In this document: one piece after another, positions 1-64,000 of the stretch
Layout of the letters: each line of letters starts with the position of its first letter
Position numbering within the stretch: the first letter of the stretch is position 1
NCBI GenBank assembly: GCA_025558095.1
Contig: JAIVFI010000042.1
Location: 393,036-457,035 of the forward strand
Length of the DNA stretch: 64,000 nt
Reading direction: 5' to 3'
From: Hyaloraphidium curvatum SAG 235-1
Lineage: Eukaryota > Fungi > Monoblepharomycota
Position numbers and translations under genes: made by a program
Notes under the pieces: model-generated
Seen by the model: the letters and a program-made list of their open reading frames with translations, nothing else
What the model was told of the DNA's origin: nothing
The model's database searches: none

Positions 1-32
1 CCACATGCAGGTTAGCAAAAGCGCGATGCGGA

Positions 33-2350
33 TCAAGCGAGGGAACCCACGTCGCTGGCGCGGGATAGGAACCCGCCGGCGGATGCGAGCGCGCTGGCCA
101 GCGCGGCGCCCCAGAGGCTGTTGCTCGAGGGCTTTGCCTGCGGCGGCGGGAGGGGCTCCGCCAGCCCGTCCAAGGGCGGCAGGCCCTCGAAGGGAGGCAG
201 CGCGGCGGCGCTCTCGAAGGTCTCGGCGGGGTGCACGTCCACGGGCTCCGCCAGCGCGTCGGCGGGGTCGGCCCACTCCTCGTCCAGCGACTCGTACCCC
301 GTCTCGTCGCCGCTTTCCTCCCCCCTCAGCTCCACCTCCAGCACATCCTCCTCCGACCCGTAGTCCTCCTCGTCGTACTCCTCCTCCCCATCCTCCTCCT
401 CGCTCCCGCTCCACTCCCCGTCCTGCATCCCTCCCTCCCTCCACCCGCCCCCGCCCTCCCACCGCACCGTCCCCCCGCTGCTCCCGCTCGCACCGCTGCC
501 GCCCCCGTTCCCCGCCGTGCTCCCGCCGCTCCACCCGCTCCCGCTCTCCCTCCCGCTCCCCCCGTCGCTCGGCGTCGCCTCGTCCCACCCCCACCCGGCC
601 GCGGCGGGGGGCGGCACCACCTTTGCCGCGAACGCGGCGAGCACGCCCCGGGCGCGCCACAGCGCGACTCCGAGATCGACGACCACCGCCGCGTGCTGGC
701 CCGGCTCCCGCGGCACCGGCATGTGCAGGGGGAGGCACGGCGCGGGGTCGGTGCCCCAGCCGCCGGCGAGGCAGGGGAGGGCGGGGTCGAGGAGGATGGC
801 GGCCTTGGCGGCGACGGCGGCGTCGAGCTGCCGGACGGTACGGGCGGGTGAGCGGATGCGTGTAAGGGCAGCGGAGGACGTACCGGGGACGGGTGGGTGC
901 GCTGCGCGGCGAGGGTGAGCCGGCACCCGGCGTCGCCGAGGGGCTCCACGAGGAGGACGGCGAGGTAGTCGGGGGCCTGGTGCACGAAGCTCGTGTCCTG
1001 CGCCGGGAGGGGGCGGCAGAGGGGCTCGCTGACGCGCGAGTCGAAGTTGAGGAGGAAGAGGAGGGAGGAAGAGGAGAGGGGGAGGGGGTCGGGTTGCGGG
1101 GGGCGCGGGGAGGTGGCGGAGCGCGGGGAGAGGGGCGGTGCGTATGCGGGGGATGCGGGGGGGTACGTGGCGTGCGCGGGGGGGTACGGGGCGGCGGCGG
1201 CGTACGGGGCGTTGGGCTGGTAGGAAAAGTGGCCGTAGCCTGCGCTCGGGGGGCTGGACGGGGCCGCGGCGGGGTAGGTCGAGAAGAGGTGCGGCGACGC
1301 GCCGAGCTCCCCCGATGCATGGTACCCCGCGGGGCTGGCGGGGCTGGTCGGGCTGGGGAACGAGGAGCTGCCCGTGCGGGCGGCGTAGACGTCGAGCAGG
1401 GGCGCGCCGTCGCGGCCGTCGTAGTCGCTGTCGTCGTCGTCGCGCCGGCGGGCGCGGCGGTCCCGAGCGCGGGCGGGGTTCTTGGTCCGCGTCCTGGCGG
1501 GGGGCCCGACCCTAAGCAGTTGCGGGTCCTGTGCGGGGGGGGGGGGAGGGAGGGGTGGAAGGGGGGCGGATGAGTGCGGGATCGACGGACTGCGAGGCGG
1601 CAGGATCCCACATTGGGCCTGCGATCCCAGGCGCACTTGTCGGGCGTGCAGTTGCGGTGGCGTGTGTAGTTGCCAGACGGCCCCTTGCTCATGTTACCGT
1701 CGGGCACGCCCTCGTGCATGCCGTGGTGGCAGTAGACCGACACGAAGCGCAGCTGGCCGTCGCCGCCTGCGGGGGCAAACAGCAGCACGTGCGGCGCGGC
1801 CTTGTAGAAGCAGCAGGCGGGCAGCCTGTTGAGGAGGGCGGCGAGGTCGGACGGCCAGCCGGGCTGGCGCGAGGCGGCGAGGGCGGCGAGCACGGCGGGC
1901 CAGGTTTCGGCGGTGACTGCGGGCAGCGAGCGGTGCACGCGGCCGAAGCCGGGGCGGCCGCCCGCCGAGGTGAGGTAGGCCGAGTACTGCTGCTCGTCGG
2001 GCGGCGGCGACCCCGAGCCGGGCGAGCCGGACGAGTTCTCTGCGGCGGCGGGCGGGTCAGCGAGCCCGCGGGTCGCCCATCCCGGATCGGCACCCACCCG
2101 ACGACAGCTGGCGGGCCGAGCGGGCGGCGCCCGAGGCGCGGCGGGCGTTCTTTTGTCCCCCCGCGGTGGTCGGCGCGCCCGACTTCCTGCGGCCCGCCTT
2201 GCCCCGCCCGGCCCCGGCCGCCGCGGATGTCTCGCCGGCGAGCGGCGGCGGCGGCGGCATCGCGGGCGCCGGGTGGGCGGCGGTCACGGCATGGCCGGCC
2301 GTCGGGGGATGCGGGGGCGCGCCGGGCGGGCCGGCGGGCGGCGCCGCCAT
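33..2350 (-). CDS. Multi-exon hypothetical protein with Pro/Tyr-rich and acidic low-complexity regions; may continue left of the window
   Basis: ATG at 2350 (MAAPPAGPPG...). GT..CAG introns near 2097-2041, 1613-1529, 1033-998 and ~925-828 join coherent exons (...DEQQYSAYLTSAGG...FVSVYCHHGMH...; DPQLLRVG...; LDAAVAAKAAILLDP...EEEDGEEEYDEEDY). A further donor and CTAAC branch site near 50-10 suggest the gene runs off the window. Confidence 0.55.
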
Positions 2351-3861
2351 GGCGGTCAAAATGCGCGCGGCGGCGGGGAAACAGCGGCGGCGGGCGGTGG
2401 CGCCGGCGGCACGGGCTCCTCTCCAGGCGCCCGGGCGTGCTGCCTTTGCGTGGGGTGCTGATGTCCTGGCCTGGTCTGGAACATCCCAAGCCGGACGCGC
2501 AGCCCCACCCGTCGGCACCCGTGTCCCGATCGTCGCATGTCGGGGCTCTCAAACACCGCGGGCACGCTCTCAAGACACGCATCAATCTGTGCGCGGCCGG
2601 CAACCCGCGTTCCGCCCCTCCTGCCTCGCCGGCTGCGCGCCGAACCCCCGCTCTCAAACCGCCAGCCAGTCCACGGCTTATCGCGACTGCCCCGCCGAAC
2701 CGCCGACCCGCAAGCTGCCGCCGCCCCAACACAGCGCTCGCCGCGTCGCGCCCCCCGATCACTCGTTTCCCGGCCCGTCCCCGGCTATCATCCCCGCCCC
2801 CGGGCCGCACTCCGCGCGACAAATTCCCGCCGCGCACCAGCCCCGTCCAGGCACCCCTCCGGCCGCCCTCCCTGCCCCTCCCCGCCCACCCCCCGAACAC
2901 CCACCGCACCAGAACAGCCCCGGGGACCCCCCACATCGTCCCCGCACCTCCCCCCGCCCCGCAACACACGGCCGTCCGGCAGCCTGACCGGGAAGCCAAT
3001 CGGGCACAGCCTTCCCACCCCGTCCCACTCCGCCTCCCCGCGGCCTCTGACGCCGCCTCGACACCCTCCCCGGCGCCCATCCCCGCATCCCTCTGGTGCG
3101 GAGCACGACGGGGACCAATATCCGTCGGTTTCCGGGGCGATCGGCGCGCGCCGCGCCCCGCGGCCGGCGGTCCCTGGCGGGGCAGGCGGCAGAGTTTCGG
3201 CGCCCGTGCCGCCCGTGCCGCTCAGGGCCGGCCGGCGAGCGGGGAGGCCCGATGGCGCCGGGTCCATGACGCGGTCGACGGCGCGCCGGGGATCCGCGCG
3301 CTTCGTTGCGGGGTCGGGATCGGGCGGGCGGGGGTTCGGGGGAAGCCCGGGACGGGAAAGGCGGGGGTGCGGAGAAACCGGCGGTCCTACGCCGTTCCGC
3401 CGGGATCTCCATCCTCCCTTTCGTTCCGAGGACGATCGGCCGGCCGGACGTACGCGGCGGGAAGCACCCGGCCCGGGTGGGGATGGCGCGGCCGGGCCGG
3501 GTAATGTCGGAACACGCGGCGGCCGGCGTGTCCGATCGCGGCGACGGCCGGCCGCGTTGAACATCTTGCATTGCGACGCAAAATGAGCCACCTGCGGGAC
3601 CGGACCGCAGAACCGGACCCCGGGACCGCCGTCGCCCGCCCTCCGAACCTGCGCCCGGCCGAGGGGCCGGACCCCGGACGCACATCCCACCATCGGCCGT
3701 CCGGATCACGGCCTGCAGAACGATGCGCTCGTTGTATTGGAGGCAATGCGTCTCCGCTGCACGCACATGTCGTCGAGGGCGGAGGACCGCGTCCCCGCTG
3801 CGGCGTCCACCGCGCGACCGGAAGAACGCCCGCCGGCCCGTCGCATCGACGTCGCACCGAG

Positions 3862-4302
3862 CTACCCGGAACGCCCTGCTCCCGCCCGCCCCCGGGAAAA
3901 GCCGGGAATGCCGTGCCCCGATGGGGAGTGAGCGGGGGTGCGGGCCGCGGCCTGCACTCGCCTCCGGCCAGCAGCCTGGGCTGCTGGCCGGGGAGCCCGG
4001 TGAGGGCGACGAGGAGGTGCTCCTCCTTGGGGAGGTGATTGCAGGCGTCCATGTACGTCAGGGGAGCACGACGAGGCTCGTCGTCGTCGCCGTCTTCCGT
4101 CACAGGCAGGATGGAGGGGCCGTCCGCCGCGCCGTTGAGTCAAAGTGTCGTTGCCGAAGAAATCGGCATCGGTTGCGTTGAACGGGGTTCCGGCATTCGT
4201 GCCGTCGGCATCCGCATCGCGTCTGCCGAACAGCGCGGCGAGGGCACGGTGCGCTAAGCCGATGGTGGCGAGGGCCAGGAGGAGGAGAGAGGAAAACTTC
4301 AT
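3862..4302 (-). pseudogene. Small secreted protein, frameshifted paralogue of the gene at 4698-5429
   Basis: Signal peptide MKFSSLLLLALATIGLAHRALA and RRDA processing site. After a frame change near 4140 it reads PLTYMDACNHLPKEEHLLVALTGLPGQQPRLLAGGEC, which aligns with PTTIMEICNDLSDGKRILVWPALVPLRTPRILAYGEC of the neighbour. 3' end uncertain. Confidence 0.55.
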
Positions 4303-4635
4303 TTGCGTTGGCGTGCGATGTTTGATCTGCAATTTCGGAGGCCGGTAGCGGCAGGTATTTGTACCTGCGGGCCGCGGAACGGATGACGGTCCGCGAACTC
4401 TGGAACGGTGGCGGTGCGGGAATCCTCCGCATCCCCCCCAGGGAAGGCAGCGAACGCCTGACCTCGGGCCGGCTTCAGCGGAAGCAGCTCACGTCGGTCA
4501 CTTCCAGTTTCCTTGAGAATCGCTCCCCGACCGGTCGTGGCACTGGGACCTCGGACGGCGCCGCGCCGCGGTGGCTGACGCACCGCCACAGTCTCGAAGT
4601 CCGCGTCCCAAACATCCGTTCCGGGCCTCGGACGC

Positions 4636-4643
4636 TATATAAG
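4636..4643 (+). promoter_or_regulatory. TATA box (TATATAAG)
   Basis: Canonical TATA about 60 bp upstream of ATG 4698 in otherwise GC-rich DNA. Confidence 0.55.
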
Positions 4644-4697
4644 CCCGCCGTCCCTGACATTTCCGGTTCCAGAACGAAAACTAGACTTGACGTCGCA

Positions 4698-5429
4698 ATG
4701 AAGATCAGCACACTCATCCTCCTCCTGGCGGTTGCCGTCGGCCTCGCCTGCTCGGCAACGGCAGCGCCCCTCGGGGCGCGCGATGCGAAACCTCCGGCCG
4801 CTGCCTCCGCAGCTTCCGATCCCGTCATCAATGGAAAATCAGACAATGGCACCGACCATGGCACCGACGGCGGCAACGCGACGATCGCTGCCTCGGGTCC
4901 CGACGCGGGCAACTCCGGCAACCCGACGGACCCGCAAATGATCCCCACCACGATCATGGAGATCTGCAACGACCTCTCCGACGGGAAGCGCATCCTCGTC
5001 TGGCCGGCCCTCGTCCCCCTCCGCACCCCCCGCATCCTCGCATACGGCGAGTGCGCCTCGTACTGGGGCACTTCCAACCTGTCGTTCGACGACATCTTCG
5101 CCACCCTGTTCCGCGAGCACCCGCACCGCGGTGCGGGGTGGTGGATGGCCGCGGCCGTAGCGGGGGGGTCCACCCCCCTGATCGGAGACCCCGAGGCGTC
5201 GGTGTCGCCGGGCGTCGGCCGCCTCTGCCATTCCGCCGCCGGCAAGCGGCCCTTTCCGCGGCAGTTGAGCGTGGAGCGCTTCGTCGGCGCCATGGGCTCG
5301 ATCGACGCCGTCGTCGTGAGGATGTCCGGGCGGACCGTGATGACCACGAGGTTCAGGGTGGAGGTGCGGCGCCTCGCGCCGGACCAGGCCGGGCCGTTCT
5401 GCGGAGATCGGGAGCGGCACTACGTGTAG
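4698..5429 (+). CDS. Secreted Cys-containing protein of unknown function (243 aa)
   Basis: Signal peptide MKISTLILLLAVAVGLACSATA, propeptide APLGARDA, N-glycosylation sequons, upstream TATA. Confidence 0.7.
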   Translation: MKISTLILLLAVAVGLACSATAAPLGARDAKPPAAASAASDPVINGKSDNGTDHGTDGGNATIAASGPDAGNSGNPTDPQMIPTTIMEICNDLSDGKRILVWPALVPLRTPRILAYGECASYWGTSNLSFDDIFATLFREHPHRGAGWWMAAAVAGGSTPLIGDPEASVSPGVGRLCHSAAGKRPFPRQLSVERFVGAMGSIDAVVVRMSGRTVMTTRFRVEVRRLAPDQAGPFCGDRERHYV

Positions 5430-6211
5430 AGCACCCTCCCTGTCCGCGGGTACAGTGCAGTCGTTTAGGCTTATCCCTCGTTTGCGGAAGTGCGATGGCG
5501 AGAGCGGCCGATCTTGCTGGGAGCCGCCGATCATTGGAGACACCGGAACATTGGAGCAATGCGTCCAGGTTCTGTGTCCCCGCCGAGAACAACGCCCGAC
5601 GGGGCAGGGCAGGGCGAGGAGGCGGTTGGCGGCGGGCAGGGACGCGGGATGGAGATCGCGATGCCACGGAGTTTGGCGCCCGTCCGTGGGTTTGGACCCC
5701 GACCAGGGGCCCCAAGGCGAGGCCGCGTCGCGGGCCGTGCGTGCGGGGCTCTGTACGGGACAGATCCGGCCGGCCGCATTGAAGGAGGGACCTTCGGCGG
5801 GGATTGGAACGGGACGGACGGAGTCAGATCCGTTTGCTCAGGGACCCGGATGCGGACCATGGGACGGGGTGCGGGCGCATTGTTGGTGCGAAATCGTTCC
5901 CTTTTTCACTGTACATACATCGATTCCACTGCTTCGTGTTCTTTTTGGGCTTTCTTCCGTTTGTCTATCCAATCAAGCTGTCTTTGTTTCTGGTCTTTGG
6001 TATGCGTCCTTTTGCGTATGCATTGACAACGATGCAAATTGGCATATGTTTTTGTCCTTGGTATCGTTCGTTTATCAATGGTAAGGCTTTCATCGAGATC
6101 GAATCGCTGTGGACGGTGGGAAGTCAAAGGATTAAGACCATCAAACTCTCTCGAAAGGACAATCAGCACCTCACCTCAGAATGGCATGCTCAACTAGCTA
6201 ATCTTCGTCGT

Positions 6212-7567
6212 TCAGGGGGCAAGGTCGACGATGGCGACGCTCGAAACCCCGACGCCCGCGCCGTGGAGTTCCCTGGTGATGCTCCTGGCAGCCCTCCTTG
6301 CTGCCTTCCGCAGCCGAAGCAGCCCGCACGGCTGGATGCTAAGCGGCGGGGGCACCCTCCTCTGGGCCATCAGCTTTGCGTGCTTTGTGACCCTGCCCGG
6401 CTTCCTGTTGCCGGTTTTCATGGTGTGGGGCCGGAGGAGGAACCCGAGGCGGTCGGCGTCTTGCACGTCCAGCATGAGGAAGATGCCGATCGTCTCTTGC
6501 GGGCGCGCAGGGGCTTGCACGGCGACGAGGGCCGTGTGCTGCGCCGGCTCGGCGTCGGGGATGGCGGATTCGCCGGGGTTGAAGCCCAGCTGCAGCGAGG
6601 CGATCATTGGCCTCTCGAGGCGGAGGGCCCTGTTCCTGGCCTCGCTCGCCTCCATCTCGGGCATGGCGCAGAGCGCCATGAGCCGCACGAGGAAGTCCTC
6701 GGCGTCCTTTTCGTCCGTTTGCAGCATCGGCGCCGTGGGCACCCCGGCGGCTTCGAGGAACGCCCCTCCCTGCTTGCACGCAAGGAGCGCCCTCTCCACC
6801 GCAACGGTGCGGCCGTGCTGCGGCGCTTCTTTCTTTGCGTGGTACAGGAACCTGGCCAGCCGGGCGCGGTACCCCTTGGGCAGGCCGAGGAGGAACAGGG
6901 GGGAGAGTAGGCCGATCGCCTTGGCCTGGGCGAGCCGGAGCCCGGGGTCCAGGCGGAGCAGCGAGGCCCGCGTCCCGGCGAGGATCTTGTGCCAGTGGGC
7001 TTCGAGGTCCTCTTCGGCGGCAAGCAGCCAGTCGCCCGGGCGGCCCACCGCGCTCGGGCGGTTCTGATCACCCTGATCAGCGCTGATCAGGCGGTCCGGT
7101 GCGCCCATGCGGGCGGCCAGCCAGGCCAGGACCTTGGGAAACATGGCGAGCCGCACCGCCAGGGGATCGGCGGCGATGGCCTGGTCAGCGAGCTCGACGC
7201 GGATGCCGAACACGGTGAGGTCGTTCGCGCCGGGGAGCGCGGCGTCGCGGACGGCGCCGAGGCACCACGCGCCGTCCGGCACGGTGCCGGGAATGGCTTT
7301 GGTGCCCGCGGGGGGTGCGTTCGTTTCGGCGTCTTTGCGCTCTCCTCCGGCGAACCCGCCGTCGCTCGGCCTGGGGACATCTCCTACACCGGCCACCACC
7401 CCGACCATCGCCTCCGCCTCCTCCTTCCCTCCTCCAGTACGGGCGTCGCTTCCGCCCTCCGCCGCCGGAGCGGCAGCGTCGGGCGGGGGCGGCGACCCGC
7501 CGAAGCGGAGGGCCATGAGGACTTCGGCGAGCTCGTGGGATTCGGTGGGGGGACCGGGCGGGGCCAT
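6212..7567 (-). CDS. Hypothetical intronless protein (~450 aa, helical)
   Basis: Long ORF with protein-like composition from MAPPGPPTESHELAEV; no recognisable motif. Confidence 0.55.
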   Translation of the reverse strand: MAPPGPPTESHELAEVLMALRFGGSPPPPDAAAPAAEGGSDARTGGGKEEAEAMVGVVAGVGDVPRPSDGGFAGGERKDAETNAPPAGTKAIPGTVPDGAWCLGAVRDAALPGANDLTVFGIRVELADQAIAADPLAVRLAMFPKVLAWLAARMGAPDRLISADQGDQNRPSAVGRPGDWLLAAEEDLEAHWHKILAGTRASLLRLDPGLRLAQAKAIGLLSPLFLLGLPKGYRARLARFLYHAKKEAPQHGRTVAVERALLACKQGGAFLEAAGVPTAPMLQTDEKDAEDFLVRLMALCAMPEMEASEARNRALRLERPMIASLQLGFNPGESAIPDAEPAQHTALVAVQAPARPQETIGIFLMLDVQDADRLGFLLRPHTMKTGNRKPGRVTKHAKLMAQRRVPPPLSIQPCGLLRLRKAARRAARSITRELHGAGVGVSSVAIVDLAP

Positions 7568-8199
7568 GCTACCTGGAATCGGCTTGGCGCGGGCTTGGAG
7601 GTGACTTGGGCGTGAGTTGGACGGGTAGGGAGGGCGCGATGGGGCCTTGTGGGCAGGGGAAGTTGAATCTGGCAGCTCGAAAGGCAGCGGTTGTGTTCGC
7701 GACAAACTCTTGGATTGGTCTCGCCTCCGAGTGCAGTCGGGTCTGGTTGGGCTTCGTGCACCTTCGGATGGCATCTAAACCGCCTTGACCGCGTTCGCGA
7801 GGCCTCCTCAAGGCCAACAGGGCACCTATGCGCGTCCACCCCTAGGATGACACAGTACATCACGGATTGGTTGCGTTCGAGCTTTCCACCGTGGACGCTT
7901 TCGGTGATTCCTGATTCCGAGCCTGATGAAACAGGGACGAGAACGTACGTTGTCACTTCTCGCCATCAACTCACCAGGGGCAAGTAGAAGGTCAGAGGGG
8001 CCCATCGACATCAACCAATCGGCATCGGCCAGCTGCAGCTCGAATCATTGTAACGGCTAAGCATCGGATTTGAACGAAGCACGCGCCGTCAAGAAAATGA
8101 TTCAGGGAGGTTCGGGTATCGTTGTCCAATGGTGCGATCCGCGCCGCGATCCCAGCGAGCGATCGGTTGGCCACCGCCCCGGAACGCGACCTTCCGGGC

Positions 8200-10292
8200 A
8201 TGGAGGGCCGCAAAGCCGCCGGTCTCGGCGGCGAAGCCGCGACCGCGAAACGGAGAGCGCCGGCCGCGCGCGCGCGCGCATCCATCGGGGCGGAGTCGGC
8301 GGACGGGGCGGCGGGACGCGTCGGCCCGGCGCCGCTGGCCGCATCGCCCGCGGCGGCCGACGAGCCCGCCTCGCCCTATCCCGCTTCCTACAACGATGTG
8401 AAAGTGAACTTCTTCCGGTTCCCGGACCCGTACGTGCAGCCGACCAACCCGTACTCGGCGCTGGTCGACTCGCAATCGTTCGCGGTCGTCGACCGCTTCC
8501 GGCTCGAGTGCGGCGTCGAGCTGCGCAACGTCGAGGTGGCGTTCAAGACGTGGGGCGAGCTGGCGGGGCAGGAGGATGGAGAGGGAGACGGCGTAGGGAA
8601 CGTCGTGGTGGTCTGCCACGCGTGAGTTTCTCAACGACGTGGAGGATCGGGAGCTGGAGCCGGAAGCACCTCTTCTTCCCTCTTCACTGGCTCTTTCGCA
8701 CCGGAGGATGCTGGTCTCGTGTCAGAGACAGTCGCTTACTGCATTCCGCCTCCAGATTGAGCGGCTCCGCGGACGTCGCGGACTGGTGGTCCTCCCTCAT
8801 CGGCCCCGGCCGTCCCTTGGATCCCTCCACCTACTTTGTCATCTCGTTCAACGCTCTGGGCTCGCCGTACGGCACCACGTCGCCTCTCACCCTGAACCCG
8901 GCGACGGGCAAGCCGTACGGCCCGGATTTCCCGCGCACGACGGTGCGCGACGACGTGGCGCTGCAGGCCATCGTGCTCAAGAACCTCGGGGTGCGCAAGA
9001 TCCGGGGCGTCATTGGGGGCTCCATGGGCGGGTTTTTCGTGGGTTTCATTGGTCTTCATCGCGGGCAAGCGGGGACGCTGATCGGGCCGCGGCTCTCCAG
9101 ACCCTCGAGTACGCGGCAATGTTCCCGAGCCTGGTCCATTCCATCCTCCCCATCGCCTCCTGCGCCTATCACTCTGCGTGGACAATCAGCTGGTCGGAAA
9201 CCCAGGTTCGTGGCTCGTGGGGCGGCCGGAAACATGGAGGTGACGGCGACCACCATGACAGCGCCAGGCCATCTTTGCGGACCCCGCCTATAATGTCGGC
9301 CGCTATCCCGTCCCCGAAAAAGCCGGCGAGCACGTCGGCGGCCCCGAAGCCGGCCTCAAGGCCGCCCGCATGATCGCCCTCATGACCTACCGCACCCGCG
9401 AGAGCCTGGAGGGCCGCTTCGGCCGCGGCAGGGTGCCGCTGCTGCTCCCCCCTCCCGAGGGCCGCAGGCTGGGCCTGATCGAGTCCGAGAACAGGGGCGT
9501 GCTGGCGGCGCCGGCGCCGGAGGACCAGGAGGCCGAGGCCGAGGGCGGGGCCGGATGGGACACCGAGTTCGAGAAGGAGGCGGGGCTGGAGGACATCCTG
9601 CACAACGAGGGGATGACGTGGGCCAAGCTGTACGACGTGCGGTACGAGCAGGGGTACGGGAACCGCGGCGGGGGGAAGCGGTCGGACGAAGGCGCCGGCG
9701 ACGCGGCCGCAGCGGGGAACAAAAGCCTGGGCGGGGAGCAGGACGACCTCGAGACGGGCGAGTCGGACGAGGACGAGACCGAGGAGCCCCGCGCCGTCTT
9801 CTTCGCGCAGACGTACCTCCGCCACCACGCCAGCAAGTTCGTCGCGCGGTTCGACGCCAACTGCTACATCGCCATTACCCGCAAGATGGACACCCACGAC
9901 GTCGCGCGCGGCCGCGTCGGCGCGCGGGACGCCCGCGGCCGGAAGCTCGCGCACCGCGAGCGCGCTGCGGCGGTGCTGGCCGAGATCACCTGCCCCGCGC
10001 TGGTCATCGGCGTGGACACGGACAACCTGTACCCGCTGGTGGAGCAGAAGGACATGGCGGACGCGCTGCCGAGGGCGCAGTTCAGCGTCGTGAGGAGCCT
10101 GCACGGGCACGACGGGTTCTTGATCGAGATGCCGCAGGTGGGGCGGCTCGTGGACGAGTTCCTGCGCAGGGTGGGTTGGGTCTTTCAGGGGGGTACCGGC
10201 TCGGATCTGATCCGGCTTTGTTTGTCCAGGTGCCCGAAGCCGCACGGGCTGCGATCGCGCCCCCGGATGCTGAATTCGTGGCCAAGATCTGA
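8200..10292 (+). CDS. MET2: Homoserine O-acetyltransferase (spliced, ~5 exons)
   Basis: VVVCHA|LSGSADVADWW, NALGSPYGTTSP, FPRTTVRDDV, nucleophile GGSMGG, AARMIALMTYRT, RFDANCY, catalytic HGHDGFL. Exons are joined by GT-AG introns. Confidence 0.93.
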
Positions 10293-10463
10293 GCGGCGGT
10301 CGGTTTCGGGAGAGGATGTAGCCGATTCGGGAGACGCGGCAAACACTGTAAGCTAATCACTGCTCAACACGGTCCTGTTGGCCCTCTTCCATTCTTCAAT
10401 AGGCTTCACATGATGCTACCCCTTCGGATCTCTACTCCGACTAAGACTGTCCTCGGTCTTCGA

Positions 10464-11537
10464 TTAGGCCCTCGGCATCGAGTCCTTGTTCGGGCCAAGT
10501 TGGACCGCAGCCTCTAGGAACTCCTCGAGATCGGGCTCCCGGACACCGCCGACGCCGATCACGAGTTGCCACATCGCGACCTCGGCGATGAGCGCCCGCA
10601 TGCCTGCGACGCCCAAATCTTCCAGCGACGGCATGCCGAAGCTCCCGACAGAGATGCGGAGGCCGCGGTCGGCTCGGTTGACGATCTCCCTGGGGTCGCC
10701 CGGGCCGGAGAGCACCATCCGTTCGACGACCAGCTCCTGGAGCCCCTGCGGCACGCCGGAACGGAACAAGGCCGAAGAACTGAGCTCGCCGATCTCGAGG
10801 AACTTGACCGAATCCAGTGCGGCGATGGTGCTGTACGTTGATTCGTCCAAGGCACCGTCGCACGTGATGCGCTCCGGTCGGAAGTATTCCGGGCACATGG
10901 CGAGCATGATCAATATCCCGGTGCCTCTCCAGGCCTTGATCTGGGGCATGATCTCTCGGTTTAATAGCACCCAGAAGATTCCGAATTGGGAATCATCGTC
11001 GTCCAGCCTCAGGCTGAGATGGTCAAGGACCCCAGCTCCTGCGACGAGGTGCGTGAGGACGTAGTTAAAGGGGTGAATGTCCTGTGCCCAGTAATTCAGC
11101 CTCTTCAGATTCGGGAGTTCAAAGGCAGGCGGGCCCGTGGGGTCTTCCAAAACGGTCCCTGAGCTGTCGATGACTTCGAGCTCCCTGACACTCCTCGGCA
11201 CGCTCCTCAGCACCTGGCACATTGTCTCGTAGTTTCCGAACTCGAGCTTCGCCGAAACGAGGTTCGTTCAAAGAGTCCGACTCCACAAGAGGTCGAGCAG
11301 CTCGTCGACGCCTCCCTCCTGCCACGCACCGCAGCCCGACTCGACCCTCTGGACGTGTCGGAGCCATCCGCGTGCGCGCCAGCGCTCGACTCTCTCGTCA
11401 AGCAGCTCCAGAGGACGCGGGTCGTGCGCAAAGACCGAGAACGCGAGCGGTTCGACGAGCAGCCCCCGGCGGGGAAGGAAGAGCGCGATGTGGGAGATGA
11501 TTTCGGGAGGGAAGACGAGGGGAGTGTCGGTTTCCAT
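10464..11537 (-). pseudogene. F-box-like/LRR-like protein, copy 1 (in-frame TGA at 11270-11268)
   Basis: F-box-like FPPEIISHIALFL. Downstream in-frame ORF 11222-10464 has LRR-like LPNLKRLN, LDSVKFLEIGEL, PQGLQELVV. Has a 36-bp deletion relative to copy 2. Confidence 0.6.
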
Positions 11538-11783
11538 GGTGTTTTCTGGATCCGTTGTGAAGGAGAGTTGTCGAGTCATCGGTCGGGGAAGCCAGCGCTC
11601 GCGCAAGCGCAAGGCTCGTGGAAAAGAACCTCAACGTCAAAGAGTCTCCATCAACCGGGCCCTTTTTATTCAGGTGCAACTCGGCCAACGACCATCACGG
11701 CACTCGGCCTGCCTTTGTATTAAGATTGCCCGGCATCACCCGCACGTCGGGTACAGCGTCACCTGCACCCCGCCGCCCCTCAG
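11243..11783. repeat. Left arm of a near-identical inverted repeat (partner 18953-19529)
   Basis: Reverse complement of 18953-19529 except one substitution I could see and a 36-bp deletion. Confidence 0.92.
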
Positions 11784-13241
11784 AATGCTCCACAGCCCGA
11801 TCGCCAGCGTCAGCGCGGTCGCCGCGACGTTCCTCGCCGTGGCGGCATCCACGCGGAACCCCATGAATCTGGCGTAATAGCCGTCCGAAGCGTCGAAAAA
11901 GGCCGAGATGAGGCGGTCGTGGTGCGCTGCGAGGCGCTGCGCAGCTTCGGAACCCGGGCCAGACACGTCGAGCTCGTACCGAGCGCGGCGGAGGGACGTG
12001 CGTGCCAACCTGAACAGGGATGAGATGACCGACACGTGCGCGTTACTGGCAGTGAACAAAGCCAGGTCCGCCCCAACGATGAACGCGATCGCGGCGAGGG
12101 TGGCGAGCGAGGCGCCGGGCAGGCAGTTGCCCAGCGCGATCCCCGCCACGGCAACCGCGACGGCATACAGCGGGAGGGGGATGAGGACGGAGGGACCCGA
12201 GGTAACGCGGTGGATGCGCGTGCGCCATGTGGGGCCGAGGGCATCCTGCAGGAGGAGGTACGGTTCCTGGGGCGGGGGCGATGGGCCATGCCCAGATGCG
12301 AAGGTGCGGTATCGCGCGAGGAGCCCGCGGAGGGCAAGGGTAGAAGCGCGGCGGTGTAGCCGCAGGGCAAACTGGATGGCGGCCACGTTGGCGCGGGCGC
12401 TGGCGAGTTGGTTGACATTGTGGTACTCCAGCGCCAGGGCTGCGACTAGCACGCAGAGCGATGCGGCCCAAGGGGAGTTCCAAGTGATGGAGGCGTAGGC
12501 GACGGCGGGCATTGAGAGGTAGATGGTGAAGTAAAAGGTGAACGATGCGCAAGCGTACCCAACGAACTCGAGCAGGCGAAACGCGGCCGCCCGGCCGGCC
12601 AGCTTGCCCGCACATTGGGTGCCGGGACACGGGCACAGCGGATCCGACGCGTCGTGTCGCAGCAGTAACGAGCCCGGCTCCGCGTCGCGCAGCTGCGCGT
12701 ATCGGGCGAACACGGCCAGAGGGTGTGCCGAGAGGTCCGACGGCGAGCCGAAGCGGCGCGAATAGGCGTTGCCAAAGAAGATGATCACGATGCCGGTCAG
12801 AAACGCGTGCAGCAGGGTGACGAAGGTGGAGACTGCCAGCTGCGGCGGAGAGAACCGGCCGAGTTCCCCTGCAAACGCCCACTGAATGGAGACAAGAGCT
12901 GAGCCTGTTCCGAAAAAAAGAGCTGCACGCAGATTGTGCCACGGCACGGCGTACTTTGCCAGAACCAGCTGCACGCGCACGAACTGGGTGAGGAGGGGAG
13001 ACGCCGCGAGCGCCGAGACAAGGTCATCGCGCGTGAGGGGAGACGATACCCTCAGCGAAGCAGCGGGGTCGGCCGATGGCTCTTCCTCGTCCACCTCGTC
13101 GGTTCCGGGAACGGTCGGCGCGGGAAAGAGGGCTATCCATTCGCGGGCGGTGAACGACGAGAGGGGTGCCCCTTTGTCTCCCGCGCCTTCCGCCTTCTCC
13201 AGGTCCACGGAAACCACCGCCTCGCGCGAAGAGTCTCCCAT
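11736..13241 (-). CDS. Orphan 7-transmembrane protein, gustatory-receptor/DUF3537-like candidate, intact copy (501 aa)
   Basis: Intronless ORF from MGDSSREAVV with seven hydrophobic segments, Cys loop DPLCPCPGTQC, and C-terminus YARFMGFRVDAATARNVAATALTLAIGLWSILR. Confidence 0.8.
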   Translation of the reverse strand: MGDSSREAVVSVDLEKAEGAGDKGAPLSSFTAREWIALFPAPTVPGTDEVDEEEPSADPAASLRVSSPLTRDDLVSALAASPLLTQFVRVQLVLAKYAVPWHNLRAALFFGTGSALVSIQWAFAGELGRFSPPQLAVSTFVTLLHAFLTGIVIIFFGNAYSRRFGSPSDLSAHPLAVFARYAQLRDAEPGSLLLRHDASDPLCPCPGTQCAGKLAGRAAAFRLLEFVGYACASFTFYFTIYLSMPAVAYASITWNSPWAASLCVLVAALALEYHNVNQLASARANVAAIQFALRLHRRASTLALRGLLARYRTFASGHGPSPPPQEPYLLLQDALGPTWRTRIHRVTSGPSVLIPLPLYAVAVAVAGIALGNCLPGASLATLAAIAFIVGADLALFTASNAHVSVISSLFRLARTSLRRARYELDVSGPGSEAAQRLAAHHDRLISAFFDASDGYYARFMGFRVDAATARNVAATALTLAIGLWSILRGGGVQVTLYPTCG

Positions 13242-13783
13242 CTTCCGCGCCGATTGAGAGAGCAGGCAACAGCGGACAACTTCAACGGGGAGTTCAGACG
13301 AGTTTTGGTCCCAAGGTCTCCGCGCTCGCAATCCCCATGCTTCCCCAGAACCAGCAGGAAATGACCCATCTGGCGTTAAAACGAAGGTTGGTACAATGTT
13401 CCTCTGCAGCCTTAATCGGCTTGGCCCTTTGCAGCTCTTGACCTGCTCTGTGTGTGGCAATAGTGGCAACGCGGTCCGTGAGTCAAAGCTTCAACCTACT
13501 CGAGAAGGCTGCACGCGGCTGAACCATGGGATCAGCATCTCCAGCATCAACTGCCCAATCTCCGCCTACAGATGCGTTCTTTGCCGGAAAGCCACGCTGA
13601 CGGCGGAGCGGGAAAGTATTGGGCGCCACGCCACCCGATCGCGATCGTGGGTCGCGGCGATTGCGCTAATAGCTGACTATCTCCGCAACGACCCTCCCGT
13701 TCCGGCCGGCCGGTTCCGCCTGAGTCTCCGAGCGAGCTTGCTCCAAAGCTTCCCGTGCACTGGCCGCTCGGCCGGCGCCCGCC

Positions 13784-15119
13784 ATGGCCAACGCTACCGT
13801 CCTCTCCGCCGCTGTCCCCGGCGCGCTCCCTCCGCACCTCCTCGCCGACACGTGGTGGGCTGCCCTCGGCCGGCGGTGGCTCTCGTACGCCGTGCCGATC
13901 CACGACGCGCTCGGAGGCTGCCTCACCTTCACGCTGTACTCGTTCGTGTTCCTCTGGGCAAAGTGGGTGTCCCGGTGGCAACTCGGCCGGGCGCTGCCTG
14001 ACACTCCGAAGCTGGATCCCAATATACGGCTTCTTCCGCGCCGTGGACAAGTACAACTTCCTCGGCCTGCAGCGGTACAAGCAGCACCCGGGGCGGTACG
14101 AGCCCCAGACGCTCAACGACAAGGTCGTCACGGGCGTGCGGTACGGCTTCTGGCGCGGCGCGATCCGCAACGCCGTGTTCTACTGGGTGTGGTTCTCTCA
14201 CGGGCGGATGGACATGCGGGTGTGGCCCAAGTCGCCTGTAAAGGTGGCCCTGGACGTGCTGTTCGGGTTCGTCCTGAACGACTTCCTGTTCTACTGGTTG
14301 GTGCCATCGTCGGAATGGGTATCTCCGGGCGGTCGGCTTACGGTCTTATGGCAGGGCGCACCGCGCGATGCACCACCCGCGGCTCTACAAGCACCTCCGT
14401 GAGCATTCCTAGCCGTTCGTTCCTGCCTTTTCCTGACTCCCGTTTGCCTCCCAGACAAGCAGCACCGTGCGTCCCAATTCGTCTCGCTTTTTGCGCACCT
14501 CCTGACCTCCTGCCAGACGAGTTCAAGGTGACCAATGTCGGCGCGACGGCGTGGAACGAGGCCTCGGAGTCCTTCCTCATCATGATCCTGGCCAACACCG
14601 TGGCGTGGTCGCTCTCGATGGACCTGTTCACGTGGTGCATGTGGATCATCCTGCAGAACTACTGTGGGTCGCCTGCCGTGCCCGGGTAGGGGTCGCTGAC
14701 GCGCCGGGAACGGCAGATGACCACTACGTGCACTCGGGCTACGCGTTCTGGTTCGACCCGGGGCAGCTCCTCGTCGACCCGCAGTTCCACGACTGTACGT
14801 CGACCTGGAGCCCCCTCTTGACTTGCCCGTGCTGACACCGATTCCAACAGGGCACCACTTTGCCAACGCGGGTAACTACTCCGTCACCTCCATCTGGGAC
14901 GTGGCCTTCGGGACAGACCTCAACTTCCGCGCATGGTGCATCCCGCCGTCCGGATTCCACGAACACGCCTGACCCGTCCCGCCGAGCAGGAAGATCCGGC
15001 AGGAGGAGCGCAGGCTGAAGGGCCTGCAGGAGGAACCCGAGCGGCGGGACGACGGGGACGACACCGGGGCGAGCTCGGGGTACGTCGGGTTCGATGAGGC
15101 CAAGGCCAAGTCGGGATAA
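13784..15119 (+). CDS. Sterol desaturase / fatty-acid hydroxylase superfamily (ERG25/ERG3-like), multi-exon
   Basis: Spliced His boxes: DFLFYW|AHRAMHHPRLYKHL|HKQH, HSGY, FHD|WHHFANAGNY, WDVAFGTD. Confidence 0.85.
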
Positions 15120-15277
15120 GCGGACGGTGGGGGACTCTGAAGGTGTGGACATGTGCGTAACTTGCTGCTTTGGCTTCGTTTGGCCTGTAGATTGTCTGTT
15201 GCGGACGATAGAGAGCGAAGGAATGGTGGCCCGTTTTTCGGGATCTATTGCTGTCCCAACCGCATCAGAGACGCAGA

Positions 15278-15976
15278 TCAAAAATCCACATCCTGCTCCA
15301 CAGGGTGCAGCAGTATTTCGTCCACCCGCACGTGCTTGGGCGCCGCCACTGCGTACGCGATGGCCTCGGCCACGTCCTCAGGCTTTAGCCAGCCCTTCTT
15401 GTGCTCCTCCCCCTGCTTCGAGTCCGCGAAGTTGGTGTCCACCATGCCGGGCCTGATCTCGCACACCCGCAGGCCATACTCGCGGCCTTCGTAGGCCAGG
15501 CACTGCAGCACCGCGCGCTGGGCGTGCTTCGAGGCGGTGTAGAGGGCGCCGCCGGAGAAGGTCCGCGCCGAAACGTCCGAGGTGACGCAGACGACGGTGC
15601 CAGACCCGCGGGAGCGGAAGTGCGGGAGCAGGGACTGCACGCACAGAAGCGTGCCGAGGACGTTGGTGTCCATGACCGTGCGATAGTCCTCGGCGGTGAT
15701 GCCGTCGACGGGGCCGAACTTGCCGACCCCGGCGTTCGCGACCAAAGCGGTGCAGCCCTGGGAAGCCGCGAGCTCGCCAAAGGCCGTGGTGGATGCGGGA
15801 TCGCGGACGTCCAGGGTGGCCACTGTGAGGTTCGGCGAGGCCAGCGCGGAGAGCGGGGAGGTGTCGCGGGCGCCGGCGACGACGCGGGCGCCGCGCGAGA
15901 GAAGGAGGGAGACAATGCCGTAGCCGATGCCTTTAGAGGCGCCGGTGATGGCGATCACGTGGCCAGAGAGGCTCAT
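15278..15976 (-). CDS. Classical short-chain dehydrogenase/reductase, intronless (232 aa)
   Basis: [16 protein letters not shown] catalytic motif, PGMVDT. Confidence 0.92.
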
Positions 15977-16134
15977 CCTATGGAGATGCGGGCGAAGGCG
16001 GCACAACTCCGTGGACGCGCGATCGGATCGGCACGACCCGAGCCCGACTGTTTACACTTGTTTGATCCCGCCGTCTACCCAATGCCGCCCGGTCTGTAGG
16101 ATCTTTCATCATTTGTCGCGCTGCGAGGGAAACC

Positions 16135-17241
16135 ATGGACGGCGAGGGCGAGAACCCGGCGCCGGACGCGGAGGAAAACTCCCTGGAGCTGCCCAACGAG
16201 CTCGTCTCGCACATCATGGGCTTGCTCCGAAATCGGGGCTGGAACGCGACGCTGCTGAGGCTCATGCTCGTGCAGAAACGCTTCTTTGTGATCGGCCTCC
16301 GCATCGTGCTGGACGACCTGCTGCTGGCGCCGGGCGACCCGGCCTGCGAGGCGAAATGGCGGCTGCTCGAGCGCGGCTTCGAGTACGCGGGGACGACGCC
16401 GCACCGCTTCGTGCGCGTGCTGCGCGTCAAGCTCGACGCCGACGTTGGCCCGGCCCGGCTGGACGCCCTCGGGAAGGCCCTGCGCGGCGCCGACGAGCTT
16501 GAGCTCTCGTGCGACGACCCCGTACGCGTGCGCACGGCGTGGAACGCCCTGGCATGGAGCGACAGGCTCACCCGGCTGTGCCTCCGCCTTACACCCCGGG
16601 CGTGGGGCGCCTTCCAGTCAACGAACCGCTTTCCCCGCTCCTTGTCGCGTGTGGACCTCGCCGAGGGATGTGACACAATGGAGGCCCTCGGCTTTCTCTC
16701 GATGATGGAGCGGGCCCCCAACCTCCGCGAGTGGGGGCTGGCGTGCTTTGACCACGTGCCGGCGTGGGCGTGGAAGAACCTCCCCTCGCTCGCGCGGAGG
16801 TTGAGGACAGCGGCAAGGGTGCGGGAGCACTCACTCGAGACTATCCTCGCCGAGCCGGCATTTACGATCGAGCGGATGTCGGTGTGCGCTCACGGGCCCT
16901 CCCTGGGGAAGCTGGACGCGTACATGCCCCTCCTGACCGGGGTGAGGGAGCTCTCCATTTGCACGGGGGAACCGGTGACCGTGCGGCCTCTCGCGTTGCT
17001 CCCTCCCAACCTGGAGGTGCTCAGCCTGTGGACCAACTCTAGCCCGCGGACGGTGGAGCACTACGCCGCGCTAGGCCCGCACGGGATGCAGATCCGGACA
17101 AGGAAGGAGGAGCTGCTCTCGATGTTCAGGCCGGGGACCGAGGCGAGGACGAGGGAGGGTTTGATGCGGAGCGAGCCCATCAGGGACGATTTCTGCGGGT
17201 GCACGGCGACGTTGTTCGTCAGGGATGCCGTAGGGCCGTGA
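16135..17241 (+). CDS. F-box-like protein with LRR-like C-terminal region (368 aa)
   Basis: LELPNELVSHIMGLL...LLRLMLVQKRFF; repeats RLTRLCL, PNLREW, LPPNLEVLSL. Confidence 0.65.
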   Translation: MDGEGENPAPDAEENSLELPNELVSHIMGLLRNRGWNATLLRLMLVQKRFFVIGLRIVLDDLLLAPGDPACEAKWRLLERGFEYAGTTPHRFVRVLRVKLDADVGPARLDALGKALRGADELELSCDDPVRVRTAWNALAWSDRLTRLCLRLTPRAWGAFQSTNRFPRSLSRVDLAEGCDTMEALGFLSMMERAPNLREWGLACFDHVPAWAWKNLPSLARRLRTAARVREHSLETILAEPAFTIERMSVCAHGPSLGKLDAYMPLLTGVRELSICTGEPVTVRPLALLPPNLEVLSLWTNSSPRTVEHYAALGPHGMQIRTRKEELLSMFRPGTEARTREGLMRSEPIRDDFCGCTATLFVRDAVGP

Positions 17242-17492
17242 TCCCGCCTTTCTGCTGAGTTCGTGCCTTCTCGTCCGTGAGACGGATGTAATCCGAGCCA
17301 GATATTCTGTCCTTATCCATGACGCAGGCCAATCGGACTAGGCTTTCCATCGTGCGTGGAACTCGCTGATGCCAGCCCCGAATCGGGCCCGAATCGTCCC
17401 CAGGCTGAGGACTGCCAGTGATCGAAGTCCGATAGCCGTCGACTCCGGCCCCTTCGACGCCCGCTCCGCCTTGTTTCTCGACTGCTTATCCG

Positions 17493-19000
17493 ATGAGCAC
17501 TGAGCCACGCGAATCGTCGGTGTGCTTGGACGCGGGCGACAAGGCCAATGGCGCGGGGGACAGAGACGCACCCCTCGCGACGTTCAGCGCGCGAGAATCG
17601 GTTGCGCTCTTCCCAGCGCCGCCCGGCCCCGGGACCGACGAACTGGAGGATACGACCCCGACCGACCCCGCGGCGGAGCTCAGGGCGTCGTGCCCGCTCT
17701 CCCGCGAGGACCTGCTTTCCGGGCTCGCCGCGTCTCCCATCCTCTCCCTGTTCGTGCGCGTGCAGCTGGTCCTGGCAAAGTATGCCGTGCCGTGGCACAA
17801 TCTGCGCGCAGCTCTATTTTTCGGAACAGGCCCAGCCCTTGTTTCCATTCAGTGGGCGTTTGCGGGGGAGCTCGGTCGGTTCTCTCGCCGCAGCTCGCCG
17901 TCTCTACTTTCGTCACCCTGCTGCACGTGTCCCTGACCGCCTTTGTGGTCATATTCTTTGGCCAAGTGTACACGCGCCGCTTTGGCTCGCCGACGGACTT
18001 GTCGGCACACCCGCTGGCCGTGTTTGCCCGTTACTACCAGCTTCGCTCAATGGAGCCCGGGTCGTTGCTTCTTTGCCACGATGCTTCCGATTCTCTGTGT
18101 CCATGTGCCAAACCCCTGTGTGCAGGAATGTTGCTCCGTCGAGCGGCCGCGCTGCGCGTGCTCGAGGCCGTTGTGCACGCCTGCGTTTCGCTCGCTTTCT
18201 ACTTCACAATTTACCTCTCAATGCCCTCCGTTGCCTACGCATCCATCACCTGGAACTCCCCCTGGGCGGCAGCGCTCTGCGCTGCTTATTCTGCCTTGGT
18301 GGTCGAGTACCACTGGGTCAACCATCTTGCCGGCGCGCGCGCCAACGTCGTCGCCATCCAGCTCGCCCTGCGGTTGCACCGCCGCGCCTCCATCCTCGCG
18401 CTCCGCGGCCTGATTGCGCGCTACCGCACCCTCGCCTCGGCCTATCCCACGTTTCCTTCGCCGGAGGAGCCGTACCTCCTCTTGCAGGGCGCCCTTGGCC
18501 CCACGTGGCGCACGCGAATCGAGCGCGTGACCTCGGGCCCCTCGGTCCTCATCCCCCTCCCCGTGTACGCCGTCGCGGTCGCGGTGGCCGGGATCGCCCT
18601 CGGGAATTGCCTGCCGGCTCCTTCGGTTTCGACGTGCGCAGTGATCGCATTCATCGTGACGGCAGACTTGGCGGTGTTCACGGCGAGCAACGCCCACGTG
18701 TCGGCCATCACGTCGCTCTTCAGATCGGCGCTCACGTCCCTCCGCCGCGCCCGCTACGAGCTCGACAAGGGCGGCGCCGCGGGGTCCGACGCGGCGCAGC
18801 GTTTCGGCGACCACCACGACCGCCTCATCTCGGCCTTTTTCGACGCCTCGGACGGCTACTACGCCAGGTTCATGGGGTTCCGCGTGGATGCTGCCACGGC
18901 ACGGAACGTTGCGGCGACTGCGCTCACCCTGGGGATCGGGCTGTGGAGCATACTGAGGGGCGGCGGGGTGCAGGTGACGCTGTACCCGACGTGCGGGTGA
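17493..19000 (+). pseudogene. 7-TM gustatory-receptor-like protein, copy 2 (1-nt frameshift near 17885)
   Basis: ORFs 17493-17936 and 17522-19000 together align end to end with copy 1. TTCTCTCGCCGCAG here vs TTCTCTCCGCCGCAG in copy 1; could be a sequencing indel. Confidence 0.8.
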
Positions 19001-19529
19001 TGCCGGGCAATCTTAATACAAAGGCAGGCCGAGTGCCGTAATGGTCGTTGGCCGAGTTGCACCTGAATAAAAAGGGCCCGGTTGATGGAGACTCTTTGAC
19101 GTTGAGGTTCTTTTCCACGAGCCTTGCGCTTGCGCGAGCGCTGGCTTCCCCGACCGATGACTCGACAACTCTCCTTCACAACGGATCCAGAAAACACCAT
19201 GGAAACCGACACTCCCCTCGTCTTCCCTCCCGAAATCATCTCCCACATCGCGCTCTTCCTTCCCCGCCGGGGGCTGCTCGTGCTGGCCGGCGCCTCGCGG
19301 TCCGCGCTCGCGCTCGTCGAACCGCTCGCGTTCTCGGTCTTTGCGCACGACCCGCGTCCTCTGGAGCTGCTTGACGAGAGAGTCGAGCGCTGGCGCGCAC
19401 GCGGATGGCTCCGACACGTCCAGAGGGTCGAGTCGGGCTGCGGTGCGTGGCAGGAGGGAGGCGTCGACGAGCTGCTCGACCTCTTGTGGAGTCGGACTCT
19501 TTGAACGAACCTCGTTTCGGCGAAGCTCG
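18953..19529. repeat. Right arm of the near-identical inverted repeat (partner 11243-11783)
   Basis: Direct sequence comparison; overlapping ORF translations are almost identical. Confidence 0.92.
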
Positions 19530-20462
19530 CATTCAGCAACTACGAATCAATGTGCGGCGTGCTGCGGAGCCTTATTATGCCGCGGAACATCAGCGAGCTT
19601 GAAGTCGTGGACCCCTCGGGGAGGCCTTTGCGTGCGGACCCCCTGGGGCCCTTCGAGATCCCGAATGTGAAGCACCTCAAGTACTCGGCCAAAGGCATCG
19701 ATCGTCTGAACTTTGCCATCACGCACCTCGTCAGCGGAAGCTTTAGACTGGAAAGTCTCGACCTGGGCGTGGACGTCGAGGATTCTGAACGAGTCCACTG
19801 GATGATAAACAACTACTCAATTCTGCGCACGATCACAGCTTGGAGCGGTACCGGCAAGGTGTTTGCTTCGGTTCCTGTGTGATTCAGCCGGCTTCCACCC
19901 CCAACGCATTGCGTGCGATGCCGTGGCGGACGGTCCCACGATGAGGGCCCTCGCCGAGCTGCCTTCGGTCAAGTCGCTCAAGATTGCCGAGCTCACTTCG
20001 TCGAGCATCATCCACTGGGGCTTGCCGCGGGGTCTTCGGGAGCTGGTCGTGGACCGCCTGGTTCTCTCCGCAATCGGACCCCCTGCGAAAGTCCTGCAGC
20101 AAGCACGGCGGTTCGACCTCCACGTTTCCGTCGGTTTGTTCTGCATGCCGCCTTTGGAACAAATCGAAGAGGGCTACAAAGGCGTCGCATCGCTCCAAGG
20201 CGAGATCGCGTTGTGGCGGGACGTGGTCGGCGTCGATGTGGTCATGGCACCCGATCTCGCGGAGTTTCTGGAGGCTGCGGACATGCTACGAAGGTTCCGA
20301 ACGCCGATGTGCTGGGTCGAAAGCGACGACCGAGCGGGACGTAGATCTGATGCCGTCCTGTCATCTGACGCCTATGGAGCCCGTAGAGGGGGAAAAGACA
20401 GACTTCCGCTGGAAAATGCTTCAGTAGATGACTGTCGGATGAATTCGCGTCTGCCGCGATGA
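19199..20462 (+). pseudogene. F-box-like/LRR-like protein, copy 2 (in-frame TGA 19502-19504; frameshift near 19860)
   Basis: METDTPLVFPPEIISHIALFL start. Segments 19550-19882 and 19863-20462 align with copy 1 (ELEVVDPSG, IACDAVAD, LPRGLRELVVDRLVLS, PDLAEFLEAA). Confidence 0.65.
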
Positions 20463-20573
20463 AGCCGATGCCCGTGGTGCGCAAGTTGGTGATTATGCAG
20501 CGGGCCATTCGGCGCAGCTGGCGGCCCGGCCCGTGGCGGGCCCCCGTCTTCTCCGGCCGGCTTCCCCCCGCCA

Positions 20574-22478
20574 ATGCCCTCGCCCAAGAAGCCGTGGGAG
20601 GTCAACCGGGAAAGCGGCGGCACGACATCGACCCTCGCAGTCCCGCCGGCGGCCGCACCGTCCTCCGCCGCCGCGCCCGGCCGGCCCGCGTCGCCGCTGC
20701 CGTCGTCGTCCGCCGCGGCGCCATCGGTCCCCGCGCGGCCCGCCAGCGGCTTCGGAACCGCTTCGACGGGAACGGTCGGCACGTACGGAGGAGCTAACAG
20801 GCCAGGTGGGTTGGGTGCGCCGGTGCCGCCGCCGGCCTCTGAACCGGTCCCTGCCCCCATCGCCCGCCGACCGGCTCCTGGCTCTTCTTGGACCATTTTG
20901 CTCGATTGCTTCCTTCTTTGTTGCTCGGACCGGGCCTTCTCTTGTGCCATCGGCCCCCCGCAGGCATGTTCGGCTCCTCGACCTATGGCTCCGGCTACGG
21001 CACGGGGGGCTACGGCACGGGCGGCTACGGCTCCACCTACGGCTCCAACTATGGCTCGAGCTACGGCGGCGGCTACAACTCCCCTTACTCCTCCAGCTAC
21101 GGCTCGGGCTACAACTCGGGCTACGGCGGCTACAACTCCCCTTACTCGTCGGGCTACTCCTCCTACTCGTCGCCCTACTCGCGCTTCGGCTCCTACAACT
21201 CCCCCTACTCGTCCTACTCGTCCTTCAACCGCCCTTACGGGAGCATGTACGGCTCCAACTACTACTCGAACGGGATGAACGACCCGAACGCGCTGAGCCG
21301 CAACATGGAGCAGTCGACCGCGGCGGCCTTCGGCGTGCTGGAGAACATCGTGTTTGCGTTCCAAGGCCTGTCGGGGATGCTCGAGAGCACGTTTCATGCC
21401 ACGCACAGCAGTTTCATGGCCATGGTGGGTTGGCGTCGGGGGTTCGCCGGGGTTTCTCTGACTTTGGCCCGGCCTATCCCTTCCCTACCCTCCCCAACCA
21501 CGCCCAACCTCCTCCCACACCACCTCCCACCCTTTTAACGTGGTCACGTGACCAAATAAGATGTCCTTGATCGACCAGTTCGGTAACCTGCGGAACATGC
21601 TCGGCGGCTTCCTCGGCCTCTTTGGCCTCGTCCGCTTCCTCCGCGACAGCGTCTACTGGCTCCTGGGCCGGGACCCGCCCGTGCGCGAGCTGACCCCCGA
21701 CGAGTTCGCGGAATGGGAGCGCTCCGGCGAGACGGTGCTCCCCGACGGCACCGTCGCCCCCGGCCAGAAGCCGCTCGTCGCGCGGGCCAACCGCAAGCCG
21801 TTCCTCCTGTTTTTCCTGTTCGCCATCGGCATCCCGTGGATCTTTTCCAGGCTGGTGAGGTTCCTCCAGGAGCAGCAGCTCAAGCGGGAGCGCCGCGCAC
21901 TCGAGGCCGCGGCGGCGAGGGGCGACCCGAACGCCAAGGCGATCCTCGAGGGGCGCGATCCCGCGGAGCTCGGGCTCGGGCCCGACGGGCAGCCGCTGCC
22001 GGGCTTGGCGGGGCCTCCCGGCGCGCCGGGGAAGCTGGTGTTTGCAAAGGCCAAGCACGCGTTCGAGCCGCAGTCGCCGCAGGAGCTGGCCCTGGAGAGG
22101 GGGGAGATCGTGGCGGTGCTCAACAAGGTGCGTCGATCTGCGTCGTTTGGGGCCCGTTGTAATGGTGTTGATTGTTTTGGTTGGGTACAGACCGACCCCG
22201 CGACGGGCCAGACGTCGGAATGGTGGCGCGGCCGCACCCGCGACGGCCGCATGGGCTTCTTCCCCGGCTCCTACGTCGAGGAGCTCCCCGACCCGTCGTC
22301 CAAGCCCGCGCCGCGGCCCGCGAGCTCCGGGAGCGAGCGCACGGCGGCGCCGGCGGGTAGCCCCGGCGGGCCGGCGGGCAGCCCGGGGGGTGCGCCGGAT
22401 ATGTCGGTGCGGCCGCCGAGCAGGGCGGCGAGCGCGGCGGGGAGTGCGTCGGGGAGGATAGAGGGGGGGGAGTTTTGA
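20574..22478 (+). CDS. PEX13: Peroxin 13 (peroxisomal docking protein with SH3), 4 exons
   Basis: N-terminal PKKPWE, Tyr/Gly/Ser-rich tract, Peroxin-13_N-like MEQSTAAAFGVLENIVFAFQGLSGMLESTFHATHSSF, TM helix, SH3 AKAKHAFEP...ELAL...EWWRG...GFFPGSYV. Confidence 0.93.
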
Positions 22479-22923
22479 GGGAGGGTGATGGGGATTGGGC
22501 GGGACGTGGGCTCGTTTCGGACGGACCCAGTCTGGACGTCGGCCCTGCGATCGGGAGTTGATCTTGCGCTTCTCTGGCCAAGTTGTAGATTCTGCGGCGA
22601 TGAAATAGGAAAAGCAACCGTGATCGTGTTCGTTTGGAGCATCGACCGTCTAATGCTGTCCAATACTGAACAAAAGGGCCTTCCGCATCGGTCCGATTAG
22701 GTTGTTGTAGTAGGGCAAGTAGATCAGTTTGCCTCTGAAAAGGATGTTTCAAGCACCGGCTACCAAAGCTTCCATAAGGCGGTGAAGATATTCGCTGCGT
22801 GTCGGGCTTCCAGCTTTGAACAGCTCGTGAATCATCTTTTGCTCTTTTCACGCACTACGAAAGGTGCTCCAAATCGATCCTGTTGGCCGCGTTCCCCTTG
22901 ACGCCGTGATGACCAGCTCACTT

Positions 22924-23908
22924 TCATCGGAACCAGCGGACGTGATCACGCCGGCCCGCCGTGCCGGCATCATCCTCCTTCTTCGCAGCTTCCTTTGGAC
23001 CAGCCAGCTCCCGATCGGCAGCACCGCGTTCCTCCTGCTGCAGCTGCTGATCGCCGATGCCGGGCTGCTCCGACTCCTCGTCGACCAGATCGAACTCGGG
23101 GTGGTTGGCGAACCATTCGTCGTCGATGTCCTCCGGCAAGAGTCCCCGGAGCCGCTGATCCTGGCCAATGGATGAGCCCGGCCGGCGCGTCCGCAAAGTC
23201 AACGTTCACCCACGGCTTCCTCGGCCTCCTCCAGGGGCTCCACGGGCTCCACATCTTCTTCCTCGGACTCGTCCGCGGAGCCCCCCGCCGTCCCGTGCGC
23301 GGGCGCCTCCGCCCCGAGGGACTCCCACGCCAGGTAGCACCGCCCGACCGCGTAGGCGCGCTGCCCCGCGTCGAAATCCAGGAAGCCGGGCACTTGCGCG
23401 AAGTGCTCCAGCAACGGCGGTAGCTTCGAAAAGGCCGCTTCGATGGCCTGTGGTGGCAGCAGCAGGGTCAGCGAAGCGCGCGTGACCGCGTCCCGAAGGG
23501 GCACCCACATGGGGGGGGAGACACCCAATGTGGAACGAACGGTACTCCTTGTACTTGGTTGCCGGCTCCTTCGGGGTGACCTCGCACACGACAGCCGCTA
23601 CTGGCTCGTTGAGCTGGCGGGAAGAGGCGACGTCCACGTCACCAGGAGCGGGAACAGGCGACTCCGCGTCACGAGGGGCAAGCACGTCAACCGCACTCTA
23701 CCTACCCTCATCCTCTTGTCCCGGCAATCTCTCTTTCGGCACTTGTCCGCAGTGCTCGCCAGCTGGGCCACAGAGACGCGTAAGAAGCGGGCATCGATCG
23801 TTGCGACCGCCCGTGGCCCACGCGGAAGACAACCGGAGGCGCCGTATTGAAGTCGATAGCGGTCCCGAGCCTCTCCTCTTGAAAGGGCTCTACATCTTCT
23901 GCCGACAT
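22924..23908 (-). CDS. PARP-type zinc-finger-like protein with acidic tail (5 exons predicted)
   Basis: Splicing gives VVFR|LASTADKCRKRDCRDKRMR|LNEPVAAVV...RSFHIGCLPPH|AIE...VPGFLDFDAGQR, i.e. C-x4-C...H-x2-C plus the GF-x-x-hydrophobic element of zf-PARP. Confidence 0.55.
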
Positions 23909-24312
23909 CGTTCCAGGCCGCGGGGGAGGGCTTTGTTTGTTGGCGTCCGGTCGCATCGAGTCCGAGTCACCGACCGATGCGCGCCGGCGTTACCCGCGCC
24001 GAAAAGTCGCCGGACACATGAACACACTCTGGAAGACACTACTGTTGGGTGGAATGGAAGGAGTGCAACATCTCTTCGTCTGCAGCAGATGTGGGATTGA
24101 TTCGAGAAGGTCGCTTCGGACAGTTCGGGAATCATCTTTTGGCTCGTCTGACGGCTGAATCATAAGTGGTCGCAAAGTCGCTCCATCGGCGCAGTGTTCC
24201 GTACCGCCGGCCAGTCAGTCTCCGAAACTCCTGCGCTCCTCGTTCCTCCCATTGCCGATCCGCGATGCTCGGCATCCTGCCCGACCCTGTTCGCCCCGCG
24301 GCCTTCCATCCA

Positions 24313-25415
24313 TCACCAGCACGTCGGGTAGAGCGTCACCTGCACCCCACCGCCCCTCAGTATGCTCCACAGCCCGATCCCCGGCGTGAGCGCGGTCGCC
24401 GCGACGTTCCTCGCCGATCCGGAAGCCCATGAACTTGGCAAAGCAGCCGTCCGAGGCGTCAAAAAGGCCAAGATGAGGCGGTCGTGGTGCGCCGCGATGT
24501 GCTGCGCCGCATCGGATCCGGCCGTGCCCTTGTCGAATTCGCAGCGCGCGCGGCGGAGCAACCCCCGCGCGGATCCGAGCAGCGAGGAGATGACCGACAC
24601 GTGGGTGTTGCTCGCCGCGAACACGACCAGGTCCGCGGCGACGAGAAAGGCGACCAAGGCCGCCGTGGCCAGCGAGACAGCGAGACGGCGGGGAGGCAGT
24701 TCCCAAGGGCGAGCCGCGCCGCGGCGACCACGACGGCGTTCAGCGGGAAGGCGATCGCGAGCGAGGGACCGGAGGTGACGCGCTGGATGCGGGTTCTGGG
24801 CCATGTCCGGCCGAGGGCGTCCTGCAAGAGGAGGTACAGCTCCTCCGGCGGAGGATATGAGGGATAGGCCGAAGCAAGGGTGCGGTAGCGCACGAAGAGG
24901 CCGCGGAGCGCGAGGGTGGAGGCGCGGCGGTGCAACCGCAGGGCGAGCTGGATGGCGACGACGTTGGCACGGGCGCCGGCGAGCACGTTTACAAGGGTGT
25001 ATTCCACGGCCAGGGCAGCGAAAGCAGTGCAGAGCGCTGCGGCCCAGGGGGAGTTCCAGGTGATGGATGCGTAGGCAACGGAGGGCATTGAGAGGTAGAT
25101 TGTGAAGTAGAAAGGAGCGAAACGCAGGCGTGCACAACGGCCTCCGCACGCGCAGCGCGGCCCCTCGACGGAGCAGCCTCCCTGCACACCGGGGCTCGGC
25201 ACATGGGCACAGAGAATCGGAGGCATCATGGAAAAGAAGCAACGACCCGGGCTCCATTGAACGAAGCTGGTAGTTACGGGCAAACACGGCCAGCGGGTGT
25301 GCCGACAGGTCCGCCGGCGAGCCGAAGCGGCGCGTGTACACTTGGCCAAAGAATATGACCACAAAGGCGGTCATGAACACGTGAAGCAGGGTGACGAAGG
25401 TGGAGACGGCGAGCG
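24313..25415 (-). pseudogene. 7-TM gustatory-receptor-like protein, copy 3 (5' truncated, several frameshifts)
   Basis: LAVSTFVTLLHVFMTAFVVIFFGQVYTRRFGSP...GIGLWSILRGGGVQVTLYPTC spread over three frames; closest to copy 2. Confidence 0.85.
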
Positions 25416-26739
25416 GCGGCCCGGGGACCCGCTCGCGGCGACGACCGGTGGTCGCGCGAGGCAGCCGGTCCGACCGAGGGCAACGGCCGTCCGGAGCCTT
25501 CCCATGAACGGGGGAGCTTTCCCTGCGCCAATCTGCCGCAAGATGCGGGCCCGATGGCCGGCTCCCGGAGGCGCTCCGGAGAAGGCGGCGGGGACGGAGG
25601 GATGGCGCCGCGTCCGGGGCCGACGACCGGGATTCAGTCGGTTCCCGCTTTCTTTGCGATGAGGAAGCTCCCGTTTCCGCGTCCGGATCCCTCGGGCGCG
25701 GTCCGCGGAGCCCGCGGGGGGATCGGCGGCCAATCGCAAGACTGTCCGGCGCAACGGTCGACGGGCGCGCCCCGGGATCGACATGGAGGCCCGAGATGTT
25801 GCTATGGATCGAAGATGCGGTCGAGTGCGGCGTCTTCCCTGGTGTCGTGGGGGGCCGCGAGGTGGGGGAGGCAAAGCAGCTGTCACCCCGCGTTCGACCG
25901 CCGCCGTGGGAGCGGAACAGTACATCGCGCCCGCGGAGCCGCCGGATCGGCATCAAAGACGGGCGAGGGCGGACCGGGTGCGGCACGGCGTCATTGGCGG
26001 TCGCGCGGAGGATCGGGCGCGGCGGTGGCGGGCGCTTGCCGTACGGAGACCGTTCTCACGTGCCATCCGCGGCCGGGTGCGCTCCCGGAGGAGGATTCCG
26101 TCCGATCGGAGGCCAATCACACGTATCCATCCCACCGCAGCCTGTTCGCTCCGCCGCTTGTGCCGCTGCGGGCGCATCCTAGGTGGGCCCGCGACGATCT
26201 TCGGGGCCAGGCTATTCGGGGCTTGGGCCGGGCCAGCTTTGCCGACAAAGGGCCCAGCAAGCGCACCACCACCCCGCACGCACCAGGTGAGCAGCGCACC
26301 GCCGCAACGGGCGGGCGCAGCGCGGGCGCGACAGGAGGCTGCCGGCGGCGGCGCGCGGCGCGGGGCCGGGGGCGCCGAGCGCGGGCCGGGAGACAGTCAG
26401 CCGGGGGCCATCCCCCGCGCGGGCAACCCCGCCGCGCCAACCCGCGCGCAGCGCCATCGCGTCTATTGCCGCCAGAAAGGGGCATCGGCCGGCGGCGCGG
26501 ATGGCGGCGGGGCGCGGGCACCGGCGGGCGGCCGCGGGCGGGTGCCGGGAACCCGGTGCCGCCGGCGGATGCGCGCACCAACCCGCCCTGCCCGCGCTTC
26601 CAACGGCCGCGGGACGCCTCTCCGTCCTTTTGCCGACCGCGCGCGCACGGTGCTGACGCTCCCGCCCCGCTCCCGCCCCCCCGCGCCCGTTTGTTTCTTT
26701 TCCAGCTCTCCCTCCCCGCAACACCACCCGGCATCCGAA

Positions 26740-27125
26740 ATGGGCGGCGTCATTTCGTGCGACAAGCTCTGCGGCGGTGACCCCGACCCGAGTGGGTTCC
26801 GCGCCGTCCCGCGTGCTGCCGACCCGGATCACCGTCTGACACATGCCTTCCCCAACCCCCATCGACGCCCCCTCGCCCCTCCTTCCCCCCTCGTCCACCC
26901 TCCCTCCCTCCCCCTCCCCTCTTCCGCCCGCCAGAATCCAACCCCGGCCCCAAGGGCTACGCCGGCCCCGGCTCGTACCTCCCCCAGGGCGGCGCCGACG
27001 TCTCCGACCCCGAGATCGAGCGGCAGGAGGCCCAGCGCGCCCTCGAGGCCGCGGCCAAGGTCGCGCAGGAGCAGGGCAGCCTGGCCCACGGCACGACGCA
27101 GAGGGTCACCGCCACCGGCGCCTAG
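26740..27125 (+). CDS. 80-aa predicted N-myristoylated/palmitoylated microprotein (2 exons)
   Basis: Exons 26740-26791 and 26935-27125 with a GTGGG..CCAG intron give MGGVISCDKLCGGDPDPKSNPGPKGYAGPGSYLPQGGADVSDPEIERQEAQRALEAAAKVAQEQGSLAHGTTQRVTATGA; high GC3. Confidence 0.65.
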
Positions 27126-28004
27126 ATGCCGGTGCGGGAAAGGGCGATCGGTGGGCCCGCCGGGGCGAGGGCGGACTAAATGGAGCCCGGGCGGACGCCG
27201 GTCGCCGCGTTCTATTGGCCACGGATCAGCGGGGCCGTTTCTTAAGGAGGAGATGGGATGTAACTTCGTCGAGAACGACATAATGTTTCGAGCATCTCTC
27301 TGCCGACGCAAGTCGGGGTCCATCCGGTCCATCCATGCCATCCAATCCGCCCGGTGAGCCTGGACGACGCGTCGAATAGTCTGCTGGCAGCACACAGGAG
27401 GTGCGCGGGGTCCGAGGGATCTGGAGAGCGGGCGGCGGGGTCCCCCCTTTTGCTCGCTTTCCTCGGCCGCCCGGCACATCACCTTCCCCGGCCGCCAGCC
27501 CCATCCATCCCGCATCCAGCACCCCATCCAACCCAATCCCCACCCCATCCCGCCCTCCCTGCCCCGATTCGCCCCGCGATCTCGCCGGATGGCCTCGCGC
27601 TGCCCCCGCCGATGGTGGCTGTGGAGGTCCCCCGCAGGGGACAGGGGACCCCGTCAAAACCGGGGCGGAGCAAACCGCCAAATCCCAACCGCAATTGCCA
27701 ACGCACCGCGGACACCGGGGAGGAGCAGGCAGCCCAGCGTGCGTATCCGAGGGAGGATTGGGAGGCAGAGGGAGAGCTGACGCCGCTTTGCGCCGCCCGG
27801 CAGACGCGGAGCCGCGCACCGACGACGACGCCGACCCCGCGCGACGGACCGCCCCTTCCCGGCGCCCAGCGAGCAGCGGTTCCCCCGGCACCCCACCGGG
27901 CCCTCCGACATCTCCGCCGCGCGTCTCCCGCCCCCGCCCGCCCGTGGCTCGCTTTGCCCGGAAGCGGCGCACCGAAGTAGCCTCCCCACCGCGCGCCCCT
28001 GAAC

Positions 28005-29497
28005 ATGGCCCGCCCCGCACTCCTCGCCGCCGCCCTCGCGGCGCTGCTCGTCCCCGCGAGGGCGTTCGTCGACTACAGCTTCCCCAACGAGACCTTCACC
28101 TACCGCGGCAGGCAGTGGACGGTGCCGGTGCAGCCGCGGACGCCCGGGTACTTTGGTGCGCCTACCCTCCCGCCCGAGGTCTCCCCGGGCAAAGCCGGTG
28201 CATGGAGCTGACCGCCGCATTCGTTTGCAGACTGGGACACGGTCGCCGGGTGCGTCGACTACTCGGGCGCGTACCACTACAACTGCCCCGGCGCGCGCAA
28301 GATCACCCTGTCGCTCGACGACGGCCCCGCGTGCGTGCCCCTTGCCCGCCCCCCACCCCCCGCAGCATTGTGCTCACCCCGCTCCCGTCTCGCTGTAGCC
28401 CGCTGACGGCCCGCGTGCTCGACATCCTCAGGGAGAACGACGCCAAGGCCACCTTCTGCCTCATGGGGATCAAGATGACGCCCGAGACGGAGGCGCTGGT
28501 CCGGCGCATGGCGGACGAGGGACACGACCTCTGCGTGCGTCCCCCGCGCGCACTCCCGCACCCCGGGCCGCGGCCTGACCCGCGTCCCCCGGCCGCAGAT
28601 CCACACCGAGAACCACCTCCACCTGACGCAGCTCTCGACGCAGAGCATCATCGACGAGATCACCTGGGTCATGGACAAGTTCAAGGCCATCCTGGGCGTT
28701 ACCCCGCGCTACTTCCGGCCGCCGTTCGGGGAGAGCGACATGCGCGTCAGGGCCGTGGTGGAGCAGCTCAACCTGACCATGTTCCTCTGGGTGGGTCTCG
28801 CGACGGGGGCGCCGTCCGTCCGCGGGAGGTGCTGACGGTCCCCCCCTCCGCCCCCGGTGCGCAGAACCTCGACAGCTGGGACTGGAAGCAGAACTCGACC
28901 GAGTCGGTCGAACGGCTCCGCGGCGCCATGGCAACCACCGGCACCTGGCAGTGGGCCAACCCCGCTGGCGAATCGTACGAGGTCCTCGCCCACGACATAC
29001 ACCGCGTCACCGTCGAGGAGTTTGTCCCCGCGGTCGTGCGCGAGGCCCGCGCCCAGGGCTGGCGGATGGTCGGGCCCTCGGACGCCACCTGCACGGGCAA
29101 GACGCGGTGGATCGAGGGCGGGGAGGATGTCTACGCGCGCGAGAAGGGGAGGGCGAGGGGGCTGGCGGCCGCCAACATCCAGAGCCTGCTGGTGCCGCTC
29201 GACTACGAGCAGCAGGGCGCCGCGCCGCCGCCCGAGGCGAGCAACTTTGGCAAGCCGTCGACGTCGACCTCCTCCACCACCGCCGTCGCCACCCCGGCCA
29301 TGACCCCGGTCCCGGCACGGCCGACGGGGGCGGCGGTGGACGACAACGTGGCCAACGACGCGGCGCCCAAGACCGCCACCGCGGGCAGGCCGACGCAGGT
29401 GGCCGAGCCCTCGGTCCCGGCTTCGGCGGGCAGGGCGGCGGCTGCCGGCGCCGGCATCGTCGCGGCGCTCGCGGGCGTCGTCGCGGCGCTGGTCTGA
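28005..29497 (+). CDS. Secreted, probably GPI-anchored CE4 polysaccharide (chitin) deacetylase, multi-exon
   Basis: Signal peptide; NodB motifs TLSLDDGP, ATFC, HTENH, RYFRPPFG, DSWDW, LAHDIH; Ser/Thr-rich stalk and hydrophobic C-terminus. Confidence 0.9.
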
Positions 29498-29773
29498 TCG
29501 GACTCGGGGAAGTTGGCTGGGTGGGGACGCATGGGGACGGCGGGCGCTGGTGTACAGCGGATGGAGGCGGATGGAGGGGAAGGGAGACCCGCATCTACTA
29601 GATTAGCACTCGCGAAATGCCGTTGTATGATTTTGGGGGAAGAACATGCTGTGCTTGCAACCTCGTTTCGGCTGGAGGTTGCTTTTGTCCGAGCTTTGGC
29701 CGTGGTGACTCCCCTGACTACTTCGGACAGCCACCACTGCTGCAGCTGCATCGTGCCAATCGAGTCCAACGAG

Positions 29774-30671
29774 ATGGCAGCCTCACAGGAATCCACGATC
29801 CAGCGCATCGAGCAGTTCTGCGAGGAGAAGCGCATCCCGACGGACGGCATCCTGGCCATGACGGTGCAGCGCAATCGCATGACTTCGTTCTTCTCCATCA
29901 TCGTCGACTTTGCCGGCGGCAAGCTGCTCCCTCTGTACCCCGCCGAAGCGCTTTCGCGATACTCCGAAATCGTCGTTCCGGACGACAAGCGCGGCCCGGA
30001 CTTCCTGGTGTGCTACCTCGCCGGCCTCGCCCCGATCCCCAACCAACCCCCCGTCGAAGCCAACACGATGGCCTACGAGCATCCCCCCTTCTGCTGCCGC
30101 TCGATCGCGCCCTACAAGCCGCGGCCGCTCCACACCGAGCAGCCCTTCCGCGATCTGGCCGCGGGATCGGGCGGGCACCACCCCACCCTGGTCTTCGAGG
30201 TCAAGCGGCAGGTCGACGACGGGCCCCTTGTCTCGACGAGGTACTACCAGCTCATCGGCGTCGGGCTCGTGGAGAGGACGGACGGGCCGTTCGTGGACAA
30301 GGCGCACGCCTTCAAGAACTACAAGTGCTCGCGGTACGGGCTCTTTTTCGGCGTCGACCTGTTCAGGGCGCCCGAGGCGGCGGCGCGGGCCAACTACCAC
30401 CACATGCGGCTCAACCCGTTCGAGCATCGGAACGCCGCGGTCGAGGACGAGTGCTTTGTGGCCGCCGGCGTGTGATCCAGTTTTCGTCCGACGACTAGTG
30501 TCCGAACGGACGGATGATGATGGAGTGAGGCTGGATGGAACGCCGGCGGGGGAGAAGGGACACCCTTATCTACCAGAATGGCACTCGCGGATGGCCGATA
30601 TGTATCATTTTGGGGGGCGCAAATGCAAATGCTCTGCATGCTCGAGATTGTTGGAGTGTCGGTTCCGCTGA
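29774..30671 (+). CDS. Hypothetical intronless protein (233 aa to the TGA at 30475; likely continues by frameshift into a Cys-rich tail ending at 30671)
   Basis: Strong codon bias from MAASQESTIQRIEQF. An alternative frame continues ...KGHPYLPEWHSRMADMYHFGGRKCKCSAC, and a decayed copy of that tail lies at 29579-29665. Confidence 0.6.
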
Positions 30672-30766
30672 CGCATCGGTCCGACGGCGACGGTCACGAG
30701 GCGCAACCCCCTTCATTTGCCCTTCCGTCATCCGCCTGTTCCCTTCGAAATCCGCACCACAGCAAG

Positions 30767-31653
30767 ATGTCAGTCCGCGGCTCCGCGCGCTCCCCGTCGC
30801 CCGCGCGCCTCCGCCGGGACTGGTCCGCCCCACGCGGCCGTGACCGCGCGCCTCCGCCCCCGCACGGCTTCGACGACGGCCACGACACGCTGCGATCGCT
30901 GTGGAGGGAGAAGCGCTATCTGAGGTGGACAATTCCTTCGCCGCGGGGAACCCGGGGGCTGATGTGGGACGGGGTGCAGGGACCAGCTGGCGGTGGCCGA
31001 CGACGAGGTCGACCGCAAGGAGGCCGTGATCATCCGCCTGCTACGCCAGGGCACGGAGCTCAAGGAGCAAGGCGCCGACCTGGAGCTTCACGTGCAGACG
31101 GAGAGGGGCGAGAAGAAGGCGCTTTGGGAGAAGGTTGGCAAGCTGGGGAGACGGGTCAAGGAGTTGGAGCGGGAGGTGGGCGGTTCCGAGTGATCGGCAC
31201 GGAGGAATCAGCTAATCCGTGGCGCTCAATTCTCACGATGGCCCACAGCTGGACGAGGCGAAGGCCGGACAGGACGAAGACGACGACTGCCGCATCATCA
31301 AGCCGCTCCCCTATCCCCTCCCCGATCGCGACGAAGATCGCGACACCGCCATGGCCATCGAGCGCTCTCTGCAAGACCACGTCGCCGCCCAGGCGTCCCA
31401 CATCAAGGTGCTGGAGGACCGCGAGGCCGAGCACGTCGGGCGCATCGCGGACCTCGAGTTGCAGGTTGCCGCCGTGCGCGCGGAGAAGAATGCCAAGGTC
31501 GCCAGGCTGCGCGAGATCATCGCGGTGATGGACGTCAAGGACGGGGCCGGCGTGGAGGAGGTCTGGGAGCCGGAGCCGGAGCCAAACGACGAGGAGGTGC
31601 TGGAGGATGCGGAGAATTGGATCCAGGTTGACGGGAACGGGGAGCAGGCGTAG
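30767..31653 (+). CDS. Coiled-coil hypothetical protein (3 exons)
   Basis: Exons MSVRGSARSP..., DQLAVADDEVDRKE...KELERE, LDEAKAG...RIADLELQVAAVRAEK joined by GT-AG introns. Confidence 0.6.
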
Positions 31654-31961
31654 GCTTGCATGGGGATGGCTCCGACCGCTACGAATTTGATGCGATTGGA
31701 TGGCGTAGGAACATCGTTCGTGCTGTTATCTTGAGCAACATGGGGACACGCGGGCTTCGCGTTACGAGTCGACGCACACCCGGAGCACCATGCCCCCTGA
31801 GGCGGCGCTCTCTTCCGGCATTTTTCCGCGCGGACGGCGGGTTTCCGCGGGCGTACGGTGGCGGGCGCGGGGCCATGGGTGCGGGCCGACGACGTGCCCC
31901 CGGACCGCCGCCACGGCTCTTCCCCGCGCCTTCCCTTGGCTGGCTTGCCTCGGATCGGGCT

Positions 31962-32240
31962 TTACCCACTCCAAGCGCCTGCCGTCCGCGCGGACCACGG
32001 GGTTGGCCGGCGTCGGGACGGTCTCGGGACGTGATCATCCCGCGGGCCCGCGGCGGCGCCCTTCCTGATGTACGTTAACTTGTAGCCCGTCGTGAGCGCG
32101 TCGCGCAGGACCTCGGCGAACGGGTGCGCGGGGAACGTGCAGGCGTCGTCGTGCCGCACCCAAGAGGCCTGTGTCCGCCTTGCGCACGTCGGCAACGTAG
32201 TGCCCTGCGCCGTTGGGACCCTGGTGCTGGAAGACGCTGC
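31962..32240 (-). pseudogene. 3' fragment of a ubiquitin-specific protease (peptidase C19 His box)
   Basis: VFQHQGPNGAGHYVADVRK, frameshift, WVRHDD...EVLRDALTTGYKLTYIR; no Cys box upstream. Confidence 0.6.
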
Positions 32241-32333
32241 GGGGCGGCGGCGCGATCGGACACGCGGTCAGCAGCGACCAGCTCGGACGTTTTCCGCCCA
32301 GTGGCCCGAAGCCCACCGCGACTTCCGTCGAAG

Positions 32334-32666
32334 GACCAGCCGGACCTCGTCTTTGGGTACAACGCCGGCCTGCTGAGCTACCCCGGCTGGGCCAACGTGC
32401 TCATGCAGGCCGCCGTCTTGCGCATCCCGTTCGCGTGCACCGAGTACACCGAGCAGTCGCTCGACACGCAGATGGTGCTGGTGCGGGCAGTGCTCGAGCG
32501 GGCCAGAATGTTCGCGGGGGATCGGGCGCCGCGGGAGGCGGACGTGCGGATGGGGATCAACCCGTTCAGGGACCCGGGGCAGAGGCGGATCCCGGCGTTC
32601 AAGGTGCCCAACTTCAACAACGGGTTCCTGATGACCATGTATAGGGGTGAGGTCGCCGAGCCGTAG
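32334..32666 (+). pseudogene. 3' fragment of an MSS51/ZMYND15-like C-terminal domain
   Basis: PDLVFGYNAGLLSYPGW...PFACTEYTE...NPFRDPG...NNGF pattern; no upstream exons visible. Confidence 0.6.
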
Positions 32667-32886
32667 GCCAGCAGTGCATGGGGTTGATGGGGAGGAAGAG
32701 CCTGAGCTATAACCGGTGCCAGCTCGAAAGTAGTTTCGTCGATACACTATACCCGTGATGCCGCGATTCTCGGCTATCTGGTGTCCGACAGCGGGATGGT
32801 CGCGAGGGGACGACGGCGAATTTGCCCCCGGCCCGCTTCGACGCCACATCGACTCCACGAAACTCTCCCTTGTACACTCCTCCGCG

Positions 32887-34026
32887 ATGCCCCTGCCCGT
32901 GGTCGACTTCGCCGGCTTTGGCGACGGCGCCGAGGTTGATTCCCGCGTCGCCTCCGAGATCTTCTCAGCGCTGTCGGCGTCGGGGTTCATGGTGGCCAAG
33001 AACCTCTTTCCTCCCTCGTTCGCGCCGCTGCTCGCCGCGGCGTTCGACCGCTCCGCCGCCTTTTTCGCGCGCGACGGCGAGTACAAACGCCGCTTCTCGG
33101 ACGCCCACGTGCGGCGACCCCGTCGCAGCGCTACACATTGGGGATTCACTGCGTTCGGCCAGGAGCGCTTCGAAGCCGGCAAGGTCGACCAGAAGGAGGT
33201 GCTCGACCTGTGCAAGGACCTGCTGCACCGCGGCTCCCACCCGGACGAGCTGGCCGGCCAGGACGCAGACTGGGCGACCTTCGAGACCTTCCTGCGGGCT
33301 TGCCACGATGCTTCCCTGCGGCTGTACTCCGCCATCGCCCTCTCCCTCGGCCTGCCCCGCGACCACTTTGACGCCTGGCACAAGTGGTCGCTCCCAGCCG
33401 CCGGAGAGGAGCTCCGCTTCCTGCACTACCCGCCGCAGCCGCCCTCCCGCAACGAGCCCGAAGGCCAAATCCGCGCCGGCGCCCACACGGACTACGGCTC
33501 GGCCACGCTGCTGTTCCAAAAGGACGTCGGCGGGTTGCAGGTGCTCCACCCGCAGCGCGGCTGGACCGACGTGCCGGTGCTCGCGAAGCCCGGCGAGGAG
33601 CACCTCTACACCGTGGTCAACACCGCCGACCTGATGGAATGGTGGACCAACGGGCTCTACCCCAGCACGGCACACAGGGTTGCGATGCCGAGGAACGAGG
33701 GCGAGTCCGCCGCACGGTACTCGATCGCGTACTTCTGCCACGCCAACGACCCCGTGCCTCTGGACCCCATCGCGGCGTCGCCGGTGGTCAGGGAGCGCAC
33801 GGGACTACATCGTATTCGGGGGAGTGGGGACAAATACGTCCCGGGTGAGTGGGAGGGAGCGATCCCGCGGCTCAAGGGGATCGAGGGGCACGTGGCGTGG
33901 AACCCCGAGGGCGGGGAGGACGAACGCGCGGCCGCCGGGGACGCCGAGGGATGGCTGCTGCGCCGGATGGGGTTCACGCGCTCGTGGAAGTACGAGAATC
34001 GGCAGGAGGAGAGGGCGAGGATGTGA
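32887..34026 (+). CDS. 2-oxoglutarate/Fe(II) oxygenase, isopenicillin-N-synthase-like family
   Basis: LPVVDF, GF, LRFLHYP, HTDYG (HxD), GGLQV, HRV, RYS motifs. Confidence 0.92.
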   Translation: MPLPVVDFAGFGDGAEVDSRVASEIFSALSASGFMVAKNLFPPSFAPLLAAAFDRSAAFFARDGEYKRRFSDAHVRRPRRSATHWGFTAFGQERFEAGKVDQKEVLDLCKDLLHRGSHPDELAGQDADWATFETFLRACHDASLRLYSAIALSLGLPRDHFDAWHKWSLPAAGEELRFLHYPPQPPSRNEPEGQIRAGAHTDYGSATLLFQKDVGGLQVLHPQRGWTDVPVLAKPGEEHLYTVVNTADLMEWWTNGLYPSTAHRVAMPRNEGESAARYSIAYFCHANDPVPLDPIAASPVVRERTGLHRIRGSGDKYVPGEWEGAIPRLKGIEGHVAWNPEGGEDERAAAGDAEGWLLRRMGFTRSWKYENRQEERARM

Positions 34027-34201
34027 GGCGCGGCGATCAAGGAAAGGAGTGGAAGAGGTACGGGAGCTTCGTCGTGCAGGAGCCATCAGCACTGATAGAT
34101 AACGTAAGGCGATGCCTCGTGCTTTCATCAATCAGCCTGAGGATCGAGTGAGGAGTGTTCGCGGACGAGCGACCCACCTCCCACAGCTCCGTTCCCGCAA
34201 G

Positions 34202-34900
34202 ATGTCCTCCCGCGTCCTCATCATAATGGAATCGCTCGCGGCGCAGCACTGGTTGCGCACGCTGCTCCGCCTGTGCCTCGCGTGCCGGGCATGCTACACA
34301 GCCGGCTTGCCGCTGCTCCTGCGGCGCGTGGACGTGGACGCGGGCAACCTCGAAAAGGTCATCGCGCGGTTCGAGGGAGAGAGGACGGAGGGATTGCGGT
34401 TCGGAGACGGTGCGGGGGCGCGGGAATCTCGTTTTCGGAGGTCGCGGTCCGCTTCGCGTCGGCGAACATGGCTTCGCTGCTCCGCTTCCTCGTGCCCAAG
34501 TTCCGTGGCCTGCAATCGTTCGAGCTGGATCTGTCGGGACGTTGGCCCTGCAGCTTCGGCTCATCGCCCGTCAACGAGGCCCAATCGGCTTCCCTCGCCG
34601 TCCGACTCGGGGGCAACATCGCCACCTTCGCAACCCCTGTCTGGATTGCGCTCGGCCTCCTGCATGCCTCCCTTTCGTGGCCTGGAAGCGGGCGTCTGGT
34701 CATTTGTGCCCACAATTCCGCCCTGTACGCGAGCCGGGCCGAGCTCGTCCGCTCCGAGCAAGTCGTAAGCTGGCCCAACGCGCCCGCCTTTTTGGGCTCC
34801 GGCGGGAAGAGCGCCTGGGAAGCTGAAATCCGCGTCCTCGAAGACCACAGCGCCACCGGGGGAATGAGCTTGGAGGAGCAGCGGGAGTACTGGGTTCTCC
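34202..34900 (+). pseudogene. Degenerate F-box-like gene related to 16135-17241
   Basis: IIMESLAAQHWLRTLLRLCLACRACYTAGLPLLL resembles HIMGLLRNRGWNATLLRLMLVQKRFFVIGLRIVL; frame change near 34420. End approximate. Confidence 0.45.
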
Positions 34901-34923
34901 CCGGGCGTGGCGCTGCGGTGGTT

Positions 34924-35685
34924 TCAAGAACTCGAAGTTCGAAGACGGCGCCTCCAGGGTTTCGGCTTCTGCATCGCGAAGGGGAGCACGATGTCGACGA
35001 GCAGGTAGGTGAGGTCCAAGGCACCCCGGATTGTGCGCGTGTCGGCGGCCGTCGGCCAGTCCGGGGTCGCGACGAGGAGGACGAGGGCCGGGTTGGATGC
35101 CCCGCAGAGTGCGATGGTGTCTAGGAGGGAAACTTCGTCGGCGATGCGCTTCCGCAGCGGCTGCGAGAGGCCGGCGCCCTTCACGAGCAGCAGGGCCGTC
35201 ATCGTGGGGATCCACAGCAACACCCAGAACGGCGTCGGATCGCAGGCCCCCAGGTCGCCCTTGGTGAGGTCGTCGGCGCACGTCTCCATCTGCTCCACGG
35301 TGGGAAAGCCCCAGGCGGTGCGCAAGGAGGGATCGAGGAACGCCTCCGCGTACCGGCGCGCCACGGCGAGCGACTGCTGCAGCGTGCGGCCCAGAACGTG
35401 CTGGGCGACGTCCTCCGGGGGAAGCGCCGTGGCCGGGGCGCCTTGTTTTTCCAGAAAGAAAGGCGCCAGAACGCCGCGCTCGCTCCACTCGAAGGCGCCG
35501 TCGGTGACCAGCCCGAACAGCAGCGCGCGAGCGGCGTGCAGCTCCTGCTCGCAGGCCATCGAGGGGCCCTGCGCGGGCTCTTCAGCCAGCCTGGACCGCG
35601 GGAGCGTCGGGCCGCCTTGCATCTTGTTGACGAGCTCTTCTAGGCCGACCGTCGCGCCGGTGAGGTGGCCCTCGACCGCAGCCAC
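34924..35685 (-). CDS. Hypothetical protein; 5' part appears overrun by the tandem array
   Basis: 253-codon open frame with protein-like composition and codon bias; upstream frame is closed by a TGA in the first array unit. Confidence 0.45.
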   Translation of the reverse strand: MAAVEGHLTGATVGLEELVNKMQGGPTLPRSRLAEEPAQGPSMACEQELHAARALLFGLVTDGAFEWSERGVLAPFFLEKQGAPATALPPEDVAQHVLGRTLQQSLAVARRYAEAFLDPSLRTAWGFPTVEQMETCADDLTKGDLGACDPTPFWVLLWIPTMTALLLVKGAGLSQPLRKRIADEVSLLDTIALCGASNPALVLLVATPDWPTAADTRTIRGALDLTYLLVDIVLPFAMQKPKPWRRRLRTSSS

Positions 35686-35686
35686 G

Positions 35687-36700
35687 AAAGTAAGCTCGGG
35701 TTGCTCGGGAGCGTCTTTTCAGAGCGGCATGCCGGATCCTTGGGGCAGGAGGCGCGGTCTTCGGAGGATGATCGGGGTGGCCATCACGGCCGGAACGTGG
35801 GACCCTCCATGCCGGCGCGCCAAGCAACGGATTCGACGCAAAGTAAGCTCGGGGCGCTCGGGAGCGTCTATTCAGAGCGGCATGCTGGATCCTTGGGGCA
35901 GGAGGCGCGGTCTTCGGAGGATGATCGGGGTGGCCATCACGGCCGGAACGTGGGACCCTCCATGCCGGCGCGCCGCGCAACGGAATCGACGCAAAGTAAG
36001 CTTGGGTTGCTCGGGAGCGTCTATTCAGAGCGGCATGCTGGATCCTTGGGGCAGGAGGCGCGGTCTTCGGAGGATGATCGGGGTGGCCATCACGGCCGGA
36101 ACGTGGGACCCTCCATGCCGGCGCGCCGCGCAACGGAATCGACGCAAAGTAAGCTTGGGTTGCTCGGGAGCGTCTATTCAGAGCGGCATGCTGGATCCTT
36201 GGGGCAGGAGGCGCGGTCTTCGGAGGATGATCAGAGTGGCCATCGGGGCGGGCTGATGGGACCCTCCATGCCGGCGCGCCGCGCAACGGAATCGACGCAA
36301 AGTAAGCTCGGGGCGCTCGGGAGCGTCTATTCAGAGCGGCATGCTGGATCCTTGGGGCAGGAGGCGCGGTCTTCGGAGGATGATCGGGGTGGCCATCACG
36401 GCCGGAACGTGGGACCCTCCATGCCGGCGCGCCGCGCAACGGAATCGACGCAAAGTAAGCTTGGGTTGCTCGGGAGCGTCTATTCAGAGCGGCATGCTGG
36501 ATCCTTGGGGCAGGAGGCGCGGTCTTCGGAGGATGATCGGGGTGGCCATCACGGCCGGAACGTGGGACCCTCCATGCCGGCGCGCCAAGCAACGGATTCG
36601 ACGCAAAGTAAGCTTGGGTTGCTCGGGAGCGTCTATTCAGAGCGGCATGCTGGATCCTTGGGGCAGGAGGCGCGGTCTTCGGAGGATGATCGGAGTGGCC
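35687..36700. repeat. Tandem array, 153-bp unit, about 6.6 copies
   Basis: AAAGTAAGCT recurs at 35687, 35840, 35993, 36146, 36299, 36452 and 36605; units nearly identical. Confidence 0.97.
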
Positions 36701-37000
36701 CCGCCTCGTCGAACGTGCCCCACGACACGGCCATTTGAAGAGCCGTGCAACACAGTGTTTGCAAATGCGAGGAGCAGCCTAACGCTGGGAACGTAAAGTG
36801 GCGAGGCGAGGGGTGCGGCCGAGTGCTCCGTGTTGAGAAGCCTCCTGGCCGCGGGCGACTATCTCGCTCATCAGTTCTCTACTCCCGGGGCTATTCACCC
36901 CTCCACCGCTGATCACACAATGGAAAAGCAGAAATCCGTAGCCTCGTGGACAACAGCGCGCAGAGATGCGCACACAAAGAACGTTCCTCTTCCGGTCGGC

Positions 37001-39337
37001 CTACAACGACCCCGCCCCTTCGTCCCCGGTCCGTGCCCTCTCGTAGCCCATCCTCAGCCTCCCCAGCAGCGTCGCCATCGCCGCCTCCACCCCGCTCCCC
37101 GCCATCTCCCTCCCCCCCGCCTGCTCCCCCTCCGCATCGTCCGCCCCGCGCCCGTACTCCTCGCTCCCCCACGTCTCCGCAACCTGCACCTCCCCGCCGA
37201 ACCGCACCCGCCTCCCGGGCCCGTAGGCCGGCAGCTCCGCCAGCCTGTCGCCGCCACCCTCGGGATCCGGCGTGCCCCCACGTGCCCGCTCCGCCGCGCA
37301 GGCCCAGCACGCGCCCCTCTCCCCTTGCGGAACATGCGGGCACCCCGACGCGGCGCGCTGCGCGGCGTAGAGCGCGGAAAAGTCCGCGCGGGAGAGCGAC
37401 GCCCGTGGCGAGGACAGGAACCGCTCGAGCATCAGCCTCAGCTCGGCGTGCGCGGCGCGGTCGGTGGCGTCCAGAAGCGCGAAGCACGCGCGGATGTCCT
37501 CCCGCAGCGCGGCGTAGGCGCCGGCTTCGGCTTCCCCGCTGGGTGCGGGGAGCCGCTTGGCCACCAGCACCAGCAGCCACGCCGCGTGCGCCGCTGCGAA
37601 GCACGCGATCGGCACCAGTATGCTCCCCGCGAGTGCCGGCCGCGGGATGGACCGCGCGATGGCGCGCGAGATGGCGGCGGTCTCGGCGCAGAGCAGGAAC
37701 GCCGAGGAAAAAGCGGGGGAGGAGAAGTACAGCCTGCGGAGGGCTGAGGTGTGGGTGTCGGTGCCGTCGGGGGAGGCGGCGGGGGGACGGGGGGAGCCGG
37801 GGGGGCCGTCGACAGAGGCCGAGCCCGAGGCGTCGGAGGTGTTGTCCCCGGAGCCGTCCCATCCGCCGTCGCCGGCCTCCTCCCCATCCTCCGAATCGGA
37901 TCCAGAATCGGATCCGGAATCGGATTCGGAATCCGAATCGCCCCGCAACCTTGGCCCAGGATCGTCCTCCACCTGGTCCGGCGACACTAGGAGCAGCCGC
38001 ACCCGCCACAGGTCCATCAGCTCCGCCAGCAGCTGCACCCTCGACGCGTCGCCCGAAAAGTAGGGGCACTCGGCGTCCAGCGCTGCGAAATCGGCGGAGC
38101 GGAAGGCGGCGGAGAGGCCCGGCGGCAGGGCGGCGGTGAGCGCGCCGACGGCTTCGGAGAGGAAGGCGAGGCGGCGCAGGGATTCTCCCAGCAGGGGGTT
38201 GGCCAGCGCGGCGCGGACGCGCGCGGGGTCCAGGTCCGCCAGAGCGGGGTGATCGCCCGCCCCCGGGTCGCCGCCGGCAGCGGCGGCCCTCCGCAGCTCG
38301 CCCGCGACGAACAGCTCCAGCATCGACAGCCCCGCCTCGTCGGCGACGAACCGCCGCAGCTCGTGGACCTGCCTGAACGCCAGCGCGACCATCATCCACA
38401 GCCTGCCGGCGGCAAAGTACTTGAGGTCCGTCACGTAGGTCCCCAGCATGCCCGCTCGGACGGCCGGGTCCACCGGCGGGGAGAGGTTCGGGTCCAGCCA
38501 CCCGATCAGGTCGCGGCACGTCCCCCTCGTGCGCAGCATGCACTCGGCAAGCACCTCCGGCACGGGCCCGTTGGCCCGCCTCCGCGAGGGCGGGGGCACG
38601 GCGCGGTGCACGAGCTCGCTGGGGAGCGCCACGGGGACGTCCGGGAACGCGGCGGCGGGGTCGAGCACGGCCCTCGTGCCGGCGACGGGGCCGATGCGGA
38701 CGCCGAAGAAGCACGCGGCGTAGAAGACGTTGAGCCCGATCTCGTCCATCAGCAGGTCGTCGGCGCCGTACTCGGGGGGAGGGGGTCGGCCGCGCGGGGG
38801 GGAGGGCAGCCCGGCGGCGCGCCAGATGTCGGCCAGCTGCGATAGGATTGCCTTGGCTGCGTCTATGCGCATCATGTGGAGGTACACGCCCGAGGCGGCG
38901 AGGATGGCGGCCCACTGGAGGGCGAGGCAGCGCGGCGTGCGGAGGTGCGGCTGCGGCGGGGCGGCCGGGGCGCCCTTGGCCGGGCGGCGGTGCGGTGCCG
39001 CCTCCCAGAAGGCGGCCAGCTCGCGGCGCAGCAGGGAGTCGAAGCGGGCCTCGAGCCGCTCGACGAGGGCGCCGTCGACCGCCGCGCCGACGTCCACTCC
39101 GGCGGCCGACGCCGCCAGGAGGGCGTAAGCGCCCAGCCAATCGACCACTGCGACCATTATGTCCGCGGTATAGAATTCCCTGAGTGCCGGGTGCGCCGCC
39201 GGGGGTTCGGGCCCGTTGAGCTCGAGGAACGCGGCGCCCGACAGGATCGAGATGTCGGGCGGCCCCGTCGAGAACATCGCCCCGACGAACGCCTGGCGCT
39301 CGCGGAACCCTATTTCGGGGATGCTGACGTCGCTCAT
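37001..39337 (-). CDS. Fungal transcription-factor middle-domain-like protein without Zn cluster; C-terminal CPH..CWAC and RVxF motif (778 aa)
   Basis: Intronless ORF, paralogous to 54430-56799 (GWLDP, LELF/VELL, NPLL/HPLL, FLLCAETAAIS/FADAARSAMAIS, CPH-x5/6-G-x-CWACAAE, RRVRF). Confidence 0.7.
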   Translation of the reverse strand: MSDVSIPEIGFRERQAFVGAMFSTGPPDISILSGAAFLELNGPEPPAAHPALREFYTADIMVAVVDWLGAYALLAASAAGVDVGAAVDGALVERLEARFDSLLRRELAAFWEAAPHRRPAKGAPAAPPQPHLRTPRCLALQWAAILAASGVYLHMMRIDAAKAILSQLADIWRAAGLPSPPRGRPPPPEYGADDLLMDEIGLNVFYAACFFGVRIGPVAGTRAVLDPAAAFPDVPVALPSELVHRAVPPPSRRRANGPVPEVLAECMLRTRGTCRDLIGWLDPNLSPPVDPAVRAGMLGTYVTDLKYFAAGRLWMMVALAFRQVHELRRFVADEAGLSMLELFVAGELRRAAAAGGDPGAGDHPALADLDPARVRAALANPLLGESLRRLAFLSEAVGALTAALPPGLSAAFRSADFAALDAECPYFSGDASRVQLLAELMDLWRVRLLLVSPDQVEDDPGPRLRGDSDSESDSGSDSGSDSEDGEEAGDGGWDGSGDNTSDASGSASVDGPPGSPRPPAASPDGTDTHTSALRRLYFSSPAFSSAFLLCAETAAISRAIARSIPRPALAGSILVPIACFAAAHAAWLLVLVAKRLPAPSGEAEAGAYAALREDIRACFALLDATDRAAHAELRLMLERFLSSPRASLSRADFSALYAAQRAASGCPHVPQGERGACWACAAERARGGTPDPEGGGDRLAELPAYGPGRRVRFGGEVQVAETWGSEEYGRGADDAEGEQAGGREMAGSGVEAAMATLLGRLRMGYERARTGDEGAGSL

Positions 39338-40035
39338 CGTGGGGCGGCGCGGGGCAGGGGTCCGGGGGAGGGGCGGCCGCTAGTGGGGGACAGGAGCGGC
39401 CGAGAAGGGATCCGGATCTTGGACCCTCGGGAGGCGGTCAGGGGTTCCGGGCTCCGCCCCCTGCCGGACCCGCCAGGAACTCGGGCACGGCTGGATTTCG
39501 ACGCGCACGGTGCCCCCTCGGTCGGCCGCCCTGGCGGTCCCCGCCGGCCGCCCGTGGCGCTCACCAGCCCCGACCAGTCGCATTTAGCCCCCCATCCCGC
39601 ATCGCCGCAACCCCACCTCCGACTCGGAGGTGCGGCAAGGGACCATCGACTGTCGAAGAAACTGACGGCGGCGTCGGCCATCCAGGTCCCTCTCGATGGT
39701 TTTCGGCCGGAAACGGAAGGCTGGGCGGCCACTTCGGGCAAGAGCATCTTCCCAGCACCCCTCGATGGCTCTCCACCCGCATTCCGCACGGGCCCCTGAC
39801 GGGCCCGATTCGCACTGATTTTGGATCATCCTCTGTCCCTTTTCGTCGGCGGTTCGGATGGATTCTGCCTGGTTGTTCCCTAGGATTCGGCCGACCGTCC
39901 CCACTGCGCGAATCTGGAAGTGCCTCGCGAGCCACCCGAGGCATTCCGTGAACCCGAGGGCCTCGGTCACGCCCTCCGGGAAGCCATCCCTCGCGTCCGG
40001 CGACCGCGTCGGACGTGCGGCGCGTCCTCCGCGGA

Positions 40036-40812
40036 ATGCCTGCGCCCACTTCCATCCCCCTCGCGCTCCCCTTGTTCGCGCTCCTCGCCCTCCTCGCCGC
40101 GTTCCCCCTCCTACCCTCGCTCTCCCCTTCGATGCCACCCCCGCGGCGCGTGCTCGCGGTCGGCGACTCGCTGACCGAGGGATTCACTGCGGGCGGCGCG
40201 GTGTTCCACCCGTACGCGATCCGCCTGCGCGCCCTCCTCGCCGAACGCTTCCCGGACGATAAGTTCGAGGTGGAGGTGCTGGGATTCAGCGGGTTTCGCT
40301 CGCGGGAGGTCCGCGGGCGGCTGGACGCGCATTTCGCCCGCAACCGGGACGCGCAGTTGGGTTACGCGGCGGTGATGTGTGGGACCAACGACGCCGGCGA
40401 TCTCGCTTCCCTGCCCGAGCGGTCGTTCCCGGCCGCGTTGGATGCCGTGGTCGCAGAGCTGGAGGCGATGCACGAAGCGGTGATCGCCCGCGGGGCGAAG
40501 CTGCTCGTGATGAACCTGCCCGACGTCTGGGCGGGCGGCGCGGCGGCCAGCCCCGTCTATTTCGCGCGGAGGGACCAGCTGCGTTCCCGCATCCGGGTAC
40601 TGGCAGAACGATACTCCAAGGAAGGCAAGCCGGTCGCGTACCTCGACCCCGAGCCGCTGATCCCGCTGCGGGAAGGCACCACTCGCATCGCGGACGACCC
40701 GCGGAAGAGGGGCAACTGGGACAGGGACGGACTTCACATGACCGCGAAGGGGTACGACGCGCTGGGGGAGCTGGTGTTCGGGAAGCTGTTTGACGAGGCG
40801 GAACCAGGGTGA
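40036..40812 (+). CDS. SGNH/GDSL hydrolase with N-terminal signal or anchor
   Basis: Blocks GDSLTEG, GFSG, GTND, DGLH. Confidence 0.9.
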   Translation: MPAPTSIPLALPLFALLALLAAFPLLPSLSPSMPPPRRVLAVGDSLTEGFTAGGAVFHPYAIRLRALLAERFPDDKFEVEVLGFSGFRSREVRGRLDAHFARNRDAQLGYAAVMCGTNDAGDLASLPERSFPAALDAVVAELEAMHEAVIARGAKLLVMNLPDVWAGGAAASPVYFARRDQLRSRIRVLAERYSKEGKPVAYLDPEPLIPLREGTTRIADDPRKRGNWDRDGLHMTAKGYDALGELVFGKLFDEAEPG

Positions 40813-41424
40813 GCGGAGGGCGGTGCCGGGTACTTTCCGGCCTGGACAACTTCCGTCGACACGACGGGTGCTCCGGCTGCTGGGCTGGAGTGCCTCGCGT
40901 GCTGTTTGCGGCTCCTCCCGGAAGCCCCCGCCCGCCTGAGCGAAGCCGAATGGTGCGCTTGAGGCGGAAGATTTCGGCACGGTTAAGCTGCGACATGCCG
41001 ATAGCGAGCGCGTCCGAGCCCTCATGGCCGATTTCATGAGCAACCATCCGGCACCGCTCACTTGACTTTTCGCTCGCGGGACCGCCGCCCGCAGCCTCGG
41101 ACTGGTCATCGGCCTGTCATCGGCCAAATCCGCCTCGAGCTTCGTGATCTGCGAGGGGTGGTCGGCTTTCTGCTTCTCGGGCTCCAGGAGGCTCCGGCCA
41201 GCTCGACGCTGCGACCGCGACTGCCAGAGGGCGTACTGGAAGCAACACAAAAGGGTCTGCGCCGGCACAAGGACCTAATCACGCGATGGACTGCAAGGGA
41301 CTGCCCTTGGGCAGAAAGGTGCGTGGGGGACAGGCGGGGCGGGTCGACGTCCTTTCAAACGCGCGAACACTATAGGCGGGATCCATCAGTCAACGGCGGG
41401 GAACAGATCTACAACGGTCTCCGT

Positions 41425-43270
41425 CTAGAATCTGGAAATGAGCAGGCGGGAGGATTTGAGCGAGTTCCTACACAGAAGCCCCATGCGCGGAACCCACAGC
41501 TTCATAATCTCCCTGTCCATGTCCGCGGGCGTCATGGCGCCCCACCGCTTGGCCTCGTGCCTCCTCAGGAAGACTGGACACGGGCGTAAGCTGAGCAAAG
41601 CGCCCAACGGGCGACGACCCACCGATGCCCTTGGCCAGCGGTCCCAGCGCCTCAGCCAGCACCGCGTCCTTCTCGAAGATGTCCGTCGCCTCCTCCAGCG
41701 ACCCCGGCACCGGATATACCCCCTGCTTGGCCAGCTCCTCCGCGCCGACCCTGAAATCCAGCGACTTGACGGGCGGCGGCAGCTTCATCCCCTTTTCGAG
41801 GCCGTCGATCCCCGCCGCCAAGAGCCCCGCCAGCACCGCGAACGGGTTCCCCGTGCAATCCGAGAACCGCCACTCGACGTCCCGCGCGCCTTCCCTGTTA
41901 GTCGCGAGGCGCAGGCACGCGTCGCGGTTCTCCAGGCCCCAGCAGGTCCAGCCGCCCGCCAGCATGCCGGGCTTGGCGCGGACGTACGACGGCACCGAGG
42001 GCAACGACACGGCGCAGAGCGCGCGGGCGTGGGAGAGGATGCCGGCGACGAAGGAGGCGCCGATCTCCGAGAGCCCGTGCGGCGAGGAGGAAGAGGGGAA
42101 CACGTTGCGGCCGGTGGAGAGGGAGCGCAGGCTGAGGTGCACGTGGCAGCCCGTGCCGATTTCCTCGCGGAGGGGCTTGGGGGCAAAGGTGGCGTTTACG
42201 CCGAGGTTGCGGGCCGCTGTGGGTCCACAACACCGAGGATCGAGTCGGTTGTCAGGTGCGATCGGCGGAAGGCGACGGCGGAAACCCACTCCCGCGAATC
42301 ACTTCCCTCGTCAGCAGCAGCTCGTAAGCGCACCGATTCGCCTCGCTAGGATCCGTCGCGATCTCGAACTGCCCCGGCCCGATCTCGCTGTGCGCGTCGT
42401 ACACCCCGATCCCCGCCGCCTTGACGGCCAGGATGAGTTCCTCGAAGATCCGGCCTGCGCGGCCGTACAATGCCCAGGCGGCGCCGTACAGGGTGCGGTC
42501 AAAGGGAATGGGGCCGTTGGTGGCGGGGTCGGTGTCGTCGTAGAGGTACTGATCACGGTGCGAGGGGCGCGGTCAAAAAAGTGATCCTCGAGACAAGGGG
42601 CGATAGAGATCGGGTCGGTGACACCCACGAACTCGGACTCGGTGCCGCAGATCATCTCCAGCCCCCACTTGTCGCGCAGCTTCTCGGTCAGCAACCTCAG
42701 TACATTGCGGGGGTCGTAGTTCCACAGCACCGTCTCGGGCCCCGGGGCTGTCCAATCGCGGCGATCCCAAAAGTCAGCACTCGCCCACAATAACGGCGCG
42801 GGCCGACAAGACCACCCACTCCGAAGGATGGTGTTGCCCATCACGATCGCCTGACCCGGCGCGTGCGGCAGGTACCGGAACGTCGTCCAGTCGGGGAAAA
42901 AATCGAGCTCCTGCTCCAGATCCACCAGGCCGGCGTCTATGATCCCGGGTGCCGGCTCGTCCTCCCCCAGGCCGAACGAGTTGAGCGCCGGGACGAGGTT
43001 GCGGCCCTTGACCGCATGGCGCGCGAAAAACACGTCCGCGGGGACCAGGTAGGTAAGGAGGGAGGCGGAGCTTGCCAAGAAGCACATCCTGACGATCCGC
43101 ACGCCGTCCCGGGCGCACTGCGCGGCGAGGGCGGCGGCGTCGGCGGCGACGGGGAACGCGCCCGGTGGAGAAGTGAGCCGCACGGCGGGCTGCGGCGGCG
43201 TCCACGCGGTCTCGGCGGGTGCGGAGAGATGCGCGGCGGTGGCCGCGAGGCGGGCGGACGCGCCGGACAT
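41425..43270 (-). CDS. Glutamine-synthetase-family ligase (GS type I / FluG C-terminal / gamma-glutamyl-amine ligase-like), multi-exon
   Basis: PDWTT, GTESEF, HSEIGPGQFEI, TFAPKP, GTGCHVHLSL, WGLENR, EWRFSDCTGNP. Confidence 0.88.
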
Positions 43271-44392
43271 GGCGGTGGGCGGAGTTGGCGAGATTGGCGG
43301 CGGGGGACAGTCGTTGGCGGCGGGGAGTCACTCCGATCGGCATCCGTTCCGCCTTCCGAGCCGCGCCCACTCGCCTGGGACACTGGGACACCGGCGGGCG
43401 GAAAGTCAACACGAGACATGATATTGTTGTTGGAACCTGCGATCCGCAGGAATCTGTCGATAGGGGCGGTTCACCACCCGCCGACACGGCCGCCGAGTCA
43501 CTAGCGCGGAGTGGCACAGCCGTCGTATTGTGTTCGAGCGAAGCCCGTTGGGCAATAAAGGATGGCAGCTCACGGGTGCTGCGCATTGGGCTTGAGATGT
43601 AGGGCGAAGGTCCTCACTCTTTGGCTCCTCCCTGGGGCCCGTCGCCCGGCCGCCGACGCCAGCCAGAGTCATGCGCGCCGCCCACCGCGAGCCGCGATTG
43701 GCGGCGATGTCGATCCGACGTCTCTCATGGATTTCGGCCCCGGAGTGGATGCCCCGCTCGATCCCTCGAACCGCATGGGTCGTTTGGTGCCCGAGGGCAC
43801 GGAATCCCAAGCGGATGAGGGCCGGCCGCGCCTGGAACGGCCGGCCATGGGCGCCAACCGGAGGAGTGCGGCGAATGCTGGCGCCCGCGTTCCGCCGTCG
43901 GCCAAACCGCCGACACCTTTCCGCGACGAAGTCCCGTGCGAGCGGGATCCCCTTGGTCTCCTGGGCCCGGCGGCGGCCACAGGGTAGGGCCGACGCAGAA
44001 GGACCTGGACCCGATGAGAGCGAAGCGAGGTCCGGGCCGCAGCCATCCGCAGAAGCCGAGCCTCGGACACGCTGCGGTGGGAGATGGACCGTGGTTTCCG
44101 ACCGATAAGAGGGCGAACAGTGGTGTGCAACGCGAGGACGGCGCCGGTCCCCACGGTGGTTTCGGCTCCGGGCCTAGTCACCGCGGTTTCCGATCGGCGA
44201 GTGGCCAAGGCAGCGAGCGAGCGACTAGGGGTTGCGGGATGCGCCCGGACGGGCAGACGGCCCTTTCCGTCCCATCCGGTCGGGCTGGCCGGCGGCGGAT
44301 GCGAGGGGCCGAGCGTGCGCGAACGGGGCGCGACATCGGATTCCGCGCCGATTCTGGCGAGCCGGGCGCCGTTCGGCTTCCCCCGATCGCCG

Positions 44393-45130
44393 ATGTCGGC
44401 GCCGCGGCGCCGCGTGGCGTGCCTCAACTGCGCGCAGGCGCACCTCAAGTGCGACCGCGTGCGCGACGGCTGCGGGCGGTGCGCGAGCCGCGGCGAGGAG
44501 TGCGTGTACCCAAGAAACCCGGGACAGCCGCCGGCGCCCGCGCCCGCCGCGGCCACCAGGGGCAGAGGTCCCGCGGCGGGGACGGCGCACGCCGGCCGCA
44601 ATCCCGTCGCCGGCCCGAGCGGCTGGCCGCACGCCCCCGCGCCGCCGTTCGCCGGACCCGCACCGCCCGCGCCGCCGGGACCCATCGCGGCCGGCTACCC
44701 TCCCCATTACCCGCCCCAGGGGTGGCTGCCCCCGCCTCCGGGGCAGGGGATGCCGCCCTTCCTGCCGGGACACCCGCCGCCGCAGTGGCTTCCCCCCGGC
44801 TGGCCTCCGGTTCCCGTTTCCGTGCCAGAGGGGCAGCCCTGGCCCCCACCGGGCCGGGGACCGCCGTGGCAGGGGTGGCAAGCACATCCCCCGCAGCAGG
44901 CACAATGGCTGCCCCCGGCGGGAGGGGAAACGGACCGCCCCGCGTCGGCGGGATCGTCCTCGCACCGCTCACGCTCCGAGTCGCCGGAACCCGACCCCGA
45001 CCCGCAACGGGAGGGCTCGCCGCCCGCGCCGGGCAGGATGTCGCTGGCCTTTTTGCTCGGAAGCGGGGGCGGTGGGCGGAAAAGGGAGCCAGAAGGCGGT
45101 GCGGTGCGGGATGGGGGCCCAGAACGGTGA
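44393..45130 (+). CDS. Short Zn(II)2Cys6 transcription factor (245 aa), Pro-rich
   Basis: ACLNCAQAHLKCDRVRDGCGRCASRGEECVYP; C-terminal GRMSLAFLL. Confidence 0.9.
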   Translation: MSAPRRRVACLNCAQAHLKCDRVRDGCGRCASRGEECVYPRNPGQPPAPAPAAATRGRGPAAGTAHAGRNPVAGPSGWPHAPAPPFAGPAPPAPPGPIAAGYPPHYPPQGWLPPPPGQGMPPFLPGHPPPQWLPPGWPPVPVSVPEGQPWPPPGRGPPWQGWQAHPPQQAQWLPPAGGETDRPASAGSSSHRSRSESPEPDPDPQREGSPPAPGRMSLAFLLGSGGGGRKREPEGGAVRDGGPER

Positions 45131-48100
45131 CGGCCGCCCGGGGTGCCTTGCCGGGCCCGTGGTGCCCCGGGATCGGGCCATGCCCGCCCGCCAGCATTGC
45201 CAGCTGGACCAGAGATACCTGGCAGGGCGGATGCCGGGAAAGGTGGCCGCGTCGACGCGCCTCGCTTCGGGGAACCGCGCCCAGCGTCGCGCGCTCGGCC
45301 CCCCCGGAGCCGACTTGGCATCTCGCCAGAAGACCGGCACGGCGAGCGATTTTCCCGACGCCAGGTGGACCTGCTGCCGGACTCTCGGTCGGAAGGGACG
45401 AGCCGCCTCGCGGAGCGCGCCCCTCGCTTCGAGGGCACTGTTTGCCCCTCCCACGGCCGGCTTCCTCGGCGACCTGCTCCGTCGCCCAGGCGGGACAAAA
45501 GGGGGCAGCCGGTACCCCGCCGCCCGCGCACGGCTCCGGACGCTCCTCGCGGCCGGGCGGGCCCGCCCGCCGCGCGGCTTCCCTGCGCCGCGCGCGCGTG
45601 CGAGGGGAGCCGTGCCGCGACGGGGCCGCCGGAGCCCCGACCCCGCCGATTCCCGCGCTCCTGCGCCGCGCGGGCGACGCGCGCTGCACGGGCTCCCGTC
45701 GTCCCCCGCGAATGGGACGGCGCGGGATCGGGGCGGGGAAGACCGGGGAGCACGGGGCAAGGATGACCGGCCGGGCGCGGCGAGGCCCGGACGTGCCGCC
45801 GCACCGACATCCGGCGACGGAGGACGGACGCGGCACCGCCTGCCGTTCGTCGGCGCACGCGGTGCCGCGGGAGGGGACGGCGCGCGACGGACGCGGACCC
45901 GGGCCGGGGGAGCGGGGCGGTTTCCGCTGCCCCGCACGCCGTCGCATTTTCGGAGGCACGGCCGCCGTACGGGCCGGCTTGATGTGCGGCGCATTGCCGG
46001 ACCTCCTGCGAGGGGATCGAGGGATGCTCGGGCCGGGGCCGGATCCGCATCAGCCCAACGGGGATGCGAGGGACGGGGATTCCGCCACTGCCGAGCCCTT
46101 TGCGGTACCCTTGCTGGCTCTCCGGGTCCAATCGCGGTCGCAGGCATCCGCTGTCCCCGTTGCCGGCATCCTTGTAGCGGCGGATCGAGATGCGGACGCC
46201 GGACGGCCCGGGCAGCGGACTGGATTCTGAGCGACAGAGCTCGGCGGCGGGCGTCCGCTTGCCGGTGCTCCCCCGCGGGATCTGCGCGCAAGCTTCGGGA
46301 TCGTCGGCATCCGTGGTGCCTGTATCGATCTGTGGACGGAGACGGCGGTTGCGGTATTCGGCACGGAGCGCGACCCACGACCACCTTGCCACGGCGTAAT
46401 ATACCCTCGGTCCGCGGGGCGGCGGAGCGGGAACCCGCACTCGGGGATGCCATCCATCCGTTCCGCCCGTCCGTTTCGGCCCCTCCGTCTCCCGGTGCGA
46501 GAGGCGGGCGGCAGCGAGATGTGCAGCCCGAAGGACCCTGTTCCCACCCCGCCCAAGGTGCCCCGGCCACCGCTCCGCCCGACGGCCGCCGAGGATTGAC
46601 GCCACCCATCGGCTATTTAGTTCCGCCTGCTCCGATCTCTTTGTCTTGTTGTCCGCGGGACGGCAGGGGGGTGCATGACGGGCGGCCGCCGACCCTCCGG
46701 ACCGTCGGCCACCGGCCGGCCTCTGAATACCACGGATTCCGCCCCCGCCCTGAGGCATTTCCCGGTGCGGGATCCTGCCCCCATGCCGCGGCGAAGGAGT
46801 TCCGACCCGTCCTGCCGCGTTCCGCCCCGCGGCGCGGCGATTGGCGGGGAATGCGCGGCGCCGGGGACATCGAGCCCTGCGAAACGCCGCAGCGCGATGG
46901 CGCCGCCGACGCGGGGGCGGCCGCCATCTCGACCCCGGTGGGCGGGTTGTGGTCGGCGTGGCAGCTCGATCCGCCGGCTGTGGGGCGCCGCGGGGCCTGC
47001 AGGCAGCCCCCGGACGCGGTCCGCGGGCCGGGTCGGGCATTGGGCGGCCGGCCGGCGGGGCCGCACAGGGGACCGACTTCGTGCCCGCGCCTGCCCGGCA
47101 GCAGACCCGGCGGATAACGAACCTTCCCGCTGGCACCGCTGAGCAGCCCGTGGGGCGCCGGGAAGGCGGCACGCGGGGCGCGTCCCTCTACGGGCCGGTC
47201 GGTGGTTGCTGCCCCCGCCCCTCAACCTATTTCCAAGGACGACAACGCCCGATAGTGGACTCAGCACGACCCAGGGAGCCCGCTGGCATTGTCGGATGCG
47301 GGGTGGGGACCTTGTGTGGTGTGCGGAGGTACCCCGAGAGGGCAGCCGGAGGACCGCGGCCTGGAGGGCAAAGGGAAGGGGGATCCGCCGGGGATCCCCG
47401 GCAGATCTGCGACGCGGCACTTGCGGACGTCGGCCTGACCGCGGACGGCAGCGGTACTCGGACTTCGGCCTCGTTCGCAACGTCGGCGGCCCTCGAAAGT
47501 TTCGCCTGGCTACCCAGGAACCAGGACCGTGCCCACGGAACGCTCCGCTCCGACAGCCGGACCGATCGCTGCAGCACCTGTCTTCCGCTGCCACCCCGAT
47601 CCCGCCGCTCCCCGGGACGATCGCAGGCCTCGGCGCTGCGGGGCACCTGCGGACGATTTCGGCGCCCGGACCACGGTAGCTCCCGATCCCGTCACGCTGC
47701 TTTTCCGGCTTTCTCCCACCGGCGATGAAGGAGCGGATACCGGAACGTGTGTCTGCACCGCGGGAAGGGCATGGAGTGGAGCTGTTGGATCGCGAACGGA
47801 CCCGGCACGGAGCCGCCGCTCATGCCGGCAGGAGCGCCCCCGACCATAGATTCCCCGCCACTGCCATCGCCACCACCGCCAGCGGACTACTGCAAACCCC
47901 CCGGACATACATCTGGGCCCATCTGACGGGCGCTGTCATGCCTTTGTGGTGCGCGGATGTTGACGGGTCGAGACACCTCTGCATAGCAAGCCCAAATGAG
48001 ACTTGCTCCGCTCATCCGCACCGGATCCCGCGGCGTCAGGTGCTCTCTGTGCCCTGCCCTGCGCAATCCGACGTGAGCGGACCTCGCGGCTGCTCGGGAA

Positions 48101-49575
48101 ACCCGGCGCAAACTCGGAAGGTCGCCTGCACGGACCGCGCCTGACCTCTTTGCCTCCCGCGGCCCGGTTTCTCGGGGCGCCACTCTTCCAGCGACGGTTC
48201 CGCAGCGTGCACCTGGCTGTATCGGCAGCAGCGGACTTGGTTGCTGTGGAATGGATCGACCCCTTTGTAAACCCTTGCCTTTGTCGGACTCAGCGTGCCC
48301 CCAGCACCCCCACCGCCGCGGAACGAAGCCAACGTCCACCCCGTGCTGCTGGCCAGGATCACCGGCGGGGTATCCTCCATGCCGTGATGGCGCTGGATCA
48401 GCGACGCGGGTTTCGGGCCGGGCAACCGGCGTCGGACCTCTCTGGGGCATCCGGGGTTTGCGCGGCTGGGGTCTGCGCGGCTCCCAGACCTCAGTTCGTG
48501 TGACACGCACCGAGAATCTCCCTGCGACCCATCGGGAGGTCCATGGCGCGCCAGCCATCCGGCCGACGCACCCCGCCGCCGGCCAACGGCACGCCCGCAG
48601 CCTTCGCCACACCGCGGATCCCCTGCCGATCCCCCGCGCCCGCCCGGTCTCCGCGCCCCCCCGCGAAGCAGGGCGATCCATCCGCCCGCTTTCCGAACAC
48701 GAACCGCGCTGGACGCTGCTTATCGCGCCGGTAGTTTGGCCGGATGGCACGGCCGACCGCGCGGGTGCGGTCCCCGCACCCTTGCCCCCTTTGCCCCCCG
48801 CCCGCCCGCGGTCGGCCGCGTCGGCCGCGCCGGCCACGGCCCGCTGCAAGGCCGGCGCAGCGATCGTGCCCCAGTGGTGCGACGTTGTTTTGTCCGACGC
48901 TGAATGGACCGGGCGGGGGGCGGCTGTCAGTGCCGCGGGACGAAGAGTGGGGCCGGACACCAGCCCCGACGTCCCAGGGACGGTCCGCGCCGCGGGATCC
49001 GCCGGTGCGGGGGAGGATGCGGATGATGCGCACTCGAGGCCGGCGGGTCGAGCGACGTGCGGGCCGGGCGGGGGCCTGGGCGTCGGCAGGCGGATGGTTT
49101 TGCGGGCAGGTGGGAGGCTGGTGGAGCCTAATGGCGGTGGGAGCGGGTGGGGAGGTGAATTCGGCGATCGGCGGGCGGCGGGGAGAGCGGAAGTGATGCG
49201 GGTATTTGATTGCTCCCCCTATCGTTCCGGCCCTTGCCGGCGGCCGCGCGGAGTCGCGGGGATTTCGGTCTAGGGTCCGGGGCGGACGGTCCGGGGACCG
49301 ATCGCGGGCACGTCGGCGGCGTGGGCGGCTGGCAAGCTGCGTGCGTGTAGCTGACGGCGTCGCTTGCCGGAGGGTTTCCCTGCCGGCGGACTCGGACACG
49401 GCGGAAAGTCGCCGGGGCGGGGAAATGATCGGGTTTGTGGGCGGGTGGGCCCGGGCCTAGCCCACGGCCGCGGGCCCGATTGCGCCTGATTGCCAGGCAA
49501 CCCGCGGCCGGGCCACCGAGGGCGGGCCCCTGCGGACCCGCCAGCCACACCTGCCCGCCGCCCGGTGCAGCCGGC

Positions 49576-50571
49576 ATGGCGGCGCCGTCGCGGCCGGCCA
49601 AGAGCCGCGTGTCGTGCCGCTCCTGCGCGCGGAGCCACATCCGCTGCGACCGCCTGCTGCCCGCGTGCTCGCGCTGCGCTGACCGCGTCGGCGGCGTGCC
49701 GTGCGAGTACCCCGACCCGGCGCCGCGCCCGCTGCGCTCGCAGTCGGACGACTTTTCCGGGGCAACCACCGGCGGCCCAACCGCCGGCGGGCCCCCCGCG
49801 CCCGCCTCGCCCTCCAAGCGGCCGCATTCGCCGGACTCCCTGCTGGCGCTGGCACGTCCTCCCCCGTGGGGCTGGCAGGGCGCCGCCGGCCACGGGCAAC
49901 TGGGGATGCCGCCACAGCCAGACTACTACGGCCAGCAACAATGGCGGCACTCGGCCCCGCCGTACTGGGCGACCCCTCCTACACAGCCGTCCTTGCCAGG
50001 GGGCAAGCCGCTGCCGCCATGGGCACACGCCGGCCCGCCCCACGTCGCCCAGCCACAGGCCCGCCCGTACTCCCCGTGGCCGTCGGTGCCCCAGCCCTCG
50101 GGACCCGCCCATCCCGGCAACTACGGGGGCGAACACGCGCAGCTGCCCGTCTTTGACTCGGGGGCACCCCCCTCGGATTTCTCGCGGACCCTGTCGGTCC
50201 GATCCCCGGCACCGACTTCGACCTCTTTCACCGCCTCGACCTCGTTCGCCGCCTCTGCCTCCCTCAGCCTCGACCACGGGATCGGGAAGGTTTCTCCGAT
50301 CTCCCCCTTCGTCCCTTTCGGGGCAGGCGGCCCATCCGCCGCCCAAAACGGCGCCAAAGCACCCCCCGCCGCCGACCCCGGGCGCCGCGCCTCGGCCCCG
50401 GATGCGGGGCGGATGTCGCTATCCTTCCTCCTATCGGACGGCGACCCGCCGTCCGTACCCCGCCGATCTTCCGCCCATCGGGATGGGGGCGGGGCGGACG
50501 GCGGGGAGGTTTCGGCGCCCGATCCCTCGATCGAGGACGCGCCCGAATCCCCGGCAGGGGGCCCGAACTGA
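49576..50571 (+). CDS. Short Zn(II)2Cys6 transcription factor (331 aa), paralogue of 44393-45130
   Basis: SCRSCARSHIRCDRLLPACSRCADRVGGVPCEYP; C-terminal GRMSLSFLL. Confidence 0.9.
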   Translation: MAAPSRPAKSRVSCRSCARSHIRCDRLLPACSRCADRVGGVPCEYPDPAPRPLRSQSDDFSGATTGGPTAGGPPAPASPSKRPHSPDSLLALARPPPWGWQGAAGHGQLGMPPQPDYYGQQQWRHSAPPYWATPPTQPSLPGGKPLPPWAHAGPPHVAQPQARPYSPWPSVPQPSGPAHPGNYGGEHAQLPVFDSGAPPSDFSRTLSVRSPAPTSTSFTASTSFAASASLSLDHGIGKVSPISPFVPFGAGGPSAAQNGAKAPPAADPGRRASAPDAGRMSLSFLLSDGDPPSVPRRSSAHRDGGGADGGEVSAPDPSIEDAPESPAGGPN

Positions 50572-51707
50572 CCGCCGCGGGACGGCGGAGGAAACACGCG
50601 GGATGGCTGACAGATGCTGGCCGATTGCCTTGCAAGGATGTTTATAGACCGGCGCGGGTTCCCGCCGGAGCAGAGTGTGGTAGACAGCGCGCGGAACACC
50701 CCCTCCCCCGACTTCCCCCTGTCCTTCCCCATCCACCCCCCGCCGCGGCCCAACCGTCACCCCCCGTATCCCCCGTCCTTCTTCCGTCACCCCTTCACGG
50801 CCGGCCCAGCCACCGCCCGCCCGCCTGCCTGCCTGGCCGATGCCGCCCGCGATAAGCTGGCGATCCCGCCGCACCCAGGCCCCCGCGGCCCGACCGGGCC
50901 GCCCGACCTGCCCTTGCGCACGCCCCGCCTGCGACCGCCGGCCTCGCGTTCAAATTGGCCCGCGGATGGCATCGCGCGGCCGTGCTGGGACGTGGGATGC
51001 GAGGGGGGCCGGGGAAAAAGGGCCGACGGGGCAAGGTGCGGAAACGGCCACGTAGGGTGCCGCACCCGCCGGCCGTGGGATCGGCCGCGGGCGGTGCCGT
51101 CGGCAAGGCGGTCGGGCGAAAACCGGGGGCAGAAGCGCGGGATGTGCAGCCGTGGAGGGCACGGATGGCGGGACCGCGTGCTCGGGGCCGGCCGGATAAA
51201 GGGGACGGAATGGGAGGCAGGGGCGGTGTTCGGGGCTGTGGTTCGAGGGGAATGCCCAAAATCGCTTCCGCGGGGTCCGGGACACAAGACAACAGTTGGT
51301 TGGAATCCACTTCCCCTCCGGTTACCCGATCTTTGTATCGCGCGGCTGCCCTCGCGCTGGCCGGGCGCGAGTGGTTTTCAGCTTTTTGAGTCGGCCGTCC
51401 GCCCTCCGAAATCACGCCATTCCCACGGCCGATGCCGGCGGGAACCTTTAAAAGAAGCCTAACTGGTACCACCGACCAAAGTGGAAGTCGGCTGCGGGTG
51501 GTTTGCTGACGGTTTTGCCGCCGGCCGCCGAGGGTCCGCCCGGCTCAGCACGGCCACCTGCGTGCTGATTCGTCGGCAGCACCGAGCAAACATGCCCCGC
51601 TATAAGTTGGCCGACCCTGGGCGTTGCTTCCAGCGGACTGCACCTCGACGCCGGGAAGACTTTCCCCACACCGGATCTCCCCGACCTCCGCGGGCTCCGT
51701 TGTTGCA

Positions 51708-52776
51708 ATGCGCCCCGCCGCCCTCCTCGCCGGCCTGCTCGCCCTCTTCGCCGCCCCCGCGCTCGCGCACCCAGGTCACCACGACGCCGTCGACACCGCC
51801 GCGCTGGCACGCCGCGCCCCCGTCCGGTGCGGGAAGCGGCAGCTCGGCTGCGTGCTCGCGCCCGAGGTGCGTCTCCCTCGACGCCTCCCGGGAGGGGACT
51901 TGGCCTTACGTTGCGTTCCGCGAGCAGATGACAGAGGGCCCGTACTACTACTCCCAAGACGCCGTCCCCGTGCGGGCCAACATCACCGAGGACCGCACCG
52001 GCATCCCCGTCCGCCTGTCCGTGACGGTGGTCGACGTGACCACCTGCAACCCCGTAGCCAACGCCGCCGTGGACATCTGGCACTGCGATGCCGCGGGGAC
52101 CTACTCGCACTACACCTCGGGCAACGCGAGGGTGACGGACGGGACGACGTTCCTGAGGGGGATCCAGCTCACGGATGCCGAGGGCAAGGCAGAGGTCGTG
52201 TCGGTGTTCCCGGGGTGGTACAACGGGCGGACCACGCACATCCACCTGAAGGTGCACCTGTGGGTTGCTCGCATCTCCTCCCGCCCGTGTCAGCATGGTG
52301 ACCCCGTTGCGCTTCCCAGCGACGGCACCATCTCCTCTGACGGCACCCGCTACGTCGGCGGCTCCGTCCCTCACACCGGCCAGCTCTTCTTCCCCGAAAA
52401 CACCACCGACGCCGTGTACGCCCTCGCGCCCTACTCCTCCCGCGACGGCACGCGGATGCTGCTGACCCAGGACGGGATCTACAACCAGGGCGGGTCGTAC
52501 GGGCTGCTGACCGTCAGCGGGAGCCCCGGGAGCGACGGGTTCACGGGGAGCGTGACGGTGGGGATCGAGGGCGGCGGGACGGGGGCGACGGTGACTACTG
52601 CGGCGGCGGCTGCGACATCGACCAGCGCGAGCAGGGCGGCAACCTCGACCGCGGCAGCCTCTGCGGCGTCGAGCACGACCAGCCGGGCAACATCGACGCA
52701 GGTGCCTTCGGGCGCAGGGAGGAAGGAAATCGGGGCGGCGCTGGGGATCGTCGCGGCGGCAGCAATGATGCTGTGA
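51708..52776 (+). CDS. Secreted intradiol ring-cleavage dioxygenase-like protein, probable GPI anchor
   Basis: Signal peptide + HPGH, CVLAPE|MTEGPYY, DIWHCDAAGTYS, FLRGIQLTD, FPGWYNGRTTHIH, GQLFF; Ser/Thr stalk and hydrophobic tail. Confidence 0.9.
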
Positions 52777-52994
52777 TGGATGGTGTTCCATTTGAAGTAC
52801 ATTTGTTTCGCAGCCGATCTCGCGCCGGGGGGCCCGCATTCGTCCGTTCCGACTGTCGCGACGCCGATGTGTGCCCGGGGATGATTCCAGGGGCACCTCG
52901 GAGCTTGCTTGGGGCACGGACCGCGACGACTTGCCGCCGCAACACGGCGCCGATTCGCGGGAGACAAACACTCCTCCGCGCCTCCCGCTGCCCC

Positions 52995-54198
52995 ATGGCC
53001 GCAGCACGGATGCCGGCCGGCAAGCACGCCGGCCCTTTCACCCGCATCGCCATCGCCGGCGCGCTCAAGACCTCGGCGGCGCACTCGACCGGGAGCCACA
53101 TCGCGCGGGCCGTGCTCGCCGCGAACCGCGTCGCGCCGGGCACCTTCTCCGACGTCCTGCTGGTCGGCCGCGGCGAGCTCTCCTCGCTGGACGCCGAGAA
53201 GCGCGCGTCGGCGGCCGAGTTCATCGCGATGGGGGCGCGGTACGCCGCGGTGGACTATTCCGACGAGGAGCGGACGGCGAGGACGCTCGAGGGGATCCAG
53301 TGCGTGATCTCGTGCCTGTCCGTGTCGGACGCCCAGGCCATCGGGGTTTCGGAGCCGGCGCTGGTGCGGGCGTCGGCGAGGGCGGGGGTCACCCGCTTCT
53401 TCCCCTCGCAATGTGGGTTTCCCGCTCCCGAGGCGTCGGACTCTCGCGCTGACGAGCTGTCCATTCTCACATCCGCGCCTATCCCTTCATTATGTGTGGA
53501 CAGACGGCCCTGACGACGAGAACCTCCCCCCCGAGCGGATCTGGCGAATCTCAAAACGCAAACGCGCGGTGATCGACCTAGCCCTTTCCCTCGGCCTCGA
53601 ATACACTGCCGTGGTCACTGGCATCTACTACGATGTCATCTGGGCCCACAACGGGGTGATGAATTGGTACGATGAAGGCGGCAAGGCCCGCGCTGTGGTG
53701 GCCGGACCGGACGGCAGCGGGACGATCATGTCGGTGTCGCTGGACGACATCGGGGCCTACGTGGCGGCGATGCTCTCGGATCCGGACCAGACCAAGTCGC
53801 GCAACCGGACCGTGAGGCTCGTCGTGGATACGTGGAAGACGGGGGACCACGTGAAGCTGTTCGAGGAGCTGACGGGGCGCAAGGTGGAGGTGGAGCGGTA
53901 TCCGCTCGGAGACGGCGTCGGTGGGTCGCTCCCCGGCGCAAACGGCCTGTGAGCCCCATTTGACGTTCCTTCCTGGCGCCCAGCGGACCGTTCGGACTAC
54001 CCACAGTACCCCCGCCTGCTCGCGCACAACCACTACCGGATCGACCCCTCCCTGAGCGACATCGGCAAGTGGCCGCAGGTCCGGCCCAAGCGGATGCGCG
54101 AGTGGCTGGCGGAGAAGCTGGCCGGGGGCGGGCTGACGCGGTTCCCGGAGCCGCGGAGCGGGAGGCCGGCCGAGGCGCCGGGGGCATCCAAGATGTGA
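52995..54198 (+). CDS. NmrA / isoflavone-reductase-like NAD(P)-binding protein (3 exons), ends in SKM
   Basis: IAIAG...TGSHI, VDYSD, GIQCVIS, AGVTRFFPSQ|YG, LEYTAVVTG, SLDDIGAYVA. Confidence 0.8.
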
Positions 54199-54429
54199 GG
54201 CGTCGGAGGGGGCCGGGGCAGTGACCCGGCGGACGAACGGCTGCGGAAGACGATCGCAATGTATAGTGGGACGAGTAGATGGCCTTGAGTTGAAAGACAG
54301 GAAACTTTGTTCACTTGTTCCGTAACCAACGATACAACCTTCCGCCGCCTCAGTTCTCCATGACACCGTCCCCTTGCTCCCATAGATCCCCGCCCGCACA
54401 CTTGAAGAGAAACGACCGCCGTCCCGCGG

Positions 54430-56799
54430 TCACCAGTACGCCCTCAGGTTGGGCAGCTGCCCCACGTCGACCCCCCTCGCCCCCAGCATGCTCGCCAGCG
54501 CCGTGTCCCGGATCAGCGCCTCTGCCCGTGCTGCATTGGCGTACATCTCCGCATCCTCGGGCAGGTCCGGGGCCAGCATCGACCTGGCCGGGTACTCCTC
54601 CTTGGAGTACGTCTCGCACTCCTCCACCTCGTCCGCGAACCGCACCCGCCGCGCCCTCCTCCCCTCGGCCGCGCTCAGCACCGAGCCCCACTCGCTCGAC
54701 GACTCGTCCCTGTCCCCCTCGCGGGGCTGCTCCGCCGCGCACGCCCAGCACTGCCCCTCGCCGCCCCACGGCGTGCCGTGCGGGCAGTTGCGCGCCGTCT
54801 GCGAGGCCAGCCGCATCATCTGCACGTCGGCGGGGGACAGCCGTGTGCGGTCGCCTTCGAGCAGGGCGAGGAGGAGGAGGCGCACGCGGCGGTGGCCGTC
54901 CCGCCCCGAGGCGTCCAACAGGTCGAGGCAGGAGCGCACGTCGGCCGACAGGCCCTCGTAGAGCTGCAGCGCCCTCGCCTGCTCGTGCTCGGGCGCGCGG
55001 GCGACCATCCAGCGGAACCGGCGCAGCACGAGGAGGTGCATCCACGAGGCGGCGGTGGCCGAGTGGCACGCGGCGTGGACGAACGGGTCGCGGGCGACCT
55101 CGGCGGCGCCGCGGGAGAGGAGCATCCGCGCGGCGCCCGAGATGGCCATGGCGCTGCGCGCGGCGTCGGCGAATGCGGGGGTGAGCGACCACAGGTGGAT
55201 CAGCGGCGAGTCGTCGGGCGAGCCGGGGCCGTCGGGCTCGGGGCCCTCGAGGTCGGCAAAGGGGGCGGGCGACGAGAGCAGCATGGCGTTGAGCCGCAGC
55301 AGGGTGAGGTAGCCGAGCAGCTGCTGGCGGCTCAACTGCGGCATGGCGAGCGCGTCGGCGGCTGCGTCGAACGCCGCGGCGTCGGCGTCGCGAGCGGCGT
55401 CGGCCAGCGCGGGCGGCAGGCTCGACTCGATCGCCGCGAGCGCGCGGCGCAGGTACGTCCGCCGGCGCACGGCCTCGGTCAGGAGCGGGTGCGACACGGC
55501 GGCGGCGATCGCCGGGTCGGCCCGCTCCCCCGGCCGCTGCAGGGCGTCCTCGGCGCACAGCAGCTCGACCACGTTGAGCCCGGCGTCCTTGAGCCAGTTG
55601 CCGAACTCGGCCGTCTTGAAGTGCAGGTAGACGATCAGGCCCGCCAGGTGGGTGTCGCCCGCCTCGTCCAGCCGCGACACGCACGCCTCGAGGGCGGCCT
55701 CGCGCGCGGCCGGGTCGTGCACGGGGCGGAGCGGGTCCAGCCACCCGAGGTAGCCCGTGCAGTCGAAGGAGGGGATGCGCGCGCGCAGGTGCGGGGGCAG
55801 CTGCGCGTCGGGCGGGCGATGGCCGGGGCCGGGGATGGTCGAGAGCAGCCGCGCGGGAAAGGGGAAGGGCGCGGTGGGGAAGTCGCGCAGCGGGTCGGCG
55901 AGCCGCTGGTCGCCCTGATCGAGCGCGAACCAGCTGAACGCGGGGGGTCAGCGGATCGGCGCGCACCCGAAGCGGCGTGCAACCCACCCATCAAAGCTCA
56001 TTGCGACCCAGAAGATGTTGACGAACTGCTGCCGAAACAGCCACTCGTCGAGCGCCTCGTCCGGCGGCGCCGGGTGGTCCTCGTCGCCCGGCACGCCGCA
56101 GCGCCGCCACATGTCCAGCAGCTTGGACAGCGTGCCGCGCGCCTGCACGCCGATGTACACGATGCGCACCAGCAGGGCGACCTGCAGCGCGAGGTGCTCG
56201 GGCGAGGAGAGCTCCTCGGGCGGCGCGGCCCAGAAGGCGTCCAGGCCGGCGTCCAGCAGCTTTTGGAGCTGGGCGTCGGCCTTGGTGCGCAGCTGCCCCA
56301 GCGGCACGGCGGCAAAGCCCTCCTGTGTCGCCGGGAAGACGTGCAGCAGCGCCTCTGCGCCGACCCAGTGCACGGCGGCGCGGAAAGCGGGGTGGCGGTA
56401 GTACGCCCGCCACCGCGGGTCGCCGCCGCCCGCCTCGAACGGCGCCCCCTTGGCGTCCCGCCAGTCCGGCTCGTCTGCGTCGGCGACGCCGTGCGCCTCC
56501 CTGAACGACGGCCGGTGCAGCGCCGGCGAGTCCGGGGGCACGGCCGCCAGGAAGGCCTGCAGCAGCGCGGCCTCGCCCTGCGGCGTCAGCTGCAACTCAT
56601 CGTGGACGTCGTCTGCCGCCGAGGGAGTGCCTGCCGGGGGCGCCCCTTGGGACGCCTGGGGCCCTCCCGGCCGGGGCTCCCGCGGATGGCCGGCCGGCGG
56701 CCCGCGCGACGGCTCCCGCGGGGGCGCCCCGAAGCTGCGCCGCCGCGGCACCGCCGTCTCGCCGCCGCGGTCCGCGACCGCCGTCTCGTCCATCGCCAT
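54430..56799 (-). CDS. Fungal transcription-factor middle-domain-like protein without Zn cluster; C-terminal PP1-docking-like motif (2 exons)
   Basis: LLQAFLAAVPPDSPALHRPSF and EWLFRQQFVNIFWVAMSFD resemble Fungal_trans hallmarks; intron ~55987-55934; tail RRVRFADEVEECETYSKEEYPARS. Confidence 0.75.
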
Positions 56800-57611
56800 T
56801 GGGGCGGCGGAGGTCGCGGCCGACGGCGGGGATGGCCCAGACCGGCGGCCTTGCGGGCGGCGACCTCCAAACCGCAGGCCACACGGCCGACACACCGCCG
56901 GCCATCCTCGGCCCCGCCGCACCGCCGCATCATCTCCAATAGCCGCACCGGATTCATTCCCGCACCGCATCCCACGCCCCGGGGGACTCGCCGCCGTGTA
57001 GGATCGACGAGTCACCGGGCGTGCGTCCCTAGCCCTGGAATTAGGCTCCCCCCGGGACCCCCGCCCAGACCCCTGCCGCCTCCCCGCCGCCCCTTGCGAA
57101 TGCGGGGCCCGATTGCCCGGCACCCTTTCGCAGAGAGCTTCCAGTGTCGGCAACGAACCGCCCGTTCCGGCCTGCCCGCGCACCGCCGCCCCGCCGCATG
57201 CACCCCCCGCCCGCCGCATGCCGGCCGTCGCCGGGTCCGCCTTGCCGCCTGCCGCCGCCTGCCCTTGCACCGGATGGGAGGCAAAGCACGCGGGAACCAC
57301 CGGGTGGCAATGCGCGTCCCGCCGTCGGCGGCGTGTGCGCCCTGCGCGGACCGGCGGCACCAGCCTCCTTCGGGTCGCGCTCCCGCCGGGCCCGGGGTGC
57401 GCCGCCGCCGGGCTCCCATCGCGGCCGAGCCGGAGGCGACGGATGCATCCCAGCGGTACGGTGCCCGGCATGCGGTGCCCGAAAACGCATTGGCTCCCGG
57501 TCCCAGCGGATCCGTCGAGGCGTTCCCAGACTGTATTCCATCCACGCGTTCTCCAAAGGCAAGAACCCTCCCCTTCCCACCGTCTATATCCCTCGCCCGG
57601 CCCCGGTCCGC

Positions 57612-59642
57612 TCACCACCACCCCATCGCCGTCATGGAATGCAGCACGCTCGCCAGGTCCACGCACTCCTGCGCCACCGCGTTCCACAGCGGCCCCGTCC
57701 ACCCCCCCGCCGCGAGCACCATCTGGCACGCCGACGCCGCGGTGCCCCACCTCACGGTGCGCCGCGCGATGCGGACCACGCGGCGGGAGAGCGCCGCGAG
57801 GTCGTGCACCCGCGAGACGTCGCCGTTCATCACCACCACGTCCGCCGGCTCCGACGAGAGCGAGGACGGGTCCACGGAAATGCCGACGTCCGCCGCCGCC
57901 AGCGCCGCGGCGTCATTGGCCCCGTCCCCGACGAACGCCACCGCCCCCCACTTGTTCCTGTAGGTTTCCACCATCGCCGCCTTTTCGTGCGGCAGGCACG
58001 CGTGCCACTCGTCCGCGCCGAGCTGCTTCGCGACCGAGGCCAGGTGCGCCGACCTGTCCCCGCTCAGGACCGCCACGTGCGCGCCCGAGGCGCGGAGCTT
58101 GGCCACCAGCCTGACGGCCGACGGCCGCACGGGGTCGCGGAAGGCCACCGTCCCGCGGGCGTGCTCGGCGCCGTCGGGGGCGACGATGAGGAAGCACGCG
58201 CGCAGGGTGTCGTCGGCGCCCCCCGGGGCGGGCACGCCGCAAAAGTCCGGCGCGCCGACCTTGACCCGGAACCCGCCGACGGTGCCCGAAACGCCCAGCC
58301 CCGACTCCTCGCTGAAGTCCTCCACGCTCGGCACGGGGTCCGGCATCGCCCCGCTGTCCCTGGCGTGCCGGAACACCGCATCGGCGAGCACGTGCTTGCT
58401 CAGCCTCTCCAGCCCCGCCACCATGCCCAGCGCCTCGTCCCGCCTCCCCTCGGGCTCGCAGTGGACGGCGACGACCTCGGGGGTGCCGAACGTCAGCGTG
58501 CCCGTCTTGTCGAACACCACGCAGCGCGCGTCGGCGAGGGCTTCCAGCGCGTCCCCCGACTTGACCGTCGACCCCAGGCGCCGGCTCGCCAGCGACATGC
58601 CGCTGAGCATGGCCACGGGCACGCCGATGGCCGCGGGGCAGGGGGTCGCGGACATGAGCACCGACAGCACGGTGTCCCATGCCTCGACGGGCGGGGTGCC
58701 GCGGCGCAGGGCGAGCAGGTATCCGACGGCCGCAGCAGCCAGGGTGAGCGGGGTCAGGCCGTCCGCGATCCGCTTGCTGTTCAGCTCCACGTCCGACTTG
58801 CGCTCCAGCGCCGTGCCCAGCGTCGTGCGCATCTGCTGGAACACCGAGTCGGCGTAGGGCTTGTCGGCCCTGACCCTGACGGCGCGTGCGCCGCGGTTGA
58901 CCGTGCCGGCGTAGACCGAGTCGCCCTGCCGCTTCGGGGCGGGCGCGGGCTCGCCGGTGATCAGCGCCTCGTCGATCGCCGCGCCGTCGTCGAGGAGGGT
59001 GCCGTCGACGGCCACGCTCTCGTTGGCGCGCACCACGAAGACGTCCCCGGGCTTGACGGATTCCGCGGGCACGTCCTCGCCCGACTCCAGCCTGGCCAGG
59101 CCGGGGTTCTCGACCAGCAGCGTCTGCAGCGCCGTGCCCGCGCGGTCCATGGCCACGTGCTCCAGCGCCTCGCCGCCCGTGATCATCAGCAGGATCACGG
59201 CGGCGGCCCGATGGTGGCCCATCAGCAGCCCCAACGCGATGGCGAGGCACGCGGGCACGTCCGCGTCGCCGCCCGACAGGAACTCGGCGATGGCGGGGGC
59301 GGCGGCGAGCGCGACGAACGGCGCGAGGAAGCGGTCGAGCGTGGGCGCGCGGCGGCGCGAGGCGAGCGCGAGGGCGGCGGCGGCGCAGAGGGCGTAGAAG
59401 CGCAGGCCGGGCTCCCACTCGCCGTCGTCCTCGGCGAGCCGGCCGCCCTTGGCCTTTTCCTTCTCGGCGCGCCTCGCGCGGTATGCCTTGTACGCCCCCG
59501 CGGCCGCCGTCGCCGCCGCCAGCAGCGCAAACGCCCGGCGGCCCTTGGCCGCGCGGTACAGCGCGGGGAACCGCGGCAGCAGCACCGCTCCCGCCGCCGC
59601 AGCGGCAACGGGGAGCAGCTTGTCGGGCGCGGGCAGCGGCAT
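57612..59642 (-). CDS. P1B-type heavy-metal-transporting ATPase, intronless, P1B-5-like
   Basis: ITGE, SATPCP, FDKTGTLT, SKHVLA, LSGD, GDGANDAAAL, QECVD; no N-terminal CxxC domain. Confidence 0.93.
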   Translation of the reverse strand: MPLPAPDKLLPVAAAAAGAVLLPRFPALYRAAKGRRAFALLAAATAAAGAYKAYRARRAEKEKAKGGRLAEDDGEWEPGLRFYALCAAAALALASRRRAPTLDRFLAPFVALAAAPAIAEFLSGGDADVPACLAIALGLLMGHHRAAAVILLMITGGEALEHVAMDRAGTALQTLLVENPGLARLESGEDVPAESVKPGDVFVVRANESVAVDGTLLDDGAAIDEALITGEPAPAPKRQGDSVYAGTVNRGARAVRVRADKPYADSVFQQMRTTLGTALERKSDVELNSKRIADGLTPLTLAAAAVGYLLALRRGTPPVEAWDTVLSVLMSATPCPAAIGVPVAMLSGMSLASRRLGSTVKSGDALEALADARCVVFDKTGTLTFGTPEVVAVHCEPEGRRDEALGMVAGLERLSKHVLADAVFRHARDSGAMPDPVPSVEDFSEESGLGVSGTVGGFRVKVGAPDFCGVPAPGGADDTLRACFLIVAPDGAEHARGTVAFRDPVRPSAVRLVAKLRASGAHVAVLSGDRSAHLASVAKQLGADEWHACLPHEKAAMVETYRNKWGAVAFVGDGANDAAALAAADVGISVDPSSLSSEPADVVVMNGDVSRVHDLAALSRRVVRIARRTVRWGTAASACQMVLAAGGWTGPLWNAVAQECVDLASVLHSMTAMGWW

Positions 59643-59756
59643 CGCGAACAAGGGGGGCGGCAAGGTGGGATGGAGGGAGGCAATGGCGCGATGGCGGGCA
59701 AACACCGGGCCGGCGGCGAGGGGCGTCGAAGCCCGCGGAATCCATCCCCCACCGGC

Positions 59757-61315
59757 CTAAACAGCCAACCGGTACACCTTCCTGGCCGTCCCTGCAAAGA
59801 GCTGCCTCCTCTGCTCCGCGCCCAGGCCCATCTCGCCGCAGACGATCCAGTAGGCCCCCACGAGCTCGCCGTACGACGCGCAGAACCCGTCGACGGGGAA
59901 GTTGGAGCCGAACAAGCACCTGGAAGTCAATGTGTGAGCCCCATGTCGGCATGCGTCGGCCGGAACGCCCACCGCTCGGTCCCGAACAGCCCGAGCGTGA
60001 ACCGGACGAGGTCGCCGAACCGGTTCCGCGCGAGCTCCGAGGCGAACGGGCCCGACGACCGCGGGTGCTTGTCGTAATGGACGCCGAGCTGCTCCATCAG
60101 CCCCGAGACCTTGCAGTAGAAGCCGGGAATCCTGGGAAAGGATCGTCAGCCGACGGAACCAAGCAAGCCTCGTCGAGGGCCCACTTCTCGAAGGACCGCA
60201 TGCACGACTTCCACCTCTCGAAGCACTCGGCGTCCTCAAACACGTGGAACGGTGTGCCGAAGTGGTCGAGCACCATGGTCAGCCCGGGCGAGTCCCGCAT
60301 GATCTCCGCCACCGAGGCGGCAATCTTCTCCATGTTGTGCGGGCCTGGCGAACGGATCGTTAGGAGGGGCCCAAAAAGGGCGGAGGCACCGCGACCCACG
60401 CATGATGTACCACAGGTCAAAGACGAGGCCGAGCTTGCCGAGCGTCTTGAAGTTCTCGCGGACGTTGGGCTGGTCGAGGTACGACGGGTCCTCGTCGAAC
60501 GTGTGGAACAACCAGTCCTTGTCGGGATCGTGGGGCTGTCGCGCAAGCAATCGGTCAGGTTTGGGAAAGGGGCGGGGCGGCGCCGCATCCCACCCGCCAC
60601 CTGATCCCTCGGAAGTTGCCGAACCGCATGTGCTCCCGGATCTCCTTCTCGAAGTCGGCGGGCGACAGCTGCATGTCCGCATAGCCCTGGATCCCCGTAC
60701 CGACGCGGTTGCCCGTCTCGGCGGCCACCTGCTGCAGCCATTCCGTCTCGCCGGCGCGGTAGGACCGGTCCGTCCAGCTGGCTCTGAAACGGGTGCGTGT
60801 CACGAACGACGCGAGGCAATGAAAGGTCAGGCAGCAGCCCACTCGAGGTAGACGGTCCCGGCAACGTCGACGCCGGCCTCGGCAAAGTCCCGCTGCAGGT
60901 CCGGCCAGTTGTAGTCCCCCAAGGTCGTCAGCGGCGTCCCGGCCGCCACCAGCGCGTCCACCGCGGCCTTGGCCTCCTCATCGTCCTTGAACAGCACGGC
61001 TTTCGGGTGGCGCGGCTTGCCCGTGAGGGGCGTCGCGTTCGCCGGAGGCTCGACGCCGTGCTTGCGCCAGTCCAGGCCGACGAAACGCGTCAGCCGGCTG
61101 GGAGCGGCGCATGAGGAAGAGCTCGGGCGTGATACGCGTTGAAGCCCACCGCGGTTGGGTCTCGGCCTCCCAGATGTGGTGGTGGGAGTCTGTTGGGCGA
61201 CGGGTGAGCGCGGGGGCCGCGAGCGGGAGACAGAACGCGTCCGACCGATTACGGGAAAGTCGATCTCGGCGATGGCCGCGGCCGCCTCGGCAGAGAGTGG
61301 AGGAGCTCGGCGCAT
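59757..61315 (-). CDS. Amidohydrolase_2 family metal-dependent hydrolase, multi-exon
   Basis: FPVI|DSHHHIW, TVYLE, FRGIR, GLVFDLW, LDHFG, KVSGL, RCLFGSNFPVD. Confidence 0.85.
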
Positions 61316-61717
61316 TGCGACGGACGACGGCGGACGAAGCAGCAGCAGAACTCGCAGCTGTTTGTTCGGGATGGCGTCGCCAGCGGCCGCGCACAAGCCG
61401 ACCCCCGGGGCGAGCAGCCCCCAGGTCAACGATTGCAACAAAACTCGGCTAATTTCGAGGAGTGTTCCGCGATCTCAGTTTTGGGCATAGTCAGCCGACG
61501 TCGGTTTTCGCGAGGGCGATGCTGGGGAGAGGCGCGAGTCGCGACCTGATGCGGGCTTCGCGCCGACGACAACACATCTGGGCAGATCGCGAGGATGAGT
61601 CACTTTCCAGCTCTATCAGTTTAGACCGGTTGATTCGTGGCGCACGCGTCTCATAGCTACCGCTTCATTGAGCCTTCGGGTCCGGGACGCGTGTCACACT
61701 TGCCTCGTGGGCTCGCG

Positions 61718-62154
61718 ATGCCATGGAGCCTTCGGCCGGATACGCGGACGTTCGCCTTCGCCCTCTTCGCGGTTCTTTTTCTCTCGTGCTGGCACCTCGT
61801 GTTCCGGCGCCCGCCGGTGGGACACTGGCGGCCGACGGCGCCGGCGACGCGTCGGGACGCGGACACGCTGGCGCGGCTGTTGGCCGAGCTGCCCGCGGTG
61901 CTGGACGCGCATTTCGCGCCCATTGCTGAGCGCGGCGGCATCTCGCGGGCGGCCATGGACGCCGTGGCGGCGGGCGCCCATGGCAAATACCACGGCTGCC
62001 GCGTCGTGCAGCGCGTCGGCGGGCAGACGTACCTCGTGCCGCTGGGCGGCGAGTGGGCCGCGTGGACGGGCGGCCAGCGCTTTCAGCTGAAGCGGCTGGC
62101 CGCCGTGCTGGCGCTCTTTCCTTGGCGCGAGGTCCGGGACTTGGAGCTGGCCAT
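61718..62154 (+). pseudogene. 5' part of a type II membrane glycosyltransferase (GT90/CAP10-like), truncated by LTR insertion
   Basis: N-terminal TM anchor; LDAHFAPIAERGGISRAAMD...RDLELAI resembles the GT90 N-terminal region; protein-like sequence stops abruptly at TGTAAC (62155). Confidence 0.5.
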
Positions 62155-62350
62155 TGTAACGCGCCGGCGTCGGGGCAAGGGGGACGGTGGTCCCCGGCGA
62201 GGGAAGACTAGGCGCAGTGCTGTGTAGTGACTCCTCAACGTCGTCAACACAGGTCTTTACGGGTCCCCCGCGCCCCGTCCTGACAGTTTGACGACGTTCC
62301 AACCCTGAATCCACGTTTCCCGTTCCCCGTGACCTCGCCCTCGGTGCAGC

Positions 62351-63544
62351 ATGGCTGGCGCCGACGCTCTCCGCGATCTCCTCTCCGCGACCCCGGACCC
62401 CCAGACTCCCATCGAAGTCCTTATCGAGCGCGAAAGGGTTTTCCTTGATACCCTCGAGCCGCAGGAGCGTGCTGCTTTCGTCAGCTTCTGGGACGCCCTC
62501 GGCGACGCTCAGCCCGAGTTCATCGCGCTCCCGATCCGTGCCCAAGTCGCCACCTACCGCGCTTCCCAAGCAACCCACGTCGCGCAGCACGCTCCTCTGT
62601 CTGCTCCGATTTCGGTGTCCGCCGCTGCGCTCACGGACGCGTTTGTCGGCTCTGTCGCGCGCATGGGGTTCCTGCCCCAGCACGCCGCTGCTGCCCCAAC
62701 CGCGAAACCGATCAACGTGCCTACCCCGGACAAGTTCGACGGGACCGATCACGCACGCACCCGTTACTTCATGATGGAGGTCGACAACGCGCTCGAGCTC
62801 AAGCCGGAGCTTGCCTCGGACGCCCAAAAGATCGCGTTCTTCAGTCTGCTTCTCAAGGGCGATGCGCTCCGCTGGTTTGCTGCCCAGCAGAGCAGCTCCG
62901 GGACAATCGCGCCCTCGTGGATCTCGCTTCGCGAGGAGTTTCTCTCTACCTTTCAGATGCCACTTCGACACACTTCCGCCGTCAATGCGCTCCATGCACT
63001 CGTCCAGAAGCCCGGGCATCTGGCTGAATACGCAGTCGAATTTGAAAGCCTGAAGCCGGATGTCGAGGGCTACAGTGATGCCACGTTCATGGATATGTTC
63101 CTGGCTGGCCTCTCCGCGGAGATCGTGAACCAGATGGGCCAGCATTCGAAGCCCAGCACGTACCAGGAAGCGAAGAAGATCGCATTCGCTGCTCAAGTTC
63201 GCCTCTCCGAGCAGCAAGCTGCGCTGCGCAAAGCTCGGAGCCGCGACCGGCCCACCTCTGGGTATCCCTACCCCGGAGCGATGCAGTCAGTGCCCATCGG
63301 ATCGCATGTCTCTCCGGCAGCTCCTTCCGCAAGTGCTTCCGGCCCCGTGCCGATGGTGCTGGGCTCCGCGTCTGCATCTGGCCAGCCGGGCGGGGCTTCA
63401 GGCTCGGCGTCCTCAGGGTCGCGCGCCAAGCTGACGCCGGAGGAGCGCCAGCGCCGCCTTCGCGAGGGGCTCTGCATTTACTGTGGTCAGCCCGGTCACG
63501 TCAAGGCCTTTTGCCCCGCCAAGTCTGCATCGTCGTCTTTTTGA
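62351..63544 (+). CDS. gag: Retrotransposon Gag with CCHC zinc knuckle
   Basis: PDKFDG, LLKGDALRWF, LVQKPGHLAEYAVEF, FLAGL, ERQRRLREGLCIYCGQPGHVKAFCP. Confidence 0.93.
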   Translation: MAGADALRDLLSATPDPQTPIEVLIERERVFLDTLEPQERAAFVSFWDALGDAQPEFIALPIRAQVATYRASQATHVAQHAPLSAPISVSAAALTDAFVGSVARMGFLPQHAAAAPTAKPINVPTPDKFDGTDHARTRYFMMEVDNALELKPELASDAQKIAFFSLLLKGDALRWFAAQQSSSGTIAPSWISLREEFLSTFQMPLRHTSAVNALHALVQKPGHLAEYAVEFESLKPDVEGYSDATFMDMFLAGLSAEIVNQMGQHSKPSTYQEAKKIAFAAQVRLSEQQAALRKARSRDRPTSGYPYPGAMQSVPIGSHVSPAAPSASASGPVPMVLGSASASGQPGGASGSASSGSRAKLTPEERQRRLREGLCIYCGQPGHVKAFCPAKSASSSF

Positions 63545-63842
63545 AACGCCAGATCGGATTCCGGGGCACCTCCGACGCTGGCGATGCCAATACAAGTCTT
63601 CAGTTTTCCCGTGCCCCTTGCTTGGCGGCGTCTTCCGGGCGGCCGCCATTTCCTCTGCTCCGGTCCGACCCGATTCCTTCCTTCATCATTCCCGTGCGCA
63701 TCGTGCTTCCGGACGGCCGGCTTCGGATCGTGGACGCACTCGTGGACTCCGGCGCCGACGCCTGCTTCATGGACGTGACTTTCGCGCGCTGCGTTGGGTA
63801 CTCTTGCTTGCCGCGCTCCACGCCTTTCGGGCTCGACGTTAC
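63511..63842 (+). pseudogene. pol: Truncated pol (retroviral-type aspartic protease)
   Basis: ALVDSGADACFMD active-site motif; frame runs straight into TTAGG repeats. Confidence 0.88.
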
Positions 63843-64000
63843 TTAGGTTAGGTTAGGTTAGGTTAGGTTAGGTTAGGTTAGGTTAGGTTAGGTTAGGTTA
63901 GGTTAGGTTAGGTTAGGTTAGGTTAGGTTAGGTTAGGTTAGGTTAGGTTAGGTTAGGTTAGGTTAGGTTAGGTTAGGTTAGGTTAGGTTAGGTTAGGTTA
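63843..64000 (+). repeat. Telomeric repeat (TTAGG)n, about 31 perfect copies
   Basis: Perfect pentamer array to the end of the window, with the G-rich strand running 5'->3' toward the end. Confidence 0.97.

What the first reader, a model, noticed from the sequence alone, without database searches (positions are those of the whole stretch)
11736..25415. Expanding family of orphan 7-TM proteins resembling insect gustatory-receptor / DUF3537 ion channels in a fungus
Seen: three paralogues (11736-13241 intact, 17493-19000 one frameshift, 24313-25415 decayed). The intact copy has about 7 hydrophobic helices, a CPC-x4-C loop after TM2, a long charged helical loop between TM4 and TM5, a short TM5-TM6 link (GNCLP), and the tail LISAFFD..GYYARFMGFRVD..TARNVAATALTLAIGLWSIL. 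Established: insect GR/OR channels, GRLs of unicellular eukaryotes and plant DUF3537 proteins share this layout, including a hydrophobic-G-F-x-hydrophobic-D hairpin before a split TM7. Inference: a lineage-specific family of ligand-gated chemosensory channels undergoing birth-and-death evolution near a chromosome end, i.e. a possible non-GPCR fungal chemoreceptor system.
Basis: partly seen in the sequence, partly recalled or inferred. Interest (0 to 1): 0.85.

Follow-up and report, generated by a model that had tools for sequence, protein, structure and literature searches.

The report
Insect-receptor-like channel genes in a fungus
Three neighbouring gene copies near a chromosome end of the aquatic fungus Hyaloraphidium curvatum (one intact and transcribed, two broken) belong to a family of several hundred seven-helix membrane proteins whose predicted shape matches insect smell and taste receptor channels better than any other solved structure, although no sequence search links them.

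Summary
Copy 1 (11736-13241, minus strand) is intact, 501 aa, intronless and transcribed. Copy 2 (17493-19000) has a single 1-nt deletion. Copy 3 (24313-25420) lacks its 5' end and has two frameshifts.

- The family has seven hydrophobic segments, N-terminus in and C-terminus out, with long inner and tiny outer loops.
- Two confident AlphaFold2 models (pLDDT 88, pTM 0.89) were built, of copy 1 and of a paralogue 26% identical to it.
- No GPCR appears in either top 50.

Sequence-level membership fails: there is no Pfam 7tm_7, 7tm_6 or DUF3537 signal, and the GR TM7 motif is at most 1-2 of 4 positions.

The family is very large. It gives 301 protein clusters in a 1.8-billion-protein library, and 27 of 30 sampled are H. 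curvatum. It is dispersed genome-wide, and a few environmental relatives exist, so it is not a strict orphan.

Channel and chemosensory function remain inference. One test, variability of the outer versus inner halves of the helices, went against the simplest ligand-pocket model.

Earlier notes of this scan already describe the same family on other pieces of this genome. New here are the position 39-52 kb from a (TTAGG)n telomere, transcription of copy 1, and the pseudogene states of copies 2 and 3.

The parts
11736..13241 (-). Copy 1: intact, intronless gene for a 501-aa seven-TM protein (stop codon at 11736-11738)
   Evidence: One open frame. Identical to a protein on the 457,035-bp contig (P0001). 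Family profile E 1e-143. AF2 model pLDDT 88, pTM 0.89.
11890..13386 (-). Transcribed span of copy 1 seen in an RNA-derived contig: the coding sequence from 11890 up to the ATG at 13241, plus about 145 nt of 5' UTR (13242-13386), with no splice joint
   Evidence: record 2, 1,511 nt, depth 30, no differences and no joints. The run is RNA, because the neighbouring gene in it carries six GT..AG joints.
12612..12656 (-). Codons for H196-x3-D200-x2-C203-P-C205-x4-C210 in the TM2-TM3 (cytoplasmic) loop; inferred Cys3-His metal site
   Evidence: H196, C203, C205 and C210 are kept in 98-99% of 109 full-length members, D200 in 93%. The loop lies on the K/R-rich side. It is modelled as coil with pLDDT 93-96. 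Metal binding is inference.
11775..11873 (-). Codons for the GF turn (457-465) and TM7b (466-489), the most conserved stretch and the putative pore helix
   Evidence: Mean top-residue frequency 0.56, against 0.29-0.36 for TM1-6. DSSP shows helix 432-455, a turn, then helix 466-489, i.e. a split TM7.
12123..12125 (-). Codon for C373 in the four-residue TM5-TM6 outer link; inferred disulfide partner of C500 (codon 11742-11744)
   Evidence: C373 is kept in 97% and C500 in 96% of members. Both lie on the K/R-poor side. Strands 373-375 and 493-495 appear in both models. The disulfide is inference.
17493..19000 (+). Copy 2: full-length paralogue of copy 1 with one 1-nt deletion between 17882 and 17888; a recent pseudogene or an assembly error
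   Evidence: Sister of copy 1 in the tree with support 1.0. dN/dS to copy 1 is 0.21 at dS 0.63.
24313..25420 (-). Copy 3: pseudogene, truncated at the 5' end (profile positions 1-114 missing) with two frameshifts (near 25147-25199 and near 24675)
   Evidence: The public model KAI9002620.1 (P0005, 235 aa) bridges the second frameshift with a GT..AG 'intron' at 24611-24678 that removes TM6-coding sequence.
11034..11735 (-). Downstream flank of copy 1, duplicated in inverted orientation beside copy 2 (19001-19742). The duplicated module is the 7-TM gene plus the start of an orphan neighbour gene.
   Evidence: blastn: 11034-13199 matches 19742-17538 at 82% identity. The flanking ORFs are paralogous and have no Pfam family.
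63843..64000 (+). Telomere repeat (TTAGG) x 31.6 at the window and contig end (context)
   Evidence: The same repeat ends contig C1 and lies at high coordinates of C2-C5. The window is the last 64 kb of contig C42.

Best explanation
SHOWN. The region holds a subtelomeric cluster of three members of a very large Hyaloraphidium curvatum gene family. One is functional and transcribed, one is freshly broken, and one is decayed. The family encodes proteins of about 500 aa with seven TM segments, N-in/C-out topology, and the fold of insect odorant/gustatory receptor channels (the 7TMIC superfamily). The fold features are long cytoplasmic extensions of TM4, TM5 and TM6, a TM7 split into TM7a and TM7b, and tiny extracellular loops. 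The family is too divergent for any sequence or profile method used here to link it to 7tm_7, 7tm_6 or DUF3537.

INFERRED. As in Orco, OR and GR structures, subunits probably assemble into tetramers through the cytoplasmic 'anchor' (TM4-6 extensions plus TM7a). The conserved TM7b would then line a central cation pore that opens when a small molecule binds inside the helix bundle. The several-hundred-gene repertoire, evolving by duplication, divergence under purifying selection and pseudogenisation, would let this non-swimming planktonic fungus sense many environmental chemicals.

Two lineage-specific additions are also inferred: a cytoplasmic Cys3-His metal (zinc?) knuckle in the TM2-TM3 loop, and a disulfide tying the C-terminal tail (C500) to the TM5-TM6 link (C373).

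My odds: 7TMIC fold about 0.85; homology rather than convergence about 0.65; ion channel about 0.5; chemoreceptor repertoire about 0.4.
For: Fold.
- The AF2 model of copy 1 has pLDDT 88 and pTM 0.89.
- Foldseek gives ORs and GRs probabilities of 0.6-0.99 (one OR5-Orco chain 0.44), and every other fold 0.14 or less.
- ESM Atlas shape search gives TM 0.51-0.56 (0.65-0.67 by target for rows 1 and 3, 0.42 for row 2) to unnamed clusters commonest in Cnidaria, Arthropoda and Echinodermata. A DUF3537 cluster is among the nearest named clusters by language-model features (weak).

Topology. Mean K+R is 8-9 in the N-terminus and in the loops TM2-3, TM4-5 and TM6-7. It is 0.7 or less in the loops TM1-2, TM3-4, TM5-6 and the C-tail. 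Loop lengths are 67-77 aa against 4-7 aa.

Helix lengths. 257-315, 327-371, 376-427, 432-455 and 466-489.

Family.
- At least 94 six-frame matches on many contigs, from 728 first-look candidates.
- 301 clusters at E <= 1e-3 and 210 at E <= 1e-10; 27 of 30 sampled are H. curvatum.
- TM7b is the most conserved stretch and TM1-6 the most variable.
- dN/dS is 0.21-0.49.

Transcription. An unspliced RNA contig lies over copy 1.
Against: - No sequence or profile link: Pfam finds nothing for 23 members at E <= 10. A family profile finds no OR or GR among PDB sequences. The 7tm_7 and DUF3537 HMMs find nothing in the genome, though that search also rang in no control genome.
- The GR TM7 motif is matched at 1 of 4 positions (T478-L...S485-I486), or 2 of 4 in another register (T475...L483).
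- Foldseek E-values are only 0.01-0.5, with global TM 0.27-0.40.
- The outer halves of TM1-5, where insect ORs bind ligand, are more conserved than the inner halves (entropy 2.68 against 3.20 bits, p 4e-7). This is the opposite of the simplest 'diversifying outer pocket' expectation.
- No oligomer model, ligand, current or localisation data exist.
- I could not inspect model coordinates, so helix packing, the metal site and the disulfide are untested.
Confidence: 0.6

Rival explanations
1. The proteins share the 7TMIC fold, by descent or by convergence, but are not chemoreceptor channels. They would serve another membrane role, such as an ER or organelle scaffold, transporter or lipid-handling protein (compare PHTF, an ER protein of unknown function). 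The expansion would then reflect something other than ligand diversity, for example intracellular partner diversity.
For: Variation is greater in the cytoplasmic halves of TM1-5 than in the outer halves. The cytoplasmic loops are long, and one of them carries a near-invariant His/Cys module. The TM2-TM3 loop is longer than in insect receptors, a trait described for Class-B PHTF-like 7TMICs (10.1101/2023.08.30.555482). Most non-insect 7TMICs have no demonstrated channel function (PMC9998090).
Against: A repertoire of several hundred with pseudogenes is the signature of environment-facing receptor families. The most conserved element is the helix that lines the pore in ORs and GRs. The nearest Atlas clusters are animal proteins of 395-419 aa and DUF3537, not PHTF-sized proteins.
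Confidence: 0.22
2. The proteins are ion channels of the 7TMIC type but are used for something other than sensing environmental chemicals, for example self/non-self or mating-type-like recognition, or responses to stress, temperature or light. [quoted passage not shown]
For: Members of the insect and nematode family have non-chemical modalities, as the two papers above indicate. Outer-half conservation could fit a shared stimulus.
Against: Hundreds of divergent paralogues are hard to reconcile with one physical stimulus. The extracellular loops are only 4-7 aa, too small for protein-protein recognition.
Confidence: 0.1
3. The OR/GR resemblance is an artefact: a generic long-helix bundle produced by AlphaFold2 from a paralogue-only alignment, matched by chance to another helical membrane protein.
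Against: Two targets only 26% identical, modelled with different alignments, give the same seven top hits out of 48,161. Coverage is over 80% of each receptor chain, whereas almost every other hit (apart from the receptor Gr64a at rank 10 for copy 1) covers under 200 residues. Topology, loop asymmetry and the split TM7 agree independently of any structure search. By my own recollection, the alphafold2_ptm weights were trained on the PDB before the first 7TMIC structure (6C70, 2018) was released.
Confidence: 0.05
4. The proteins are GPCR-like seven-TM receptors with an extracellular N-terminus.
For: Seven TM helices and a large family size, as in fungal and animal GPCR expansions.
Against: Positive-inside counts put the N-terminus and all long loops on the cytoplasmic side. 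No GPCR chain appears in the top 50 of either exhaustive structural scan. No GPCR Pfam family is hit.
Confidence: 0.02

Closest known systems
Insect odorant and gustatory receptors and Orco (7TMIC superfamily, Class A; e.g. PDB 8jm9 Gr43a, 7lic MhOR5, 8vc1 BmGr9, 8z9a Orco)
   Same: Seven TM segments, N-in/C-out, long intracellular and short extracellular loops, long cytoplasmic extensions of TM4-6, and a split TM7 whose C-terminal half is the most conserved helix. These are the best structural matches in the whole PDB for two divergent members. Both are large, fast-evolving, pseudogene-rich multigene families.
   Different: No detectable sequence or profile similarity (7-10% identity in the structural alignments). 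The (T/S)Yhhhhh(Q/K/E)(F/L/M) motif is absent. There is an extra N-terminal region of about 100 aa with a conserved FSxxEWLALFP motif. The TM2-TM3 loop is 65-75 aa and carries an H-x3-D-x2-CPC-x4-C module. A conserved Cys pair lies in the TM5-TM6 link and at the C-terminus. The genes are intronless. The organism is a fungus without neurons or motility.
Unicellular-eukaryote GRLs, in particular the single GRL of the chytrids Spizellomyces punctatus and S. palustris (Benton et al. 2020, PMC7746228)
   Same: A fungal (chytrid-grade) lineage, GRL-type secondary structure, and a TM7 motif conserved at only about 1 of 4 positions.
   Different: Those species have one gene each, found by sequence similarity to GRLs. 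Here there are hundreds of genes with no such similarity.
Plant DUF3537 proteins (PF12056)
   Same: Same superfamily layout. A DUF3537 cluster is one of only two named families among the nearest language-model neighbours (score 0.91).
   Different: The PF12056 HMM finds nothing in this genome or in 23 members. Plant families have 4-12 members.
PHTF-like Class-B 7TMICs (Himmel et al. 2023 preprint, 10.1101/2023.08.30.555482)
   Different: PHTFs are single-copy, conserved proteins described as having a long N-terminal region and a long TM2-TM3 loop. This family is compact (about 500 aa), greatly expanded and fast-evolving. Its nearest Atlas clusters are GRL-sized. Class assignment could not be tested.

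Membership tests
7TMIC superfamily (structural definition of Benton & Himmel 2023, PMC9998090) | Seven predicted transmembrane domains | tested here: met
   Family-mean hydropathy gives seven hydrophobic segments; TM5 and TM6 form a hairpin joined by four residues. The AF2 helices agree. DeepTMHMM was not available.
7TMIC superfamily (structural definition of Benton & Himmel 2023, PMC9998090) | Intracellular N-terminus (opposite to GPCRs) | tested here: met
   Positive-inside rule over 23 members: K+R is 8-9 in the N-terminus and in the loops TM2-3, TM4-5 and TM6-7, against 0.7 or less in the other loops and the C-tail. This is a prediction only, not an experiment.
7TMIC superfamily (structural definition of Benton & Himmel 2023, PMC9998090) | Intracellular loops longer than extracellular loops | tested here: met
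   Mean lengths are 75, 77 and 67 aa (inside) against 6, 7 and 4 aa (outside).
7TMIC superfamily (structural definition of Benton & Himmel 2023, PMC9998090) | Long TM4, TM5 and TM6 projecting below the bundle (anchor domain), and TM7 split into TM7a and TM7b | tested here: met
   DSSP helices 257-280 plus 286-315, 327-342 plus 350-371 (one helix, 319-372, in P0150), 376-427 (52 aa), 432-455, a turn, then 466-489. The three-dimensional packing could not be inspected visually.
Animal GR/GRL family (Pfam 7tm_7 PF08395; 7tm_6 PF02949) | TM7 motif (T/S)Yhhhhh(Q/K/E)(F/L/M) | tested here: not met
   The best registers are T478-L-AIGLW-S485-I486 (1 of 4) and T475-A-LTLAI-G482-L483 (2 of 4). The motif definition is from PMC7746228, which calls it diagnostic but not definitive.
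Animal GR/GRL family (Pfam 7tm_7 PF08395; 7tm_6 PF02949) | Significant sequence or profile similarity to the family HMM | tested here: not met
   hmmscan of 23 members against Pfam at E <= 10 gave no 7tm_6, 7tm_7 or trehalose-receptor hit. PF08395 against the six-frame genome gave none. The family profile against PDB sequences found no OR or GR. Profile-profile comparison (HHpred/hhalign) was not possible.
Plant DUF3537 (PF12056) | Match to the PF12056 HMM | tested here: not met
   Searches gave no match. The only hint is a weak language-model neighbour.
7TMIC ion channels (functional definition) | Homo- or hetero-tetramer with a TM7b-lined pore and ligand-gated cation conductance | not testable with these tools
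The only indirect support is that TM7b is the most conserved helix.
GPCRs (rival) | Extracellular N-terminus and a rhodopsin-like, Frizzled-like or cAMP-receptor-like 7TM fold | tested here: not met
   N-in by the positive-inside rule. No GPCR is in the top 50 of either exhaustive structural scan. No GPCR Pfam family is hit.

The most novel reading that the evidence does not exclude
Hyaloraphidium curvatum, a non-motile planktonic early-branching fungus, has independently built a repertoire of several hundred insect-type (7TMIC) ligand-gated chemoreceptor channels. That would be the largest such repertoire outside animals. It carries lineage-specific modules: a cytoplasmic Cys3-His metal knuckle and an extracellular C-terminal disulfide. 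This would show that large 7TMIC chemosensory repertoires are not an animal invention, and it would give a genetically simple, intronless system for studying them.
Probability: 0.35. Interest if true: 0.9.

Novelty: new variant of a known kind. Interest (0 to 1): 0.78.

Why it matters
In the literature I could read, fungal 7TMICs are a single gene in two Spizellomyces species (PMC7746228). A later structural screen covered only Chytridiomycota and Blastocladiomycota among fungi (10.1101/2023.08.30.555482). No paper listed by a search combining Hyaloraphidium with 7TMIC, gustatory-receptor, odorant-receptor or chemoreceptor terms mentions Hyaloraphidium.

A fungal family of several hundred members with this fold would be of a size I recall for insect OR/GR repertoires. 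It raises the question of what a non-swimming unicell senses with it.

It also offers intronless genes of about 1.5 kb for heterologous expression. That would allow a direct test of whether non-animal 7TMICs are ligand-gated channels, a question the field explicitly calls open (PMC9998090, concluding remarks).

The conserved His/Cys loop and the terminal Cys pair are testable structural novelties.

Tried and rejected
- Pfam scans of copy 1, copy 2 and 23 paralogues gave nothing relevant; the PAP2 hit at E 0.024 for copy 2 is below cut-off and was rejected.
- The family profile against PDB sequences gave only a chance hit at E 0.61.
- The 7tm_7 and DUF3537 HMMs against the six-frame genome gave no match, but the same search rang in no control genome either, so it is weak evidence.
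- The word-indexed homologue search, by single sequence and by profile, found only the query and one paralogue. This is a sensitivity limit, not absence.
- The metagenome scan failed first for lack of conserved columns. With a seven-sequence alignment it then gave 335 pattern matches but no confirmed relative. Environmental relatives were instead found through the representative library.
- The viral structure library gave only weak giant-virus hits.
- A GPCR reading was considered and rejected.
- The idea that the whole family is subtelomeric was considered and rejected. Nine of roughly 85 loci lie within 60 kb of a contig start, about what chance gives for 55 contigs (contig lengths not all known).
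- A real intron in copy 3 was considered and rejected. The annotated intron removes TM6-coding sequence and coincides with a frameshift.

Full report
WHERE THE WINDOW LIES
The window is the last 64 kb of contig C42 (393,036-457,035) of a 31.9-Mb, 55-contig assembly. The closest public proteins are all 'hypothetical protein DFJ74DRAFT_...' of Hyaloraphidium curvatum. By my own knowledge this is a non-flagellate planktonic fungus placed in the Monoblepharidomycetes. GC content is 62-77%. The window ends in 31.6 perfect TTAGG units. The same repeat ends contig C1 and lies at high coordinates of C2-C5. It is therefore a true telomere, and the three copies lie about 39-52 kb from it.

THE OBSERVATION
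tblastn with copy 1 and hmmsearch with a family profile find exactly three copies in the window.
- Copy 1 (13241->11739, minus strand) is a single open frame of 501 aa.
- Copy 2 (17493-18997, plus strand) is collinear over its whole length but switches frame once. A DNA alignment shows a single-base deletion (TCTCCGCCG to TCT-CGCCG) near 17883-17887.
- Copy 3 (25419->24319, minus strand) covers only profile positions 115-497, in three pieces and two frames. It has therefore lost the N-terminus and TM1 and carries two frameshifts.
- The public annotation (KAI9002620.1, 235 aa) models copy 3 with a GT..AG 'intron' at about 24611-24678. That intron deletes sequence homologous to TM6 and coincides with the second frameshift. 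I read it as an annotation work-around on a pseudogene.
- The duplication is larger than the gene. 11034-13199 matches 19742-17538, inverted, at 82% identity, so it includes the start of a downstream orphan gene.
- Copies 1 and 2 are sisters in a 110-tip tree (support 1.0). Their next relatives lie on other contigs.
- dN/dS between copy 1 and copy 2 is 0.21 (dS 0.63). Copy 2 was therefore under purifying selection for most of its history. Its single lesion is either recent or an assembly error in a CC dinucleotide.

TRANSCRIPTION
One public run holds the locus. Its contigs show six GT..AG joints of 49-118 nt in the neighbouring gene (13536-16005) and an Illumina adapter tail, so it derives from RNA. 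A 1,511-nt contig (depth 30, no mismatch, no joint) lies on 11890-13386. That spans roughly 145 nt of 5' UTR plus codons 1-450 of copy 1, unspliced. The contig stops where copies 1 and 2 become nearly identical, which is expected for an assembly graph. Copy 1 is thus an expressed, intronless gene.

THE PROTEIN
No Pfam family matches copy 1 or 22 paralogues even at E <= 10.
- Family-averaged hydropathy gives seven hydrophobic segments: about 104-126, 133-157, 222-248, 256-278, 351-372, 377-399 and 467-489.
- Charge is sharply asymmetric. Mean K+R is 8-9 in the N-terminus and in the loops TM2-3, TM4-5 and TM6-7. It is 0.7 or less in the loops TM1-2, TM3-4, TM5-6 and the C-tail.
- Loop lengths are 67-77 aa against 4-7 aa.
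- This gives N-in/C-out with long inner and minimal outer loops. That is the reverse of GPCRs and matches criteria (i)-(iii) used for 7TMICs (PMC9998090).

STRUCTURE
With a 23-paralogue alignment, AlphaFold2 gives a model with pLDDT 88.0 and pTM 0.89. The helices are:
- 257-280 plus 286-315 (TM4 and its cytoplasmic extension);
- 327-342 plus 350-371 (TM5);
- 376-427 (a 52-residue TM6);
- 432-455 (TM7a), then a short GF turn;
- 466-489 (TM7b).

Foldseek against the PDB ranks AgOR28, AaOR10, BmGr9, Gr43a and Gr64a first, with probabilities of 0.6-0.99 (one OR5-Orco chain 0.44). Every other fold has 0.14 or less. The E-values are only 0.01-0.5 and the global TM-scores 0.27-0.40.

I conclude that the 7TMIC fold assignment is sound (about 0.85). 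Homology as opposed to convergence cannot be settled, because there is no sequence signal.

WHAT DOES NOT FIT FAMILY MEMBERSHIP
- The family profile finds no OR or GR among PDB sequences.
- The 7tm_7 and DUF3537 HMMs find nothing in the six-frame genome. That search had no positive control.
- The only primary-sequence hallmark of GRLs, (T/S)Yhhhhh(Q/K/E)(F/L/M) in TM7, is matched at 1-2 of 4 positions. The Spizellomyces GRLs also match at only 1 of 4, and in plant DUF3537 proteins the motif is described as largely unrecognisable.
I found no support for the claim that it is an established 7TMIC feature.

THE FAMILY
- A six-frame search of the genome returns 94 matching stretches, at least 80 of them near full length. 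They lie on many contigs and nearly all are uninterrupted ORFs. There were 728 first-look candidates, of which only 86 were scored.
- An exhaustive phmmer scan of 1.84 billion representatives gives 301 clusters at E <= 1e-3, 210 at E <= 1e-10 and 55 at E <= 1e-30.
- Of 30 clusters sampled, 27 are H. curvatum.
- The other three are environmental: two related metagenome contigs (L031 and L032, GC 54%, profile E 1e-94 to 1e-112) and an 18.5-kb Logan contig (L033, GC 53%).
- L033 carries a full-length copy with every hallmark motif: FSxxELLALFP, HD..CPCP..SC, GSCVP, FLGFQV and a C-terminal Cys.
- The family is therefore lineage-restricted, but not confined to one strain.
- Across 109 full-length members the near-invariant residues are H196, C203, C205 and C210 (98-99%), D200, C373, C500, N400, G461, R470, T478, R294, R298 and R180.
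- TM7b plus the preceding turn is the most conserved stretch (0.56). TM1-6 are the most variable (0.29-0.36). By my own recollection, insect ORs and GRs show the same overall pattern.
- dN/dS among the closer paralogues is 0.3-0.5, with dS at or near saturation.
- The family is not preferentially subtelomeric, judging by the start coordinates.

MECHANISM (INFERENCE)
By analogy with Orco, OR and GR structures, subunits would tetramerise through the TM4-6 extensions plus TM7a. TM7b (R470...T478...GLWS...LR488) would line the pore. A ligand would bind within the bundle.

Two family-specific features can be read from the conservation together with the topology. First, three invariant cysteines plus a histidine (H-x6-C-x-C-x4-C, with D200) sit on the cytoplasmic, reducing side, in a coil with high pLDDT. 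This suggests a Cys3-His metal site. Second, exactly two further invariant cysteines (C373 in the four-residue TM5-TM6 link, and C500 next to the C-terminus) sit on the extracellular side, where both models also place short strands (373-375 and 493-495). This suggests a disulfide. Neither could be checked, because coordinates are not returned.

One test went against the simplest chemoreceptor expectation. The outer halves of TM1-5 are less variable than the inner halves (entropy 2.68 against 3.20 bits, Mann-Whitney p 4e-7). In insect ORs the tuning pocket lies in the outer half (my own recollection). This keeps open the rival view that diversity is directed at the cytoplasmic side, or that the ligand site lies elsewhere.

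EARLIER NOTES OF THIS SCAN
Notes on other pieces of the same genome describe the same family and reach the same fold reading, with size estimates of 240-450 genes. I reached my reading before seeing them, and I tested the fold, topology and family size myself. My own data support at least about 210-300 members. I did not verify 400-450.

LITERATURE

VERDICT
It is unproven for channel and chemosensory function. I rate it a new, sequence-cryptic and greatly expanded variant of the known 7TMIC kind.

Noticed in passing
window 63843-64000; also G000 C1:1607521-1607645 and high coordinates of C2-C5: The telomere repeat of this genome is the 5-nt unit TTAGG (31.6 copies here). From memory this is the type known from arthropods, rather than the TTAGGG usual in fungi. 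All 703 pattern matches are on the forward strand and none on the reverse.
   Followed up: partly
window 63400-63840: Directly beside the telomere, reading the DNA by eye gives a CCHC zinc knuckle (LCIYCGQPGHVKAFCP, about 63470-63520) and a retropepsin-like VDSGADACFMD (about 63744-63776). This looks like a retroelement fragment abutting the telomere.
   Followed up: no
window 10467-11612 (-) and 19124-20459 (+); also 16135-17238 (+): An orphan gene with no Pfam family lies downstream of copy 1. Its 5' part was co-duplicated, inverted, beside copy 2. The copy next to copy 1 sits in an RNA contig of depth 286, about ten times that of copy 1. A third gene, of similar N-terminal appearance, lies at 16135-17238.
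   Followed up: partly
window 13536-16005: An RNA contig shows six short GT..AG introns (49-118 nt) in a plus-strand gene. It runs on without a break into the convergent short-chain dehydrogenase gene (15281-16006, minus strand; adh_short E 3e-37), so the 3' ends overlap. The 7-TM genes, by contrast, have no introns.
   Followed up: partly
window 21561-22475 (+), with a Y/G/S-rich ORF at 20888-21538: A peroxin-13 homologue (Peroxin-13_N E 4e-14 plus an SH3 domain) lies between copies 2 and 3. This is an ordinary housekeeping gene inside the subtelomeric cluster.
   Followed up: partly
copy 1 model against BFVD and language-model cluster 2: Weak fold hits (probability 0.4-0.8, TM about 0.3) to uncharacterised proteins of about 440 aa from giant viruses (Edafosvirus, Catovirus, Mimivirus LCMiAC02). 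One of the nearest language-model clusters lists Nucleocytoviricota as its commonest taxon. These may be 7TMIC-like proteins in giant viruses.
   Followed up: no
family alignment, TM1-TM5 (copy 1 residues 104-372): The extracellular halves of TM1-5 are significantly more conserved than the cytoplasmic halves (2.68 against 3.20 bits, p 4e-7); TM6 shows the reverse. This is unexplained, and it is not what a diversifying outer ligand pocket predicts.
   Followed up: partly
L033:1160-2870 (Logan SRR26194948 contig, GC 53%); L031, L032: Environmental contigs from at least one other organism, of lower GC, carry family members. One sits beside SNF2-like genes, the other beside MIOX and amine-oxidase genes. 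The L033 copy is split into two ORFs that overlap by 5 nt, which indicates a frameshift or a very short intron.
   Followed up: partly
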